Virus record (IMG/VR): IMGVR_UViG_3300045988_163836 | Length of the DNA: 64,000 bases | From: a virus | Reading direction: 5' to 3' (one strand) | Shown here: positions 1 to 64,000 of the stretch, in pieces | Layout: each line of letters starts with the position of its first letter | Position numbering within the stretch: the first letter of the stretch is position 1 | Made by a program: the position numbers and the translations under genes | Notes under the pieces: generated by a model | What the model saw: the letters and a program-made list of their open reading frames with translations, nothing else | Databases searched by the model: none | Told to the model about the DNA's origin: nothing

Positions 1-301
1 ATTCTCCAGTATCTTGCGTAGTTGCTTTATTAAAAGTGAATTTAGTACCAGGGGGCGCCTAAATACCTATTTTTTTTACATTATTGAAGCCTTTTAAAAT
101 ATTAACTCCAAAAATATCTATTTTTTTATTTTCATAATCTGTTTCATCATTGGTAGTAGTTTCAGTAGAATCATTTAAATTATTCTGATATACAGCACTA
201 TATACTAATTCAGATAAATCTCCCTATTTAGTAGAAACTAATCCACCAGAACCACCATAGTCCTCTAAATTATAAACAATTTGTTTAAATTGAATTCCCA
301 T
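1..301 (-). CDS. Hypothetical late protein, partial. The start lies at about 301 and the gene runs off the window. TAG is read as sense.
   Basis: An ATG at 299-301 follows AAGGAGG (plus strand 'cctcctta' at 311-318). The ORF stays open apart from in-frame TAGs at about 213 and 43, with the last complete codon at 2-4. It is transcribed immediately downstream of the fiber gene. Confidence 0.4.
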
Positions 302-312
302 TATTTACCTCC

Positions 313-3300
313 TTATACTCTTGTTAAAGCTTCATTTGTTGTAATCGACATATTTCCATTATAAGTTAAAGGAAGAGTATATTGAGTTATAACAAATTCC
401 CCTTGTATATTACTTTTTCTATCATTTATATAAATTAAATTATTAGGTTCTAAATAATATCTTGGCGCACAGTTAATAGTAACAGTTAAATTATAAATTA
501 AATACTAATATAACATTTCTCTTATATAATCAAATGCCGTACTTCCTGTTCCGCTAGAACTAAATAATTTCATTTGCCCCGGTTTTAAAGCACAATAAGC
601 CTAACCTTTTAATGTATAATCTTCTATCTTTTGAATTAAATCTGCTTCCCCAGTATTTTCAAAAAATATGATATCAGGCACTTCTAATTTATATAAAAGA
701 CTCATATTAGTTTTAGTCAATGCTTTAGTACGCCGACCTATTTTATTAACTGAATATCTAGATACTAACTAATCTACATCAATAAAATCTAACCAATATG
801 TTATTAAGCTAGGATCAAGATAAATAGCAGGATTCCATCCAATCCAAGTATCAGGTATGATTTCTTCATTTTGATTTTTTTCAGAAGAATTTTTTGATTC
901 AATCTAATCAATTTGATTCCGCCATTCTTCATGCCAAGTTTCATTCTAAGGATTAAATATTTGTTTACGCCACAGATATTCACCATCTATTTTAGCTAAT
1001 AATTCATCATCATAGTCTCCTTTCTGAGTGCCATTTTCATTATTTAATAAAGCTTGTCTAAATAATTCTTCACGCCATTCATTACAAGGAGTACCAATTA
1101 AAGTAAAATAAAAATTATCTTCATAATCAAAAGGAGGTTCTTTAGGAGTATATGTAATAATTTTAATTTTATTATTATCATTAATAGTAGAAAAATCAAG
1201 AATATTAGAATTATAAGCTTTAGTAATTTCTTCAATAATTTCATTTAATGAATAATTACCATCATCACGCAAAATAAAAATTTTTTTTATTATATCTTCC
1301 TAATCACCTAAGATTTTTAACTAATCTTTTTTACCATCTACTGGATCTAAGAATGGTAACAATAAATTACTTCCTCCCGATGTATTTCCATTTGATGTAT
1401 TATCTTTATTATTATTCTCTTCATTGGGTTTTAATGTAAAACCTGGATCTAAAACATCTAAAGGCATAATTCCATAATTTGGATCTCTAGGAGTAGGACC
1501 AGGTATATTATTATCTTCTGAATTGCCAGGTTTATTTGGCTTAGATGAATCATCTTTAGGAATTTCTTCCATATTTTTATAACTATAAATTAGTTCAATA
1601 TCTGAAGTTAAATCATCTTTATTTGTTTTATAATATTCTAATAATTTTTTAACTAAATCGTTGTGTTCTTCTTCAGTAATAACAGTTTCATTATTTTTAT
1701 TTTTTATTACTGGATAATTATTAGGAAATACATAACTATATTCTGTCTTCTTTTTAGATTCATTGTAACTAATTAATTTATAACTAGCAACAATAGTATT
1801 ATTTATAGAAATTAAATTATTAGAATCAATAAAACTAAAATCATAATCCTTATTTTTTTCATCAAAATTTATATCTTTAATAATTTTAATATAATAATTA
1901 ATTTTAATAGTATTTAAAAAATTTTCTATATTTCTTAATGAAAGTTCTTCAGTTAATTCGTAAACCTAAATCCACTAGCCTTCGCTATCATAATAGCCTA
2001 AAATATTTTTATTATCTATATTTTTTATTATAGTTAAATAATATTCTTTAGATTCATTAATCGTTGTATTATTATTATTATCATCAGACTTATCATTAGA
2101 AGAATTATTATTTTTATTTGCATTATTTTCTTGATCTGGTGGTAACATAAAATCTGGATCTAACACTGTAGAACCTAGCTCTGGTACCATAAAACCTGGA
2201 TCTAATTCTTTTGTATTAGATATTAGCATAATGCCGTAATTTTCTAAATCTCCAGTCCCTTGGCCTTTACGCCACCAAGAGGCAGGAATACCAAAACCCG
2301 GATCTAATGTGTTATCATCTTTATAATTGTCATTTTTATTATTATTATTATTATTTTCATTAGAAGAATTATTATTACTTGGCCAACTATCAGTAGCATC
2401 TTTTTTAGGATAAACACCAAGAGCTAAATGAGTAAAGTCAATAATATCAGTTAAATCTTCAAGATATTGAAATCCTATAATTTCTCCATCTAATAAAGTA
2501 ATTTTATAATATCTTATCTAATTTAAAAATATTATTTTATAATATAAAATAAACTAATCGCCAGTGTAAAAAGAATAATTCTTTAAAATATTTTCAATTA
2601 TATCTTCTTTAATGTTAGATTCAATTACTTCATCCGCCATTTCTTCATGATTAACAGAATAAATAATTTCTAAAGCTTTTTTATCAGGTGTCTAATTATA
2701 ATTGCTTTTTTTATACTCAAATAAATAAAAAGCATGGTCACCATTACCTCGAACTACATCCCACATATATTGATTAGCTAAATCAATTTGAGGTTTTTCA
2801 TCTATAGCTAAATGATACTATATAGTTTTAGTAACTCCATTACTATTAGTTTTATCGCCCCATACAATAAAATCATTTTTTATATTTTCATATTTAGGAC
2901 TATTATAATAAGATAATGCATCTTTAGCATTTGCAAAAGTATAATAATATTTACTATCTGAAAAAGCTTTTATATAATAAGTATCATTTATTTCTGTAAT
3001 AGGAGTATAATAATAATTTAAATAATTCTTTTTCTACTAAAATACAAAATGACCATCTAAATCATAAAAATATTCATAATTTCCTAAAGATTCAATAATT
3101 TTATCAAGGACAGAAGTTACTGTATCTCCCGCAGAAAATACTAATTCTCCTGGATAAGTAAAATCTGTTTCTTGATATCCTACGTCTTGTCCATAAATAA
3201 ATTTATGCTATAAAAAATTTTCATCTTCAGGAGCATTTTCACTAATTACAAAACTTTTATAATCTTTAGAAAACCATATAGGATTTTGGCCCATATATTT

Positions 3301-3918
3301 TGTACTAAGTTTAGCTGTCATATCTACATCATTAATTATAACATTCTACTCTGGTTCTTTGCCAAAATGTGTTACACATTCTTTAATAACCGTAAATATA
3401 GGCACTTGCTCAATTGTAATATCTCCATTTTCATCTTCATATTGTGTCTCATGAAAGGTAACTGCTGAAGGTAATGTACCTCCACAAGTACCATCAAGCA
3501 TACACATTTTATCCTTACCTGAAATAGAAATATTTGCAGCAGAAGCTGTAGTAGAAGAAGTAGCTTGATTAATTACAAATGTTCCAAGAGGAAACCAAAT
3601 AATATCTCCATAGGTTTTATAATCTTCAAATGGATTCTCAAGTCCTACCTCTACTTTTACTTTTTTATTAATTGAAATAATATTTTCAATATTATTAATG
3701 TCATTCTCATTTTCTACACCGCTAATTGTTAGACTAATCGTGCGGCGCAAGGCGGCAGACCCATTAACTGTAATAGAGCCTGCCGTTGCTATACCCTATA
3801 CTTCTCGTATGGGTTTTTCATCAACAAAAGATAAAATGGTAAGTTTGATATAATGTTTTTTTATACGCATTTCATCTAATGCAGTTAAAAACTCACTATC
3901 TTTTAGATATTCTCTCAT
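313..3918 (-). CDS. Tail fiber / receptor-binding-like structural protein of about 1200 aa. TAG is decoded as sense.
   Basis: Hand translation from the ATG at 3916-3918 (RBS GGAG upstream, ATGA overlap with the upstream gene stop). The frame stays open to a TAA at 313-315 if about 10 in-frame TAGs are read as an amino acid. There are N/D-rich low-complexity tracts and repeated LDPGF motifs. Track fragments 946..1272, 1321..1572, 1975..2229 and 3346..3750 all lie in this frame. Confidence 0.5.
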
Positions 3919-6900
3919 TCCGTTTTCTCCTATGATTCATCTTTTTCTTTCTGCTTACCTTTTTTAACTTCCAAAGATGAAACAGATTTATAATTAACTA
4001 TTGCATAAGTAGGTCTAACAAATTCTACTTTAACAATCTCATCTTTCAAAGGATTTAAAATTAATTTATTAGTAGGTCCAATACGTACATGAGTGCCAGG
4101 AGAACTAATATGATAATTACCAGTAGTTGCATCAAGATCATACTCTCTATAAAAAACTAAATCTGTATTAGCATCTGCTTCAATTTCGATACTATCAATA
4201 CCAGTAAAATTATATATAATTAATTGATCTGAACCATTCATCCAAGCATCAGTCTATTTATTTAAAGTTAATCCAGACAAAGGTCTATAATTTTCTAATA
4301 ACTATGTACCAGTTATTAATAATTCTTCAATAGACTCTGTATCATCTTTAACTCTATTTAAAAATTCATTTATATCATTATACAATAAATCAAAAGTAGA
4401 TTCAAGTTTTTCATCACTATAATTATTTAAAATAGAAGTATGTACTTTTTCTTTTATTATATCCATTAAATTTAATGTAGAATATAATCCATAATTATAT
4501 TTTTCATTAACTATCTAAGTATCATCATTTCTAAAGAACTAATAATTATCAAGAATATCTTGAGTATCAGTAAATACTCCACCAAGCTATCCCCATTGTG
4601 CAAATTCACGCTTAGTAACAGTCACCATTTCTAAGAAATCTTCTTCCTCTAAATCAACTATATAATTAATTAAAATAGGGCGAGTAAATTTTAAATACAT
4701 ACTATCAATAATGGCATCATCCAAATGATAAATACGACTGGGCATCATAGAAATTTCTTTACCATTTATTATCATAGTAATAATATTAGTCTAATTTTTT
4801 TCATATTCCTATAAAAGCTATTCACATCTTAATAATTCAACTGCATTAGTTAACTGACCTATCATAGTTGAACTAGTTTTATTTTTTAAATATTCTATTT
4901 TATTTTTAAGATTTAGTTTAGGATACTATTCTACCCAAATCGCTTTTATTCTTCTTACTCGATATTTTCTATCTTCACTTATTTCTTGTTCTTCTTGAAG
5001 TTTTATTGCGTTACAAATGTTATCATAAGTAAGATTAAATTTATTATTATCAACTATAGATAATTTATTATTAGTAATTTCCTGTGCATATTTTCCATTA
5101 AATGTTCGAGCTACTTGCCCAATAACTGTTTTAGTTTTTGTACTAGCATTCTAAATTGCTAATTTAGAATTATTAGACAAAGTAGTTAATGGATTTATCT
5201 AATATAAGATAATATTTTCTGGGGTACAATCAGCTACTTCATAAGCTGTTGAATTAAAATCATAAATCATACGATATAAAGAAGCTTGAGGAGTCCAAGT
5301 AACATTAGTTAAAGTAACTATATGATTTCCTTCAGTTGGTGACTTAAATAATTTATAACCACCATCATTTAAAAATTCTTCTACCCAATGTCTATATATA
5401 CGTTCCATATATATATTATCATTAGTTGGATTAGTATTAAATGTAGAAGCATTTTGAATATTATATTGTCTTATATTATAATCATTGTTATATGGATTCT
5501 ATAAATCACGTTCAAAAGTTTTAATATATTTATCTTTTGAAATAACTATATCTCCATACCAACTATGATAATAACCACCTTTAGCATCATTACGCATTAA
5601 AAAAGAAGAATCAATATCACTTAATAAAGAAATTTTTGCACCTAACTAAAATTCTGCATAATGTGCCAATCCATTACGCAAAATAATCGGATATTTAGAA
5701 TTCAAGCTATCTTGCTTTTGGAATAAAGTAGTATGCTTATAACTATTCATTTTGCAATCAAAATCTAAACGAACTTGAATACCATTATTATAAATATAAC
5801 TATACTAAAAATTAGACCAATGCGCTGGTGATGAATCAATATCATCACTTTCATATTTAGGGGCACTTCTTAATCCTACAGCATTCTATTTCTATAAAGC
5901 ATATTTATATTTAACTCCACTTTCAACAGTAAAATCTTCATATAATAAAGTTAACTTATCATCATAATTAGTTTCATTATACCAATCAAATTGAGCTATA
6001 TCTTTCCATTGAGTATAATTATCAGTTTCACAAGCTCTTGATAAAATAAAAGTACCATCAAGAGATTGATATTTTTCTACATCTATTTCACGTTCTACTT
6101 TTTCACCAGTAATAGTAGTAATAGTTATTTTTTCTTTTACTTCATAAGGATTATTTTTAATATAAATTTCTAAGCTGCCATTTTCATCAGCTCGCAAATT
6201 ATGACTAAAATCTTCAATTGCTTTTATTCTAGTAATTTTACTTAATACATGAGTTTCTATATTATCTTCATTAATATTACCAGTTTGATAAATTATATCT
6301 CCCGCATTATACCCATCTGCATCATCATAATAACCTTTAATAAATTTAGGAGCCTATCCTTTTAATCCAAAATATTCCTTATACATCTAAAAAGCAACTT
6401 GATTTGCTCCGGCTATTTTATTTAATAATATGGTAGATTCAGTATTATCTTTTACTGTAAATACTAAAGTCTATAACTATTTTAAATAATTTTCAGTAAT
6501 AGTAAAATTATAATATTCAGAAGATTTTTGATAATTATTCATTGTAATAACATCAAAAATCAATGAATACATTTTTATTCCAGTCTAATCTAATTGTCTA
6601 TTAAAACTATAAGAGACTAAAGCACTATATTTATCTTTCCCTCCACCATTATACTATAGCCAATCACTCTATAAATATGGCTCAGAACTTGGAGGATTCT
6701 TTGAATTAAAACTGCCTTCATATAATCTAAAACGATATTTATCCAATGGTTCAGTATCGCTTTGATATCCTCCCTCAAATTTAGGGAAACGGCTAACTTC
6801 TATATTATTACTTGATATTAAAATAAATCCTACATCTAATGAAGAAGTATCTTTATTATTTAATATTTCTACAATTGGATCATCAATTGCTTTAGTAATT

Positions 6901-7343
6901 ATAATATTGGACCATTCTGAAAAAGCTTCAGCTACAGTCTAAGATTTTTTCCATTTAAAAAATGAAATTTTATCTGTATAATCTATTTTCCCATAGCCAA
7001 AACGTATCTAAATTTTATAATAAGTATTAGAAACCCAACCTATTGTATCTCCTAATTTAATATCTGAACTATTTACAGTAACTGTATATATTTCATTATC
7101 AGTAGAGGTAGTTGGCTTTTCCATATAAATAATACCATCCCAATATTTATCAGTATTAATTATACTTTTATTATTGGATTGCTATACAAATTTAATTGAG
7201 ATATTCTTTACATCCTCATAATTTAATGATTTAGGTAAAGAAAAATTTATATTAATAGAGGCCGCAGTTGCTAAAAATGCTGGTATTGAACTATCTACAA
7301 TAGGCGGATATACTCTATTTATATTTATTGTGGACGCTGCCAT
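3915..7343 (-). CDS. Large tail/baseplate structural protein of about 1140 aa (TAG as sense).
   Basis: ATG at 7341-7343 preceded by AAGGAGG. The frame is continuous through many TAGs to a TGA at 3915-3917. Track fragments 3930..4241, 4587..4775, 5199..5408 and 5892..6197 are in this frame. Confidence 0.5.
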
Positions 7344-7451
7344 TTATTGACCTCCTTTAACTCTTATTTCTATTTATTTTTAAAAATTATATATTGTAAA
7401 CATACTATTTTGGTCCAAATAAAAAAAAAGAATGATGGATAAAAATCCATC

Positions 7452-10400
7452 ATTCTTCAATATACCAATCACGTAATTTTATATTTTTAGGAGCAATATA
7501 ATCAGATAACTATTGTTTTAAATCAGCATTTGTAGCTATCTCATTTAGCAATTTAGCTACTGTTAAAATATTAGTCACACTTTCTTCTTTTAACTAAATA
7601 GAACCATCAACATTAAAACATAAAGCATCTCCTGCTAATTTTACAACTCCATCAGAACGCAAAATATTGGTAGGAATACCATCTATATCATATTGATATA
7701 ATCCTGAAACAAACCCTGAACTATCTAATTCTTCCGCTGGTTCTTCTTCAGCTTCTAAACTTAATGTCTAAATTTCTAAATCTTTTCCTGGATCTTCGAT
7801 AGGCAAGGTATATTTTCTACGTTTATTTTCCCACAAAGAACCTACATAAGTTTTACCTTCATCTCGCGCCCAAGGCCTACCATGAGAAAACCCTGGATCA
7901 AGAGGCTTTTCAGATTCTACATTATCTTCATCAAGTACGGGTATATTAGTACCATCATTATCTTCATCTGTTATAATAGTAATATCTTTATTATTAAGCA
8001 TTACTATTGGATAAAATAAACTACCTTTATTATCTGGCAAAAAAATCTATAATGCACCCATAGGAACTGTTTTTACTTGGTCAGTGGATTTAGCAAAATA
8101 AGCACCTGGATAATTTTCTTGTGGTCTAAGGTATTGCTATTTTACATTATCAGAATTAGTAGAATTAACTATAATTATATAATCAGTAAGAGACACTGGA
8201 TTAGTAACCTATAATAAATCAATAAATTTTTTACCATCATATTTATACATAAAAGAAATCTATTTATTTATTAAAGAAGGAGTTCCCTTTTCATTATAAG
8301 TAATTTTAGAAGGTATATTAATATTACCAATGCTATTAACTACAAAATTAGTACTAACCATTATAGGCTTGTAATAATATAAAGTCTAATTTGTAATAGC
8401 TTTATTCTCTAACCCTATAGTTACTTTAAATTTTATAAAATACTAACCCTTACAATCTTCAACTGGATTTGAAATTTTAAATACATTTTTTTCTTTATTT
8501 ACTTTTTCACAATCTAAATTGATAGGATCTGCTTCAACAGTTATTTTATATTTATCTGTGACATTACCAACAGCATCCTAATAAGCAGAACCATTTATTA
8601 TTTTATTACCATTATATCTTACTTCTGGCATAAGATAAATCGGTTCATAACCAGACCCACTTTTTTTATTAATAGGTTTAGTATCGAGTTCACTGCCATC
8701 AACATTACAATCTTTAATAATTAATTGATAATCTAAACCACTAACTGTTGAGTCACCTGGTTTAATAAAAACAATACTTTTATTAAACTTAAATTCTTTA
8801 TCAGCTAATGTTATTACTTTTAATGATAAGGTATTATTAGTATAAGTATCTACATATTTAGGTTTAATATAATAATGTAAAGCATTATTAGTTTTATCTA
8901 TCCAAAGCTTTGAAAGCATTGAATTAGTAATTTTAGTAGTAGGATATTCTAAAAGTTCTCCTCCATCAGGTGAATACCAAGTAACACTTTTAACTCCTAT
9001 ATTTTCCTTATCTACGCTAATAGTTGGAGTAATAATTATTTCTTTATTAGCCTAATCTAAAGAAATACTACCATTAACATCATACTAAAAAGTATCTGTT
9101 CCACTAAATACTACTCGCACGGGCGATTCTTGTTTATAAGTAATTAATTTATATTCGCAAGGTACATAATCACCAGTATCTAATTTACTAACACTATAAA
9201 ATATTACATTACCATATTCTAAAAACTAACTTACATCAATCTAACTAACTCCAGTAGATAAAGGTAAATATGATCCATCCATCAAATCAACATACCAATC
9301 AGCTTCATTAATAGTTTCTAATGAATCTACAATAGATAATTTAACTTCATTTTCACTAATAAATTGCGGAATTATAGTAAATCGTTCATTATAATATTTA
9401 ACTACTCTAACATCTTTATATAAAGTAACATTAGAATTATATACTACCACTAATTTATATCGCATCTATTGATATACATCTTTGCCCGAAATAGTTAGTT
9501 CATTAAATCTTACATTAGAACTATCATTAATACATTCCCACCCAGGGCCGCCTATCTAATCATATTTTTCACTACCAGATAGAACTGCCGGATTCTATTT
9601 ATACCAATAACATTTGCAAGTTTTTTCTTCTAATATATTTTTATTAGCATAATAAAAAACGCCTATTAATTTTATTTTATCGGTATCTTGAATTAATGAT
9701 AAACCCTATGGCGCGCTAATACCTACATAATATAAATCTTTAGTAGAATCTTGGACATCAACAAAACTAAGTTTTATATTTTTGACAAAAAGATTAGGTT
9801 CTTTATTATAAACCGCAGTTATCTCACCTTTACCGTTAAAAACAGTATCATATCTTAAAAATCTTTCTTGAAAAAATGTAATTTTTTTTATGCCAATTAA
9901 ATTAATTCCAGTTAAATCATAAATTACATACTATGGTGAAAATACTTCATAATCGTAAATACTACCAGAGAAATTTATAATATCTAATCTACGACTAAAA
10001 ACAATACCTGTATCTTTTTCTACAAAATCAATTTTTAATCCATAATTACCAGCCATCATTGTTCCATAAAACTATGTTCTAAAATCGGCCTAAATCATAA
10101 TACGAGGATAAGTAGTTAATAAACTGGTAAAAATTACATCTTCAGTGAGATTATCATTTTCATAAATTACCTATTCATAATATTTACTTTTATCTTCTTC
10201 CTCTTCTATCGGTTCTTTACTATCTTCAGCCTAAGTATCAGTTGCAGTACCTTCTTTTGTATCATTTGATGAATTATCTTTATCATCTTTTGGAGTTTCT
10301 TCTTCTTCCTTTTTAGGTTCTGGGGCATAAGCTAAGATACCATATTCATTACCATTGCTATATATTTCACTTATTTCAACTACTTGCTAAGATAAATCGC

Positions 10401-10746
10401 TATATTCTTCTTCTGTATAAGAAGTAGCAGATGCTTTGCCTTCAATAGTTTTTTTCTAAGTAAAATCACCGCCTGGTACTTTTACATATACATTAGTTCC
10501 TTTAGAATATACATAAGTTAATGTAGCTGGGGCATAAGCACAGAATTTGCCTTTTTGATATTCAACAAAATACTCTCCAGTACTGGCGTCGTTTAGACTT
10601 ATAACTTCAGCAATTATAGTTTTATCAAATGATAATTCAGCATCACGTGCCCGTGCTATATAATCTATAGTCTCTAATAAGGTATCTGTTATTTCTTTTG
10701 GCTTTTTTATAGTAGCTAAATATTCTTCTTTTCTATTATAAGCCAT
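7452..10746 (-). CDS. Large distal tail protein of about 1098 aa, immediately downstream of the tape measure gene (Dit/Tal-like by position).
   Basis: ATG at 10744-10746 with RBS GGAG. It ends at a TGA at about 7452 and is followed by a rho-independent terminator hairpin at about 7415-7450. Track fragments 7768..8040, 8578..8919, 9241..9465 and 10456..10746 join if TAG is read as sense. There is one LDPGF motif. Confidence 0.5.
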
Positions 10747-10802
10747 ATTAACTCCTTTCTCTCCTCAAAAATGAGGAGGAAATTAATCCTCCTCATTTAG
10801 AT

Positions 10803-13800
10803 TTATTTGCACTTATATATTGAGCCGCATTATTACTAAGATTAGACAATGCTTCTTCAATTTCATAATGATCAGTAACTCCTGGGAAGTCTGCTTGGAT
10901 AGTAACTTCTTGCTTAATTGGCTAAGTTTCATAAACAGGTGGAGTAGTTTTATCAATTAAATTACCCAACTTTATCTATCCAAAATTAATCATTGATTGC
11001 ACTTGTTTATCAACCCAATCATTCATATTACGAACAATATCAACTGCACGAAGTATATTAGAAGTATCTTTTTGGTTAAGAATTAATTCTTTAGGATGGA
11101 CTTTAATAATTTTACCATTATCAAGTCCAAAGCCTTGTCCTTTAGCCCAATTACCAGTATAAGCACCAGAAGCAGCACCATTTCCGTTTAAAATATCATC
11201 TAACCATTTTTCATCTTTTTCGCTAGTAATCTATTTCATTTCGTCTTTAGTCCAATAATCAGTGCTAGAATCATTCTTTAATTCTTGACCCTCATTACGC
11301 ATATTATCTAATTTTTCATTACGGGCTGTAACTACATCATCAATACTCGTCCAAACGTTACCATTTTTATCAACAACAGTACTTTCCCCATTCTTCATAC
11401 GAATAGCAATAGCACTTAAATCAACACCAACTAAATTTCTAGCACCACTTCCGCCGCCGCTACTGCCAAAGTTACCATCAATATACTATTCATTCTTAGC
11501 TAACTCTTCATCAGTCCGCTTAGAATATTTCTATTCCCAATCAAGAACCATTCCAATAGACTAAGAAATATAACCCATTAATACATTAACAAGCTCTTCA
11601 ATTTCATCACACAATTTTTGAATATGTTCTTCAAGACTATCAAGAGTACCGCCCATATCAGAACCAAAGTTTTCCCAAGATGTACCAGCAACGTTCATTG
11701 CTGCTTCAACAACTTTTTGCCAATCTTTATAATTGGTTTGTAATTCACTAATTGTAGTATTAGAATTATTAACAAATAACATATAAGCATCATTATAATC
11801 ATACAAATCAGTCATTTGGCCGTAGAGAGTATCATGGAATGTTAATCCACTATTTACAACACCTTTATTTAATTCATCAAGTAAATATCTTTGTCTTTCA
11901 ACATAATACTCTTGCAATGATAATAGCTAATTTGAATAATCCGCAGAGTTTTTATCAAGATCTTGTAGGGCTTCTTTAAAATCAATTTGATTCTAAATTA
12001 ACTATTCACTTACGTCATTAATATAATCCTTACTTAACTTACCTAATTCATGAACCGCATCTTCATATTTCTATGTGGCGTCTTCAATTTTTTCTTCATC
12101 TGCATCATAAGCATAAGTCCAGTTACCAGCGGCATCACGCACTAAACGCATTGAAGTTTTGGAATTTTGTTGCTCCATAAGAGCTATTTCAGCAAGTTGT
12201 AAGTCATATTTCTTCTACAAATACTCAAGATCATATTGGCTCATCTAGACGCCATCGGCCTGAAGATCGTGAATCTCTTGCTAAATGTCTCTAAGTTTTT
12301 GTTTAGCTAAAAGGTCATTAGTATCAGCCAGCTATAAATTTAGCTAACGATTTAATTTATTTAATTCATATAAGCGTTCGGCATCATCAAGATATTCTTC
12401 ATTGATAGTTTTTGCTTTTTCGTATTTGTCTTGGAAATCTTCAAGAGTTTCAAATGGTGATAATGCATTACTTAATACATTAACGGCCATTTCAACACGC
12501 ATTTCAAATAAATCTTGAGCAGCTTCAAGTGTTTCTTCCCAAGAAGCTAAAAATTCATCAGAAGCTTTTTCAGTTTCTTGTTTTAATACTTCAACTTGAT
12601 TCTCCCAGAATTTAACAGAAGATGTATCACCATCAGCCTGACGATCAGCGAGAGCGGCCTAAGCCTCTTTAGTTGCTTTAGCCAAACCATCCATTTGTGC
12701 TTTTAAGGATTTCATTTTACCTAACATTGTTTCTACCTTAGTAGCACCAATCTAAGTTTTTAATCCCATATCAAGCATTGAGCGACCAGATAAATCAATA
12801 ATATTATTAAGATGGTCAAGCATCGATGTATAAGTATCAAGACGTTCTATCTACTTATCAATTTCATCAAGTGCCAAGTCTAGAACATTCTAAACCAAAT
12901 CTTCAATATCATTACGTAAATCTAGAATAGCTTCATTAACATCAATTAAATCACTTTGATATTCAAGTATCTATTCATCAAACATTTGTTCATAACCTGG
13001 ATACTTAGCTTTCGCGGCGTTCAACTAATCAATACCCTAACGTAATGTAGCACCTTTATCAAAGAGCTATAACATTTCTTGCTCTTGGTAAGCAAATCCT
13101 TCAAGCATTGCTTCAATAGTTTGTTTATTACCATGGGCCTATTTAAGAAGTTTTTCTTGATAATAATTAAGACGTTTAATCTAATAATCAATCTATTTAA
13201 CTTTCCAATCAATAGCTTTTGTAATGGCTTCGAGTTCAAGTTCAGCAGCTTCTTTTTCTTTCTGAGCGATAAGAGCGACATTTTCATCAATGTTCTATTG
13301 GATACCCATAGGACCATCAAGACTATCTTTGATTTTAGTAAACCATTCATTCAGGTCTTCTTCACTCATGCCATCTTCAAGATTTTTTTGATACTAAGCC
13401 CAAACTTTACCCCATAGCTCAGAAGCATTAGCAATTTCACCATCATCAGTAAGCTTTATTTCAAATTCTGGATTTTCTTTGTTAAATTCTTCTACTTTAA
13501 GTTTTAATAACTTTTTCCAAGATTTAATCTAATCTTCAAGAATATCTTGCTCTTCTTTTAATAATTTTATTTCTTCTTGGATATATTTAGCAGAATCTTC
13601 TGGATTAGCTCCCTCACGTAAAGCTTCAAGACGATCACGTTTCTTTTCTTTTGTTTTTAATACTTCATCTTGAATTTCTTTACCAATATCATTAGCAGAT
13701 TTAGTAGATTTACCTCCACCGCCTCCGCCACCACCTTTATTCCCGTTTTCAGTGGTTAAATATTTGCTGCCATCACCTTGAGTAACAACAGAACCTTCAG

Positions 13801-16800
13801 AAGCAACAGAAACTATATCACCTATTTGACTTTTTAAATCTCTTAACTTGGCAGCGTCATCAGATGTAAGATCACTAATGTCTTTACCGCCCATAATATC
13901 AGCCATTTGAGCAAAACATTCTAATAATTGCTATAGCTAATCAGTAGTGAAATGAATGCCTACTTGGCCCATAGCATTAATCCATCCGCACATTTCTTCT
14001 AAAGAACCACTGATAGGAGTTATGGCAGCTAAAGCCTAAGAAGCATCTGCTGTAATTTTACCATTAACTACAAATCCATCGTTCTAAGATAAAAGATTAG
14101 TTATTTCAGTTAATTTAGATTGAGCTTCAGTATATAATGTTGAAAAATCTAATTTTCCCGCAGATTCATTTATTTTTTCGATTAAAGCACTATCTACTTG
14201 AGAAAACATATCTAAGACTTGACCAGCTAAAGCTGCTTCATCATCATTACCCCATAAAAATTTTTCTATTAATGGTTGATTCATCTAATAATCTGATTCA
14301 GAAAAATTAAATAAATCTTTTACTTTTTGTTTTAAATCAGCTTCTACTTCAGCAGTATCTTCACCTTCATCACGCAGCTCTTTATATTTTGTTTTTAATT
14401 CACTAATTTCTTTGGTAGCTTCTTTTATTTCATTATTACGTAAAGCATTATATAAATTATTAATAGCTTTTTGGGCGGCATTAGCATTATCTCCAGCCTA
14501 CTCCATTTCATAATTATACTAATTTAAAGCTTCAGTATTACCTTCAATATCTTGATTTTTAGCAGCCCAACTTACTAAACCTTGCTAGCTAGCCTCATCA
14601 CCTAAATTAAAACCTGTCATTTGATTCATTTCTTTTACTGAATTAGCATCAGTATAAGCATTAGTTCTTAATAAATCAGCATTATATGATCCATCAATAT
14701 TAGCCATATAAGCATCTATTATTCCTTGCATAATAGCAGCCTAAGTAGCTGAATCCTAACGTTTATAGAAGTCTAAATCATAATTACCACTTTCATCGGT
14801 GCCAACTAATTTTGCTATTTCTTCAGGACTGCCAAAAATATCTAAAGCCTATTGTAATAAGGATCCCCCAGAATCATCAGTTAAACCTTTTTGCATTGCC
14901 TCTAATTGAGTATATTCTTGTCCATTAAAAATATATCCACCTTGTTTTATACCGGATCCCCAAGCTTCTTGATGAGCCTCTGCAACGTTATGCTATTCTT
15001 CAGCTCTATCTACTCCAGCCTGAGTTAATGCATTCTTAGCAGCAGTATCAAAATCTTTAACTTTTACATAGGTATCCAGACCAGTCTAAACATAATAATC
15101 TTCAGGATTTAATCCAGCAGCTTTAAAACCTTCAGTGATCTTATCATATTTTTCTTGAGTGATAGAACTACCGACTTCTTGGCCCATCAAGTTAAAAATT
15201 TCAATTAACAAATCTCTAAAAGTAGTAAAATCTTCTATAGGCAATTTATTAGCAGTTTCTTGCATCATATCATAGAAGCCTTTCCAAGCTCCTTCATCAT
15301 CTGACACAACAATACCTAAATCTTCTAGGGTATCAATAAATTCTTCCCAAGTTCCAGAAGACCAATCAAAATCAGCTATTTTATTTAACTAATCAAAAGT
15401 TAAATCTTTTCCTATGGTATTAATCGCTTCAGTAAACGCGGCGACTCCATTTTTACCTGCCACTTTAAATATATCTTCTGCAATCTAAGAAATACGAGAT
15501 TTTAATGAAACACTATATCCTTCAAATTCATCAATTGCTTCTGATATATCATCTTCATCTTCAAGCCCTAATATATATTTAAATGCTTTATTATTATTTA
15601 TATCCTCAATGTTAGTAATCTAGTGAGATGCTTCTTCTACTATGGCTTCACCTAATTCTTTACCGCTGGTTACGCCTAATTCTTTCATCATATTAGACAT
15701 ATATGATTTTACGGTTTCTTGCTATTCAGGTTTTAATAAATTAAAATCTTCGCCAAATAAACTCTATCCAATTAAGTTCTGTAAATCTTCATCTTCAAAA
15801 CCTTTTTCTATATCTTTTTTTAACTATTTAAGCTAATCTTGAGTAAAATTACTTAAATCACCATCATTGCCAAAAAATTCTAAAATACCTTGGCCTACAG
15901 TTCCTTGATTGCTCATACCAGTCTAGAATTTTTGAGCCATAGCATAAGTAGTTTGAAGTTCTTTTCCCATAGCCTACATAGTAGCTATCGCAGTAGCAAC
16001 TTCTGAAAATGATTTAGTTTTTCCATTTTCTAATTGGAATGATCTATTCTAACCTTCACCAATTACAGAATTTTTCTAATCTAATTTATATTCACTATCA
16101 TTTTTATCTATTTTAATCGCTGCTAAATAAGCATCCCATAAATTACGTAAAGCTTGATCTCCTTTACCAACTCCACCAGCATTTTCATCGTGAGTTCCTA
16201 TTTCTCGGTCCTTACCAGTTCCGTCATCCCAACTAATAGTTCCATTCTCATTATAAAAACTATTTTTTATAGCTTCAATATTAGCATCTACCAAAGCAGT
16301 AGTTATTTTAGCATCTTCAGTAGACATAGTATCTAATCCAAGAGCCTATTGGACTGAAGCTTCTTTCGTAACCTATAATGTAGCATCAGTATTTGCTTGT
16401 ATTACTTTTGAGACATTAGATATAGCAGCTTGAACATCATCAGTATTAAATTTATCTGCAATTTTCTAGGCATAATCATTTAAAGTCGTACTGTTATTGA
16501 GAGTTTCAAATCCATTATTCTTTAATGCCTATTCAATAATACTAACTTGTTCTTCCTAACTTTTATTCTATAAATTTTCCTAATTATTTAAAATTAAATC
16601 TGCTATACCTGGCATTACTGAAGTATATTGTCCATTTTTTGTTAATCCTCCAGTTGTACTGCCACTCTAAATATTAAGAACACCCTAAAGATTACTTATT
16701 AAGTCCTATTTAGCTTTTTCAATATTTAAGTCTTCTAAATTGCTTTGTTCATTAGCTAAAGCATATTGCTATTGAAGAATCTATTTATCATAAATAGACT

Positions 16801-19800
16801 ATAATTTATCAACAGCACTTTGGTCTATCCAAATTTCACCAGTATCTTTCTTGCCCCAAGCACCTTCCATATTCTTTAGCTCAGGATAAGTATTTAAAAT
16901 ATTAAGAGCTTCTTCATTAGCTTTAGTTAACTATGCACGCCATTCTTTAGTACCAACAGTACATTCATCTAAAGCAGATTTAACAGAGCTATAACTATCA
17001 AATACTGATTTTAACTATTCAGCTTTATTTTTTGTTTCTTCTAACTAACTTTTAAAACTCTCAACAGCCTATTCAGAACGTTTAATTTGTTCTTCTATAG
17101 TAAAAGACTAAGCTGTATTATATACTTTAACCAATACAGCAATGGCAGCAACTACTGCTCCAATTATTAAAGCATATTTACCCAAAACAAGTAAAGATTT
17201 AGTAAACATTGCATGAGTCGCTGCACCACTAGCTGCCAATTGCTATTCAGCAGTTCCCGCAGAACCAGCAGCTACTCCCAATTCTTTAAGCTTGGCGGTA
17301 TAAGCATCAAGACCAGTTTGCATAATTTTAGCTCTAAATCCAGAGCTATTCTCTATCTTTGTCTTTAAAGCTGCCTATAAGTCAGAACCCTATAAAGACC
17401 CTCCTAAACCAGTCATTATTGATAAAATATTAGTACCTAGTCCCTTCCAATTAGTTCCAATTTCTTTTAATCCACTAGCTAACTAATTTACTCCATTGAT
17501 TAAAGAAGGAATAGCAAAACTTGCCGAAGTAATGCTCTAAGTTAATTTTTCTCCAAAATCTAATTCGCTATTATTTAAAGTATTAAACATTCCTTTTAAA
17601 CTATTGATTCCAATAGCTAATTGAGAAATACCCTAAAAACTAGAAACTAATCCTTGAGAAAAACTATATATAGATCCTTGACTAGCTTTTAATTCTGCGT
17701 TAAAAGCTTCAATAGCACTCTCATATTTTTCAACCGCTCCTTTGTTCTACAAAAGAGCCTCTTTCTCATTTACGTAATCTGTAAGACACTATCTTAAAGC
17801 ATTAGACTAAGCTTTTGTTAATTTTTCTGCTTTAATTTTCTAATTAACATAATTATCAATTTCAAGATTAACGTCTCTTAAATTATTAACTTCAGCTAAT
17901 ATATCTTTTCTAAGAGTACCTTTAGCACCATTACTTAGATTAGAATTGTTACCCTATTGAATTAACTAATTTAATTTACTATATCTTTGATTATTTAAAT
18001 CTAATTGACCAAATTGAGAAATAAAATCTTTAAAAGAACCATTTGAATTAATTTTTAAAGACTTTAAATCTTGCATTGTTTTATCATTATAAAAATTATC
18101 AACAATCTTTTGGCCTTTTTTTAAGTTATTGTCAAAATAAATTACGCCCTTATCTCCACCAAATTTTTTATTATTATCTTCAAAAATTGTATTGCGAGCA
18201 TTACGTAAATTGTTATTACTCTAAGTTTGTTGAGCTTCTATGCTTTTTTTAGATTCTATAGCTATTTGTCCATAAGCCTAAGAAATTTTTAATAATGTCT
18301 ATAATCTTAATTTATCTGTTTCATTTAACTAATTATTTGCTAGCTATAAATCATAAGAAGCCTCTGCAGCTTTAACCATTGTAGTTGTTTCTAATTCAAC
18401 TGAACCCTATTTTGTTAAATCAGGTTTTTCTTCATAAGTTGTAAAGGTCTTTAAAACATTTATCATCTACTGCTTCATAACCGCAGCCTAATTTTCAGCA
18501 GCTCCGCTGTCAATAAACAAATTGGAAGCCATACGCTGCATATTATTTACAATATCAGGACCGAAGCTTTTTAGCATTAAAGTAGAAATAACACTTAATA
18601 CACCAGGCAATCCGCCTAATGAATCAATCAATTTGCTTGTAATATTTAATGTATCACTTAATGTATCATTTAATCCGATAAAAAATTTATCACTAACTAA
18701 TTGCTTATAAATTTCTTCAAGAGAAGCTTGTACTCGCTTTTTAGAAGCTTCCCAACTTTCAGCATAAATATCAGCTTGTTCTTGTAAAGTACCTTCAGAA
18801 TTTTTAGCCACTCCAACTAGCTCTTTAAAATAATCTTTATTCTCCATAAGATTAACTAATTGAGTGTATTGACGAACACCACCAACAGTCTATGCAAGAG
18901 CCACTTGTTCAGCACGACTTAAACTATCCCACTTATTCATCATTTCATCAAGGATAGTATTCATATCTTTTAACTCACCCTATTGATCTTTAATACTAAT
19001 ACCAACTTTTTCAAGGGCTTTAGAATATTTATTTAAATCAGTACCATCTTCAAGAGTTTCTCCAAGAGTCAGACCCTAAATACGTGCAAATAAGGTTTTA
19101 AGGCTATTACCTACTGTATTCGCACTTTCACGTGTTTTGGCAGTTAATGTAGCTAATGCAGATGTAGCATATTCATAACTAAGACCAATAGTATTAGCAA
19201 CAGAAGCGAATTTCTATATACCTTCTGAAATTTCATCAGTACTAGAAGCAGTATATGCACCAAGTTTAGTCATTACATCTGCATAATATTCAAGAGATTT
19301 GCTACCATCATAGAAGTTATTCCAAACAGCAGTTAACTAATCAGATACTTTAGAAGCACTTTCGCCTGCGGCGTTAGCCATTTTAATAGTAACTTCAGTA
19401 CGATCAGCAACTTCTTTATCACTTAAACCCTATTGATAATAAATTAAAGAAGCATTAGTATAATTAGTAGTAGTTGTACTTAATGCTTGAGCAGCCTTAT
19501 TAGCTTTTTCAGCAAACTCAGCCATCTAATCATTACTCTATCCAGTAACTATACGAATATCATTTAATGATCTATTTAAATCTTCTGCATAATAGTAAGC
19601 TTTCTATAAAGAACCCTATACTCCATGCATTAAGTTAGATGAAATTTGCCATTTGGCTGTATTAGCTAATGTCTTTTTAAAATTATCTAATATAGCGTTA
19701 GTTCTTTTTAAAGGAACTTCAGCATTAATAACAGACTATGCTAATGCAACAAATGCTTTATCACCTGTTGGGCCTAGATTCTCTAAGTGTGTAGCAAAAT

Positions 19801-20095
19801 CCTAAAGAGTATAACCACTCTAGCTTAAACTCTTTGAAAATTTTGATAAATCTAAACGCCCAGTATTAACATTAGTCGCCTAATCTAAAGCAATTTTTAA
19901 CTCCTAAACTGCTGCCGAGGCTTCATCTATTTCTTTTTTAGTGGCATTAACATCAAAAAATTTAATATTTTTTGTTGCTATCTAATTCATTAAAGTATCT
20001 AATGAACTTTGTAAATCTCGTAATTGCTATTTAGCTTGACCTGTATCAGCTGTAAATCGCATATTAACATTATAATTAGCACTGTTATTAGCCAT
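10803..20095 (-). CDS. Tail tape measure protein of about 3100 aa. It is heavily TAG-recoded, with many dozens of in-frame TAGs and no internal TAA/TGA in my reading.
   Basis: ATG at about 20093-20095 after AAAGGAG. The frame is continuous to a TAA at about 10803. It is coiled-coil rich and has a poly-Gly (G8) tract encoded at about 13700-13740. Track fragments 11561..11917, 13529..13906, 14084..14284, 15086..15307, 16076..16327 and 18488..18847 are all in this frame. Its position after the chaperone-like gene and before the distal tail genes fits a tape measure protein. Confidence 0.7.
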
Positions 20096-20139
20096 AAAAT
20101 AGCTCCTTTCTCTCATTATAAATTTCTATATATATAAAG

Positions 20140-20172
20140 AAAAGGCGAGAGGAACAAAGCCTCTCGCCTTTT
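20140..20172 (-). terminator. Hairpin (attenuator/terminator) between the chaperone-like gene and the tape measure gene.
   Basis: aaaggcgagagg ... cctctcgcctttt. Confidence 0.4.
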
Positions 20173-20209
20173 AATATTCCTATTTAAATTAGAAATTAAT
20201 TATAATATT

Positions 20210-20736
20210 TTAACCCATCTTGGTTAAAATATCTTTTACTAAAGATAGACTCTCAGGATTAGAAATCTTATCTTGCAGTTCATTAACATCTAAGTTTAAA
20301 TTAGAATAATTCTGATTCATAGCATCCATAATTCCATAAATACTATTATGATATTTATAATATCCATTAAGTGTTTCATAAGTATAGACTTCTAAATCAT
20401 CAGTTTGATTACAATCTACTTGCTTCTTCAATTCTTTCATAAACCCTGATCCAACAAGTAAATCATAAAGTTTATACAAATCTTCTTTTTGCTTATCAGT
20501 AAAAGATAAATTTGTATAATTAAATACTATTGCTAAATCCATATACATATGGAAAGCAAATTCATTCAAAAATTCATTATTAAAATCAATGACTTGTTGA
20601 ATGACCAACTAAGCAATATCCATTCTTTCCTTAATAGACAAATACTGCTTTACTTCAATAGATTGCTCATTAAAACTCCATTCTTTTACCTAAGAGTTTT
20701 TTTGAAGTGTAAGCTTGGAAAATGCCAATTTTGCCA
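20210..20736 (-). CDS. Tail assembly chaperone-like protein, about 175 aa, placed directly upstream of the tape measure gene.
   Basis: ATG at 20734-20736 with RBS AGGAGG. There are two in-frame TAGs. Track ORF 20210..20608 is the C-terminal part. The assignment is by position only. Confidence 0.35.
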
Positions 20737-20815
20737 TTACCTCGCCTCCTTCTTTATTATATTTTAAAAAAATTACCTAGGTAAATTTTTTAATTTTCAT
20801 TATCTTACAAATATA

Positions 20816-20844
20816 TTATAACAAAAAAATTTTTCAAAGTCAAA
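20816..20844 (-). promoter_or_regulatory. Sigma70-like promoter upstream of the chaperone/tape-measure genes. A near-identical copy of the 37226-37254 promoter.
   Basis: The minus strand reads ttgactttgaaaaatttttttgttataat. It lies just downstream of the TAA at 20851. Confidence 0.5.
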
Positions 20845-20850
20845 AAAATT

Positions 20851-22170
20851 TTACTAATCCTCAAAAATTTTTTCAAAATTCATACTAATAGGACTATATA
20901 AAGCTTGTTCCATGGACATTCTTCTTTTATCATTTTCTAAAATACTTTTAGATCCCTATTTTTTATTAAAATATAAATTCATTTCTATATCTTTTGCCAA
21001 TTTAGCTGTTGATAAAACTTTTAAGAATCCTTCTTTTTTAGGATTATTAATAACTAAAAATTTAGTACGACCAATATCATTAATAAAATTTGCCATTACA
21101 TTCTAATAAGCATACTTAGTATCTCCAACTCTTTGCTTAGCCCCTGTTAATTCATAAATAGCTCTAATTCTAAAAAACATTTTAGGTACATCATTATGCT
21201 CGGCCATTTTAGAATGCCTTGCCATACAATTTAACATACGAGCATATCTATATAACTTATAACTTGTATCTCCATCGGCTACGGTTAAAAAAACACGATA
21301 AGGATTAGTATGGCCTAAACCTATAAAACTATTTGATAAATAGTTTTTATCACTAAAAGTAGCTAATGATAAAGCATTAACTACTCGTTCTAACATTGTT
21401 GCGGTAGCTGTTATTGAAATATTATAATTTAATCCTGTATTATCAGCTTTTATCTATTTACTCTAAATAGCACCGACTTTACCATTTTCTTTAATTTGAG
21501 TATAAATAGTAACAGCTTTTAAATTATTTTTTTGACGTTCTGTTGTAGTATTACCTGAATCTTTTTTTTCCTGCCCAATTTTATAAGCTAGCCTAGAGAA
21601 ATAATTTATGGCAGTTTTTGTTGCACTATCTATGGCTCCATCACCAGCATTAATAATTAAATTTTTCATATTAATACTATCAACTAACTGACCAGAACGA
21701 TGTGTTTGAGGTAAAGGACCATAAGGCATTTCTATATTCTAAAAAGCATAGTCAATAGTAGTAATAAATTCATTCATAAAATTTTCTAATAAAGCACCAC
21801 GTTCAGAACTATTAGCTCCTTTTTTCACCAATCCTCCATTAGTAAATAAATTAGGATTTACCATATATAACTAATTAAATAATTCGGCTAAAGCCTAATC
21901 CTAAACTATTTTTACTAAAGACTCGGTAGTGAAAGACATTTTTTTACTATAATTATTTTGTATCTATTTAATTCCATTTAAAACTTCTTCTAATAATTTA
22001 GCGTCCTGAACTTCTTTATTAGTAATCATATCATTTGGTCGAGCTGCTGCTCTATATGTTTCCAAAAGACTATTTAAATAAGTAGGAGTATTTACTTCAT
22101 TTTTATATGAAACTCCCTTTTGTTTATAATAAACTAACTAATTTTTCTAGGCATTTGTTAATTTTGCCAT
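20851..22170 (-). CDS. Hypothetical tail protein of about 439 aa (TAG-recoded).
   Basis: ATG at 22168-22170 after AAAGGAG. The frame runs through about 10 TAGs to a TAA at 20851-20853. Track fragments 21463..21729 and 21103..21396 are in this frame. Confidence 0.4.
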
Positions 22171-22198
22171 ATCTTTTTCTCTCCTTTTTCACAAAATA

Positions 22199-22232
22199 AA
22201 AAAAGGAGAGGGATTAACCCTCTCCTTTAATA
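22199..22232 (-). terminator. Rho-independent terminator after the major tail protein gene.
   Basis: The minus strand reads aaggagagggttaatccctctcctt followed by a T-run. Confidence 0.55.
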
Positions 22233-22380
22233 ATCTTTTCAATAAGTTCATCCTCTGTGAGAGGAGCTTTATTTTCTTTTTGTTGAGAAATTTTATTTTC
22301 TTTTTTCGACTTTTTAATTACGACTTTTTCTACTTCAAACGCTTTAATAGGCCGTGGAGCATTAGAGCTAATAATCATAA

Positions 22381-23466
22381 TTAAATATCAAAATAGCTGT
22401 CGTGCATCGGATCATGGATAGTTTGAGTACGATAGACACTATCATTGTCAATATCTTCAATGATCTGAATTGCAGCAAGTACTTTCTTAGTAGGATTGAA
22501 ACGAGTAGTTCCTGGGAAAGCATCAAGCGTGAAAGTGAAAGTCGCAGGATCGCCAGTCGCGGCCATGCTGAAAGTAAAGTTAGACTGAATCTTGCAGTTA
22601 GGGATTATAAATTCTGCTGGAAGATCAACGCCGTCTTGAGTACGGAATAGAGTAGAAGCTTCAAGATAGAAGTTGCCACCAAAAGATTCAGCAGTAATTT
22701 CAATTTGACGAGTCTTGCTGGCTTTCTCAATATAATAATCAAGAAGAACAACAGAGCCTTCAAAGAGTTCTAACTTATGTTCTGCCCCGGCTTCAGTTTC
22801 ATCGACGATTTTGTAAGTAGAAGTGATTTCCTTAATTTGAAGACCATAATAAATCTAAGTACCAGCTTTGGCTTTAGTATCAGCTTCTTCATCAGTGCAG
22901 GTCTTATACTTCATTTCAGTTTCATCAAAATAGAACTTTTGAGGTTTTGTTGGTGCCTCTGTCTAACGAATAACTGTAGGAAGATAAGGTTCAGTTACTG
23001 GCTCATCATTGTCAACTCGCATAGCATAAATATAGAATTCACCCTTATGCGCACCAGTAGTAGTATCAACTTGTTCATATGGTAAGTTCTTAACAAAAAT
23101 TTGTACACTCTTTTTATCTTCAGAGAGAGCGACAGCAGTTGTTTTTTCAGTTACATGCTGTTTAATCGTATTCTGCTTCGAAGCATCAATAAGACCTGCT
23201 CCAGCAAGAATCATGAAACCTTCAGCAGAAATAAGAGCATCTTCCATAGTGAATGTTAAAGTACGGTCGCCATCCCAAGCTACTAAACGAGCATTGCCGC
23301 GTCCGCCTTGTGCATATACGGTCGTAGAAGCACCTTCAAGGCTAGAAGTTTTTAATGTATCAAAATAAAGAACTGGTTCGTTCGCATAGAAAACTTTATT
23401 ACCAACCTTCATAGGAGCACGAGCTTTTAATACGACATCGCATATCTCACGAACACCAAATTTCAT
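22381..23466 (-). CDS. Major tail protein candidate, about 361 aa. It has only two in-frame TAGs and is GC-richer than its neighbours.
   Basis: ATG at 23464-23466 after AAGGAGG. Track ORFs 22963..23466 and 22381..22566 join through TAGs. A strong terminator hairpin (about 22199-22232) follows. Its position upstream of the chaperone and tape measure genes, its low TAG count and its higher GC suggest a highly expressed structural gene. Confidence 0.5.
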
Positions 23467-23540
23467 AGGTTATTTCCTCCTTAATAAAATTTAAATTTTA
23501 TTTATATAACTCGCTACAAAAATTAGTAAAGCGATTTATA

Positions 23541-24281
23541 CAAAATTAATGAATGTTTTTCATCCAATTGTCAGGTTTTTTATCTGACTTAACTCCTGCT
23601 AATCTACTCTTTACATCAGTATCCCAATTAGTGTAAAGAGAAAATCTTTCTATTAAATCGTATAACTAATACAATGTTAAATTCATACAATCTTCTAATG
23701 ACATTGAATCTAATCCAATAGTCAATGTAGAAACGTATTGGCTCAAAATGCTTGAATCGGTAACCCCTTTAAGTTCAGCGACTCTTTGACGCCCTTTCAT
23801 TAATTTATTAGCTATTTCTTGAGCTTTCTTATTAGCAGGATTATAGTTATCTTGCCCATTTTTATTAGTATCAAAACAAAAAATTTGTCTTGCTACCGAC
23901 TAAAATAATTCAAAGTTATCATCATCAAGATTAATCTAAATGTCACTCTCATTATACTAAATAACAATAGATCTAGGAGTAAATGTAGACTTTGAATTTG
24001 GGAATAGTAATGATAGAACCTATTGCGCGGCTTTACGCCGTTTAACATTATCTTTCTATAGCATTACCATCATAAATATCTAAAAATTGGTAGTAGTATC
24101 CAAATCATTCTTGTCCTGATTTGTTATACTATTTTTATTAATACAAAGACACTGAGCACCAGTAAAAAATTCTTTTTCGCCAATCAATGCTATTTCCTTT
24201 ATCTTAGGCTAATGAAGAGTCAATGGAATTTCTGGAACAGGTAAATCTGTTCCGCACATTAAACTAAGTTTATAATCCATT
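23541..24281 (-). CDS. Hypothetical head-tail joining or tail completion protein, about 246 aa (TAG-recoded).
   Basis: ATG at 24279-24281 overlaps the stop of the upstream gene. It ends at a TAA at 23541. There are about 9 in-frame TAGs. Confidence 0.35.
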
Positions 24282-24870
24282 AGTTCATTTTAGGCATTTT
24301 AAAATAATCCTCGATAAACATTTGTTCATCAGCAGGATTTGGCATATATTTTTTATCTTCTCCTCCGTGTATTGTATCATATAATAAACAAAGTCCAGCA
24401 AATTCATCAGTTAATATAATTTGCTATGCTCCGACGAAATTAAGTTGCCCAATTCCAGTTAAATGTTTTTTATCTAACATACTATCAAGTTCAGCAGCAA
24501 TTCTATAAGGTCTTAACTAAAATGAATCAGCTAACTGCCACTAATCATAATGACAAATAATATCAAATTCAATAGTATTATCTCTGAATTCAGGATTATC
24601 TCCATTAGGAGCAAAATTATCAAAACTAATAACGATATAATTTAAAACATCTTTATCTATATATAATTTTGGTAAATTCCTTATATTCTTGCCAAACATT
24701 TTTGCGAAATTCTAATCACTTACTTCTGGTTTTTTTAACGCATCAGGAGTAGTATAATAAAGTAATTTACGCAAACGTTGATTCGCGGCCATACGATCAA
24801 CTATAATTCTCATATCTTTCTCTTGGGCCAAAAATGCTGACTCTGGATTTTTTACATTATCAATTTTCAT
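24282..24870 (-). CDS. Hypothetical structural protein of about 195 aa (TAG-recoded).
   Basis: ATG at 24868-24870 after GGAGA. It ends at a TAA at 24282-24284. There are several in-frame TAGs. Confidence 0.35.
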
Positions 24871-24891
24871 TCTCCGATTTCTCCTTCATCT

Positions 24892-25887
24892 TTAAAATAA
24901 AGATTCAACTACAATGGTTTTACATTCTGGCCCATAGAATAAATCAAACTAACCACAATATGTAGTTTCCCATCGTAATTTTAAAGTCTTTGTTTCTTCA
25001 TTTACTTTAACTGTTAATGGTAATTTTTTATCCCAAGTCCATTCGCCAGAGTTAATTCCATCATATTTATATTCATATACTACTTTAGGCTTAATAAAAG
25101 TATCACCTATAATGCCATTCTCTTTACCTGAATTAGGATCTTGAACCGACTATATTAAACCATTGACAATACCATTATCAATATCATCAGCGGTTTCATT
25201 AGAATAATACTCGACAGCGTTAATTTCAATTATTCCAGGGGTAGAATACAAATCAGTAGCTTCAATACGCCAACATGTTTTATTAGGGTCATTCTATAAA
25301 TAAAATTTATTATAACGCTAACATAATTTTACATTATCATCATTATAAGGTAATAATATATTTAAAGAATGATTAGGGGTATCTATACTAATTTCATGCT
25401 TTTGAATATAATTAATTTTAGTTTCAACAGGACCACGCAAAGCAACATAAGTTTTATGATAATTTTTATTTTCATCTTCCCAGGCAATTTCATAAGAACA
25501 ACGTCTTATATTACCACGAAAATAAGCTAATTCAGTTAAATCCTGTAAATAAATTAACCAATAAGTATTTGTACCTAACCACTAAAAAATATCCCCAGTT
25601 TTAAAATTACTTTCAAAACCAATTGAAATAATTTTTTCATCATAATCCTATTTTATTTTATCGGGATTAATTAATGCACGACGTTCAATAGTATCTTTAT
25701 CATCATATAATTTTTTTACCAAAGCAGCTTGATAAGAATAAAGTAAAGCTCTACTTAATGTTTTACGTTTATCTCTTATCATTCGTTCTTGTTGTCCTGT
25801 TACTCCATCGCCATATAAATATCTTGTAAGCATATTGGCTTTTGGAATACGGTTATACATTGCATCTAAATATTCATTTTTATTCAA
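24892..25887 (-). CDS. Hypothetical structural protein of about 330 aa, probably with a TTG start (TAG-recoded).
   Basis: Track ORF 25648..25887 is its N-terminus. The frame continues through TAGs to a TAA at about 24892. The start overlaps the stop of the upstream gene. Confidence 0.35.
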
Positions 25888-26173
25888 TGTGAAGCCCCCT
25901 TAATAAAGTAATAGCTTCAAACACTGTCTTTCTATAAATAGGAAATTCAATTTCAATATTTTTTAATCCTTCTAATTTACTTAAAAGAATTAAATACTAA
26001 CTATCGTTAAAAATTTCCCCAAGACCAGTTAATTCAATAATTACAGTATTTAACTAAGATAACCAATCTTCTTCATTTTCGCGCATAGGAATTAATTTCC
26101 ATATCTAATTAGTTAATCTATTAATATTAGTATTAATTAAATCATTATCTATATTAAAATTATATTTAGTCAT
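25877..26173 (-). CDS. Small hypothetical head-tail connector-region protein of about 98 aa (TAG-recoded).
   Basis: ATG at 26171-26173 overlaps the upstream stop (ATGA-type overlap). There are three in-frame TAGs and it ends at a TAA. Confidence 0.3.
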
Positions 26174-26777
26174 CAAGGGCACTTACCTCCCTTAGAACAG
26201 ACCAGTTAGATTTAATATATCCATTATCATCAGTTTTACGACGCTTATATAATCTCTGCATATGAAAGGCCTAACGTCTTACTTCTGTTCTCAATGATAA
26301 CAATTTCTACATATGATTTGCCTATGAAGTAAATTTAAAATCTGTGCCAGAATATTTCATTCTTGTTACTTCAATAGATGCCAATTGACGTTCTACCCAA
26401 GCTTCAACCATAATCAAAGCCAAGATATTAATTTCTTCATCATCCAAATCGGCATTAAAATAGGAGGTATTTTCTTCAGAAAATATCTCCTAAAAAGCAT
26501 TATCTATATCAATGTTACTGCCAGCTACTTCTTCAGATAAATCTCCGCCTAATGGTATATCAATATTTCCGCCATCAATTTCCCCTTTTATAAAATCAGG
26601 AGCATCTTCATCAACTAAAACATAATCTAATCGTTTACGCGGAAATTCAAATCCAGGAATACTATCAACAAGTAATTGACGTAAATCTAAAAATGTATCA
26701 TGAGGAGTAAGTTCTAAATACATATCATCTGTTACTTTACCTAAAAAGCGTTCATAAATCTTATAAAAATATGTCAT
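26171..26777 (-). CDS. Hypothetical head-tail connector/adaptor-region protein of about 202 aa (TAG-recoded).
   Basis: Track ORF 26490..26777 is the N-terminus. It continues through about 7 TAGs to a TAA at 26171. Confidence 0.35.
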
Positions 26778-26799
26778 ATAAAACCCTCCTTATTTATAA

Positions 26800-27366
26800 T
26801 TAACCTTCTTTTACAACGTTATACCGAGGAGCAGTTCTACGACCAGGAGGCGTTGTGAGCTTAGTTTCGGTCTTTACTCTACGTTCAGGAGCTTTTGGAG
26901 TAATTTGTTCATCATCTGCAGCTTCAGCTTCCTTATTAGCTAAGGCTCGATCAAGGTCAAATCCAGTTTTATCCTTAAGAGCTTTACGTTTATTGTAATC
27001 ACTCATAGGAAGAGATACAGCATAACTCTTAATCATATCAATAACTCCAATAGGAGCAAAATCAAGACAGTCAAGGAATTCATCAAGAGTCCCTTCGGTA
27101 AGAAGCTTAATAACTCCAGCGTCGTCTAAATAATATTCAGGTTCTGTATGAATACCTAATTCTTCTGTAGTTTCAGTATCCACAATCTTTAAGAAGTTTT
27201 CCATCAAAGTGCGGCCTCCGCTAAGATAGGCAAGTTTCTCTAATTCCTCAAAAGGAATTTTCTTAGTTTCTCCAGGTGTAAATTCTCTGCGGATACCTTC
27301 TTCAGGAATGGTATAAACAACCATTCCAGCACTTCTATTAGTAACTATTAAAATTTTTTTACTCAT
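26800..27366 (-). CDS. Hypothetical head-module protein of about 188 aa, free of TAG.
   Basis: Track ORF 26800..27423. The preferred start is the ATG at 27364-27366, which follows AAAGGAG. It is downstream of the capsid gene. Confidence 0.45.
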   Translation of the reverse strand: MSKKILIVTNRSAGMVVYTIPEEGIRREFTPGETKKIPFEELEKLAYLSGGRTLMENFLKIVDTETTEELGIHTEPEYYLDDAGVIKLLTEGTLDEFLDCLDFAPIGVIDMIKSYAVSLPMSDYNKRKALKDKTGFDLDRALANKEAEAADDEQITPKAPERRVKTETKLTTPPGRRTAPRYNVVKEG

Positions 27367-27394
27367 TTTTTTTATTCTCCTTTTACTCATAAAA

Positions 27395-27430
27395 CAAAAT
27401 AGGGGAGAAGGGGATTTCCCCATTCTCCCC
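27395..27430 (-). terminator. Rho-independent terminator after the capsid gene.
   Basis: The minus strand reads aggggagaatggggaaatccccttctcccct followed by a T-run. Confidence 0.55.
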
Positions 27431-27466
27431 TAAAAATATTATATATTAATTTTTAGTTAATATCAA

Positions 27467-28603
27467 TTACGGCTTATCTTCATTACCGCCATCAATAGTA
27501 TCATGAGAACCAGTAATCTGACCAGCATAGTCACGGACCTTACCAGTTACGCCATCAAGATGCCATGTCTTCATATCACCAAGAAGTTCAGTATCACAAT
27601 AGCAGCAGATGTTATTAGCTAACATAGCAATAACGCCGACTTTCTTATAAACCTGAATTTCACGGCTACGATCATAATTGGTATATTCATCAACAATGGT
27701 ATTGCCTTCCATAGCAACCTTTACAGGCTTACTATCAGCACCAGTAGGAATAATCCAAGCATAACCTGGGTCAATGACTTTCTTTTCATTAGTAGCATCT
27801 TCAAAGCCCTGTTCAAGAATAACTACTTTATAGCCCTTATAGGAAGCAAGACGGCCAGTATTCCAAAGCTCATTTTTCATAGCTTCAGTATAACGCCAAG
27901 CATCCTTCGGAATCATACGAACAGCAAATTCATAAGTGCAATAAATAGTAGGAGTACCATAAGCAGAAGCAATCATAAGTAACTTATCAAAGCCGGGTTC
28001 ATCAAAACCATTAGCAACTAAACGGTTAGCAGGAGGTAACTGGTTAACAGAAGCCTTTAAAGCACCGGCAATTTCTTTATAGATAAGTTCATCCATACCT
28101 TCCATGACGATCTGAGTGACAACACCAAAATCGACACGGCCATCAAGGAATTCCTCAAATCCAATTTGAGTAGCTCCGCCGATAGCGCTTGTACGGACTT
28201 CAAAACTTTCTTCAGTCTTACCAAGCTTGAATACTTCATAGATACCAGCTAGGCCGACACGAGTGATAAATTGCTTTGCACGAGTATTGTTGCTGAACTT
28301 TCTACGGAAAATAGGCTTGTCACCCTGTTTAAACGTCTTAACTTCAGCAAACTGATTATATTGCTCTTCAACTTTCTTAGGAAGAACTTCATCAATAGTT
28401 TCCTCAATCATTGAGAAAATAAGGTTCTTATTATCACGATATAAAGAATAAGTTCCAGCAAGTTCATTTAATTCTCTGCGGAGAGTTTCATTAAGAGCAT
28501 CATAAGAAAGGCTTTCGCCATTAAAGCTGTAAGCAGTAGGAGTAGAAGGATCAGCCTTAGCGACAGTCTTCATTAATTGAACAAGATTTTTTCTATCTAA
28601 CAT
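27467..28603 (-). CDS. Major capsid protein candidate, 378 aa, with no in-frame TAG.
   Basis: An intact 378-aa ORF in the track. It sits between a scaffold-like gene and the connector genes. It is GC-richer and is followed by a strong terminator hairpin at about 27395-27430. Confidence 0.55.
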   Translation of the reverse strand: MLDRKNLVQLMKTVAKADPSTPTAYSFNGESLSYDALNETLRRELNELAGTYSLYRDNKNLIFSMIEETIDEVLPKKVEEQYNQFAEVKTFKQGDKPIFRRKFSNNTRAKQFITRVGLAGIYEVFKLGKTEESFEVRTSAIGGATQIGFEEFLDGRVDFGVVTQIVMEGMDELIYKEIAGALKASVNQLPPANRLVANGFDEPGFDKLLMIASAYGTPTIYCTYEFAVRMIPKDAWRYTEAMKNELWNTGRLASYKGYKVVILEQGFEDATNEKKVIDPGYAWIIPTGADSKPVKVAMEGNTIVDEYTNYDRSREIQVYKKVGVIAMLANNICCYCDTELLGDMKTWHLDGVTGKVRDYAGQITGSHDTIDGGNEDKP

Positions 28604-28620
28604 TTTTCTTCTCTCCTTTC

Positions 28621-29397
28621 TTACGCGATTCGCATAATCTTAACGCCCTTCTGATGATCAGGCATTTCATAAACCTTGACAACCTACCATTGGATAGAGC
28701 CATCACCAGATTTAGAAAGCATACCATCAGCAGCACGAGGACTTAAAACATCGCCAACTGCAAGAGTAGCTTCGGCAATAGTATTAGTCGTAAAAATATC
28801 ACCAACATTGGTCTTGAAAACACGAGGAACCATATTAGTGCCAGCAGGCATTCTACGAGCCTCATAAGGACCATCAAAATGTAAAGGATCTTCTTCATAG
28901 AAGAGTTCACGAATATCAGGACCAGCAGTAACATCATCATACTCATAAGTATGTTGTACACCCTGACTATCTGTAATAGTCATAGAAGTATTACCTTCGG
29001 CATCCTTGCCGTTTAAATAGCGAGCCTGACGTGTACCAATTTCCTGCTTGCCATCATAGGGGCTGTAATAACGAGCCTGATAATCGTCTTTGCGCATAGC
29101 AAATTCGCAATCAGCTTGTTCCTCACGATAAAGTTTAATTTCATTATAAACTAACATCCATTCGCCCTTGCCAGTGAAATCAACTTCACCAAGGTCACCA
29201 GCAGCATAGTCATACTTAACAAACTGGCCATTTTCAAGAAGCTGGATATTTTTGTTAGCAGGTAATTGAGCGTAAATCTGACCAGTGCGCTGAGCACTTA
29301 AATGATTAGGCTCAACCTGACCATAGCCATATTCAACGTAGCCGCCCTTAACAGCAGATACGCCGCTTAGGTCTTTAAGCATATCTTTTAAAAGCAT
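28621..29397 (-). CDS. Capsid-associated or decoration protein candidate, about 258 aa.
   Basis: Track ORF 28684..29397 plus a single TAG read-through to a TAA at 28621. It lies between the scaffold-like gene and the capsid gene. Confidence 0.4.
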
Positions 29398-29445
29398 TAG
29401 GTTTTCCTCCTTAAAAATTTATTATTCCATAGTTTTCGCAACATC

Positions 29446-30987
29446 CTATACTGCCTTAATCCAAGCAGGAATGCTATCGTCATTTACATCATTATTAATA
29501 TTATATGTAAGTGGGTCATTTTCTTTCTTTTCATTGGTATCGAAATTGACCTTATTGCGAACACAGATAATAGAAAGCTTTGCTTCAATATCATCTAATG
29601 AATATGTATCAATATTAGCAACAACATCTTTCTTATCATCATCAGATAACATATAGAAACTATTAATCATTTCTTGCTTCTTTTCTCTTTCAGCCTCAGT
29701 TTTGAACTGAGTTAAAGAAGCAAGTTCTTGTTCGAGCTGTGTTTTCTTTTCAACTAATTCATTATATTTAGTTTCAAGTGCAGCATACTCATCTTTTAAT
29801 AAACCATATTCAACTACATCTTCCAAAGAGTACTTAGCTTTCTTTTTCTTTTTTTTCTCTTCGTCATCCTCAGTTGGTTCTTCTTCTTCATCAGAAGTAT
29901 CAGTTGGTTTATTTTCGGGAGTGTCCTTCTTTTCACCATCTTTTGGCTGGTCTTTAGAAGGATCTTCCTTATTATTATCATTATTCTCTTTATTGTCTTT
30001 ATCTTTTTCGTCCTTTTTTTTCTTCGCAAATTCTGCGACTTTTTCAGGATCGAATTGAGGATTATCAGAAACAGAATAATCAGTTAATTCAGAAACTTCG
30101 CCAGGAGTGAAAGTATCATTCTCCATAGAAAAATCTAAACGAACGAACTTATCATCTTCCTTGACAATAGCAAATAAATTACCATTGTCTTCGCAAACTT
30201 CTTCAATCATTGCATTACCTGCTCCGAAGCCCTTAATGTAAGAATAAAGAGAAGTCCAAATGGAATCACCAATCTCCACACTATATCTTGTGAACACTTT
30301 TGTTCCTCCTTTACCTTCTAATAATTCTTTTAAATCTTTCATCATAGAGAATAATTGCTCATTAAATTTATCACTAAATGAGAAATGCATCGTAGGTGCA
30401 GTAATATTAGCTCCTTCGAAGCAAGGTTCACAATCTTCTCCAAGAATACAAAGTTTCTTAATTATTGCTTCATTTATAATAAAAAATTCGGGCATTCCAT
30501 TCTTATCTTTCGACCAATACGCATTAATTTTTTCATCATCTAATTCCATAGATTGATTATTGCCTTTTTCAATAATGCGCTTACTTTCTGGATAGATATC
30601 TGTCCAGATATAGCCTTCAGTCATTAAATATTCATGCTCGTTTTTTCCATCATCTAAGAATTTCTAAAACCAAACTTTTGCCCCTAAATCTACAAAACCA
30701 TAAGGAACAGTGGTATCTTTTACATCAAATTTACCATTGGAAATATCAATTACACGGTTATGTTCTTCATAATCTCCATTAGCTTCATTGTAATAACCAA
30801 CAATAGGGCTACCTGGTAAACTCTATGCTAAATCTTTAGCAACTTCTTTTGTTATAATACTTCTATTGCGATTTGGTTTATCACTAACATAGCAGACCTT
30901 AATCTAACACTTAGAAATTAAAGGATTGATTTTAGTGATATTAATAAACTCAACAGGAGTATCTAACTTAACACTTGTATGTCTCAC
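29446..30987 (-). CDS. Prohead protease/scaffolding-like protein. The C-terminal 392 aa are acidic and coiled-coil; the N-terminal roughly 120 aa need a GTG start and three TAG read-throughs.
   Basis: Track ORF 29446..30624 (coiled-coil, K/E/D-rich). The frame stays open upstream to a GTG at 30985-30987 that follows GGAGG. The functional call rests on position and composition only. Confidence 0.4.
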
Positions 30988-30999
30988 TATAAATCCTCC

Positions 31000-32685
31000 T
31001 TATTTACCAGCAGCTTGACGATTAGCAATTGTTTTTTCGCTCTTTTCATCGTTAGCTTTTTCTGGTCGGCCACCCTCTTTAGTTTCTGTTTTCACAGTGG
31101 CATTTCCACTTGTTTTATTTTGAGAAGTGTTAGAACCATTCTAATCTTTTTTACCCAAAATATCTTCACCATTTAATGTAGAACTCATAAGAGGAGGTAT
31201 CATAACTTCGCTTAAATGTAAAACTTCGTTTTCAAAATGAGCTGTATTAAGAATAAAACTCTATGATTGTCCAAGAGCAATCTAAGGTAACATTTTAGAG
31301 AAACCAATCTAAGTTTGCTCTTTATACATTTTAGATAAATCTTTATAATTATACTATGTAGTTTCTAACATATAGAATTTATAATTATATTTTTTCTAAA
31401 CATTCAGGACTGATAATATTCTATCAAAAAATATGTTGAATTGCAAAATTAAATTACGCATGGTAGATTCATCATCTAAGATAGACTTTTCTAAGGCGAT
31501 ATTACCATCTGTATTAAATAAATTGCGTGAAACGCCAAATGCATTATATACAGTTCGTTCAACACGCTCTAATTCATCTGTAGTGGCAGAAGTATTTTTG
31601 TCAGAAGTATCAATAGCATCTACATCAGCAAAAGTAGTTAATACATCAACACCTACTGCTCTACGAAGCATTTCAACAGCATTATTATGGATATCACGAG
31701 CTTCATCAATATCAAAAATCAAATCACCATTTTTATCAAGCGGTAATTTCTAAACTAAAATTTTTAACAATTTCTGCATTTGTTTGCGGCGGTCCAAATC
31801 TTGTGCAGCATCCAAATCTAAAATCGCAGGAATAGCATTTACAAATAATGGAATATCATTAGTACCATTTAGAGCAAACTTAATAGTGCTTTGTGGATCT
31901 AACAAATACCAACTACCAGTATTATCACCAGCTACATCAGGTAAAAGTTTACCAGCTTTATAGAGACGATAACCTATTGTAAATTCATCAGGGAATAATT
32001 TTAATACTCTATTACGGTAATTAGTATCCACAAAAGTATCAAAGTATCTCATATCAAATTCAATAGCAGGTAAATTACCTACTGAATATCTTGAACGGCA
32101 ATACTCAATAGGAAGTTGCTATAAAATTAAGCCAGTACTTGAGGGAACAATATAGGCATAATAAGCTCCACATTTGATAACTTCAAGAGCCATATCGCCA
32201 CAAATTTTCTTAATATAAGAATTATCTAAATAATTTAAAATTCGCCAGAAATCTTTTACTGCTTTTGTTTCATTAATATCTTTAACAGCAGAACCATCAG
32301 TATTATTAGACTAAATAGCAATAGCCCAATCATAACGATACATATTTGCAAAATAATTACATACTCTTTGATAAATACCACTTACTCTAAAAAAGAAACG
32401 TGATATTCTTCGCAGTTCTTGAATATCATTACGAATTAAAGCATCCATAACCATAGGTTTTGTATAAATACGTTCACGGCTATATTTTTCACTACGGCGA
32501 CCGTAAGTGTCCCATCTAAAAGATCCAAGATTTAAGACAGCATCATCTAATGTCTTAACCCCGACTTTAATCTTCTTATACTCATTTGGGCCAACGGCAG
32601 AATACTCACGTACTCCTCCAGTTATGTCAAAACCTTTTTTATGTATCTATTCATTTCTGGTTAATTCTTCCTTTTCTAATTCCAT
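31000..32685 (-). CDS. Portal protein candidate of about 560 aa (TAG-recoded).
   Basis: ATG at 32683-32685 with an RBS. It ends at a TAA at about 31000. Track fragments 31750..32052 and 31396..31722 are in this frame. The gene order (TerL, small gene, this gene, scaffold, capsid) fits a portal. Confidence 0.5.
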
Positions 32686-32702
32686 ACTTCACCTTCTTTC
32701 AA

Positions 32703-33059
32703 TTAATATCCAGCTTTTCGCATTATATAATCATAAGAAATTAAATTTTCTTCTGTATAAGGAATTTCTATTAAATGTAAATCATGTAAAGCACAGAATC
32801 TACGTTTTTGATTATCATTATATTGCTATTGATATAATCCACGTTTTCCGCCAAATTTATTACTAGCTTCATAATGCTATTTCCCTTGATATTCAATTAA
32901 AAAATCAATATTATTATCATCATCAAATATGACAAAATCAAAACGTAAAGGACGACCATTATGTGTTTTTAAATCTGGAAATATATATTCCATCTTAAAA
33001 TTCAGGCCGGCTTCCTCTAAGATTTCTCTAATCTTAATCTCCGCACGACTGGCATCCAT
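32703..33059 (-). CDS. Small endonuclease-like protein of about 118 aa with a 'FDFVIFDD...IEYQGxQH' motif (Vsr/DUF559-like PD-(D/E)XK fold?).
   Basis: Track ORF 32877..33059 extended through two TAGs to a TAA at 32703. The motif resembles the core of the Vsr/DUF559 restriction-endonuclease fold. Judged from memory only. Confidence 0.3.
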
Positions 33060-33147
33060 ATATTAAGTCTCCTTTCTTATCTACAAATAAATTCCTCTTA
33101 TTATTCTTTTAAAAATTAATTTAAAAGAATAATAAGAGTTGCCCGGC

Positions 33148-34899
33148 TTAATTCATAAACATCCAATCAGCAGCCCGGAATTTTTTCTTCTTTTTATCTT
33201 CTTCTACTTTTTTTATATAATATAATCCATACTCTAATGCAGAGAATTTATCTTTTTTAATACTTTTATTAGCTTGTTTTAAAATTATATTTAAACCTTC
33301 ATTTTCTTCACGCAGATTCATAATCTCTTCACGCAATGAAGTAGTTAAACTGAATGGTCTTAAATAATCAGATCGCGCTTCTGTGGTCATATTCTAGCCC
33401 ACTTTAGTAGTTAATAATTTCTATTTAGCAGTTCGTTCATCAATTAAAAATTTAATCTTACCAGAATTTAATACTGACTAAGTAATACTATGGGCTTCAG
33501 TATTAATTGGTGCATTAGCTTTCATTAAATATAAAACATCTAATTCTGTACTATTAGTTTTATATTTTTTATATTCTTGAACTGCATCATCCTGAGTTCC
33601 ACCATAAACTCCAAAATCAGGAATTACTTCAGAAGTTTCAGGATTAATCTATGGCTTAACCATAAAATCTACTAAACCAACACCAAGTCCATTAGCATCT
33701 ATTACAATTCTGCGAGCTTTATATTTATAATATAATTTTTTAAGTTTAATAGCCTAATCTTCAAAGTGTGTATCATTCATAGTATAAATATTAACTAAAC
33801 TTTTAATTGGCTCACCATGCGGTTGCGGCGTTACTTTAAATACACAAACAACAGTATCGCATCCTTTACGGCCTACGTCAACACTTAATATATAATAAGA
33901 TAATTTACTTGAACGGCCAGAAGCTTCGTATTCAGGCTAATTCAGTATTCTATTTCTATTAAATATTTCTGCATTAAAGAAAGCGTCTTCAACAGTACCA
34001 GACCAAATTGATTCATATTCACGTTCGAAAGAAGCTTCATTATAAGTTCCTTCATTTTTTTGGTCAGTAATAAATGTTTTCTGTTGTAATCCAACAGCAA
34101 CAGGAGTTCGCCAAGTTCCACCTAATACCATACATCTATCAGGCTATGTAATCATACGAACTAATAAACCAATTAATCTATCATAAGGATAAGTATTTTT
34201 ATAGCCAGCAGTAGTAATATAAATCTATGATTTATTTACCGCTTCTTCTTCATGAGTTGTACCATCCTTAGCTCTACGAGGAATAGCCATAACTGGTATA
34301 ATGACTTCGCGTAAAATCTAATCATCAATACCTACACATTCTTCCATTAGACCACCATGACGACGCTGACCACGAGTACTTTCTCTCGCAGCTAAATTAT
34401 CAAGGACAGAACCATTCTTAAATACATAACGTACTTTATCTTTACTCTCTTGGCTCTTACCTCGGCCCCAATCAATTTCGCGTTTAAAACTTGGTATTAA
34501 ATCACAAATTTCATTAACTTTATCATGTAGAATACTCGCGCCTTGTTCCTTACCACCCGAAGTAACAAATAAATGAACACCAGGATAAAGAATACATCTA
34601 ACCATTAATGCCATAACTGATAAGAATGATTTAGAATAGGCACGAGGGAAAACTGCATAAACGTACTGATAGCGCATTACACATCTTAAAAAAACACGCT
34701 AATAGAAGAAAAATTTAAATTCTCCTTCTTTCTATTCTGTACGTGTTCCTCGTACTAAAAAATCAACAAATAAATCTGGATATTCGCGCCAAAAGGCAGT
34801 ATATTTACGAATGACTGGCATTACGGCATTAATACGTTCTTCAGAAAGACCTATTTTTTTCCTACTTGTAGATAGGTCAAGTAAATCTTGTAACGCCAT
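33148..34899 (-). CDS. terL: Terminase large subunit of about 583 aa (TAG-recoded).
   Basis: ATG at 34897-34899. The N-terminal ATPase-region fragment is track 34318..34677. The C-terminal nuclease-like region has 'YILSVDVGRKGCDT', 'RIVIDANGLGVG' and 'EREYESIWSG' (tracks 33937..34131 and 33148..33390). About 9 in-frame TAGs. Ends at a TAA at 33148. Confidence 0.75.
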
Positions 34900-36065
34900 T
34901 AATCTTCCCTATCAGAGAAAGCATCTATATCTAACTCTGTTTCATTATCTAAAAATTCACTAAAGTCTTCAATATCTTTATCTTCTAAAGTTTTTTCAAT
35001 GTCTTCAATAGACATATCAACATCATCAACAATTGTATCTTCGACGTTTTCTTTAGCCTATTCATCTTCTTTAGCGTTTTGTTTTAATGCCTAATCAATC
35101 ATATTGCCAAGATTAGTTTCTCGTTCAATTAAAGTGCGTGTATATTTTTGCATATCTTTAATTGTAAAATCTACTTTATCATTTGGAGTATCAATGTAAT
35201 ATCTTTCGATATAACCTTGTTTCTCACACATTTCTATTAATTCACCAACAGAATCAATGAAATCGCCAGACTCTTCTTTATTCTATGCGGCAGTAAATTT
35301 GCCTGATTTCATTAAAGAATCATACATTTTAATCATCTTTTGAGCGCCGTCTACATCACCTATATCTAATAACTAATTAGATTTTAATGATGTCTTACAG
35401 GCAAGTTTTAATGTATCAATATGGCCTGCTGACTAAATATCGTAAGACTACATCATTTCATTAAATAATTGCTCTAAGCGTACCCATTCATCAGGGCTAT
35501 AACCTTTTCCCCATTTTAAATAAAGGTATCGTTTATCTTCGTCTGTTAGCTCCGCGCCCAAATCAGGAACCTCAAAATCTAATTTATCTTTAAAATAATC
35601 TTCTGCAGAATTTCCAAAATCTAGGGGAGGAGGGGCAGGAGGAGGCGGCTCTTTTAATTCTTCTGATGGCAAAGCAAATGAAGCACGTTGAATAGCCGTA
35701 GTAATATCTTGAACATCATATCCCTATTGCTTCATTGTTTCTTCTATTTTTTTATTTTGTAAGTCTTGCAAGAATTGACTATCTTTCCATCTATAATCTT
35801 TCCATTGATTTAATTTCATTGCAGAGAGATAGCGACCTAATATTGTCATTCCAGTGACTTTCGCTCTATCCTTCGCAAATTTACCCATTAACTAATTCCA
35901 CTAATCAGGAATGTAAGGAACATCACATTCTTGCAATATCCATAGATAAGTATCCGGATTCCAATTATCTACATGCATTGTTATACATTTTTTACATTTT
36001 GGTAATTTACCATCATTAGGATATTTATCTAAATTATTAGATGTATAAAACTAAGTTCCATCCAT
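34897..36065 (-). CDS. Hypothetical DNA-packaging-associated protein of about 389 aa (small-terminase candidate). It has an N-terminal Cys cluster (KCKKC), a proline-rich tract and an acidic C-terminus.
   Basis: ATG at about 36063-36065. About 9 in-frame TAGs. Its TAA overlaps the TerL ATG (taATGg). Upstream it is bounded by a TGA at 36114-36116, which shows that TGA is a real stop here. Confidence 0.35.
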
Positions 36066-36131
36066 AGTTTTATTACATTTTTCACAGTAATATTGTTTAC
36101 CTTCGCTGGACAATCAATATTTCTCCTTTCT

Positions 36132-36818
36132 TTAGGATTTCATTTTTTCTTTACGAGAACTATTTCGGCATTTTTTGCATATACTATAAAATCCATCTTT
36201 ACTTGTTTTATTATAGGAAAAATATTTATTGTGAGCCAATTTAATTTGCCCACATCTACTGCATTTTTTATACTTACCTTTTTCTTGAGTTGTATAATAC
36301 CATTCTAAATATTTATCAACAGCTTTATCAGCAATAAGCTTTGGTATTTTATTGCGGAATAAACTTGATATATATTCTAAGCTGTGAGTAATATTAAATT
36401 CTTCTTGTAAAATTTTTTGAATCTCTATATTTTGTAATCCATCAATTTTACATTCTACAATGCGCATTAACATAGGATAATCAGCCAAGGCTTCATCGCA
36501 AATATTTTCAAAATCATAAATAAGATACCAAGTATCATCTTCAAAACGATCCCAACTATCTTCTTTTAATCGAGAATAATTACATAAGATACAAGAGCAA
36601 ATTTCAGGATTCATCAATGAGATTCCTTCTGGAATTGGATATCCATCATCATCAAATACTTTTACGTCTTCATCTAATTTAATTTTATACTTAGATCGTG
36701 TAAGCTTTACTGGTACTATTGGTTTTCGATAAGCATTTTTAATAATATATTGGTCTTTGCGCATTTCTATTAATGCCTTTTTTATAGTGAAAGCATCTTT
36801 ACCACTTACTACTTTCAT
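36132..36818 (-). CDS. Zinc-ribbon protein of 228 aa, a candidate late-gene regulator. It has no TAG and is readable in the standard code.
   Basis: Intact track ORF with a GGGAAG RBS before the ATG at 36816-36818. It carries a C-terminal CxxC...CxxC and an internal CxC..C. It is the first long gene of the minus-strand operon and contains no TAG in 228 codons. Confidence 0.45.
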   Translation of the reverse strand: MKVVSGKDAFTIKKALIEMRKDQYIIKNAYRKPIVPVKLTRSKYKIKLDEDVKVFDDDGYPIPEGISLMNPEICSCILCNYSRLKEDSWDRFEDDTWYLIYDFENICDEALADYPMLMRIVECKIDGLQNIEIQKILQEEFNITHSLEYISSLFRNKIPKLIADKAVDKYLEWYYTTQEKGKYKKCSRCGQIKLAHNKYFSYNKTSKDGFYSICKKCRNSSRKEKMKS

Positions 36819-36905
36819 TTTTGCTTCCCAAGTTGTAATAGCGTCTTTTAATTGTTTTAAGCTAGGAATTTCTTCTAAATCTTTTTTTGTAATTGTAACT
36901 TTTGG

Positions 36906-37190
36906 CTAAAATATCATATTTTTATCACTATTAATTAAATTATATATACCATCTTCACCATTCTCTAACTGGGAAACAAGTCCTTCGAAAGAAGTTTCAC
37001 GTTTATTAACTGTCATTAATCTATTATCAGTTAATATTTTCTTTTCTTTTTTTTCTTGTTTCTCCATACATAGAATTAAATAATCTGCGAGGATTTCTAA
37101 ATACTTTTCATTAGGATTTGGATTTTCCTCTAAAATTTTTTTTACTAATTCATTTCGTTCTTCAGGAGTTTCAAGAGTATAATCTAATTT
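36906..37190 (-). CDS. Small protein of about 94 aa with a TTG start after GGAGG. It terminates at TAG, assuming the standard code.
   Basis: Track ORF 36906..37253. RBS GGAGG with 8 nt of spacing to a TTG at about 37188-37190. It ends at the TAG at 36906-36908. If TAG were sense it would fuse in frame with 36132..36818. Confidence 0.35.
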   Translation of the reverse strand, partial: KLDYTLETPEERNELVKKILEENPNPNEKYLEILADYLILCMEKQEKKEKKILTDNRLMTVNKRETSFEGLVSQLENGEDGIYNLINSDKNMIF

Positions 37191-37225
37191 TATCAAGATT
37201 AATACCTCCAATCCTTCTAAAAAAA

Positions 37226-37254
37226 TTATAACACAAAAAATTTGCAAAGTCAAC
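37226..37254 (-). promoter_or_regulatory. Sigma70-like promoter for the minus-strand regulatory/late operon (TTGACT-17-TATAAT with a TG extension).
   Basis: The minus strand reads ttgactttgcaaattttttgtgttataat. It is almost identical to the promoter at 20816-20844. Confidence 0.55.
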
Positions 37255-37307
37255 CATGGCCAAAAATTTTTATGGTATTTAGTAAAAAAATTATGTAAAA
37301 TGTAAAA

Positions 37308-37336
37308 TTGACAATTATAAAAATTTTTTATATAAT
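37308..37336 (+). promoter_or_regulatory. Plus-strand early promoter (TTGACA-17-TATAAT) in the divergent intergenic region.
   Basis: ttgacaattataaaaattttttatataat, followed by AAAGGAG and an ATG at 37366. Confidence 0.55.
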
Positions 37337-37365
37337 ATTTATATAAAATTAAAGGAGATAATTTT

Positions 37366-37521
37366 ATGAGAAAACCTCGTGGGATTTTAGGTAGTATGGC
37401 TTCTAAAGCTAAACGTAGAGCAACTAATAGTGCGACTAGAGCTATTTATCAACTTATGTGGGGCGAAAACCCTAAACAGCAGGGAGCCTATAATCCTGTT
37501 AAAGAACGTAAGAAAAAGTAA
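37366..37521 (+). CDS. Small basic protein, 51 aa.
   Basis: AAAGGAGATAATTTT then ATG. Hand-translated as MRKPRGILGSMASKAKRRATNSATRAIYQLMWGENPKQQGAYNPVKERKKK and ending in TAA. It is below the track length cutoff. Confidence 0.45.
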   Translation: MRKPRGILGSMASKAKRRATNSATRAIYQLMWGENPKQQGAYNPVKERKKK

Positions 37522-37556
37522 ATATATTATATTTAAAAATTGAAGGAAGTGATTTA

Positions 37557-37994
37557 ATGAAGTTTGTCCATGGGCTTCTTTTAGGTACTGGGGCGGCATT
37601 TGGTTTAGGATGTGCGGCCAGATTTATTTATGGTAAAATTATTGAAGCAAAAATCTATAAAGACTATACTAAAGCCCTTGAAGATTTTATGAATTTTAAA
37701 AGCGATAAAAAATATATTGAATATAATAAAGGGCTAGAAGAAAAATATATTGGACCTGGAATAGTCCATGTCATTAAAAATAAAAAAGATTTAATGTCTA
37801 TTGATTTATCTAAATATGAAGAAGAAGGTGATCCAATCGGTATTACTCTTGGTTCTAAAATTGTAGATAAGGAAGACCAATATATTATACCTGAAGTAGA
37901 AGTTTATAAGTTTAAAAATGGATATACTAATTATCGGTTCCATCAAGAGCGAGGAGTAATTGACCCTAATGAAGGCATTATTCCTTTTGATTAA
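37557..37994 (+). CDS. Membrane-anchored hypothetical protein, 145 aa, with an N-terminal transmembrane helix.
   Basis: Track ORF with the RBS GGAAG before the ATG. Confidence 0.5.
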   Translation: MKFVHGLLLGTGAAFGLGCAARFIYGKIIEAKIYKDYTKALEDFMNFKSDKKYIEYNKGLEEKYIGPGIVHVIKNKKDLMSIDLSKYEEEGDPIGITLGSKIVDKEDQYIIPEVEVYKFKNGYTNYRFHQERGVIDPNEGIIPFD

Positions 37995-38112
37995 TTTATG
38001 TTAAGATTTCGTTAAGAAAATTTTGACAAAACACAAAAAATTTTATAAAATAAGTTATGAAATTTCTGGGATGGCTCGCACTCTCCCAATTAAAAAGAAA
38101 GGAGTGAGTTGA

Positions 38113-38313
38113 ATGCTGAAAACAGCTTATACAAGAAAACTCGATACAGTTGGACGTTTAATGATTCCCTCTAAACTTCGTGAAGAATTGCATATGGTAA
38201 ATGGTCATAATTATGAATTTTATATTGACGAAGTAGATGGTAAAACTTTTTTATGTATTGAATGTCCTGAAGCCAGTGATGCCGTAGCTCTTGCAAAAGA
38301 AACGTTAGAATAG
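38113..38313 (+). CDS. AbrB/MazE/SpoVT-family (swapped-hairpin) DNA-binding regulator, 66 aa. It ends in TAG.
   Basis: The N-terminus 'RKLDTVGRLMIPSKLREEL' matches the AbrB-type beta-barrel motif. RBS AAAGGAG. The stop codon is TAG at 38311-38313. A terminator follows at about 38348-38378. Confidence 0.6.
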   Translation: MLKTAYTRKLDTVGRLMIPSKLREELHMVNGHNYEFYIDEVDGKTFLCIECPEASDAVALAKETLE

Positions 38314-38347
38314 AATGGGTATCGAGTAATTAAGGAATAAAATTAAA

Positions 38348-38378
38348 GCGGGAAAATATTTTCCCGCTTATTTTTTTT
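38348..38378 (+). terminator. Rho-independent terminator.
   Basis: gcgggaaaatattttcccgc followed by a T-run. Confidence 0.6.
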
Positions 38379-38656
38379 TATAAAAATTGTTTTCCAAAAT
38401 TGAAATGATTATCGTTTTCCGAAATTGAAAATGAGTTTAGATTATTGTCCCGTTTTTTGAAATTGAAATTGAGTTTAGAAATTATTTTGCCAGGAAAGAC
38501 TTTATTACATTAAATTGAAAAAGTTTTTCACGAAACACTGCCCCCCCACTTCACTTGACTAAAGTGTTAAAGTCTATTGTCTTACTTTACTTGAGTGAAG
38601 TGAGTTAGATACGACTAACCCCCAAAAAAAATATTTCGATTTTTGAAAAAAAATAC

Positions 38657-38690
38657 TTGACAATTCCGTGCATAGGTGCTATTCTATAAT
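38657..38690 (+). promoter_or_regulatory. Early promoter (TTGACA ... TATTCT/TATAAT).
   Basis: ttgacaattccgtgcataggtgctattctataat. The -10 element could be TATTCT at 17 nt spacing or TATAAT at 22 nt. Confidence 0.4.
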
Positions 38691-38767
38691 CAGAAATTGA
38701 CCACGGGACAACGCAAGCAAGGCAAAACGCCAAGCGAAAAAAATTCAAGAAATTTTGAAAAAAGTCC

Positions 38768-38796
38768 TTGACAAGTCGGAAGTCCTATGGTACAAT
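38768..38796 (+). promoter_or_regulatory. Strong early promoter (TTGACA-17-TACAAT with TG extension), followed by a roughly 260-nt T-poor leader.
   Basis: ttgacaagtcggaagtcctatggtacaat. Confidence 0.6.
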
Positions 38797-39056
38797 GAGT
38801 ACAACGAAAGCAAGGGAACACAAACAACGCAAGCCCTTGCAAATGTAGTAGAATGACCGGAAAGAGGCCGAAGCACCGAACGGCGTTGAACCTTGACAAG
38901 TGAATGTAAGCCGAGCGTCTACACCACATAGCGGACGCAATGGTAGAACATGAAAAGTGTGGTGCAAGCCGTAGGGCAGTCCAACGCCTATGGCAGATAG
39001 CAACACGGACAGCTGACAACTAACAGTCAAATAATATGTAAAGGATTGGTAAAATC

Positions 39057-39461
39057 ATGGTATATACAATTAAAACAAGCAAGGAAGACAAGGAAAAAGC
39101 AATCAAGGCAGAGCTTGTCTATCAGGCTAAAGATATTCTGTCTGACCTTGCACAGTATTATAAATCAGGGGACAAGTTCGACTATGAAGGCGTCCTTGAC
39201 ACCTACCACTGTTTCGCGGCGAAGAATATCCAGCAATGGGATAATCTTACATGGGCCATAGAGTCGGCAGAGTATGACTTGGAGCATACCGACTATAATA
39301 TGGATATGGAAGCCGGCAATCCATGTGCCGCATATGAGGCCGCCTACGAGAAGCTGACAGACTTACAGGACGAAGCCGAAGAATGGGCGAACACCTTTGA
39401 GCATATGTTCGAGGACTTCTTTAATAAGCTGTATGACCTGTTATATGGTGAAGAAGCATAA
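39057..39461 (+). CDS. Acidic hypothetical early protein, 134 aa. First gene of the early operon.
   Basis: Track ORF with RBS AAAGGA. It is strongly D/E-rich. Confidence 0.55.
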   Translation: MVYTIKTSKEDKEKAIKAELVYQAKDILSDLAQYYKSGDKFDYEGVLDTYHCFAAKNIQQWDNLTWAIESAEYDLEHTDYNMDMEAGNPCAAYEAAYEKLTDLQDEAEEWANTFEHMFEDFFNKLYDLLYGEEA

Positions 39462-39514
39462 GCTTCTTCACCCATTCACCCAACAACCAACTGACAATAT
39501 ATGGAGGTATTATT

Positions 39515-39850
39515 ATGAACCGTATCAACAGAAGAACCGCACGCAAGGAAGCTATGATGAACACTATCGAGCGTGTTAATACTGCTATCAGCAAGGTCAG
39601 ATTCTCTGACCCTGATGGCAAGGCCACCTTCCACAAGCTCTTGGAGAAGAAAGACTATATCGCTGAACAAATCGCCGAAGCCAGCTACACCGAATACTCG
39701 ATGAAGGCTGACTATAATGAGGTCAAACGCATTCTCTCTCATATGGATGAAGGTGGCTGTGCTGACTGGGTCAAGTGGGATATCGAGCAGCTGGCAGCAA
39801 GTCGGCGTCGCTGGTCTATCGCAACAAGTAAGCAGATTTGGTTGGGCTAA
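39515..39850 (+). CDS. Hypothetical early protein, 111 aa.
   Basis: Track ORF with RBS GGAGG before the ATG. Confidence 0.55.
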   Translation: MNRINRRTARKEAMMNTIERVNTAISKVRFSDPDGKATFHKLLEKKDYIAEQIAEASYTEYSMKADYNEVKRILSHMDEGGCADWVKWDIEQLAASRRRWSIATSKQIWLG

Positions 39851-39885
39851 TTGCCCAACCAACCACAAGAAAGGGGATAACATTA

Positions 39886-40073
39886 TGTACGCTATCTATA
39901 ATCACACCACTGGCAAGTATGGCATTATCTACCACAGCCTGACCGTAGCACGGTCTATGGCTCATGCTTACAGCATATGGGCAAAGAATGACAGAGATGT
40001 CATTGATATGCAAACTGGTGAAGTTATGAGTCAGTTCAGCAAAGGACACGAAACTTACAGAGCCAAGGGTTAA
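39886..40073 (+). CDS. Hypothetical early protein, about 62 aa.
   Basis: An internal ATG of track ORF 39717..40073, preceded by AAAGGGGA. Confidence 0.45.
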
Positions 40074-40107
40074 AACCCTTGGCTTCCAATAGAAAGGATA
40101 ATACAAT

Positions 40108-40407
40108 ATGGCAACTGTACGAAATCCCTACGCTGAAATCCGTTTTCTTGATAAGAACAATGTTCAAACTGATTATTGCAGATGGCAATTATCCAGCACA
40201 TTCAACTGCCCTTGGCAGCCTGCCTTCTACCGCGAACTCGAAGAAAAACTCTACATCATGCAGGAACTGGAAATCGTAGGGTTCGGCAGTCGGTCTGCGG
40301 TATTTACTTCTGGTCTGCTGACTACCTACCATTTCACAAACTATCAGATTGTACAGGCAATCGAGCATACGGCCGACCACCTGACGTTAGTGGTGAGGGA
40401 CATTTGA
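40108..40407 (+). CDS. Hypothetical early protein, 99 aa.
   Basis: Track ORF with RBS AAAGGA. Confidence 0.5.
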   Translation: MATVRNPYAEIRFLDKNNVQTDYCRWQLSSTFNCPWQPAFYRELEEKLYIMQELEIVGFGSRSAVFTSGLLTTYHFTNYQIVQAIEHTADHLTLVVRDI

Positions 40408-40475
40408 GTCCCTCTACCGCTTACTAACCGCACAATCGAGCACATGGATTGAATTTTTGGAAAGGAATTTTTGAA

Positions 40476-40628
40476 ATGAAAAATCTCAAGCTGGCGTTGA
40501 CCTTATCCGGTATTATAATTTTCCTCTGGGTCAGCATTTCATTTTGCAATGTAGTAGCACATAACAATCCGGCTGGAGGGGCTTATGAATATCCCTCTTG
40601 GAATTTCTTCGTGATGATGGACGAGTGA
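40476..40628 (+). CDS. Small membrane peptide, 50 aa.
   Basis: Hand-translated as MKNLKLALTLSGIIIFLWVSISFCNVVAHNNPAGGAYEYPSWNFFVMMDE. RBS GGAA. Confidence 0.35.
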   Translation: MKNLKLALTLSGIIIFLWVSISFCNVVAHNNPAGGAYEYPSWNFFVMMDE

Positions 40629-40684
40629 AGGCCATATGGCCTTCACTTAAAATGAAATGAATTAACAGAAAGGAAATATCTGAT

Positions 40685-40996
40685 ATGATTAACATTCGCA
40701 CAATCAAGAAACTGGCTGACGGCGATGGCCTAACACTTAAAAATGGAAAAATCAAGAGGTACAAGAGTGGCTATCAGGTAGCTACTAATGGCGTCGAGGT
40801 CATCAGTCCTGAAATGGCAATACAGGCGGTTCGAGAGTTCAAAGGCACATGCGGCATTTGGCTTGAAAATGGCAGATACTACATTGACATTTCTAAACGA
40901 GTGTCCACAAAACGCGAGGCAGTTGAAATTGGCAGGAAATGTAATCAGCTTTCAATTTACAGATGGCGTGGAAATCCTGCCTGCCTTTACATTTAA
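40685..40996 (+). CDS. Hypothetical protein, 103 aa. Paralog of 41019..41336.
   Basis: The track ORF starts MINIRTIKKLADGDGLTLKNGKIKRYKSGYQV, compared with MINVRTIRKMQDGDTLNIKNGKIKKYKGGFQV in the neighbour. Confidence 0.55.
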   Translation: MINIRTIKKLADGDGLTLKNGKIKRYKSGYQVATNGVEVISPEMAIQAVREFKGTCGIWLENGRYYIDISKRVSTKREAVEIGRKCNQLSIYRWRGNPACLYI

Positions 40997-41018
40997 TATT
41001 TGAGAGGAGAAATAAAAA

Positions 41019-41336
41019 ATGATTAACGTGAGAACTATTCGGAAAATGCAGGATGGCGATACCCTGAACATCAAGAACGGAAAAATCAAAAAGTACAAGG
41101 GCGGTTTTCAGGTGAATATCGCAACATATGAATGCGAACAGCCCGAAAAGGCAATGGAAATTGCCAGAACCCTGAACCGAATGATTGGAAATTGCAGTAT
41201 TCAATTCAAAAATGGAAAATATTACGTCAGCACCACTGAACACGCCTACACCAGACGGCAGGCAAGAGAAATTGCAAATGAAATGGGCGTAAATAAGATT
41301 TATGAATGGCAGAATCTGGCTCATATGGCAGTTTGA
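41019..41336 (+). CDS. Hypothetical protein, 105 aa. Tandem paralog of 40685..40996.
   Basis: Track ORF with RBS GGAGGAG. Confidence 0.55.
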   Translation: MINVRTIRKMQDGDTLNIKNGKIKKYKGGFQVNIATYECEQPEKAMEIARTLNRMIGNCSIQFKNGKYYVSTTEHAYTRRQAREIANEMGVNKIYEWQNLAHMAV

Positions 41337-41437
41337 TCCTGAAATTCCAAGGGCTGGAAATTGGAAACAGTTTCCAGCCCATTTTTCAAATCATCTTCTT
41401 TAATTCATTATCACTTTAATTAAATAAATTGCCTCGC

Positions 41438-41505
41438 CGGGGCGTGGCGAAATTGATATATCCACAGCAAGCTCGCCACGCCCCGCATTTTCCATTTAAT
41501 ACCAA
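41438..41505 (+). terminator. Long GC-rich hairpin terminator.
   Basis: ctcgccggggcgtggcga ... tcgccacgccccgc followed by atttt. Confidence 0.5.
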
Positions 41506-41649
41506 TTCCGAATATTTCCAGCCAAATTCTACCATATTTGACATTACATTCCATTTCCCATATCCTACCAGCTTATGGTATATAATTCCATACCAAATAT
41601 TTCCAGAATCTTTGTGCATATTGACGAATAAAAAAATTTGACTTTCCTA

Positions 41650-41678
41650 TTGACATTTGCTATAGGGTGTGGTAATAT
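41650..41678 (+). promoter_or_regulatory. Early promoter (TTGACA-17-TAATAT with TGTG extension).
   Basis: ttgacatttgctatagggtgtggtaatat. Confidence 0.55.
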
Positions 41679-41683
41679 ATAAT

Positions 41684-41698
41684 TGTTCCAAGGGAACA
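41684..41698 (+). promoter_or_regulatory. Operator-like palindrome TGTTCC-aag-GGAACA just downstream of the promoter.
   Basis: A perfect 6-bp inverted repeat. A related site lies at 51136-51153. Confidence 0.4.
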
Positions 41699-41725
41699 GA
41701 TAAAAATGAAATGGAGATACAAAAA

Positions 41726-41893
41726 ATGACTACTGAAAAAATCGCTGAACTGCTGAACGAATGGATTGATAATGACCATGATTTTAGTGCTGAATCTATG
41801 AACGATTTCTGCAACACATATGCCCGCAATTATGACGAGTATATGGGTCTGTGGTACACAGTCTGCGGTTGCATCGAGGATGAGGAGGGCTAA
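41726..41893 (+). CDS. Small hypothetical protein, about 55 aa.
   Basis: An internal ATG of track ORF 41669..41893, preceded by GGAGA. Confidence 0.4.
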   Translation: MTTEKIAELLNEWIDNDHDFSAESMNDFCNTYARNYDEYMGLWYTVCGCIEDEEG

Positions 41894-41897
41894 CATC

Positions 41898-42038
41898 ATG
41901 TATGAGTTCGAGATGTACAATGTCAACACAAAAAAAATTGAAACTGCATATGGCTACTCCCTAGCAGACGCTAGGGAGAGAAGCCCGAAGTATAACAGCC
42001 GTGAATGGGTTTGTCTAATGTCTACTTATATTGATTAA
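41898..42038 (+). CDS. Small hypothetical protein, 46 aa.
   Basis: GAGGAGGG then the ATG at 41898. In frame with track ORF 41820..42038. Confidence 0.4.
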   Translation: MYEFEMYNVNTKKIETAYGYSLADARERSPKYNSREWVCLMSTYID

Positions 42039-42051
42039 GGGGGAAATGAAA

Positions 42052-42240
42052 ATGAAAATGTCTGAATTTGTAAATAACGTCCTTGATAAGGATATGCTGA
42101 TTGAACTTATTAAACACCTTCCTTCTTGTGAAGCCTGTCCTTTCCAAAAGGCTTGTGAGAAAGCGGTTAATGATAATCCGGATGAATCTTGCGAACAGTT
42201 TCTGAACCGTTGGATTGAAGATGATAGGAACGAGGGCTAA
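42052..42240 (+). CDS. Small Cys-rich hypothetical protein, about 62 aa.
   Basis: AAGGGGG RBS, then one of several tandem ATGs (MKMKMSEF). It has a C..C..C..C pattern. Confidence 0.4.
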   Translation: MKMSEFVNNVLDKDMLIELIKHLPSCEACPFQKACEKAVNDNPDESCEQFLNRWIEDDRNEG

Positions 42241-42270
42241 AAAGCCCTCTTCCAAAAGGAGGAAATTAAG

Positions 42271-42594
42271 ATGGATATTACAAAATTGCAAGTCAGTAAA
42301 CATTTCAAGGAAGACCGCTTGGACAGATATGTTGAAATTCAAATGAACACCGGACTTGGCGAACCTGTGGCAAAATTCAAATATGAGGACAAATGGCAGA
42401 TTATTACAAGCACGGGAGTGATTTTGATTACAGATAGCCGGATGGAATTTCTAATCACTTTGTATTATGTCAACATGGACAAAGCAACTGCAATTTTCAG
42501 ACGAAACGGGCAGATGAAAATGCCGAAAGTAGTATATGACGCAATTCAAAAGAACATGGCGAAAAAGCTAATCAAACATAGAAAGGAAAAATAA
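42271..42594 (+). CDS. Hypothetical protein, 107 aa.
   Basis: Track ORF with RBS AAAGGAGG. Confidence 0.55.
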   Translation: MDITKLQVSKHFKEDRLDRYVEIQMNTGLGEPVAKFKYEDKWQIITSTGVILITDSRMEFLITLYYVNMDKATAIFRRNGQMKMPKVVYDAIQKNMAKKLIKHRKEK

Positions 42595-42596
42595 AA

Positions 42597-42824
42597 ATGA
42601 AAATCGAGTATGAAAAGCCCAGACAGGTTATCCACTTCGCAGCTCTGGATATTGGAACTGTATTCAAATGTCCATCCTATGATACAGTTTATATAAAAAC
42701 TGAATGCGTAGATAATGACGGTGATGAAATCAATTCGATTGATTTATCTACTGGAGAACTTGATTGTTTTGCTGAGGATACAAAAGTCTACGCCGTAGAT
42801 GCTACATTATATGTTAAGGAGTGA
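42597..42824 (+). CDS. Hypothetical protein, 75 aa.
   Basis: Track ORF that abuts the previous stop. Confidence 0.5.
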   Translation: MKIEYEKPRQVIHFAALDIGTVFKCPSYDTVYIKTECVDNDGDEINSIDLSTGELDCFAEDTKVYAVDATLYVKE

Positions 42825-42830
42825 TAAAAA

Positions 42831-43043
42831 ATGGAAGGATATAAAACCTGGAAGTATCTGGTAATTAACTTCCTCCCTACAAAAGACTGGCCGCGATTGT
42901 TTTTTGTAGAAGCTTCGTGTCGTTCGGAAGCTGAACATTATATTCAAAAACACTGTGGAAAAGATTGTATGCTGGTGGATAAGTACGATGAATTTGTTGC
43001 AAAAATTCTTGACTATCCCGAAATTCCGCATGATAAATTCTAA
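42831..43043 (+). CDS. Hypothetical protein, 70 aa.
   Basis: Track ORF with RBS AAGGAG. A terminator hairpin follows at about 43046-43075. Confidence 0.5.
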   Translation: MEGYKTWKYLVINFLPTKDWPRLFFVEASCRSEAEHYIQKHCGKDCMLVDKYDEFVAKILDYPEIPHDKF

Positions 43044-43361
43044 TTTCCATTTGAATTTCCTCCCATATCTTGGGAGGAAATTCTATTTTGAAAATTATAA
43101 AAAAAAATAATATAATTTTTATATAAAAAAAATAATTTTTATTTCTGTTTCAATTCTATAATTTTCCAGTCAAAAAATCAAATGCGGCAAATTTGGCAAT
43201 CCCATAATTTGGAAGGGGAATTTGAGCCAGCCGCGATCCAACGCCGCGGCTGGAATTTCGCGAGTTAAAGTGCTAACGTAAAAAAGTTTTCCAAATCCTT
43301 CCAGCCCAGCCCTTGGAAAATTTTCCCAAAATGTTTGTGTAATTTGACGAATATTTTATGC

Positions 43362-43390
43362 TTGACTTCTGGTATGCCCTGTGCTATAAT
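43362..43390 (+). promoter_or_regulatory. Early promoter (TTGACT-17-TATAAT).
   Basis: ttgacttctggtatgccctgtgctataat, preceded by a GC hairpin terminator at about 43230-43262. Confidence 0.6.
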
Positions 43391-43411
43391 AAGGATACAA
43401 AAGGAAAGGAA

Positions 43412-43804
43412 ATGATAAAAATGAAAATTTACATGGCTGGAGCGTTCTTCCGCCCTGAGACAAAATCAAGAATTGATTCATATGCGGCAGGTTTCCGGCG
43501 GCTTGGGTATGATGTATTTGTTCCGCAAGAACATACTGTCCCGAATGCTTGGGATATGTCGCAGGAAGATTGGGCAAGGGAAGTTTTCAAAATGGATGTT
43601 GCCGCAATTCAAGAATGTGATATTCTATTTGCTGTATATGATGGTCTATACTCTGATTCTGGAACAGCTTGGGAAATCGGGTATGCTTATGCCCATGGGA
43701 AAAATATCCAAATCAGTGTAAATAATGGTGTAAAAGATATGTCAATTATGCCATTCGCAAGTGCTTGGGCTATTGAAAACTATAAAAATATCAAATTAGT
43801 TTGA
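43412..43804 (+). CDS. Nucleoside 2-deoxyribosyltransferase-family protein (NDT / DNPH1-like), about 130 aa.
   Basis: 'MKIYMAGAFF...' together with 'DSGTAWEIGYAYAHGK' matches the family-defining motifs of the NDT fold. RBS AAAGGAAAGGAA. Confidence 0.6.
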   Translation: MIKMKIYMAGAFFRPETKSRIDSYAAGFRRLGYDVFVPQEHTVPNAWDMSQEDWAREVFKMDVAAIQECDILFAVYDGLYSDSGTAWEIGYAYAHGKNIQISVNNGVKDMSIMPFASAWAIENYKNIKLV

Positions 43805-43813
43805 AAAAAACAC

Positions 43814-43842
43814 TTAACAAATCCGCTTGTATCTGATATAAT
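43814..43842 (+). promoter_or_regulatory. Early promoter (TTAACA-17-TATAAT).
   Basis: ttaacaaatccgcttgtatctgatataat. Confidence 0.5.
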
Positions 43843-43875
43843 AAAGATACTCCAAAAGAGAAAGGAAATGATAAA

Positions 43876-44349
43876 ATGATTAAGGAATTGTGCTTCGATC
43901 TTGATGGAACTCTGGTTGACCTCTATGGGGTTGAAGATTGGCTTGATAAGATTCGAGCCTATGACCCTACACCTTATCAGACCGCCGAACCGCTGGTTGA
44001 TATGGCAGAACTTGCCTGTCTACTCCGTAGCTTGCAGAATTGCGGTATCAATGTTGCGGTTATCACTTGGCTGTCAAAAGAGCCGAACAAGCAGTATGAT
44101 GATGAAGTCAGAAAAGCAAAGAGAGCTTGGCTGAAAGAATATGGTTTTCCATTTGACAGTTTGCGATGTGTAGCCTATGGGACGCCGAAGCATAAGATTG
44201 AAGCCGCAAGACTTGCTGATGATGAAGAAGCCCTGATTTTTGATGATGATGCAAGAGTCCGCAGAGATTGGGACTTGGGCGGAGCAATCGACCCCACGAC
44301 CACAAACATCCTTGATGTGCTGAAAGAAATTTTGAATGGACTGGAATAA
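43876..44349 (+). CDS. HAD-superfamily phosphatase, 157 aa (5'(3')-deoxyribonucleotidase-like).
   Basis: The N-terminal 'FDLDGTLVD' is HAD motif I (DxDGT). Its size and layout resemble small phage deoxynucleotidases. Confidence 0.5.
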   Translation: MIKELCFDLDGTLVDLYGVEDWLDKIRAYDPTPYQTAEPLVDMAELACLLRSLQNCGINVAVITWLSKEPNKQYDDEVRKAKRAWLKEYGFPFDSLRCVAYGTPKHKIEAARLADDEEALIFDDDARVRRDWDLGGAIDPTTTNILDVLKEILNGLE

Positions 44350-44373
44350 TCCAGCCCATAGGGGGAAAATGAA

Positions 44374-44586
44374 ATGAATGATATTCTTAAAGAACTTACA
44401 GACTTGGCAAATAAGATTGAAAAATTGTCTGGAAAAGTGTACCTTAGCAGAAAGGATATCTCAAATCCTTATGATTTTACACAAGCAGAAGAATTGAGCG
44501 ATAAGTTATTCAAGATACAATCTGATTTACGTTATGATTGTTATACCTTAGCTGTTGCTATTTGGGGAGACGATGATGGAGACTAA
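44374..44586 (+). CDS. Hypothetical protein, 70 aa.
   Basis: Track ORF with RBS GGGGGAA. Confidence 0.5.
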   Translation: MNDILKELTDLANKIEKLSGKVYLSRKDISNPYDFTQAEELSDKLFKIQSDLRYDCYTLAVAIWGDDDGD

Positions 44587-44770
44587 AATTATAGTTTATT
44601 ATGCTGGTGTAAATTGTTGGAATGTGTCCTATTTTGAGGAACTGCTTTTTGACACAGAAGAAGAAGCTAACCGCTTTATTGGCAAAATTAAAAATAGAAT
44701 GGATGTTAACCGAATTATCAAGACTATTGATTGGAAATTTGAGGGGAGAAACAAAAATGATGATTCCTAA
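44576..44770 (+). CDS. Small hypothetical protein, about 64 aa. Tandem paralog of 44757..44954.
   Basis: An internal ATG of track ORF 44555..44770. It shares a 'KIIVYYAGV...FDTEEEANRFI' motif with the next gene. Confidence 0.4.
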   Translation: METKIIVYYAGVNCWNVSYFEELLFDTEEEANRFIGKIKNRMDVNRIIKTIDWKFEGRNKNDDS

Positions 44771-44954
44771 AAATATTATTGTTAAGTATTCAGGTGTTGA
44801 TAAAAGAGGATTATATTATAATAATGCATTAGAGTTTCGCACAGAACGAGATGCTGACCTTTTTATTCTGGATATGAAGAAATTGATGTTTGGACTGCAA
44901 TCTTATACAAAAATTATCAATTGGGTAAAAAAGGAAGAAACGACAAATGAATGA
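44757..44954 (+). CDS. Small hypothetical protein, about 65 aa. Paralog of 44576..44770.
   Basis: GAGGGGAGAAACAAAA then ATGATG. 'NIIVKYSGV...FRTERDADLFIL'. Confidence 0.4.
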   Translation: MMIPKNIIVKYSGVDKRGLYYNNALEFRTERDADLFILDMKKLMFGLQSYTKIINWVKKEETTNE

Positions 44955-45033
44955 CGAACAGCTTGATATTTTACTTGAAGAAGCAACAGATATTAAAATT
45001 TTGATTGCCTTGGGCTGAAAGGATTGGTAAAAA

Positions 45034-45267
45034 ATGAAAGTTGTAGCTTATATTACGAAGTGCGTTCCTGTCATAGTAGAAATTGATGATAAGTGGAAAA
45101 AGATGGAAAGATGGGCCAATGAACCTACTTGTGAAGAATTGGATGATTATCACGATGATAACATTGATGAATTCGAGGAAGAAGTTGACAAAGCACTGGA
45201 AACAATCGGCGAAAGCGACTATGACATTGCGACAGTCCATACTTCGGCAGGAAATGAAATTTTTTAA
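45034..45267 (+). CDS. Acidic hypothetical protein, 77 aa.
   Basis: Track ORF. A terminator hairpin at about 45345-45383 follows. Confidence 0.5.
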   Translation: MKVVAYITKCVPVIVEIDDKWKKMERWANEPTCEELDDYHDDNIDEFEEEVDKALETIGESDYDIATVHTSAGNEIF

Positions 45268-45435
45268 GAATTGAAAAAATTGGGAATCCAGATTTTGGAT
45301 TCCCCTTTTCTTAATTGTCTATTGGAAATAATTTACATTTTCATTTGAGCCTGCCGCGAACCAACGCCGCGGCAGGCATTTTAGATTTTCAGCATTTTCA
45401 CCAATTTTTTGCCCTAAAATTTGTGCATTCTGCCA

Positions 45436-45464
45436 GTAGACAAAAATCCTAAAACATGATATAC
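45436..45464 (+). promoter_or_regulatory. Early promoter (TAGACA-17-TATACT with TG extension) inside a repeated roughly 110-bp cassette.
   Basis: tagacaaaaatcctaaaacatgatatact. The cassette at 45375-45485 is about 85% identical to 48650-48765. Confidence 0.5.
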
Positions 45465-45527
45465 TTTATAATGTCAAAGGGAAATAATAATTAAATGTTT
45501 AGATAAAATAAGAAAGAGGTAAGCCTA

Positions 45528-46592
45528 ATGACTATTGAAAAAAATAAGAACTTGTTTATCATCACTCTTGGAGATGGCAAGAAAACCTACTTCAACTTCT
45601 CTGATGGCTGTATCTATGGTATGACCGGCAAAAAGGTTAAGGATTTTTGTCCAGAAGCAAAAAGGATTCTCAAAGAATACGCCGATAATAATTTTCTTGC
45701 AAGATATTTTGTAGTAAGAAATAAAGATTATGACTCTTATTTTAGTGATGCTAATAAATGGTCTACTGAAATGGTAGAAACTGTTTATAGCATCTTCGGC
45801 AAAGAATATAATTTGCGTATCCTTGGTGTAATTGCTTATTTCTGTAGCTATAATCATTATGTTCTTGATAAGCAAGGCGTTAAATATCTGAAATTAGGTC
45901 TTGCATCACTGGAAGAACGCCAGCTTGAAAATCTGTGCCGGAATGAAATTGAAGTTGCTGTTCGGGCAGTACATTATTCAAATGTCAATCCGCAGATTTT
46001 AAGAATGATGAATAATGTGAAGCCCGCAGTACATGAAATTATTCTGAAAGACGCAGATAAAATTTTGTTCCGAATGGAACATGAATGTTGGGAACTGCTT
46101 GAAGGCTTCTATGCTATGAGTAAATACATTGAAAGATATATCACACTCTGCAACGAATTGGGCAAAGAAAGAACATACAAAGATATGTTTTTAGCCATTT
46201 GTCAGATGGAAATGGAAAAACGCCTTGCTCTTGAAGCAGGAAGCAGAGACTATCAGTTAAATGCAAACCTTGCATTTGAAGATAATAATTTTATTGTACT
46301 TGTGCCAACGGTAGCAAAAGAATTTGAAGCAGAGGCCGACTATCAGTCAAACTGTGTTTATCGTGCCTATTATCCAAAGGTATTGAAGCGTGAAACACAC
46401 ATTGTTTTTATTCGGCACAAGGCTGAACCGGAAAAACCCTACATCACTTGCGAAGTAAATAATGATGGAAAAATCATCCAGTATCTGACACGTTTCAATA
46501 ATCGTGTTGATTGGGAAACTGATGAATTGGGCTTCCAGTTCCAAGCAATATACGCTAATTATCTTTCTGAACATTTTAATAAAAACGCTTGA
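45528..46592 (+). CDS. Hypothetical protein, 354 aa.
   Basis: Intact track ORF with RBS AAGAAAGAGG. No family recognised. Confidence 0.6.
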   Translation: MTIEKNKNLFIITLGDGKKTYFNFSDGCIYGMTGKKVKDFCPEAKRILKEYADNNFLARYFVVRNKDYDSYFSDANKWSTEMVETVYSIFGKEYNLRILGVIAYFCSYNHYVLDKQGVKYLKLGLASLEERQLENLCRNEIEVAVRAVHYSNVNPQILRMMNNVKPAVHEIILKDADKILFRMEHECWELLEGFYAMSKYIERYITLCNELGKERTYKDMFLAICQMEMEKRLALEAGSRDYQLNANLAFEDNNFIVLVPTVAKEFEAEADYQSNCVYRAYYPKVLKRETHIVFIRHKAEPEKPYITCEVNNDGKIIQYLTRFNNRVDWETDELGFQFQAIYANYLSEHFNKNA

Positions 46593-46617
46593 CAAAATAG
46601 CCCTATTGTGATATAAT
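46589..46617 (+). promoter_or_regulatory. Early promoter (TTGACA-17-TATAAT) overlapped by a palindrome.
   Basis: ttgacaaaatagccctattgtgatataat. The palindrome is tagccctat ... atagggcta at 46598-46624. Confidence 0.55.
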
Positions 46618-46646
46618 AGGGCTATCAAAAGAAAGGAATTGATATC

Positions 46647-46958
46647 ATGAATTTTGAATCCGCTATTGTTGAAGCAATGAATTTGCAGGACTTGCACAAT
46701 TATATAAACAACATGAAGCCCGAAGAATTACAGACCCTGATTGCATTAGCACAGACAAGAATTAACCAGTTAGACCAAGAGAAAGAAGCAAAGTACATGG
46801 CCGCAATTATTAAGGCTATTCAGGATTATCTGGATAATGTTGGAGATTTGACATTCCATGTCGAGTATGAAGATGAAGATGGTCAGAACGGGGAAACTGA
46901 CATTACAGTAGATAATACAAATCCGCCTGCTGGTGGCAATGGAGTTATTTATATTTAA
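46647..46958 (+). CDS. Hypothetical protein, 103 aa.
   Basis: Track ORF with the conserved leader AAAGAAAGGAATTGATA. Confidence 0.55.
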   Translation: MNFESAIVEAMNLQDLHNYINNMKPEELQTLIALAQTRINQLDQEKEAKYMAAIIKAIQDYLDNVGDLTFHVEYEDEDGQNGETDITVDNTNPPAGGNGVIYI

Positions 46959-46970
46959 GGAGTGATACAA

Positions 46971-47285
46971 ATGCTTACAAATCCTAGTTTTTATATTGCA
47001 TGGGCTGTCATGGCCGTATTTCCTCTAATGATTGCTTTTCTTGCCCCTGAAACTTGGGGCGGCAAAATTGTTGCTATTTTAGTTGCACTTGCTATCGCTT
47101 TTGGTGTTGCGACTCTTATGTATAAAGAAGCAGAGGGAGACCATGATCGCTGGAACAATGGATACTGCGAATGTGGTGGTCAGTATCAGTTTTCTAGTGC
47201 TACAAATTGGCGTGGTTCAAAAAACTATTATTACACTTGTGATAAGTGCGGGCATACAGAAGAATTTCATGCAATCATGAAATAA
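46971..47285 (+). CDS. Membrane-anchored zinc-ribbon protein, about 104 aa.
   Basis: TAAGGAG then the ATG at 46971. An N-terminal transmembrane segment and a C-terminal CxCGG..CDKCGH motif. Confidence 0.5.
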   Translation: MLTNPSFYIAWAVMAVFPLMIAFLAPETWGGKIVAILVALAIAFGVATLMYKEAEGDHDRWNNGYCECGGQYQFSSATNWRGSKNYYYTCDKCGHTEEFHAIMK

Positions 47286-47334
47286 AAAACAAGCCGGCTG
47301 GGAAAAAAATTATAAAAAAAAATTCCCAACCGGC

Positions 47335-47363
47335 TTGACAAATTAAAAAAAATTTGATATAAT
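47335..47363 (+). promoter_or_regulatory. Early promoter (TTGACA-17-TATAAT) following a hairpin terminator at 47291-47337.
   Basis: ttgacaaattaaaaaaaatttgatataat. Confidence 0.55.
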
Positions 47364-47394
47364 AATAGTACCAAAAGGAAAGGAATTGATAATC

Positions 47395-47805
47395 ATGACT
47401 GAAATTACGACCTATGAATGCGACTTTTGCGGGCAGGTGTTCGACGATGAAGCGGAATGTATTCATCATGAATGGAAATGCAGATACGAAGATCTGTGTA
47501 AAACTGAAAATTGCGAACCAATAAAAATGTTCAATGTCCTTGGTAAAGAAATCAATAGTTTTGATTATCCTGAATGTGATGAAATTGGAGCTGTTGAAAT
47601 TCATTCTTACGCTTGGGCACAATTCATCAATGATTATTTTGATGAACGGGGTTATGAACATCCTATTAAAATTAAAATGGGGCTGATTGATTACTATGGT
47701 CTGTGGTATTATGACCCTGAATACCATTATGGTGAGTGGCGGTCTTATGAAGAAGTTCTTGAAGGTATTCAGGAAATTGGCAAGAAATTTGGAGTAGGGG
47801 CTTGA
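47395..47805 (+). CDS. Cys-rich hypothetical protein, about 136 aa.
   Basis: Track ORF 47386..47805. Preferred ATG at 47395 after the conserved leader. CDFCG..C..H and C..C motifs. Confidence 0.55.
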   Translation: MTEITTYECDFCGQVFDDEAECIHHEWKCRYEDLCKTENCEPIKMFNVLGKEINSFDYPECDEIGAVEIHSYAWAQFINDYFDERGYEHPIKIKMGLIDYYGLWYYDPEYHYGEWRSYEEVLEGIQEIGKKFGVGA

Positions 47806-47830
47806 CAAGCCCCTTACCCTGTGGTATAAT
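47802..47830 (+). promoter_or_regulatory. Early promoter (TTGACA-17-TATAAT). Its -35 element is embedded in a hairpin.
   Basis: ttgacaagccccttaccctgtggtataat. Hairpin aggggcttgacaagcccct. Confidence 0.55.
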
Positions 47831-47860
47831 TGATTTATCAAAAGGAAAGGAATTGATACA

Positions 47861-48136
47861 ATGAATTATCAAGTTATTTTCATGGATAATGAGGGAACTG
47901 TTCAGGCGGGTATTTGGAATCAGGACAGGGATGAAATTGTCTGCGGTTGCTGTGGTGCAACCATCGAGTCGGGCGATTTTGTTCTGCTTCATATCTATGA
48001 TGAATGGCTGAACATTACCGATGAAATCTGTGGAGATGATGGAGAAATTCTCCATGAGATTGAAGAAAAGGTTGACCGCCTGACTACTTCGGAGATTGAG
48101 GCAATTCTTGATGGAGAGAAGGATTTTAACGCATGA
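47861..48136 (+). CDS. Hypothetical protein, 91 aa (CGCCG motif).
   Basis: Track ORF with the conserved leader. Confidence 0.55.
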   Translation: MNYQVIFMDNEGTVQAGIWNQDRDEIVCGCCGATIESGDFVLLHIYDEWLNITDEICGDDGEILHEIEEKVDRLTTSEIEAILDGEKDFNA

Positions 48137-48282
48137 AAGGGAAAAAGTTCAGAAAGGGCGGTTACATCGCCCAAGCTGTCCAGTGGGACCATTATGAAGC
48201 CCTTTGGATTTGTAAATTTTCATGGGGCGAGTTCTTCTATGAAGATGATGAATTTATCAGGGAAAATCTGGTGGAGGATTAA
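48133..48282 (+). CDS. Small hypothetical protein, 49 aa.
   Basis: ATGA overlap with the upstream stop. Hand-translated as MKGKKFRKGGYIAQAVQWDHYEALWICKFSWGEFFYEDDEFIRENLVED. Confidence 0.35.
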   Translation: MKGKKFRKGGYIAQAVQWDHYEALWICKFSWGEFFYEDDEFIRENLVED

Positions 48283-48284
48283 AA

Positions 48285-48605
48285 ATGAAATTTTTGATTG
48301 CGGCGATTATTGCTTGGTTTCAGAAAAATGAACTGCCTGTTGTAATTTATGGGGCTGATGGTAGCCCCATTGCCAACTGGGAAATTAAGCCAAAGGATTG
48401 TTATTTTGCAAAGCGGCTGGATGAGGCTGTTCGCGATAGAGATGGATTATACTGTTATCCATTAAATGCTGATGGTGAATACTGCGGTTGCATTTGCTGG
48501 GAGTGGCGGGGAGATGATGATGATTTTGAACAGCCAGAAATTTATGATATTTTGAATATCTGTAATCTTCTGGAAATTGCCTGCGGTTTGGATGAAAATT
48601 CCTAA
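48285..48605 (+). CDS. Hypothetical protein with an N-terminal transmembrane segment, 106 aa.
   Basis: Track ORF. A terminator hairpin at about 48620-48662 follows. Confidence 0.5.
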   Translation: MKFLIAAIIAWFQKNELPVVIYGADGSPIANWEIKPKDCYFAKRLDEAVRDRDGLYCYPLNADGEYCGCICWEWRGDDDDFEQPEIYDILNICNLLEIACGLDENS

Positions 48606-48714
48606 AAAATTGGGCGGTTCATTTGAGCCGCCCGATGTCCTGCACACCGGGCGGCATTTTAATTTTTTAGCATTTTGCACAATTTTTTCATGCAAATTTT
48701 GTGCATCTTGCCAA

Positions 48715-48743
48715 TAGACAAAAATCCTGAAATGTGATATACT
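48715..48743 (+). promoter_or_regulatory. Early promoter in the second copy of the repeated cassette (TAGACA-17-TATACT).
   Basis: tagacaaaaatcctgaaatgtgatatact. Confidence 0.5.
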
Positions 48744-48845
48744 CTATAATGTCAAGAGGGAACGGTTAGAGAAAAACCTATTGCTATTAAGTTAGCATCA
48801 CGGTTTGAAATCCGAAAAAATTTCAAAAATAAATAAAATTCCCTC

Positions 48846-48874
48846 TTGACAAATAGTACCTGATGTGTTATAAT
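48846..48874 (+). promoter_or_regulatory. Early promoter (TTGACA-17-TATAAT).
   Basis: ttgacaaatagtacctgatgtgttataat. Confidence 0.55.
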
Positions 48875-48923
48875 TGAGTCAACAAGTGAAGGAAACACTT
48901 AAAAACCAGAAAGGATTGATACC

Positions 48924-49310
48924 ATGGAAAAGATTAAAGCCCCCACCCGCAAGGAAATATTCACTACTGTTTCTGACTTCCTCGCCCAGCATGATGCAGA
49001 CACTGACCTGATTGATTTCATCAATCACCAGATTGAACTGCTGGACAACAAGAAGGAAAACAAGAAGCAGGCCAAGGAGCAGGAAGAAAACGCCGCCTAC
49101 TCTGATGCAATCTATGAGCAGATGGCATTCGAGCGTAAGTACAGCGTTGCAGAGCTGATGAAGGAGCTTCCGATGGTCAATGACTGGAACACCAACCACG
49201 AAACTGAACTGTCGGTTCAGAAGCTCGCAAGCCTGTTGAAGCCGCTGGTCGATGGTGGCAAGGTCATTAAGACCACCGAGAAACGCAGAGTGTTCTACAC
49301 TAAGGCGTGA
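48924..49310 (+). CDS. Hypothetical protein, 128 aa. Paralog of 51202..51579 (module copy A, gene 1).
   Basis: Track ORF. Its C-terminus 'GKVIKTTEKRRVFYTKA' compares with 'GRVIKTTEKRRVYYTKA' in the paralog. Confidence 0.55.
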   Translation: MEKIKAPTRKEIFTTVSDFLAQHDADTDLIDFINHQIELLDNKKENKKQAKEQEENAAYSDAIYEQMAFERKYSVAELMKELPMVNDWNTNHETELSVQKLASLLKPLVDGGKVIKTTEKRRVFYTKA

Positions 49311-49356
49311 TAAACCAAGGGGCGGAGAAATCCGCCCCACTATTTAAGGAGAGCCT

Positions 49357-49755
49357 ATGAGAGAGTTGACTGAAAAGGAATGGGCAAAAGTCGATAATCT
49401 TGTTGACAAGCTGGAATGTTCGATTGATGAAGCAGTTGACATTCTGGACGCCGACAAAGCTATTGACCGCAATCAGAAGGTTGATTTTGATTTAAGTCCA
49501 GAAGAACATAAGCAAGCAATGAAACTTGCTAATGTCAAAGAGCATACAGTTAAGAAAAGCAATGTCTATCGCCCGCGTAAGCCTAATGAAATTAAAGGTG
49601 CGATTATCGCCGGTTTGTCAAAATATTTGACAGAAACGGCAGATTTTGAAGTGATTGATGAAGAAATCACAAATAAAGAGCGTACAATCATGTTTACAAG
49701 TGGCGGCAACCGCTACGAATTGACCCTGATACAAAAGAGAGCATCAAAAACTTGA
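49357..49755 (+). CDS. Hypothetical protein, 132 aa. Paralog of 51672..52034 (module copy A, gene 2).
   Basis: Track ORF with a shared architecture ('...RYELTLIQKR' vs '...YRLTLMRPRK'). A terminator follows at 49756-49793. Confidence 0.5.
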   Translation: MRELTEKEWAKVDNLVDKLECSIDEAVDILDADKAIDRNQKVDFDLSPEEHKQAMKLANVKEHTVKKSNVYRPRKPNEIKGAIIAGLSKYLTETADFEVIDEEITNKERTIMFTSGGNRYELTLIQKRASKT

Positions 49756-50028
49756 AGAAAATGCTGGAAAATGAAAATTTTTCCAGCATTTTTGTATAAT
49801 TTAATGAATTTTTAAGGATTTTTTGTGCATTTTTATCTATTGACATTTGGGCTGCCCGGCCACGACCTAGCCGGGCAGAATTTCCAGTTTTTACCAGTTT
49901 TACCAATTTTTTTACCAAAACTCTGCTTCATTTGATTAAAATATTAAATCCTTAAAGTGTCGTTGAGTCATGGACACCAAATATTGGAAATGTATAAATA
50001 TTCATTGAAAATGAATAAATATTCTTCT

Positions 50029-50057
50029 TGACATTTTGGGCAAGGTGTGATAATATA
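50029..50057 (+). promoter_or_regulatory. Early promoter (TTGACA-17-TAATAT with TGTG extension).
   Basis: ttgacattttgggcaaggtgtgataatat. The palindrome TATTCATTgaaaATGAATA (about 49999-50017) lies just upstream. Confidence 0.55.
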
Positions 50058-50118
50058 TAAGAGCAATGAGGGAGCGATGGCAAACCCTGATTGACATTAT
50101 TAAAAGGATGGAAACCCT

Positions 50119-50976
50119 ATGACTAAACTTGATAAGCGTCGAAAGTATTACCTGATTCTGGATTGTGAAACTGCGACACTTCCTTATGCCGCAAAGTTTA
50201 ATGCAAACCAGAAAAAAGATGTCGCAATCGCCAAGCCGCTGATTTATGATTTGGGATGGCAGATTGTGGATATTCGGGGCAATGTTTACAAGCGTGCGTC
50301 TTATCTCATTTCTGAAATTTTCAGTGTTCCCGCCGTTTTCAATACTGCATATTATGCAAGTAAGCGTCCGATTTATTTGGAGCGTCTGAAAGCCGGAGAA
50401 ATCAAGCTGACGGATTGGAATACCGCAGTCAATGAACTGATTGAAGATTTGGACGCTGTTGTAGCTGTTGGAGCATATAACAGTATGTTCGACTTTAAGA
50501 AAGCTATTCCATTCACTGACCTGTATGTTTCCAAGCTCTATGCCCCTGATTTCTTTGAGTGGGAAGCATATCAGAATGATAGATGTGAAGCAATCGCCCA
50601 CGGAAGCAAGCCCCATTCGCAGAAAGAGTTTGAACCGGATGTTTTCCGCTTCCATGGCAAGACGTATCCGCTGTTTGACTTGTGGGGTCTGTCTTGTGAA
50701 CACCTGTTGAATAATCCTGAATATAAACAGATGTGCTATGATAATGAGTGGAGAACCGCAAGCGGCAAATATTATCCGACTAACGCAGAAAAGGCATTTG
50801 CCTATTGTTTCCAGCAGGAAGATTTTGAAGAAAGTCATACTGCATTAGAGGACGCAATTATTGAGTCTATGCTGTTCGCCCTTATTGGAGCAAAGACCAA
50901 GCACAAGTTTGAAATGGGCATTGAATATTTCCCCTACAAGAAGTTGGGAAGATTTGACAGTGATTGGGAGCTGTAA
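50119..50976 (+). CDS. DEDDh-family 3'-5' exonuclease (DnaQ/RNase T-like), 285 aa.
   Basis: Exo I motif 'LILDCETATL' near the N-terminus and Exo III motif 'HTALEDA' near the C-terminus. Confidence 0.6.
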   Translation: MTKLDKRRKYYLILDCETATLPYAAKFNANQKKDVAIAKPLIYDLGWQIVDIRGNVYKRASYLISEIFSVPAVFNTAYYASKRPIYLERLKAGEIKLTDWNTAVNELIEDLDAVVAVGAYNSMFDFKKAIPFTDLYVSKLYAPDFFEWEAYQNDRCEAIAHGSKPHSQKEFEPDVFRFHGKTYPLFDLWGLSCEHLLNNPEYKQMCYDNEWRTASGKYYPTNAEKAFAYCFQQEDFEESHTALEDAIIESMLFALIGAKTKHKFEMGIEYFPYKKLGRFDSDWEL

Positions 50977-51101
50977 AAAGCTCCCAACTCTCCCAAAATT
51001 ATCATAGCTACGGTATTGAAATTGCCATTCTGACAATTACTTCCAGCGTTCCGCGATAAAATGTCAGCCGAAAAAAAATCGTGGAAAATTCAATTAAGGT
51101 A

Positions 51102-51130
51102 TTGACAAATCAAAAGGTTTGTGATACAAT
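51102..51130 (+). promoter_or_regulatory. Early promoter (TTGACA-17-TACAAT) with a downstream operator-like palindrome.
   Basis: ttgacaaatcaaaaggtttgtgatacaat. TGTTCC-aagaga-GGAACA at 51136-51153. Confidence 0.55.
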
Positions 51131-51201
51131 ATAATTGTTCCAAGAGAGGAACACAAAACAAATAAGGGTTGCGACCTACCGCTAGAAAGGAATTGATAAT
51201 T

Positions 51202-51579
51202 ATGGAAAAGAAGATTACCTATGCTCAGGCTCTGAACACCGTTCTGAACAATGAGAACATCGTCCTCGCGTCTGATGTTCGTGAGAAGCTGGAAGCCCTG
51301 CTTGCTTCTGTTTCCAAGAAGTCCGGCGAAAAGAAGGAGACTGCACAGCAGGTCGAGAACGCCACGATGGTGGAGCGGATTTATCAGGAGATGGAAGCCA
51401 ACCGGACTTACTCCATTGCCGAACTGATCAAGGAGCTTCCGGTTGTGGCAGATTTCAATGCTAATCATGAGAATGATATGTCCACTCAGAGGATGGCAAA
51501 TCTGCTCAGAACCCTTGTGGAAGATGGCAGGGTGATTAAGACCACTGAAAAGCGGCGTGTCTACTACACCAAGGCATGA
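51202..51579 (+). CDS. Hypothetical protein, about 125 aa (module copy B, gene 1).
   Basis: An internal ATG (MEKKITYAQ) of track ORF 51169..51579, preceded by the conserved leader GAAAGGAATTGATA. Confidence 0.55.
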   Translation: MEKKITYAQALNTVLNNENIVLASDVREKLEALLASVSKKSGEKKETAQQVENATMVERIYQEMEANRTYSIAELIKELPVVADFNANHENDMSTQRMANLLRTLVEDGRVIKTTEKRRVYYTKA

Positions 51580-51671
51580 GCGAAAAAGAAGTAAGGGGAG
51601 AAAGCTCCCCTTACTTCTCCCAGCTAGTTCTAGCTAGTTCCTAGTAAACAAAATTCTAATAGGACGGTAAA

Positions 51672-52034
51672 ATGTTAATGACCGCTGAAAAGTTGGCAAA
51701 TTCGCTTAAAATTTCCATTGAAGAAGCCAAACAGGTTTTGGAAATGGACAAGCGAATTGATAGGGGCGAAAAGCTGTTTGAGTTGCCGCCGGAGCTTGAA
51801 GCAGGAGCAAAAAAGGCAAGACGTGCCGACCGGAAGAAAGTGGAAAATGTAAGGCGGGAGCGAAAACCTGATGAAGATAAAAGGGAACTAATCCAGTATT
51901 TGGAAAGTTCCTTGGAAGATGCCTACCCCGATTTGGATTTGGGTAATATTACCATTGCAAATCCAGAACGAGAAATGGAATTTACTTACAATGGAATTAA
52001 ATACCGGCTGACCCTGATGCGCCCAAGGAAATAG
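51672..52034 (+). CDS. Hypothetical protein, 120 aa (module copy B, gene 2). It ends in TAG.
   Basis: Track ORF. The stop is TAG at 52032-52034. Reading through would add about 40 aa across two terminator hairpins (52040-52075 and 52118-52160). Confidence 0.5.
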   Translation: MLMTAEKLANSLKISIEEAKQVLEMDKRIDRGEKLFELPPELEAGAKKARRADRKKVENVRRERKPDEDKRELIQYLESSLEDAYPDLDLGNITIANPEREMEFTYNGIKYRLTLMRPRK

Positions 52035-52259
52035 ATGGAAGATGGAAACATCTTCCATCCTTTTTGGAATCATAATTGGAAAATTTTTCCAAGGAAAATA
52101 TTGGAACAGATGGTAATTTCAACCGGTCGCGTACAGTTGACGCGACCGGAATTTTGATTTAATTTGATAATTGTAAATTTTCCGAAAAAAAATTCGGACA
52201 TTTTACGAAAATTGATTTTTCCCGAATTTTATAGTATTATGTAAAAGGAGGTAAAAATT

Positions 52260-52880
52260 ATGAACAAATATGAATTAGCAAAATATATTAATACAACAGT
52301 TGGAATGGTAGAAACCAATTTTCCCTTGCTCTGCTCTAAAAATTTAGCTAAAGGGTATTTAATTACAAAAATTGGTAAAGGTGAAACGGCTGATTATACT
52401 ATTCAAGAAGTAGAACCATAGATATTAGATAAAAAATTTTTTTCTAAAAAACGAGAACTTGATAATTATTCTCATTTATCTGAAGAAGAATTAAAAAATG
52501 AAAAATGGATAACTACTTATTGTTCTAACTTGTACGAAGTATCAGATTTAGGAAGGGTTAGAAAAAAATATGATAAAAAAATTTTATAGGGAACTATAAT
52601 AGATGGATATTAGTATGTAGAATTAGATTATCATAGATATGGAATGAATAGAATTGTATTACAATCTTGGCACCCTAGCCCTGATTTCCAAAATTTGACA
52701 GTAGACCATATTGATGGAAAAAGAGGGAATAATAGGTTATCAAATTTAAGATGGGGAACTAATAAAGAGAATACTGCTTGGATGTTAATGAATAGGAAAG
52801 AAATAACAAAGGAAACAACTCGATTGATAAATTAGTATGGGTATGATGAAGTATTAAAAATACTTCAATTAATTAAATAA
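52260..52880 (+). mobile_element. HNH homing endonuclease gene of about 206 aa. It is intact only if four in-frame TAGs are read as sense. It sits in an AT-rich island.
   Basis: Perfect RBS AAAGGAGGTAAAAATT then ATG. 'YEVSDLGRVRKK' (NUMOD4-like) and 'VDHIDGKRGNNRLSNLRWGTNKEN' (HNH motif). Track ORF 52644..52835 is the C-terminal piece. In-frame TAGs lie at about 52419, 52611, 52632 and 52836. With the standard code only a 53-aa stub is made. Confidence 0.6.
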
Positions 52881-53078
52881 ATAAATTGGAGCCGACCGGT
52901 CTGGCAAGACTTGGTCGGAATTTCCGTTTAAACCCTCATATGGCAATTTTTTGTTCAATCTAGCAGCCTCTCATATGCCGCATGTTTTTCCCGAAACTTG
53001 CAATTTTTAAAAAAATATTTTATAATATATATACAGAATAAAGAGTTCTGGAAATCTTTATAAAGAGGTAATATACAT

Positions 53079-53474
53079 ATGTATGATTTTTATGATCGTC
53101 TGATGAAGGGTGAATCCGCAGAGGATATTGCCAAGAGCATCACTGAGGAACTGAATAAGGCACAGGCCAAGAGAACAGAAGAGTTGAAGGCTCAGGCTGA
53201 AAAGTCCAAGAGAGATCAGACAATGGCCGCGGATGCACAGGCTATCTGCACTGGCCTGGTGAAGTTTGCTAAGGATTATTATGGTTATGACATTGAGGTC
53301 AAGCCGGAAGACCTGATGAAGGTTTTTGATATGGCTGATAAGATTGGTCGTGCTATTGAAGACCTTGGTAAGACGGTTGAGAAGCCTGCTGAGAAAGTAA
53401 AGGCTAAGGTATACAAGGTCAATGGCTCTGCTGATGAAGTCATTGATAAGTTCCTTAATATGATGGGGTGGTAA
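53079..53474 (+). CDS. Hypothetical protein, 131 aa (standard code).
   Basis: Track ORF with RBS AAAGAGG. A terminator follows at 53477-53512 (aagggcttatgccctt plus a T-run). Confidence 0.55.
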   Translation: MYDFYDRLMKGESAEDIAKSITEELNKAQAKRTEELKAQAEKSKRDQTMAADAQAICTGLVKFAKDYYGYDIEVKPEDLMKVFDMADKIGRAIEDLGKTVEKPAEKVKAKVYKVNGSADEVIDKFLNMMGW

Positions 53475-53838
53475 GAGAAGGGCTTATGCCCTTTTCTTAT
53501 TTTTTTATTTTGGCTGGAAAATTTTGGAAAGTCAAATTTGATTTTTATAAAAAAATATGATATAATATTAAAAAAAGATATAATTGCATTAGGGTGATGA
53601 ATAATTGATGTCGGTCGATATATGGAGAATAGGGGTACCACTGGTGCAGTAGGGGCACACCCACTCCCTAATTTAATACAATTTATATCAATTTTATAAC
53701 AATCTTTTCTCAAATTATTATAATTCATAAATGATTCTATATTAACTAATATTAATTTTAAATTAAATTTATATTAAATTTTTATAATACCTTCTTTATA
53801 ATTATATCTCTTGTAGGCTAATATACAATTAGCCTACT

Positions 53839-54450
53839 TTATTTATATCTAAATGGCTATAATCTACCTGCTATGTTCCCACAAGGTTTATATAATAAAA
53901 TTAACGCAAACTCTATAGTTTTTAAATCAGCAGATGTTATATTTCTATCACATAATAAATCCTCTCCTTTTATAATTGGTTTAAATTCAATATTATCTCT
54001 CTACTCATTTAATAGTTTATATACATATAAACTATTATTATGATTTTTAATATTTCTTTTATGTTCATTCCATCTTTTATTAAAATCAACAGTACTACCT
54101 ATATAAATTAACTATCCATTCCTATATATACCATATACTCCACCATCACATACCTATGATACATTTTTTTTAGACTATCGTTCAAGTAATTTTCGTCTTT
54201 CTTCCTACTATCTTGCAACCATAGCATCAAATTCATCTTTGGTTCCAAACCAATTATAATATTTCTATTTATATGTCCAATAAGGTTTAGTTAATTTTTT
54301 CTAATCATCTACACATATTTCTTTATAATTATCTGGAACTATCATAGCTATATATTCTCTATCTAACCAATCATTATATTTACTAAATGATGATAATGGT
54401 TCTAATGTTCTATAAATATTTAACAAATTCTCACGATTCTATAATTTCAT
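53839..54450 (-). mobile_element. GIY-YIG homing endonuclease gene of about 204 aa. It is intact only if about 9 in-frame TAGs are read as sense. It sits in an AT-rich island.
   Basis: Hand translation gives '...GGVYGIYRNG(Q)LIYIGSTVDFNKRWNEHKRNI...LYVYKLLNE...', the GIY-(10)-YIG..R..H..E module. There is no TAA/TGA until the TAA at 53839-53841. A hairpin terminator (gtaggctaat...tagcctac) lies at about 53796-53822. Confidence 0.55.
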
Positions 54451-54544
54451 ATTAAATTCATAATTTTTCCTTTCAATTTTTGATTTCATTTTTCAATTCA
54501 TTTCTTTGCAACCACAAGGCCAACACCGCCATTCAAGAAAATAC

Positions 54545-54845
54545 CCTGTTTTGTCCTATTGTGGACCGAATGGGACACAATAGGACAAATATGTTATGTT
54601 CGATGTCCTGAATAGGACAAATCGGACAGGACATTTTCTTTCTTCAGCTTTTGTCGCATTTGTCGCATTTGTCCTAAACTAAGTCATTTTGCTAATTTTT
54701 TTAGATTTTTATTTAGTTATGTCGCATTTGTCCTATCGACATTTTAATACTTTCATTTAAAAATAGGACAAAACTCATTTGTCCCATTCAAGACAAATGT
54801 CTGCTTTTGTCTCATTTGTCGCATTTGTCCTATAGGTCCCATTTA
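54545..54845. repeat. Iteron/palindrome array. It is a candidate replication origin, partition site or multi-site operator.
   Basis: Palindrome 1: TTGTCCTATTGTG (54551-54563) with CACAATAGGACAA (54576-54588). Palindrome 2: GATGTCCTG (54602-54610) with CAGGACAT (54627-54634). Direct repeats: TTGTCGCATTTGTCGCATTTGTCCTA (54651-54677), GTCGCATTTGTCCTA (54721-54735), TTTGTCGCATTTGTCCTATAGG (about 54816-54835). Extra TAGGACAAA half-sites are present. Confidence 0.6.
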
Positions 54846-54870
54846 ATATCTTCTATGCTAATTCAAATAT

Positions 54871-55296
54871 CTACGGAGCTTTATAATCTACTCTGTCTAA
54901 TGCTCTGGTACTAATCTTCTAACCAAAAATTTTAAAATAAGCATCAACTGCTTCCTATTTAGTAGGAACTCCATTTTTATCTTTAACAGCTTTTACTATC
55001 GCTTTTTCTACATCTTCTTTATAAATTCTCTACTATGCTCCACCAGCTGCTCCTGCTTCTGCTTTCTATTTACTAACCTCTTTAGACTTATCAATAGTAA
55101 GTTTCATAGACTATAACAGCATCATAATAACTCCATAATCTTTATCATTCTCATCAGGCTCAATACCATACAATCCATAGTTAGTTAATGCACTATATAA
55201 TTTATATTTTAATTCTACATCTTCATTCTATTCAATAGTTTCTCTCATATTAGCCCAGAAGGTAAATTTTTCTTTATTCGGCTTTTCAACTGCCAT
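54871..55296 (-). CDS. Hypothetical protein of about 141 aa (TAG-recoded; five internal TAGs). The lower boundary is uncertain.
   Basis: GGAGGTAATTATTT then the ATG at 55294-55296. If the TAG at 54871-54873 is also read through, the frame stays open into the iteron array as far as a TGA near 54787. Confidence 0.4.
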
Positions 55297-55302
55297 AAAT
55301 AA

Positions 55303-55485
55303 TTACCTCCTTTGAGCTTCAACAAAATCCCTCATAAAATCATCATCAACCTTAAATATCCAGCAATTATATTCAGGATATTTGGGATTGGGCATAGTCT
55401 ATATAGGGAAATGACCATTTTCCACTAGCTTTTCCATAACAGCTAATGAATAAATAATCATATTTTTATTTTGTTCTTTGTTCAC
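55303..55485 (-). CDS. Small hypothetical protein of about 60 aa (one in-frame TAG). The start is uncertain (GTG at 55485 or ATG at 55461).
   Basis: Hand translation: VNKEQNKNMIIYSLAVMEKLVENGHFPI(Q)TMPNPKYPEYNCWIFKVDDDFMRDFVEAQRR, ending in TAA. Confidence 0.3.
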
Positions 55486-55492
55486 TTTGTAT

Positions 55493-55644
55493 TACTTCTC
55501 CTTATCAATATATTCTTTAATGGCTTTTCTAATTAATTGCGAAACACTCATATCATTTTCTTTACAGAATTCATCAATACGTGCCTTTTCTTCATCCTTA
55601 ACACGAGTTGCAATATTATGATAGCCTTCACGTTTACTTGGCAT
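55493..55644 (-). CDS. Ribbon-helix-helix (CopG/Arc/MetJ-type) DNA-binding protein, 50 aa.
   Basis: GGAGAATATAT then ATG. 'YHNIATRVKDEEKARIDEFCKENDMSVSQLIRKAIKEYI' fits the RHH beta-alpha-alpha pattern. There is no TAG. Confidence 0.55.
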
Positions 55645-55859
55645 ATATATTCTCCTTTTCTTTTATTAATCTACTATATATAAAAATATGAATAATATTC
55701 TTAACCGCGGTGGCCCAAAAAATTTTAAGTAATTTATAACAAGTTTAATTGATATAAGTTGAAATAAAAATATACCTATTGGTTTTATAAATAGTGGAAA
55801 AATATAAAAAAATTTGATAAAATATATATAAGATAAAAGATAAGAAAGGAAAATCTTAA

Positions 55860-56327
55860 ATGCCAAATTATCGTGAACAAAATGGCGAAGTTGGTAGCTA
55901 CAACAATCTTAAAGTCTGGGTCCTTAATGGTGAAGAGTTCCAGAAGAGGCTACTCACCAAGGGCGGACTTAGTGCTACTACTATCTACTGCCTTAAAGAT
56001 TATGACCCCTATCATAAATTACTGCCCGACTGCATGTATGCCTATATGATTAACCCCAATGATAAAGATAATCTTTACTGCCTTGGCACTATGGGCAATT
56101 ATGGAAAAGTGAATTTCAAGAAAAATATTGCAGCATGTGAAAAATTCGCACTCGCCCCTAAGCCTACTCCTAAGCCCGCATTTGAAATAGATACCACTAA
56201 TTATGGCGACGCACCTACTCTTACAACTATTGACAGCATTCTGGCCGATATCCAAAAGTGGAATACACAAATTAATTATGCTGACTATACTAAAACAGTG
56301 GATAAATATCTGGAGGCTCTTGTATGA
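55860..56327 (+). CDS. Hypothetical protein, 155 aa.
   Basis: Track ORF with GAAAGGAAAATCTTAA then ATG. A very AT-rich conserved promoter-like block lies upstream. Confidence 0.55.
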   Translation: MPNYREQNGEVGSYNNLKVWVLNGEEFQKRLLTKGGLSATTIYCLKDYDPYHKLLPDCMYAYMINPNDKDNLYCLGTMGNYGKVNFKKNIAACEKFALAPKPTPKPAFEIDTTNYGDAPTLTTIDSILADIQKWNTQINYADYTKTVDKYLEALV

Positions 56328-56533
56328 AAAAGTTTATGTAGTTTGCCCTAGATGATAATAATATATTTTTCTATGTCGTTAATGATATTGTAAACGTAAA
56401 ATTCTATACTCAAAATGAATTAAATAATGAATTAACAATGGAACTTACAACTAAATCTAACGGTATTGAAACATTTACATTCGATAACATAAGAGATTAT
56501 CAAGACGCTATAGATACATTTAATGACTTATGA
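56324..56533 (+). CDS. Small hypothetical protein of about 69 aa with one in-frame TAG (at the 6th codon).
   Basis: ATGA overlap with the upstream stop. The frame runs MKKFM(TAG)FALDDNNIFFYVVNDIVNVKFYTQNELNNELTMELTTKSNGIETFTFDNIRDYQDAIDTFNDL to a TGA that overlaps the next ATG. Confidence 0.3.
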
Positions 56534-56826
56534 TTAATCCATATTTCACATTTACAACAGATAATAAAAATTTTTGCTGCTATAAAACATCGGCCATCCT
56601 CTACGTTAGTTTTTATACCGACCCAAATGAAAAATATAAAATGCAAATTCAAACTGTAGGAGATACCACAGAAGAGACGATAGCTGTTTATTCCTTCAAA
56701 GATAAAAAATATTGGGATGCTGCCCAAGATAAATGGATGGATATTATGCGAGCCGCACGCAATGAAGCAGTAAATAATACCAATATGAAATATTACGGTA
56801 GCTATGGAGATGTTGACCCATGGTAA
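56530..56826 (+). CDS. Hypothetical protein, 98 aa.
   Basis: Track ORF with ATGA overlap. Confidence 0.5.
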   Translation: MINPYFTFTTDNKNFCCYKTSAILYVSFYTDPNEKYKMQIQTVGDTTEETIAVYSFKDKKYWDAAQDKWMDIMRAARNEAVNNTNMKYYGSYGDVDPW

Positions 56827-57020
56827 TTACTATCTATACAGGCCTTCAACGCAAACATCAAGTGAAAAATGACATTCGCTTCGTAAAAGGCGACAATACT
56901 ACTAACACTATTCATGTTACCTTTTGGAGTGGTAGAAAAGCTAAATACAAATGTGATGATAAAATCTATTATATTGCCGCATATGAGAGACTTCGCCGAA
57001 ACATTCAATATCCATTTTAA
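56820..57020 (+). CDS. Hypothetical protein, 66 aa.
   Basis: Track ORF. Confidence 0.4.
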   Translation: MVITIYTGLQRKHQVKNDIRFVKGDNTTNTIHVTFWSGRKAKYKCDDKIYYIAAYERLRRNIQYPF

Positions 57021-57080
57021 TTGAAAAATAAATAAAAATATTATAAAATATATATATAAACAATAGAGGAAAAATAAAAA

Positions 57081-57374
57081 ATGGATAAAAACTTATTTGC
57101 TAAACTTACTACTCTTACCTCTGAAGCGGAAGCCAACAAGGAACGTGCGGCAACTGAAAGAGCAGAAGAAATCATCACAAATAATACGCCGGCAATGCTA
57201 CAAGCGGCAACAAATGGTGCATATGCCTATACCATTGTCATTTCTCCCGATGATACTCCGTCATCAAGCAATTATACCGTTAAGAAACTTCAAGAAATTC
57301 TTAATTCTAATAAGTTTACAACTTGTTTTACCAATAATACGATGATTGTAAGGTGGCGTCCGAATGAATCTTGA
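57081..57374 (+). CDS. Hypothetical protein, 97 aa.
   Basis: Track ORF with AGAGGAAAAATAAAAA then ATG. Confidence 0.55.
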   Translation: MDKNLFAKLTTLTSEAEANKERAATERAEEIITNNTPAMLQAATNGAYAYTIVISPDDTPSSSNYTVKKLQEILNSNKFTTCFTNNTMIVRWRPNES

Positions 57375-57639
57375 CGAATATCTTGACCGTGCAACTGAAA
57401 TGCGGAATGAGATTGCGGCCTATGATGAGAAGATAGTACGCCTTTTGGACAAAAGAGTTCAATTGGCAAAAAACTTGGTAGAACTCAAAAAAGAACATTC
57501 TCGTCCCGCATATACACCAATAGTAGAAGAAAAGAAGATAGAGTATTTAAGCACTCTAACTTCTTATCCAGATTTAATTAAAATGATATGGCCTATGATT
57601 ATGGGCTATAGCCGCATCCCCTATAACGAAAGGATTTAA
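57364..57639 (+). CDS. Hypothetical protein, 91 aa.
   Basis: Track ORF overlapping the upstream stop. Confidence 0.5.
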   Translation: MNLDEYLDRATEMRNEIAAYDEKIVRLLDKRVQLAKNLVELKKEHSRPAYTPIVEEKKIEYLSTLTSYPDLIKMIWPMIMGYSRIPYNERI

Positions 57640-57640
57640 T

Positions 57641-57793
57641 TATGAAAATGAAAAACAATGTCTCCGGTAAGACTTATACGATCGCACAAATTTTCCGAGA
57701 CGATAGCGGATATTTCCGTGTCCTTTACTTTGATCCCGAAGCAAATAGATGGCTAACCGAAAGCCTCAACTTCTTTACTCCAGTAGAAAACTA
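57641..57793 (+). CDS. Small hypothetical protein, 50 aa.
   Basis: Hand-translated as MKMKNNVSGKTYTIAQIFRDDSGYFRVLYFDPEANRWLTESLNFFTPVEN. Confidence 0.35.
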
Positions 57794-57821
57794 ACTAAAA
57801 TTAAGAAAGGAAAAGACGTAA

Positions 57822-59192
57822 ATGTATAATGTATATATTTGTAAAGTAAAAAACATTAGACCTGCGGAAAATGCTGACCGTCTGAATACCTGTGAAGTAT
57901 TTGGTATTACTACCATTGTTGATAAATCCGTGAATGAAAATGACCTTTACGTCTATTTTCCTACGGATGGTCAGATTAGCGAAGAGTTTGGTAAGGCAAA
58001 TGATCTCTTCCGCCGCCAGGATGAAAATGGTAATCCGGCTGGTGGTTTCATTGACCCTGTGAAGCGTAATATTGGTGCAATTCGTCTACGCGGCAATAAG
58101 TCTGAAGGCCTGGTACTTCCGCTTACTTGTCTTGCTTCTTTTGGCGACATTAGCAATCTAGCTGAAGGTGATATTGTATCTACCTTTAATGGTCATGTGA
58201 TTGCCGAGAAGTACGTGCCGATGCATAAGCCCAGAGCTTCACAACCTACTGCACGCGGCGAACGCGACCGTAAGTCTGCAAAGAAATGCCGCATTAAGTA
58301 CCCGTTCTTCGCAGAACATATTGATACTCCGCAGCTTCGTTTTAATATGGATATGTTTAAACCGGGTGATATCATTTGCCTGACCGAGAAAGTTCATGGT
58401 ACCAGCTCTCGAAACGCATATCAAACTGCAATTATTGGTGAAAACGGTTTCTTCCTTACTAAACTTATTGCACACAGCAATTGGTTACCGAAGAAATGGC
58501 GTATGTCTGCACAGTCCCACCTTACTCCTAAAACTGAAATGCGTTATCTAATTGGCACTCGCCGCACTGTTCTTACCAATAATAGTGTTGGCGGTTTCTA
58601 TGGTAATGATGATTTCCGTAGAGCTTGGGGCGAACGTTTCAAGGGTAAGCTTCTGCCCAATGAGGAATGCTTCGGTGAAATTGCAGGATTCTATGCTCCT
58701 AACGCACCTATTATGACGCCGGGTGATAACACTAAAACTAAAGATAAAGCATTTATCAAACAATATGGTAAGACCACTACCTTCTCTTATGGTTGTTCTC
58801 CTACTGGTGACAATAAGCATCTTAATCGCTATTTTGTTTATCGTATGACTTATACCACTCCAGAAGGAGTAGTAATTGAATATCCTTGGGACCTTGTTAA
58901 GCAACGTGCTGAACAGATGGGTTTTGAAACTGTGCCTGAACTTGAACGTTTTATTTACACCACTGAAGAGGATTTTCTAGCACGAATTGCTAAATATGAG
59001 GATATTCCTTCTACGATTGATTCTTCTCATGTTATTGAGGGCGTAGTTATTCGTAAGATGAACGGCACTCGTTTCGATGTTGCAAAAGATAAATCTTATA
59101 ATTTTAAAGTGCTTGAGAACCTGATTAAGGTTGATGCAGAAGTGCCTGACATGGAAGAAATTGAAGAAGAAATGACTTTGGAGGATAATTAA
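57822..59192 (+). CDS. ATP-dependent RNA ligase, 456 aa, with an N-terminal OB-like domain (Rnl2/Rnl5-like nucleotidyltransferase).
   Basis: 'LTEKVHGTSSRN' matches the KxHGxN motif I variant of the Rnl2/DraRnl-type ligases. The N-terminal roughly 150 aa look OB-like, which is the Rnl5 arrangement. RBS AAGGAAAAG. Confidence 0.5.
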   Translation: MYNVYICKVKNIRPAENADRLNTCEVFGITTIVDKSVNENDLYVYFPTDGQISEEFGKANDLFRRQDENGNPAGGFIDPVKRNIGAIRLRGNKSEGLVLPLTCLASFGDISNLAEGDIVSTFNGHVIAEKYVPMHKPRASQPTARGERDRKSAKKCRIKYPFFAEHIDTPQLRFNMDMFKPGDIICLTEKVHGTSSRNAYQTAIIGENGFFLTKLIAHSNWLPKKWRMSAQSHLTPKTEMRYLIGTRRTVLTNNSVGGFYGNDDFRRAWGERFKGKLLPNEECFGEIAGFYAPNAPIMTPGDNTKTKDKAFIKQYGKTTTFSYGCSPTGDNKHLNRYFVYRMTYTTPEGVVIEYPWDLVKQRAEQMGFETVPELERFIYTTEEDFLARIAKYEDIPSTIDSSHVIEGVVIRKMNGTRFDVAKDKSYNFKVLENLIKVDAEVPDMEEIEEEMTLEDN

Positions 59193-59195
59193 TGG

Positions 59196-59412
59196 ATTTA
59201 ATTATAGGAGTTTTTATCCTCTGTATATTTGCCGTTTTAGTTGGAGCAGCATTAGGGAGTGAAATATAATGATTGTAATAGTATTATGTACCTTAATTGG
59301 TGCAGTTATTGGAATTGTATTAGCGAGGGCTACTGATTAATGGAACTATTTTTCTTAACCATTTTTATTTGTCTTACCTTTTATGCTCTTGGCAGTTTGT
59401 ACAATGATTAAA
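59196..59412 (+). other. Three tandem micro-ORFs of 23-25 aa encoding hydrophobic single-helix peptides.
   Basis: MDLIIGVFILCIFAVLVGAALGSEI, MIVIVLCTLIGAVIGIVLARATD and MELFFLTIFICLTFYALGSLYND, each with its own ATG and stop. Confidence 0.3.
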
Positions 59413-59492
59413 ATATTTATTTTTGGTTTTGTAATCATTGCATTCGTAATGTATTTATTCTGTAAAACAAACGATTTATAAGGAGAAATAAT

Positions 59493-59792
59493 ATGAGAAG
59501 TAGAAGTAGCGTCCTGATTGTTATTATTGTTGTGGCTCTTGTAATTGGTATGTTGATTTTTACATTCAGTGGTGCGAATTTCCAGCGTACCTTAAAGAGT
59601 TGGAGAAGTAATTACACTGGCGGTCTTTATCGTATTGTGTCTGTCTATGATTACAATGGTAATCTCTTGCGGGAATATGGTCCGGCAATGATTGATATTA
59701 GTGAATCAGAAAATGAAACATTCTTTGATTATAATGGTAATCGTGTCGTAATTCATAATGCTATTGTAATCGTTGAAGAAGTAAATAGATAA
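59493..59792 (+). CDS. Membrane-anchored hypothetical protein, 99 aa.
   Basis: Track ORF with RBS AAGGAG. A terminator follows at about 59795-59830. Confidence 0.55.
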   Translation: MRSRSSVLIVIIVVALVIGMLIFTFSGANFQRTLKSWRSNYTGGLYRIVSVYDYNGNLLREYGPAMIDISESENETFFDYNGNRVVIHNAIVIVEEVNR

Positions 59793-59879
59793 TCAAAGAG
59801 CCAGAGTAAATCTGGCTCTTTTATTTTTATAAAAAAATTTGTTAAAATATATATATAAAAATGAGGGAGAAAATAAATT

Positions 59880-60212
59880 ATGAAGTATGTTGCTTATGAT
59901 TATTTTGATAACTTCTATCCTGGTATTCTTGGTATCTGTAATACTGAAGCTGATGTGCAGGAACTGATTCTTGCCGCCGCCGAAGAAGAAGCATATAGGG
60001 CATTCCTTGATGATTATTATTATAATGAAACAGAAATTACAGTAAAACCTGGTGAAAATCCTATGGAAGTTTATCTCAATGATAAAGTTCTTGACTGGAA
60101 AGAGTATAATAAATTTAGATTTCCATTTGACGATAAAGATATTTCTTTCTATGGTTGGACTCTTCTTATGGCTGGTGAATATTATAACTATTCTATTGGA
60201 GAGGAGTACTAA
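59880..60212 (+). CDS. Hypothetical protein, 110 aa. Member 1 of a four-gene tandem paralog array.
   Basis: Starts MKY... and carries the motif 'CNTEADVQELILAAAEEEAY'. Confidence 0.55.
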   Translation: MKYVAYDYFDNFYPGILGICNTEADVQELILAAAEEEAYRAFLDDYYYNETEITVKPGENPMEVYLNDKVLDWKEYNKFRFPFDDKDISFYGWTLLMAGEYYNYSIGEEY

Positions 60213-60488
60213 ATGAAATATTTAATTTCTGAAATTGATGATGATGCTTGTTGTGAAATCCCTCGATATATTTGCAACACTCGTGCAGATGCCGAAGAAG
60301 CTATTCTGGCATTAACTGAAGAAGATGTATATTATCAAGCAATGTATGAAGGTGTAGATAATTTCTTCAATAACAGTTTTGAATTTAGAAAATCAAGACA
60401 TCCAGAAATGAAATGCAAAACTCATTACGGCACAGCTCTTTGGTTTATGAGTGGTCGATTTATTATTGAAGAATTAGGAGAATATTAA
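60213..60488 (+). CDS. Hypothetical protein, 91 aa. Paralog 2.
   Basis: Starts MKY... and carries 'CNTRADAEEAILALTEEDVYY'. Confidence 0.55.
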   Translation: MKYLISEIDDDACCEIPRYICNTRADAEEAILALTEEDVYYQAMYEGVDNFFNNSFEFRKSRHPEMKCKTHYGTALWFMSGRFIIEELGEY

Positions 60489-60490
60489 TT

Positions 60491-60784
60491 ATGAAAATTT
60501 ATACAGTTATAGATAGTAATAATTATGGTGAAATTAATAATTATGGTAATAACTATGAAGTATATTCTTTTAGAAATCTTAATGACGCACAAGAATTTGT
60601 TCTTTCATGCGTAGAACAAGAAAGTTTAAATACATATAATCATCTAATATCTATTTACACTGAAGAAAATGTTTTAACAGAATGGAAAAGATTAGCTTCT
60701 AAATATAACAAAACTCTTGAAGGTTATATACTTTATAAGGGCGGATATAATTTAAATGGAATTTATGAAAGTGAGCTTAATTAA
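60491..60784 (+). CDS. Hypothetical protein, 97 aa. Paralog 3 (divergent).
   Basis: Starts MKIY... and carries 'FRNLNDAQEFVLSCVEQE'. Confidence 0.5.
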   Translation: MKIYTVIDSNNYGEINNYGNNYEVYSFRNLNDAQEFVLSCVEQESLNTYNHLISIYTEENVLTEWKRLASKYNKTLEGYILYKGGYNLNGIYESELN

Positions 60785-61060
60785 ATGAAATATGTTGTTT
60801 GGGATAGTTGCAGTGATGATTTAATCTGCTGCGATAGCCGAGCCTCCGCCGAAGAACTTGTTCTATCTATCGCCGAAGAAGAAGCATTTATCGAATATAA
60901 TTATGGCATTAATAAACTTGATGATGCCGATACTCTTGAAGAATATACAGATACATTACGTGATTGGTGGAAGAAATATCAGTGTAGTAATAAATGTATT
61001 GCTCTTTTCTTTGGCGGAATTAATTACTACATTAGAGCTATTCCAAGTTTGGAGGATTAA
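60785..61060 (+). CDS. Hypothetical protein, 91 aa. Paralog 4.
   Basis: Starts MKY... and carries 'CDSRASAEELVLSIAEEEAF'. Confidence 0.55.
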   Translation: MKYVVWDSCSDDLICCDSRASAEELVLSIAEEEAFIEYNYGINKLDDADTLEEYTDTLRDWWKKYQCSNKCIALFFGGINYYIRAIPSLED

Positions 61061-61062
61061 AT

Positions 61063-61293
61063 ATGTATTTTAGATATAAAGTAAATTGGAATTATGATGA
61101 CAAGTCAAAAGATGAGACAGGACTCGTATATTCTGATAATGACGTTGATGAAGGATATACTGATGCTATGGAAAAGATTTACCAGTATTTTGATAGCATT
61201 AATAAGGTAGAGCTTGAAGCATTCGCCCCTGATGATTGTCTTGAAGTAAGTGCCGAAGCACTTGATGCAATTCAGGAGAATGTGCTGTGGTAA
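61063..61293 (+). CDS. Hypothetical protein, 76 aa.
   Basis: Track ORF. Confidence 0.5.
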   Translation: MYFRYKVNWNYDDKSKDETGLVYSDNDVDEGYTDAMEKIYQYFDSINKVELEAFAPDDCLEVSAEALDAIQENVLW

Positions 61294-61502
61294 ATTTGCG
61301 TCGATGCGGCAGATGCGGCTATCGTGTTCAAGGTCAATGCCGCATCGTCTCTGGCTTGCGTGTCGATGATGAAGATCCAGGCTGTAAATTCTTCTGCTCT
61401 AACCCACCGCATTGTACCAGGTGTGGCACTATCCTTCAAAATAATCAAGTTCTTATCGTAGATGATAAAATTTATTGTAAAAATTGTGGGAGTAATATAT
61501 GA
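61287..61502 (+). CDS. Zinc-ribbon protein, 71 aa (three CxxC pairs).
   Basis: Track ORF with CGRCG, CTRCG and CKNCG. Confidence 0.5.
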   Translation: MVNLRRCGRCGYRVQGQCRIVSGLRVDDEDPGCKFFCSNPPHCTRCGTILQNNQVLIVDDKIYCKNCGSNI

Positions 61503-61705
61503 TTTATAAAATTAAAGCTGAAGGATATCCATATCCTATTCATGTTAATACTGCTGTTATTCCTATTATGTATATCATTAAAATTGAAAAAAATTTGTAC
61601 GAATTAACAATGGTTGAATCTTTATCAAAAAGGTATAAACTTACTATTAATGCTCTCGAAAACCGCGATTTTATTGAATTTATGGGAGGGAAAGTAGAAG
61701 AATGA
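61499..61705 (+). CDS. Hypothetical protein, 68 aa.
   Basis: Track ORF. Confidence 0.45.
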   Translation: MIYKIKAEGYPYPIHVNTAVIPIMYIIKIEKNLYELTMVESLSKRYKLTINALENRDFIEFMGGKVEE

Positions 61706-62199
61706 TTTTTTTCTTGATCGCCGCTGCCATTACCATTGTTTATAGTATTCAGCAGTATATTAAATATTATAGCTTTTCAAAAATTTGGAAGTGGTTTAAG
61801 GCCGAATTTCTATGGGCAGCCGTTTGTACTTGTATGGCCGCCATCGTTATCAGTTCACTATTTGCTGTTGTTTATTGTGGAATTCCTGACAGCAAAGAAC
61901 ATTCAGTAATTGAAGTAGAAAACTATCACGAACTTAAACCTATGTCAGAAGATACTTATATTCAATGGGGCAGTAATAATTCTGTTATTGTTCTTTTGGA
62001 TAATGGCTATTATCAGACATATAAACTTGATAATAGTTCAGTATTTATTAAGACTTGTGCCGATGGCGAAGTACCTAATGTAAAAACAATTAATTATACA
62101 AAATATGATGATTATCGTCAGTGGCTCTGTCTCTGGAATGCCTTGAATAGTGAGACATTTATTACACTTCCTCCTGGAGTTTGTAAACCTATTACATAA
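61702..62199 (+). CDS. Membrane protein, 165 aa, with two N-terminal transmembrane segments.
   Basis: Track ORF. A terminator follows at about 62200-62240. Confidence 0.5.
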   Translation: MIFFLIAAAITIVYSIQQYIKYYSFSKIWKWFKAEFLWAAVCTCMAAIVISSLFAVVYCGIPDSKEHSVIEVENYHELKPMSEDTYIQWGSNNSVIVLLDNGYYQTYKLDNSSVFIKTCADGEVPNVKTINYTKYDDYRQWLCLWNALNSETFITLPPGVCKPIT

Positions 62200-62305
62200 G
62201 GTCGGTTGGCTATCCCAATCGGCCTTATTTATTTTTATAAAAAAATATTATAAAATATTTATATAAAGAAATGAGAAATAAAAAAATTGTCAAGGAGGAT
62301 ATATC

Positions 62306-62659
62306 ATGAGTGTTGAATATGAAGTATTTGTAGGCCGCGGTTTTATGTTTGGTGAAGGTAATGTTCCTTCATTTAAAGAATATTGTGAACGAGCAAAAAT
62401 TGATCCGAATGAAACATTTGAAATTCTTCAAGAAGATGACCTTGTAATTTCTGATTGCTATGGCTATGATTGGCTGGACCATGTCTTCTTTGGTTATCGC
62501 CTTTTTAGTATTGACCTTGATTCGTCATTCAATTATAATCGTCTTAACCATTTTGAAATTGATGTAAATAAGGAACATGAAATGGAAAAAAAGTTTAATG
62601 AAGTGTTTGGCGAATATCCGCCGATTTTTAGCAATTATATTGCAGAAAGGGCATATTAA
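62306..62659 (+). CDS. Hypothetical protein, 117 aa.
   Basis: Track ORF with RBS AAGGAGG. Confidence 0.55.
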   Translation: MSVEYEVFVGRGFMFGEGNVPSFKEYCERAKIDPNETFEILQEDDLVISDCYGYDWLDHVFFGYRLFSIDLDSSFNYNRLNHFEIDVNKEHEMEKKFNEVFGEYPPIFSNYIAERAY

Positions 62660-62991
62660 TGAATGGCTTAATTGTTATTAATCATTTGCCGCTTGATGAA
62701 GGCAATTATGATTTTATGGACACCTATGATTTCATTGCTCTTGAACGCAAACTAACGTGGAAAGAGACATTTGCCGAAATTGAAGAAGTGCGGCGGGCAG
62801 TTGTAGAAGATGTAGCAGATGAACTTATCTATTACATCCAAAAGCAAATGTATGAAACAAGTCTGGAAGCAACAGAACAGTGGTTCCTCTATGAAACCTC
62901 TTGTCTCTTGGGTGAAGGTAAGCTGGCATTTATGTCTTATGTAGACAAATATCTTGAATTTATTTATGTGGAGGATGTAAAACAATGGTAA
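62659..62991 (+). CDS. Hypothetical protein, 110 aa.
   Basis: Track ORF. Confidence 0.5.
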   Translation: MNGLIVINHLPLDEGNYDFMDTYDFIALERKLTWKETFAEIEEVRRAVVEDVADELIYYIQKQMYETSLEATEQWFLYETSCLLGEGKLAFMSYVDKYLEFIYVEDVKQW

Positions 62992-63320
62992 AGACTGATG
63001 AAGAGAGACTGATTGCAGAAGGCGTAATTGGCGAAAAGGATTGTGCGAGTAGAGTTATTTATAAAGCATTGAAGTCTATTCCTAATAGTGCAATGATGGT
63101 ACAGGCAAATCTGGCTAATACTCATAGCATTTGGATTGTACGTGAAGGCATGGTACAGACAGTTAAGATTGCACTTGATAGATGCGGTTATCATAAAGAT
63201 ATTGATTATACTGTTATTGATAATCCGCCTTATTATGATGCAATTTTCATTGTAGTGAAAGACCCGACAGATTATTCTAAAGGTATGTATCAGTACAGAA
63301 TTAAGGAGTGGAAGAAGTAA
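62985..63320 (+). CDS. Hypothetical protein, 111 aa.
   Basis: Track ORF. Confidence 0.5.
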   Translation: MVKTDEERLIAEGVIGEKDCASRVIYKALKSIPNSAMMVQANLANTHSIWIVREGMVQTVKIALDRCGYHKDIDYTVIDNPPYYDAIFIVVKDPTDYSKGMYQYRIKEWKK

Positions 63321-63661
63321 TGAAGAAGAATGATAAGTATTGGGAAAGTTCTCACAGCTCCAATAGTAAGAAGAATCTGAAACGTAAGGTTGTTAATCGT
63401 ATCAAGAAGATGAATAAGAATCTGCATGATGACCCTCTGTGGAGGGGCAGATTTATAATTCATTGTGATGATATTTTTCATGGCAGTTATGAAGATGGCA
63501 GCGGGAATTATGCTGTTGTGTATCTAACTATCTGGGACAAGGAAAAGAAATTGCTTGGCAATAAGAGATTTGATGACCTTGATTTTACTATGTTCAATGG
63601 TTATCATTTCTGGGAATGGGTAAATCAATTCGTCTGTGATTGTATTATGGAGGATAAATAA
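63320..63661 (+). CDS. Hypothetical protein, about 113 aa.
   Basis: An ATG at 63320 inside track ORF 63308..63661, preceded by AAGGAG. Confidence 0.5.
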   Translation: MKKNDKYWESSHSSNSKKNLKRKVVNRIKKMNKNLHDDPLWRGRFIIHCDDIFHGSYEDGSGNYAVVYLTIWDKEKKLLGNKRFDDLDFTMFNGYHFWEWVNQFVCDCIMEDK

Positions 63662-64000
63662 ATGACTATTGTGGCTCTTGTTATTGGCATTATTCTTATT
63701 ATTGTTGGTGTCATGCTTAATTTAAGATATGGCTCTTATGAAGGAAAAGGCGTAGGCTGGGTAGCAATCGGCGGTATCCTTGCATTTGTTGCAGCTGTTG
63801 GCATTATTGTTTGTGCTCTATCAATTAGTAAAGTGCCTGAATACAATAAGAAAATTGAAGTATATGAAACTGAAATGCAAACCATCCAAGTGACAATTAA
63901 TGATGTAGTCGCTAATTATCTTGACCACGAAAAAGATACCTATGCTGCATTGACTCCTGAAAATGCTGTTATTTTCGCATCTATTTATCCTGAATTGTCC
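63661..64000 (+). CDS. Membrane protein, partial (continues past the window end).
   Basis: The ATG at 63661 overlaps the upstream stop. Hydrophobic N-terminus MTIVALVIGIILIIVGVMLNL... Confidence 0.45.

What the first reader, a model, noticed from the sequence alone, without database searches (positions are those of the whole stretch)
54545..54845. Dense iteron and palindrome array next to an RHH regulator and recoded genes
About 300 bp contain two perfect palindromes built on TTGTCCTA. They are TTGTCCTATTGTG with CACAATAGGACAA, and GATGTCCTG with CAGGACAT. There are also at least four direct copies of (T)TTGTCGCATTTGTCCTA, two of them tandem, plus isolated TAGGACAAA half-sites.

The array lies between the GIY-YIG gene and a recoded gene (54871..55296). 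That gene's frame, if its terminal TAG is read through, continues into the iterons. The array is about 650 bp from a ribbon-helix-helix gene (55493..55644). The architecture looks like a plasmid or phage origin with iterons, a partition site (parS-like), or a multi-operator regulatory region bound by the RHH protein.
Basis: seen in the sequence. Interest (0 to 1): 0.7.

Follow-up and report, generated by a model that had tools for sequence, protein, structure and literature searches.

The report
Candidate phage replication origin iterons
A real, very dense cluster of about 20 short protein-binding repeats follows a gene for an uncharacterised DNA-binding protein in a large gut phage, and it is most likely that phage's iteron-type replication origin with its own initiator, a known kind of element built around an unstudied protein family.

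Summary
Twenty TGTC-core units lie in 54552-54830, against 1.2 per 300 bp elsewhere. All 7 exact TTTGTCCTA copies in the 64 kb are in this stretch.

The array follows, and overlaps the last ~19 codons of, a TAG-recoded gene (54775-55296, minus strand). Its product has an N-terminal DUF6291 domain, a C-terminal helix-turn-helix-like domain and a disordered tail. The operon RHH - small ORF - DUF6291 - array recurs in at least 10 metagenomic phage lineages with one shared core layout: 3-4 direct units, an 18-23 nt purine-rich spacer, 2-3 inverted units, then a palindrome.

The unit sequence changes together with the C-terminal half of the DUF6291 protein. The RHH and small proteins stay essentially identical (one conservative RHH change), and the RHH promoter region has no units.

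Elsewhere, DUF6291 proteins sit directly before dnaB, occupy the lambda-O position after cII, or are fused to DnaD-like or replication-initiator domains. Three of their genes contain internal 11-bp-period iterons.

Best reading (about 0.5): an iteron origin bound by the adjacent DUF6291-HTH initiator, of the lambda ori/O or SPP1 oriL/gp38 type. Evidence against: GC skew does not mark the site, and the gene carries 9 in-frame TAGs, which places it in the late, recoded class. Binding by the RHH protein and a parS role are not supported.

The parts
55492..55644 (-). First gene of the operon: a 50-aa ribbon-helix-helix protein with no in-frame TAG. It is probably the Cop-like repressor of the operon, not the array binder.
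   Evidence: Pfam RHH_1 E = 1.8e-7 (31.3 bits, cut-off 20.5) and DUF6290. Differs at one C-terminal residue (I46M) between the window and L005 although the iteron unit differs. No TGTC or GACA core in its upstream region 55645-55860.
55303..55485 (-). Conserved small ORF of 60 aa with a GTG start and 1 in-frame TAG. Function unknown. It always lies between the RHH and DUF6291 genes.
   Evidence: Translation. A syntenic 59-70 aa ORF is present in L001-L013 and L021-L023. No Pfam or PHROG hit. Identical between the window and L005.
54775..55296 (-). Gene for the DUF6291-HTH protein, 173 aa with 9 in-frame TAG codons read as Gln. Proposed iteron-binding initiator. Layout: N-terminal domain residues 8-79, Gly/Ala linker, C-terminal helical HTH-like domain 93-151, disordered tail 158-173 encoded by iterons.
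54764..54833 (.). Block A of the array: three tandem 9-bp units (54806-54832) plus inverted units forming a hairpin across the stop codon. Positions 54778-54833 are also the last ~19 codons of the DUF6291 gene.
   Evidence: Terminator-like hairpin at 54776-54799. The window and P0001 have a 3-aa (ATN) insertion relative to other homologues, which equals one extra 9-bp unit.
54740..54763 (.). AT-rich spacer 1, 87.5% A+T. Candidate easily melted segment.
   Evidence: the window average is 67.4% A+T.
54718..54741 (.). Block B: two tandem units (TGTCGCATTTGTCCTA) plus one inverted TGTCGAT.
   Evidence: A two-unit block is present at the same place in L001, L005, L006, L009 and L010.
54677..54719 (.). 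AT-rich spacer 2, 83.7% A+T. Candidate DNA-unwinding element.
   Evidence: An AT-rich spacer lies at the same place in the close relatives.
54650..54676 (.). Block C: three contiguous 9-bp units, TTTGTCGCA TTTGTCGCA TTTGTCCTA. This is the left arm of the universal core.
   Evidence: TRF: 2.7 copies, 100% match. Also.
54634..54651 (.). 18-nt strand-asymmetric spacer, AAAGCTGAAGAAAGAAAA on the operon sense strand (89% purine), onto which direct and inverted units converge. It is the most conserved non-unit feature of the array.
   Evidence: Present in all 10 lineages examined, 18-23 nt long and 81-89% purine, always beginning AAGC.
54602..54633 (.). Inverted units forming the right arm of the core, including the 8-bp palindrome ATGTCCTG / CAGGACAT.
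54550..54589 (.). Distal palindrome with 14-bp perfect arms and a 12-nt loop. Both arms are built from units.
   Evidence: I7. Fold -14.4 kcal/mol, z = -7.2. Arms change on both sides in relatives: L001 has TTTGTCCCATTGTG / CACAATGGGACAAA, and L006 and L009 have TTGTCCTATTATG / CATAATAGGACAA.
54440..54549 (-). Conserved segment between the array and the body of the GIY-YIG gene, covering that gene's putative promoter (TTGAAA-16-TAATAT, 54476-54449) and its 5' end.
   Evidence: 83-85% nt identity to L005 where flanks are ~50%. Promoter-like match. No stable fold, z = +0.75.
53839..54489 (-). GIY-YIG endonuclease-like gene, 216 aa with 10 in-frame TAG. It is a variable passenger downstream of the array, not a conserved partner.
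   Evidence: Pfam GIY-YIG E = 2e-6. Replaced by unrelated ORFs in L011, L013, L021 and L023, which keep the array.

Best explanation
The array is the cis-acting site of a small replicator module that is transcribed against its neighbours. The module runs RHH repressor, small protein, DUF6291-HTH protein, then the iteron array.

Proposed mechanism:
- The C-terminal helix-turn-helix domain of the DUF6291 protein binds the 9-bp units (core GACA, consensus ATTTGTC[C/G][C/T]A on the + strand) as monomers. This lets it occupy tandem sets of 2-3 units as well as inverted pairs.
- About 20 bound copies form a nucleoprotein complex around a core in which three direct and three inverted units converge on an 18-nt purine/pyrimidine-asymmetric spacer, flanked by two AT-rich spacers.
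- The complex distorts or melts DNA there. Through the conserved N-terminal DUF6291 domain and the flexible tail, it recruits the helicase and replisome. This resembles lambda O at ori-lambda or SPP1 gp38 at oriL, whose origins also lie inside or beside the initiator gene.
- The RHH protein most likely represses the operon promoter at 55645-55860.
- Because the initiator gene has 9 in-frame TAG codons, it can be made only once TAG is read as Gln.

What is shown: the array, its conservation, the covariation of the units with the C-terminal half of the protein, and the replication-module context and fusions of the DUF6291 family.

What is inferred: binding itself, melting, helicase recruitment and origin activity.
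For: 1. Site density and uniqueness: 20 cores in 280 bp, found only here in 64 kb.

2. The operon and array architecture is conserved in 10 lineages, down to about 30-37% protein identity. All share the core layout of 3-4 direct units, GACAWAAGC, a purine spacer of 18-23 nt, 2-3 inverted units and a unit palindrome. In each 20-kb locus tested the array is the single density peak.

3. Specificity covariation.
- Window versus L005: nucleotide identity is 93-100% over the RHH gene, the small ORF and the N-terminal half of DUF6291, but ~50-60% over the C-terminal half plus the array. The unit changes from GACAAAT (period 9) to GGGACAT (period 8-9).
- Window versus L006: the GIY-YIG gene is 90-100% identical and the RHH and small proteins nearly identical, while the HTH half is only 70-78% identical. 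GCGACA becomes CGGACA in parallel in blocks A, B and C.

4. The palindrome arms change in a compensatory way.

5. The C-terminal domain is HTH-like.

6. The DUF6291 family is tied to replication.
- In a Bacteroides finegoldii element the DUF6291 gene is directly upstream of, and overlaps, dnaB.
- In Nitratiruptor phage NrS-2 it follows repressor, cro and CII, the lambda-O position, and a separate TerS gene lies downstream.
- In Riemerella phage GRNRAP2 it lies in the ERF/YqaJ module and is fused to Phg_2220_C.
- P0047 and P0052 carry C-terminal domains matching DnaD-like helicase loader, replication initiation and primosomal PHROGs.

7. Those three DUF6291 genes each contain internal iterons of 11-bp period. 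Eleven is not a multiple of 3, so the repeats are selected at the DNA level. This parallels the origin lying inside the lambda O gene and SPP1 gene 38 (PMC6316719).

8. Two spacers of 84-88% A+T lie inside the array.
Against: - No experiment exists. Binding and origin activity are inferred.
- GC skew does not mark the site. The cumulative minimum in the window is near 37 kb, and skew follows gene orientation.
- The window holds no recognisable helicase, primase or polymerase gene next to the module.
- The initiator gene is among the most TAG-dense genes (9 of 173 codons), while the flanking + strand genes have none. This puts it in the recoded class, presumed to be late, which is unexpected for a primary initiator.
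- The GACA core is shared by all lineages, so a conserved protein (the RHH or the small ORF) recognising only the core cannot be strictly excluded.
- The 9-bp contiguous spacing differs from the ~11 or 22-bp phasing of classical iterons.
- There are no DnaA boxes nearby.
Confidence: 0.5

Rival explanations
1. The array is a regulatory binding site for the DUF6291-HTH protein acting as a transcription factor. It would serve as an autoregulatory sink, a roadblock or terminator at the end of its own operon, or a controller of the downstream gene and of head-on transcription from the flanking + strand genes. It would have no role in replication.
For: - The covariation evidence that supports binding by this protein applies equally here.
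- The array lies between the operon and a promoter-like site for the next gene.
- The island is always counter-oriented to its neighbours.
- The gene belongs to the recoded class.
Against: - Twenty sites over 280 bp, placed downstream of the gene rather than at a promoter, is atypical for operators.
- The downstream gene is not conserved (GIY-YIG, an 84-aa ORF, a 148-aa ORF) while the array is.
- The DUF6291 family context and fusions point to replication.
Confidence: 0.17
2. The array is a multi-operator or nucleoprotein site bound by the RHH protein, alone or with the small ORF, in the way omega, MetJ or CopG proteins polymerise on tandem 7-9-bp repeats. This was one of the first reader's readings.
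For: - RHH dimers typically bind contiguous 7-9-bp direct or inverted repeats (general knowledge of omega heptads and MetJ metboxes).
- The RHH gene is always in the operon.
- The GACA core is invariant across lineages, so an invariant protein could read it.
Against: - The RHH protein differs at one C-terminal residue and the small ORF is identical between the window and L005, while the unit and its period differ.
- In distant lineages the predicted DNA-facing beta-strand residues differ (N-A-R, Q-T-R, T-S-I) while the GACA core stays the same.
- The 215-bp region upstream of the RHH gene, where such repressors normally act, has no TGTC or GACA. It carries GATAAAA heptads instead.
Confidence: 0.12
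3. The array is a packaging recognition site (pac). The DUF6291-HTH protein would be a small-terminase-like recognition protein that binds repeats on both sides of a cleavage site, the purine spacer, as at P1 pac or SPP1 pacL-pacC-pacR.
For: - The layout of converging repeats around a conserved spacer resembles known pac sites.
- pac sites often lie in or next to the gene of their recognition protein (general knowledge).
- Expression in the recoded, presumably late, class would fit packaging.
Against: - The module is about 20 kb from TerL (33148-34899) and portal, in a different transcription block.
- Nitratiruptor phage NrS-2 has a separately annotated small terminase in addition to its DUF6291 protein.
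- DUF6291 proteins sit next to dnaB, ERF/YqaJ or cII and are fused to DnaD-like domains.
- No contig ends at the array.
Confidence: 0.1
4. The array is a partition centromere (parS, parC or tubC-like) for a plasmid-like prophage state, bound by an adaptor encoded in the operon.
For: Blocks of tandem 7-12-bp repeats bound by RHH or HTH adaptors are typical of type II and type III centromeres (general knowledge).
Against: - No ParA, ParM or TubZ-type NTPase lies in the operon or among its neighbours in any of the loci.
- tblastn with the subfamily member P0021 found nothing in PLSDB. The generic DUF6291 query P0054 found two records, only one of which matched the DUF6291 region: a prophage-like Bacteroides element.
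Confidence: 0.04

Closest known systems
Phage lambda ori-lambda with O protein, and the P22 gene 18 type
   Same: - Several initiator-binding repeats lie inside or beside the initiator's own gene.
- The initiator has two domains joined by a flexible linker.
- An AT-rich, strand-asymmetric segment lies next to the repeats.
- In NrS-2 the DUF6291 gene occupies the O position after cII.
   Different: - There is no sequence or Pfam relationship to O.
- The units here are 9 bp, contiguous and in both orientations (about 20 sites), not four ~19-bp inverted-repeat iterons.
- The DNA-binding domain is predicted to be C-terminal, not N-terminal.
- Most of the array lies downstream of the stop codon.
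Bacillus phage SPP1 oriL/oriR with gp38 (PMC6316719)
   Same: - It is a Firmicute siphophage.
- oriL consists of direct repeats plus an AT-rich DUE positioned within the gene of the origin-binding protein.
- A late function is known for initiator binding: fork stalling at oriR triggers the switch to concatemeric replication. That offers a precedent for a late-acting origin-binding protein.
   Different: - gp38 is not a DUF6291 protein.
- No second copy of the array exists in the 64-kb window.
- No helicase-loader or helicase genes follow the initiator here.
cop-rep-ori cassettes of Gram-positive plasmids (pMV158 CopG-RepB; Inc18 pAMbeta1, pIP501 and pSM19035, whose origin lies immediately downstream of rep). 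This comparison rests on my own knowledge.
   Same: - The gene order is a small repressor (RHH in pMV158), then the initiator, then the origin directly downstream of the initiator gene and transcribed through from the rep promoter.
- The RHH here gives sub-threshold hits to ORF56/CopG-type copy-control proteins and RepB-RCR_reg.
   Different: - Those hits fall below the curated cut-offs.
- The initiator families are unrelated.
- Inc18 origins have a single Rep site rather than 20 iterons.
- No plasmid carrying this subfamily was found in PLSDB with the one subfamily member used as query (P0021).
Arrays bound by RHH proteins (omega heptads of pSM19035; MetJ metboxes)
   Same: Short (7-9 bp), contiguous units used in direct and inverted orientation, and an RHH gene nearby.
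   Different: The RHH does not covary with the units, and the units are absent from its own promoter region.
pac sites such as P1 pac and SPP1 pac
   Same: Repeated short motifs lie on both sides of a conserved central spacer, near the gene of a DNA-binding protein.
   Different: The module is far from the terminase genes, and the family context is replication rather than packaging.

Membership tests
Iteron-type replication origin (lambda ori / SPP1 oriL kind) | A cluster of repeated binding sites, unique or nearly unique in the genome | tested here: met
   20 cores in 280 bp and none clustered elsewhere in the 64 kb. Only the window was searched, not the whole genome.
Iteron-type replication origin (lambda ori / SPP1 oriL kind) | Located within or next to the gene of the cognate initiator, with sites and protein co-varying | tested here: met
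   The array overlaps the 3' end of the DUF6291-HTH gene. The units covary with its C-terminal half in two independent comparisons. That the protein is an initiator is inferred from family context.
Iteron-type replication origin (lambda ori / SPP1 oriL kind) | Adjacent AT-rich DNA-unwinding element | tested here: inconclusive
   Two spacers of 84-88% A+T and an 18-nt purine-asymmetric spacer are present. However, the genome is 67% A+T overall and the distant lineage L011 lacks the AT spacers.
Iteron-type replication origin (lambda ori / SPP1 oriL kind) | GC-skew or strand-bias inflection at the site | tested here: not met
   The cumulative GC-skew minimum is near 37 kb. Skew at 53.8-55.6 kb simply mirrors the minus-strand operon. 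This test is weak, because skew follows transcription and only 64 kb is available.
Iteron-type replication origin (lambda ori / SPP1 oriL kind) | Initiator binding and autonomous or initiator-dependent replication | not testable with these tools
   Requires EMSA or footprinting and a replication assay.
Pfam DUF6291 (PF19808) | HMM match above the gathering threshold | tested here: met
   34.6 bits against a cut-off of 27.2, residues 11-88. 40 of 45 family representatives match.
RHH operator array (omega, CopG or MetJ type) | Sites overlap the promoter that the RHH protein regulates | tested here: not met
   The array is downstream of the operon's genes. No TGTC or GACA occurs in 55645-55860.
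RHH operator array (omega, CopG or MetJ type) | Site sequence tracks RHH specificity | tested here: not met
   The RHH is essentially identical in the window and L005 (one C-terminal I-to-M change, beta-strand unchanged) while the units differ. The beta-strand differs in L011 and L013 while the core is unchanged.
Partition centromere (parS, parC or tubC) | Cognate NTPase (ParA, ParM or TubZ) in the same operon or locus | tested here: not met
   None appears among the local genes or in the syntenic loci with precomputed Pfam annotation.
pac site with small terminase | Adjacent to or within the terminase genes; recognition protein is the phage's TerS | tested here: not met
   TerL is at 33148-34899, about 20 kb away. 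A DUF6291-bearing phage has a separate TerS. Cleavage itself cannot be tested here.
Host DnaA-box cluster or Spo0A 0A-box cluster | Matches to TTATCCACA or TGTCGAA | tested here: not met
   No DnaA box with up to 1 mismatch lies within 1.4 kb of the array. None of the 20 units reads TGTCGAA.

The most novel reading that the evidence does not exclude
The module is an origin gated by the genetic code. Only the TAG-free RHH repressor can be translated under the standard code. The DUF6291-HTH initiator (9 TAGs, the first at codon 23) appears only after the phage switches TAG to Gln. The array would then act late, as a second origin or as a fork barrier that switches replication to concatemer production, as proposed for gp38 at SPP1 oriR. 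In addition, the iterons double as the coding sequence for the initiator's disordered recruitment tail, which ends in F-N-F in most relatives and in an SSB-like DDDDIPF in one.
Probability: 0.15. Interest if true: 0.75.

Novelty: new member of a known kind. Interest (0 to 1): 0.5.

Why it matters
- If correct, this gives the uncharacterised DUF6291 family (PF19808; PHROGs 15768, 16304 and 19415, all 'unknown function') a function as phage replication initiators or origin-binding proteins.
- It pinpoints a candidate origin in a clade of large (about 134-214 kb), uncultured, TAG-recoded gut phages whose TerL is related to those of large Firmicute phages (Geobacillus E3, SPbeta YonF type).
- It offers an easily testable protein-DNA pair. 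Natural specificity variants exist (GACAAAT versus GGGACAT units with divergent HTH domains on otherwise ~98% identical backgrounds), which are ready-made swap experiments.
- It raises the question of why a replication-type module belongs to the recoded gene class, which bears on models of how stop-codon recoding times phage gene expression.

Tried and rejected
Searches that found nothing:
- blastn of 53500-56500 and tblastn of the DUF6291 protein against INPHARED phages gave no match.
- A profile search of PDB sequences gave no match.
- NCBIfam gave no informative hit for the DUF6291 or small proteins.
- Rfam at gathering thresholds and a tRNA scan of the window found nothing.
- A literature search for 'DUF6291' returned 0 papers.
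- PLSDB returned no plasmid carrying the HTH subfamily.
- Contexts of P0054 and P0036 in metagenome contigs were too short to be informative.

Ideas considered and rejected:
- DnaA boxes: none near the array.
- Spo0A 0A boxes (TGTCGAA): the TGTC half is shared, but no unit has CGAA.
- A small ORF starting at the ATG after the purine spacer: 33 aa in the window, 15 aa in L006, no ATG in L001, and the frame is not conserved.
- A structured RNA or DNA element in the conserved 54480-54550 segment: fold z = +0.75.
- GIY-YIG as the array's binder or partner: it is absent from L011, L013, L021 and L023, which keep the array, and it is 90-100% identical between the window and L006 although their units differ.
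- A second binding cluster in the window: the next-densest regions, near 49.4 and 39.0 kb, hold scattered chance hits in coding DNA.

Technical notes:
The 95%-identical P0001 was used instead.
- One DNA alignment used wrong locus coordinates and was discarded. It was replaced by a direct palindrome extraction.
Full report
**1. Observation.**

- A 14-nt-arm perfect palindrome lies at 54550-54563 and 54576-54589 (I7). It folds at -14.4 kcal/mol, z = -7.2.
- An 8-nt palindrome, ATGTCCTG / CAGGACAT, lies at 54603-54610 and 54627-54634.
- Three exact copies of TGTCGCATTTGTCCTA are present. With up to 3 mismatches there are 6 matches in all, two of them in overlapping tandem register, against 0.47 expected, with 0 of 100 shuffles reaching that number.
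- All seven exact TTTGTCCTA 9-mers of the 64-kb window lie in 54550-54832.
- TRF reports 9-bp tandem units.
- Counting the minimal core gives 20 TGTC/GACA cores in 54552-54830. Background is 1.2 +/- 1.6 per 300 bp, and no second cluster exists.

The consensus unit on the + strand is (c)aTTTGTC[C/G][C/T]A(t).

**2. Genomic setting.**

The window is a phage.
- Terminase large subunit (33148-34899), portal, capsid-type proteins and a sigma-like factor lie on the minus strand.
- TerL is closest to those of large Firmicute siphophages: Geobacillus E3 at 47%, 134-141-kb Enterococcus phages, Brevibacillus Sundance 'YonF', and the human-gut phage Phass-1.

The late minus-strand genes are full of in-frame TAG.
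- One ORF of 3107 aa has 108 of them.
- TAG aligns with Gln at conserved TerL positions.
- All + strand genes have none.
- No tRNA gene lies in the window.

The array sits inside a short minus-strand island flanked on both sides by + strand genes. The island consists of:
- RHH, 55492-55644;
- a small ORF, 55303-55485;
- a 173-aa gene, 54775-55296, with 9 TAG codons;
- the array;
- GIY-YIG, 53839-54489, with 10 TAG codons.

The gene ends at the TGA at 54775, so block A of the array encodes its last ~19 residues.

**3. The neighbouring protein.**
- It matches Pfam DUF6291 above threshold in residues 11-88.
- An AF2 model of the 95%-identical P0001 shows an N-terminal helical domain (8-79), a Gly/Ala linker, a C-terminal four-helix domain (93-151, pLDDT ~80) and a disordered tail (158-173).
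- Other family members hit HTH_23, HTH_7 and HTH_38 directly.
- The family is small: 49 clusters at 50% identity among 1.8 billion representatives.

**4. Conservation of the array.**

The operon RHH - small ORF - DUF6291 - array recurs in every relative for which enough flanking DNA was held (L001-L003, L005-L011, L013, L021-L023). In every locus with enough flanking DNA to judge, it is counter-oriented to the flanking genes.

All ten lineages share one architecture:
- direct units overlapping or following the 3' end of the gene;
- a core of 3-4 direct units;
- 'GACAWAAGC' followed by an 18-23-nt spacer that is 81-89% purine on the sense strand;
- 2-3 inverted units;
- a palindrome made of units.

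In the close relatives (window, L001, L005, L006, L009, L010) there are also a two-unit block and AT-rich spacers; L011 lacks the AT spacers.

In distant relatives much of the array lies inside the coding region. It is translated into repetitive tails such as GQNGDKTNVP. The window and P0001 differ from other homologues by a 3-aa insertion, which equals one 9-bp unit.

The downstream gene is not conserved: GIY-YIG here and unrelated ORFs elsewhere.

**5. Which protein reads the units?**

Window versus L005.
- Nucleotide identity is 93-100% across the promoter, the RHH gene, the small ORF and the N-terminal half of the DUF6291 gene.
- It falls to ~50-60% across the C-terminal half of that gene, the array and GIY-YIG.
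- It returns to 93-100% beyond that.
- The small protein is identical and the RHH differs only by one conservative C-terminal change (I46M).
- The unit changes from GACAAAT at period 9 to (T)GGGACAT at period 8-9.

Window versus L006.
- GIY-YIG, the RHH and the small ORF are nearly identical.
- The HTH half is only 70-78% identical.
- GCGACA becomes CGGACA in parallel in three separate blocks.

Other points.
- The palindrome arms change on both sides in relatives.
- The RHH promoter region, 55645-55860, holds no unit core.
- In distant lineages the predicted DNA-facing beta-strand residues of the RHH differ while the GACA core persists.

The C-terminal HTH-like domain of the DUF6291 protein is therefore the best candidate reader. 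The invariant core means that a contribution from the RHH or the small protein cannot be fully excluded.

**6. What the module does.**

No characterised DUF6291 member exists. Context and domain fusions point to replication initiation.
- In a Bacteroides finegoldii element the DUF6291 gene directly precedes and overlaps dnaB. It follows a small AbrB-type regulator.
- In Nitratiruptor phage NrS-2 it follows repressor, cro and CII. This is the lambda-O position. A separate small terminase is annotated downstream.
- In Riemerella phage GRNRAP2 it lies in the ERF/YqaJ recombination-replication block and carries a Phg_2220_C domain.
- P0047 and P0052 pair the DUF6291 domain with C-terminal domains matching DnaD-like helicase loader, replication initiation protein and primosomal protein PHROGs.
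- The C-terminal motif of P0054 matches annotated replication initiation proteins and DUF4373 proteins.
- Each of the three annotated DUF6291 genes contains internal iterons of 11-bp period plus ATGTAA-type repeats just after the DUF6291 domain. Eleven is not a multiple of three, so these are DNA-level repeats. This is the arrangement known from ori-lambda inside gene O and SPP1 oriL inside gene 38 (PMC6316719).

Within the window array, two spacers are 84-88% A+T.

**7. Best explanation and its limits.**

I conclude, at about 0.5, that the array is an iteron-type origin served by the adjacent DUF6291-HTH initiator. The RHH would act as a Cop-like repressor of the operon.

My confidence in the sub-claims differs:
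- a conserved, selected protein-binding array: about 0.9;
- the DUF6291-HTH protein as the binder: about 0.65.

Evidence against the origin reading:
- GC skew gives no signal at the site. Its cumulative minimum is near 37 kb, though skew here tracks transcription.
- No replisome genes flank the module in this phage.
- The 9-bp contiguous spacing is unlike classical 11 or 22-bp iteron phasing.
- The gene's 9 TAG codons place it in the recoded class, which is presumably late.

The last point suggests the more novel reading: a code-gated, late-acting origin or fork barrier.

Rivals, each weighed in its own section, are a purely regulatory array for the same protein, an RHH-bound array, a pac site and a centromere.

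**8. Comparison and novelty.**

Functionally the module resembles lambda ori/O, SPP1 oriL/gp38 and the plasmid cop-rep-ori cassettes. It belongs to none of their protein families.

It is best filed as a new member of a known kind: an iteron origin beside its initiator gene. The unstudied initiator family, the converging-unit core around a polypurine spacer, the translation of iterons into the initiator's tail, and the recoded status are the features worth experimental follow-up.

Noticed in passing
window 1-64000 (gene census): The genetic code is split by strand. Every + strand gene (37.5-53.5 kb and 55.9-64 kb) has 0 in-frame TAG, while the minus-strand late genes (313-37067) have many, including 108 in the 3107-aa ORF at 10793-20116. 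TAG aligns with Gln at conserved TerL positions of Geobacillus E3 and Enterococcus H1. The window has no tRNA gene, so the suppressor must lie elsewhere.
   Followed up: partly
window 52260-52880 (+) and 53839-54489 (-): Two homing-endonuclease-like genes, HNH/NUMOD4 and GIY-YIG, carry 4 and 10 in-frame TAGs although they sit among TAG-free genes. In the GIY-YIG protein the catalytic domain is C-terminal, with an unassigned ~115-aa N-terminal region.
   Followed up: partly
window 53720-55100 versus L005: A mosaic cassette. The HTH half of the DUF6291 gene, the array and GIY-YIG are ~50-60% identical to L005, while both flanks are 93-100% identical. A conserved island of 83-85% lies at 54440-54560. 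This looks like module exchange, possibly co-conversion driven by the endonuclease.
   Followed up: partly
window 55645-55860: The divergent promoter region is 100% identical in L005 and L006. It contains GATAAAA heptads (55816-55843, TRF) and an isolated GC-rich AACCGCGGTGGCCC at about 55704-55718. These are candidate operators for the RHH protein.
   Followed up: no
window 38336-38479: A palindromic, terminator-like element (38336-38379) is followed by three direct repeats, TTTTCCRAAATTGAAA(ATGAGTTTAGA), in an ORF-poor stretch close to the cumulative GC-skew minimum and the strand switch at ~37.4 kb.
   Followed up: no
L016 5231-5345; L017 5224-5380; L018 6149-6244: DUF6291 genes of Riemerella phage GRNRAP2, Nitratiruptor phage NrS-2 and a Bacteroides finegoldii element each contain (A)AACC repeats of 11-bp period followed by ATGTAA or ATGTAG repeats, directly after the DUF6291 domain. 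This is a shared iteron signature inside the gene across unrelated hosts.
   Followed up: partly
Proteins P0019-P0032, P0038, P0058 (family alignment A4): Most HTH-subfamily members end in a conserved aromatic tip (FNF, FDF or FTF) after a repetitive, iteron-encoded tail. P0058 ends in DDDDIPF, like the C-terminal tip of bacterial SSB, which hints at a protein-recruitment motif. The window protein instead ends in LEWDK.
   Followed up: no
window 53470-53501 and 53813-53837: Two terminator-like hairpins mark the convergent junction between the + strand gene block and the minus-strand island.
   Followed up: no
window 36132-37067 (-) and 43358-43804 (+): A phage sigma-factor-like gene (phrog_5767) lies at the head of the late block, and a nucleoside 2-deoxyribosyltransferase gene lies in the + strand block. 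The latter suggests possible nucleotide or DNA-base modification.
   Followed up: no

Follow-up and report, generated by a model that had tools for sequence, protein, structure and literature searches.

The locus considered here raises a simple question: of what use is an RNA ligase to a phage in whose late genes TAG stands for an amino acid? The DNA derives from a large, uncultured 188-kb human-gut phage, and the window – the whole stretch that we analysed – spans 64,000 nucleotides of it. A first-pass annotation had drawn attention to an ORF of 456 aa on the plus strand, which we confirm at exactly 57822..59192, and had ascribed its product to the DraRnl/NgrRnl-type ligases; that ascription held up in profile alignment (hhalign), in structure comparison (Foldseek) and in the catalytic motifs.

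The gene, its protein and its family

Conservation is given below for two alignments: a family alignment (41 members, 58-96% identity) and a cross-lineage alignment (five phage lineages plus DraRnl).

57364..57639, plus strand: chorismate mutase type II gene, 91 aa, upstream of the ligase (PF01817, 50.5 bits)
57806..57815, plus strand: Shine-Dalgarno-like purine-rich AAAGGAAAAG, its AGGA core ending 10 nt before the ligase ATG (read from the sequence)
57822..59192, plus strand: Rnl5-type ATP-dependent RNA ligase gene, an ATG-to-TAA ORF of 456 aa with 0 in-frame TAG
57822..58223, plus strand: N-terminal OB domain, aa 1-134, including D49 (YFPTD) and K130 (EKYVP)
58224..58322, plus strand: basic low-confidence linker, aa 135-167 (pLDDT <50 at 135-156 and 162-167), poorly conserved in the family alignment
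58323..59156, plus strand: nucleotidyltransferase (adenylyltransferase, NTase) domain, aa 168-445
58389..58406, plus strand: motif I KVHGTS, aa 190-195, with K190 the predicted AMP-accepting lysine
58560..58568, plus strand: motif Ia candidate R247-R248-T249, invariant in the family alignment
58671..58679, plus strand: motif III FGE (E286), invariant in both alignments
58833..58844, plus strand: motif IIIa FVYR, aa 338-341, from alignment to DraRnl and T4 Rnl2
59037..59042, plus strand: motif IV E406-G407, invariant in both alignments
59085..59093, plus strand: motif V K422-D-K424, K-x-K-S being conserved in 5/5 phage lineages of the cross-lineage alignment
59157..59189, plus strand: acidic C-terminal tail, aa 446-456 (pLDDT <50), not a domain
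59795..59821, plus strand: terminator-like hairpin with an 11-bp stem and T-run, past the next small gene after the ligase (consensus scan only)

The chorismate mutase gene is co-oriented with the ligase and probably belongs to the same transcription unit, the end of which is likely marked by the terminator-like hairpin. The order chorismate mutase–ligase is retained in two relatives (L005 and L094); no functional tie between the two proteins is known. Local neighbours of the ligase are small early or anti-defence-type genes, among them genes for a SAM synthetase and a T7 Gp5.9-like protein.

Placement of the protein rests on profiles and on predicted structure. It matches PF09414 at 31.5 bits (Pfam cutoff 27) and, over residues 5-101, the PHA02142 OB-fold family PF21189 at 26 bits, just below the cutoff of 27; the match to PHROG 968 ('RNA ligase') has an E value of 4.5e-54, and an hhalign match to DraRnl, spanning the OB domain and motif I, has a probability of 97.7%. 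The family match is far beyond chance. Structure comparison, a check that the first-pass annotation had proposed, returned NgrRnl for all of the best 13 Foldseek matches (E 4e-14, full length), the closest solved structure being that of an Rnl5 enzyme; DNA ligases and capping enzymes come distinctly further down the ranking, and only the NTase core resembles Rnl2. Profile matches in the PDB fall on the N domain of NgrRnl, and at the sequence level the resemblance to solved Rnl5 structures does not extend beyond the OB domain. The OB domain precedes the NTase domain, whereas in DNA ligases it is C-terminal. The DraRnl equivalog model TIGR02306 (RNA_lig_DRB0094) covers only residues 6-203 and scores 48.5 bits, far under its cutoff of 151.15; the protein therefore belongs to a divergent phage subfamily and is not a DraRnl equivalog. 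With neither a DNA ligase nor a capping enzyme as best match, and with the context of the motif I lysine conserved throughout the family, we conclude that the gene encodes a nick-sealing RNA ligase of the already known family Rnl5, the activity of which we infer from sequence.

Characterised Rnl5 enzymes seal 3'-OH/5'-PO4 nicks in duplexes, need RNA on the 3'-OH strand and prefer Mn2+ (PMC4408790, PMC5397189), and the family is present in bacteriophages (PMC7261155, PMC5397189). The phage 'long Rnl5' clade amounts to about 2,000 clusters at 50% identity; in the literature that we searched there was no biochemically characterised member of this clade, and none among the phage ligases of PHROG 968.

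Motif I lies at residues 190-195, inside ICLTEKVHGTSSRN, and was correctly recognised in the first-pass annotation. K190 (TEKVHGTS), in the KxDG/KxHG context of the Rnl5 nucleophile, aligns with K165 of DraRnl (TEKLHGTQ) and K35 of T4 Rnl2 (EKIHGTN); K190, H192 and G193 are invariant in the family alignment, and K190, H192, G193 and T194 across lineages. Motif III aligns with IFGEVV of DraRnl and with E99 of T4 Rnl2 (VFGEFAG), motif IIIa with VFVFKV of DraRnl and the YVFD of T4 Rnl2 that contains F119/D120, and motif IV (HVIEGVVIR) with HIREGVVV of DraRnl and E204 of T4 Rnl2 (AEGYVLK). Motifs Ia and V are assigned from conservation and pattern, not from high-confidence alignment: R247-R248-T249, of which R247 is invariant across the phages and DraRnl, resembles K54-R55-T56 of T4 Rnl2 by pattern only, and VAKDKSYNF, in a predicted beta strand at residues 420-424, matches AIKCKNSKF of T4 Rnl2 (K225/K227; T4 sequence verified). 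K429, unlike the K-x-K-S of motif V, is not conserved across lineages. E312 and K326 of NgrRnl could be mapped only indirectly, via DraRnl and T4 Rnl2, because a phmmer search of the PDB with the C-terminal half of DraRnl, made for the NgrRnl C-terminal sequence, gave no match. Some homologues carry inteins directly after motif I, a position typical of functionally constrained sites.

The N-terminal OB-like domain, put at roughly 150 aa in the first-pass annotation, is real, and comprises about 130 aa followed by a linker of about 35 aa. The NTase domain carries two phage-clade insertions (about residues 200-240 and 295-320). In the AlphaFold model residues 1-134 are beta-rich, and beyond motif V, which ends at residue 424, the chain has just a single helix and an acidic, disordered tail of 11 aa; a C-terminal module of the Rnl2 or DNA-ligase kind is lacking. 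How the OB and NTase domains are oriented to each other is uncertain in this model (pTM 0.56). In NgrRnl the OB-domain residues R4, D53 and K121 engage the ATP gamma-phosphate and metal. D49 of the phage protein (YFPTD) compares with YFEID in NgrRnl and K130 (EKYVP) with TKWEPP, both residues being conserved; for R4 a clear counterpart could not be identified. The OB domain also resembles tRNA-binding OB folds of the Trbp111/CsaA type.

Compared with NgrRnl (Naegleria gruberi, PDB 5COT) and DraRnl (Deinococcus radiodurans, DR_B0094), to which it is about 16% and 27% identical, respectively, the phage protein is about 115 aa longer. It has two clade-specific insertions, one following motif I and the other separating motifs III and IIIa, as well as a basic linker of greater length and a tail of acidic character. 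R149 of NgrRnl is apparently Gln (Q171), as in DraRnl, and motif V is K-x-K as in Rnl2, where NgrRnl and DraRnl have a single Lys. T4 Rnl2 and kinetoplastid REL1 have no N-terminal OB domain, and the phage protein does not have the C-terminal helical domain of Rnl2; the 'Rnl2' half of an earlier 'Rnl2/Rnl5' label was thus mistaken. Full-length phage homologues (PHROG 968, 28-43% identity) occur in the Bacillus phages PBC2 (gp157), Thrax1/3 and Kirov, in cluster-L mycobacteriophages such as BobsGarage (gp87) and in Vibrio phage 2.275.O. They share the insertions, the K-x-K-S of motif V and linkage to a polynucleotide-kinase-type gene; they differ in that these phages are annotated in the standard code and have the healing partner adjacent or at most 3.3 kb away, against at least 9.5 kb here.

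Healing enzymes and their linkage to the ligase

An identical ligase protein is encoded on contig k119_314482 (188,240 bp) of ENA ERZ27229687; of this contig positions 49,071-70,441 were read. The kinase/phosphatase partner that the first-pass annotation had suggested looking for lies outside the window. The kinase, an AAA_33 polynucleotide-kinase-type gene (47.9 bits, Walker A GLSANGKT), starts 9.5 kb past the ligase stop on this contig; 6.6 kb beyond it, as read in close relatives only (ligase 90-91% and kinase 96-97% identical), are genes for RlaP (PF10127, 31.3 bits against a cutoff of 23) and a phosphoesterase (Metallophos, 51.3 bits). These healing genes share the strand of the ligase and extend from 9.5 to 20 kb downstream, just past the window edge, with RlaP and the phosphoesterase about 16-17 kb from the ligase; they are dispersed over about 20 kb, without operonic adjacency. 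Like the ligase, they contain 0 in-frame TAG and lie within the standard-code block. No kinase was detected inside the window or in the first relatives' loci by a Walker-A scan or by tblastn with three Pnk-type kinases, and a scan of viral contigs by kinase alignment missed the relatives' contigs. The latter was a false negative, the kinase being too divergent from the probes; it came to light only on reading the source contig. Within the window, a small HAD-like protein (43876-44349) was weighed as a candidate Pnkp phosphatase and discarded. It matches a 5'-3' deoxyribonucleotidase PHROG best, lacks both a HAD_PNKP match and a kinase domain, and is encoded beside a nucleoside deoxyribosyltransferase gene.

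Elsewhere the ligase clade is recurrently linked to RlaP, kinases and three phosphoesterase types. BobsGarage encodes a bifunctional Pnkp 3.3 kb from the ligase; in Bacillus phage PBC2 a gene for a protein with AAA_33 and HD domains (PBC2_158) begins 4 nt past the ligase; and at a further locus (L012) a kinase gene sits between two metallophosphoesterase genes, 5 kb from the ligase. Among kinase-centred viral loci the ligase family is at most 3 kb away in 22/80, usually in the order ligase, RlaP, kinase, and a sister clade (L106-L121) has the order RlaP, phosphoesterase, ligase. Adjacency of ligase and healing genes holds in PBC2, in L058-L072 and in that sister clade.

The T4 tRNA repair pathway (Pnkp and Rnl1) and bacterial Pnkp/Hen1 follow the same heal-and-seal scheme, in which a 5'-kinase and a 2',3'-phosphoesterase are encoded together with an ATP-dependent ligase, and the phosphoesterase is calcineurin-like both in this lineage and in bacterial Pnkp. 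Here, in contrast to both systems, the ligase is an Rnl5, not an Rnl1 or Rnl4, and the activities reside in separate proteins encoded over about 20 kb; no Hen1 methyltransferase was seen, and the nucleotidyltransferase RlaP is an extra component. RlaP-associated RNA repair operons were named by Burroughs and Aravind in 2016, as cited in PMC12776372 and PMC7824862. A PF10127 RlaP accompanies the ligase in this lineage at a distance of about 16 kb, and adjoins homologous ligases in many viral contigs. Phage RNA ligases and kinases, together with HAD, HD and calcineurin phosphatases and RlaP, have been described as counter-defence (PMC7824862, PMC12776372).

Role of the ligase and competing explanations

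Starting from what is established – the predicted fold, the motifs, the partner genes and their conserved linkage – we infer an active Rnl5 ATP-dependent RNA ligase that would serve as the sealing enzyme of heal-and-seal RNA repair, a reading to which we assign a probability of about 0.7. By analogy with the family, K190 would attack ATP and become adenylylated, yielding ligase-AMP, while D49 and K130 of the N-terminal OB domain would help to orient the pyrophosphate leaving group; AMP would then pass to the 5'-phosphate end, and attack by the 3'-OH ribonucleotide end would seal the break. The AAA_33 protein may supply the 5'-phosphate, the calcineurin-like phosphoesterase may remove 2',3'-cyclic or 3'-phosphate, and RlaP may re-add lost 3' nucleotides. 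Likely substrates are host and phage tRNAs, or other structured RNAs, nicked by host ribotoxins or anticodon nucleases. Since the ligase and healing genes are free of TAG and lie in the standard-code block, they could be expressed before the late, TAG-recoded genes are translated. A role in RNA repair and counter-defence, already called plausible in the first-pass annotation, appears to be the best reading because the ligase family repeatedly adjoins RlaP and a polynucleotide-kinase-type gene in phages. Several observations pull against it: the dispersal of the partner genes, the fact that RlaP and the phosphoesterase are known from close relatives and not from the exact contig, and the divergence of the subfamily (48.5 against 151 bits for TIGR02306). 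Moreover, Rnl5 enzymes seal duplex nicks (PMC4408790), whereas classic anticodon-loop breaks are single-stranded and T4 uses Rnl1 for them, and the only known physiological phenotype of an Rnl5 enzyme, DraRnl, concerns recovery from radiation damage (PMC5397189).

The preference of Rnl5 enzymes for duplex nicks (PMC4408790) speaks for a reading that we consider unlikely, if credible, in which the ligase alone reseals RNA nicks already bearing 5'-phosphate and 3'-OH, especially duplex nicks in tRNA stems, and the distant kinase, RlaP and phosphoesterase have other purposes or act on other lesions. Metal-dependent tRNA nucleases of the Toprim or PIN type (OLD, PARIS AriB) would produce such nicks: P2-OLD leaves 5'-P/3'-OH ends, and T4 Rnl1 or Rnl2 sealed a single nick in an anticodon stem without end healing (PMC12445682). 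The similarity of the OB domain to tRNA-binding folds, the 16-17 kb or so that separate the ligase from RlaP and the phosphoesterase, and its position behind chorismate mutase and not in the sister-clade cassette, all fit; against this stand the tight linkage to kinase and RlaP in other phages, which argues that healed ends are the usual substrate, and the retention of the healing genes in this genome. A function in DNA replication or repair, sealing nicks with a ribonucleotide on the 3'-OH side (RNA-patched gaps, primer remnants) as proposed for DraRnl, is improbable. DraRnl and NgrRnl do require RNA on the 3'-OH strand only and accept DNA on the 5'-phosphate strand, deletion of DraRnl renders D. 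radiodurans radiation-sensitive and delays genome reassembly (PMC5397189, PMC4408790), and in PBC2 a DNA ligase gene lies 2 kb from the RNA ligase. Yet the genes with conserved linkage encode RNA-end-healing enzymes and RlaP, a nucleotidyltransferase specific for RNA (PMC12776372), rather than replication proteins, and the local genes are of the small early and anti-defence types. Least credible of all is the absence of a functional RNA ligase, be it through decay or because the protein is a DNA ligase or capping-type nucleotidyltransferase. The modest Pfam scores and the restriction of similarity with solved Rnl5 structures to the OB domain would allow it; the catalytic motifs are nonetheless invariant in the 41 family members and across distant lineages, DNA ligases and capping enzymes rank lower and the OB domain is N-terminal, not C-terminal, and the location of inteins in some homologues is one associated with functional constraint.

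There remains the proposal of the first-pass annotation that the ligase mainly protects an amber-suppressor tRNA, and hence late TAG decoding, from host anticodon nucleases. That the phage recodes TAG is well founded: in-frame TAG occurs 256 times in the minus-strand late block, a frequency of 21.7 per 1000 codons, and the plus-strand block has 1.6 per 1000. Its supposed dependence upon a suppressor is another matter. ARAGORN and Rfam scans of the window were entirely negative for tRNAs, and no CTA-anticodon tRNA was found in about 108 kb, made up of the window plus 10 kb on its left side and about 35 kb on its right and read in this genome or close relatives; walks through relatives yielded eight ordinary tRNAs, none with a CTA anticodon. 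In favour of suppressor protection are the use of TAG as a sense codon throughout the late block, an 8-tRNA array about 30 kb downstream of the ligase in this lineage, the suppressor tRNA-CTA genes carried by related recoded gut phages (PMC10607447), and the freedom of the ligase gene itself from in-frame TAG, as a result of which the enzyme could be made ahead of the late genes. But the same ligase and healing toolkit occurs in PBC2 and cluster-L mycobacteriophages, annotated in the standard code, and phAss-1, which is related, recoded and equipped with three suppressor tRNAs, is absent among the 30 ligase tblastn matches listed; its paper mentions no RNA ligase (PMC10607447). Its first 50 kb offered no clue to where a suppressor tRNA might lie. 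We consider suppressor protection as the main function very unlikely. A yet more speculative variant, and a long shot, is that the ligase moved from an ancestral RlaP-phosphoesterase cassette to the early standard-code block and became specialised, via its OB domain with its likeness to tRNA-binding folds, in guarding other tRNAs as well as the recoding tRNAs (a suppressor being encoded beyond the parts of the genome read here) against host nucleases; were this true, the late genes could not switch code without RNA repair.

The phage

One gene of a TAG-recoding gut phage thereby gains a confident functional label, an annotation that is sound but ordinary. Because the lineage encodes a complete toolkit for RNA end healing and sealing together with its own tRNAs, attack by the host on tRNA or RNA is probably part of the biology of the phage. 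More broadly, the phage 'long Rnl5' clade would be a good entry point for learning which substrates Rnl5 enzymes act on physiologically.

Low GC and TAG recoding had led to a guess that the phage is crAss-like. This we reject, the terminase, portal and structural proteins matching those of large Bacillota phages (Geobacillus E3 47%, Enterococcus EF1/H1 45%, phAss-1 42%, PBC2 34%). An apparently 'ORF-poor' segment at 38.4-43.3 kb was similarly considered as non-coding RNA, pseudogene or a region of different recoding, and these ideas were dropped; the segment is conserved, and the periodicity of its substitutions fits small plus-strand genes in the standard code.

Identity and family of the ligase

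The open reading frame lies at 57822..59192, exactly as the first-pass annotation had placed it, and carries ICLTEKVHGTSSRN, with KVHGTS at residues 190-195. A Shine-Dalgarno-like AAAGGAAAAG lies 5′ of the ATG and a strong terminator-like hairpin (59795-59821) follows the next small gene 3′ of the ligase; promoter-like matches were no more frequent than expected by chance. Four independent libraries match the protein, and a plain sequence comparison with solved structures matched only entries for the Naegleria gruberi RNA ligase, with the matches falling on the N-terminal domain. The predicted structure has a mean pLDDT of 81.6.

Features of the ligase (aa, residues of the encoded protein)
57822..59192, plus strand: ligase open reading frame, ATG to TAA, 456 aa
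aa 1-134: beta-rich N-domain (predicted structure)
aa 135-167: disordered basic linker (predicted structure)
to about aa 445: alpha/beta domain (predicted structure)
beyond about aa 445: disordered acidic C-terminal tail (predicted structure)
aa 185-421: Pfam RNA_ligase PF09414, 31.5 bits (cutoff 27)
aa 5-101: Pfam PHA02142 OB-fold PF21189, 26 bits (cutoff 27)
nearly end to end: PHROG 968 'RNA ligase', E 4.5e-54
aa 6-203 only: NCBIfam TIGR02306 'RNA_lig_DRB0094' (the DraRnl model), 48.5 bits, far under the equivalog cutoff of 151
K190: motif I
R247/R248: candidate motif Ia (by conservation and pattern)
E286: motif III
F338-R341: motif IIIa
E406-G407: motif IV
K422-x-K424: motif V (by conservation and pattern), triplet kept in all phage lineages

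Motifs were assigned by aligning the C-terminal halves separately, by an alignment across phage lineages and by alignment with T4 Rnl2, whose sequence is identical to PDB 1S68/2HVQ. K429 was rejected as the motif V lysine: it came from one low-confidence alignment and is not conserved across the phage lineages. Comparison (hhalign) of 41 family members, 58-96% identical, with DraRnl – its sequence taken from the Deinococcus MP1 megaplasmid – gave 97.7% probability, aligned the OB domain through motif I and paired K190 with DraRnl K165. Three OB residues of NgrRnl, the Naegleria enzyme, position the ATP gamma-phosphate (PMC7261155). Two of the three have clear counterparts in the ligase, D49 (YFPTD) for NgrRnl D53 (YFEID) and K130 (EKYVP) for K121 (TKWEPP); R4 was not mapped.

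Rnl5 enzymes are defined by an OB domain at the N terminus and an NTase domain at the C terminus, with nothing appended after the latter (PMC4408790, PMC7261155, PMC5397189). All defining Rnl5 features are present in the ligase, whereas the architectures of Rnl2 and of DNA ligases are not. The earlier reading of a DraRnl/NgrRnl-type RNA ligase is supported by domain order and motif set; the best matches are to neither a DNA ligase nor a capping enzyme, and the motif I lysine is retained. Compared with DraRnl and NgrRnl, the phage enzymes share two insertions: the first follows motif I, the second separates motif III from motif IIIa.

The ligase adds one more member to a known and very populous phage enzyme family. 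The occurrence of Rnl5 in bacteriophages is already published (PMC7261155, PMC5397189); among the Rnl5 papers found, none describes biochemical work on a phage member. Full-length homologues were found by tblastn in 366 deposited phage genomes; among the matches listed, those of Bacillus phages PBC2, Thrax, Kirov and vB_BcoS-136 are 42-43% identical, those of Mycobacterium, Gordonia and Microbacterium phages about 28%, and nearly all are annotated 'RNA ligase'. A word-indexed search returned over 4,200 clusters at 90% identity, and an exhaustive search 2,023 at 50% identity (1,413 at E 1e-10 or better), mostly of 415-460 aa. Some homologues of 590-813 aa contain an intein directly after motif I, which breaks the ligase match at about residues 195 and 228: P0135 and P0159 (800 and 813 aa) combine a Hint/intein-splicing domain with a LAGLIDADG endonuclease, P0130 (589 aa) a Hint/intein domain only.

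Repair partners and their linkage

The window comes from a large phage. An identical ligase protein is encoded by ENA contig ERZ27229687 k119_314482 (188,240 bp), and a 92-93% identical copy on a 189.5-kb human-gut scaffold. Neither a P-loop kinase nor any RNA-repair domain besides the ligase was found inside the window. The kinase/phosphatase partner that the first-pass annotation had suggested seeking elsewhere in the genome was found: the kinase on the source contig, and the phosphoesterase in close relatives – viral contigs with a 96-97% identical kinase and, where the ligase is also spanned, a ligase 90-91% identical.

RNA-repair partners (all on the ligase strand)
k119_314482, start 9.5 kb past the ligase stop (about 68.7 kb in window coordinates, just beyond the window end): AAA_33 kinase, 178 aa, PF13671 47.9 bits, Walker A GLSANGKT
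close relatives, 6.6 kb past the kinase: RlaP nucleotidyltransferase, PF10127 31.3 bits (cutoff 23)
close relatives, 6.6 kb past the kinase, with RlaP: calcineurin-like phosphoesterase, PF00149 51.3 bits

Linkage of this kind is seen repeatedly outside this lineage. Mycobacteriophage BobsGarage encodes, 3.3 kb away from its ligase, a bifunctional Pnkp that combines AAA_33 with HAD_PNKP. In Bacillus phage PBC2 the product of gp158 (L001 9277-10272, annotated 'hypothetical protein'), which starts 4 nt past the ligase, joins an AAA_33 kinase to an HD phosphohydrolase domain and is likely a polynucleotide kinase/phosphatase with a third phosphoesterase type; the PBC2 RNA ligase itself is wrongly labelled '2′-5′ RNA ligase' in its record. 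A gut phage (L012) with a 52% identical ligase carries, at most 7 kb from it, NAMPT, a macro domain, NadE, a metallophosphoesterase, an AAA_33 kinase and a second metallophosphoesterase. Among 80 kinase-centred viral loci, a ligase of the same family lies within 3 kb in 22 and RlaP in 23, usually in the order ligase, RlaP, kinase.

In a sister clade (L106-L121) the cassette comprises RlaP, phosphoesterase, a ligase with 41-46% identity to ours and, last, a 166-aa gene that is conserved. In the lineage of the window phage (L099/L103) it consists of RlaP, phosphoesterase and the 166-aa gene, and the sister-clade site lacks a ligase; the ligase is therefore displaced, about 19 kb upstream of the usual cassette, to a site after a chorismate mutase gene. 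In L106 and L107 the 166-aa gene is 95% identical, against only 54% for RlaP and 40-42% for the phosphoesterase, which indicates that the cassette has been reshuffled by mosaic replacement.

Between ligase and kinase, outside the window, a relative (L094 17400-18880, equivalent to about 65.2-66.7 kb) encodes a SAM synthetase (385 aa; 707 aa in relative L005) and a T7 Gp5.9-like protein, of the RecBCD-inhibitor family; their presence suggests that this block is an anti-defence region.

Role of the ligase and the suppressor-tRNA argument

The analysis establishes the fold, a complete set of catalytic residues, the genes of the partners and their conserved linkage; from these a course of repair can be proposed. 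K190 would be adenylylated, as in the classic three-step ligase pathway, AMP would pass from the ligase to a 5′-phosphate, and a 3′-OH RNA end would then attack, sealing the break; kinase, phosphoesterase and RlaP may prepare the ends. None of these four genes contains an in-frame TAG, so all are translatable under the standard code before late-gene expression. Phage RNA ligases accompanied by kinases, HAD, HD or calcineurin phosphatases, RlaP and NAD-salvage genes are a known counter-defence theme (PMC7824862, PMC12776372), and the general proposal that the ligase is a counter-defence enzyme is supported by the partners and their recurrent linkage.

That the ligase works alone, without healing enzymes, is a coherent alternative. 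Toprim nucleases such as P2-OLD yield 5′-P/3′-OH ends, and T4 ligases needed no healing to reseal a single anticodon-stem nick (PMC12445682). Nicks in a stem are duplex nicks, the preferred substrate of Rnl5 enzymes (PMC4408790). The radiation phenotype of DraRnl (PMC5397189) points instead to DNA repair, a role that is less likely here because the partner enzymes are RNA-specific.

The counter-defence reading had been coupled to a special vulnerability of phages that decode TAG by suppressor tRNA. Such vulnerability is possible; it finds no support here, since phages with standard-code annotation possess the same ligase-plus-healing toolkit and the publication on phAss-1, a recoded relative, does not mention an RNA ligase (PMC10607447). 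The window holds no tRNA gene of any kind, and a CTA anticodon was not found 10 kb to its left or about 35 kb to its right, in a search that covered about 108 kb of this genome or its close relatives. The group of phAss-1, a human-gut phage, recodes TAG to Gln with suppressor tRNA-CTA genes, and some recoded relatives have no suppressor gene (PMC10607447).

An 8-tRNA array lies about 9 kb past RlaP and the phosphoesterase on a relative contig (L122, IMGVR_UViG_3300029858_000001, 8797-13141) from the same sample as a contig carrying a 96% identical ligase; these same-sample contigs, of 157.5 kb and 30.2 kb, amount to about 188 kb. Its members include a 'tRNA-Phe(AAA)' with G, not U, before the anticodon and unusually long tRNA-Leu(CAA) (95 nt) and tRNA-Trp(CCA) (88 nt). 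Near L108 14975-15050 there is also a tRNA-like fragment that ARAGORN did not call.

Recoding and other genes in the window

Under the standard code the window has only 15 open reading frames of at least 150 aa. With TAG as sense – the only way in which the late, structural block is readable – a contiguous minus-strand block appears from about 300 to 37,400 (313-37445), including a 3,125-codon frame at 10793-20170 (minus strand) with 109 in-frame TAGs. The block's 256 TAGs amount to 21.7 per 1000 codons, equal to CAA usage; the plus-strand block has 1.6. Two adjacent late-block genes, at 27467-28603 (probably the major capsid gene) and 26800-27423, have no in-frame TAG. Homing-endonuclease-type genes at 52260-52880 (plus), 53839-54489 (minus) and 54775-55296 (minus), with Pfam matches on L094 to HNH_3, GIY-YIG and DUF6291, contain 4, 10 and 9 TAGs within an otherwise TAG-free block; recoding is thus not strictly limited to the structural block. 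A sigma-factor-like gene (36132-37067, minus; PHROG 5767, E 1.9e-46), whose C-terminal region is HNH/zinc-ribbon-like and which has one in-frame TAG only, heads the late block and could be the switch of late transcription.

The portal matches PHROG 2739, and the terminase is closest to those of Geobacillus E3 (47%), Enterococcus EF1/H1 (45%), phAss-1 (42%) and Bacillus PBC2 (34%); a crAss-like affiliation was rejected.

The segment 38400-43300, seemingly poor in ORFs and rich in GC (0.40-0.46), turned out to be unremarkable: its conservation in relatives is 83-90%, and the periodicity of third-position substitutions fits small standard-code genes.

Small standard-code genes (plus strand; substitution periodicity)
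39042-39461
39452-39850
39705-40073
40102-40407
42241-42594

The same segment contains two tandem copies of a sequence of about 330 nt (40664-40997 and 41016-41336). Further along, a nucleoside 2-deoxyribosyltransferase (PF05014, 78.5 bits) followed by a small HAD-like protein (43358-44349, plus) is a nucleotide-salvage or DNA-modification pair; the latter resembles a 5′-3′ deoxyribonucleotidase and was rejected as an RNA-repair phosphatase. A two-gene cassette occurs twice (48924-49755 and 51202-52157, plus), either side of a 285-aa PHROG 20187 gene, its 128-aa and 132-aa proteins being clearly paralogous to those of 125 aa and 161 aa, with a common C-terminal ...VIKTTEKRRV(F/Y)YTKA. Upstream of the ligase stands a chorismate mutase type II (57364-57639, plus; 91 aa, PF01817 50.5 bits), an unusual phage gene; a lone 50-aa ORF separates the two, whose order is retained in relatives L005 and L094. 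Shortly 3′ of the ligase, at 59880-61060 (plus), are four tandem paralogous ORFs of 91-110 aa, with no Pfam match, that start MKY/MKI and have the common core ...A(E/D)E..L..(A/E)EE(E/D)...
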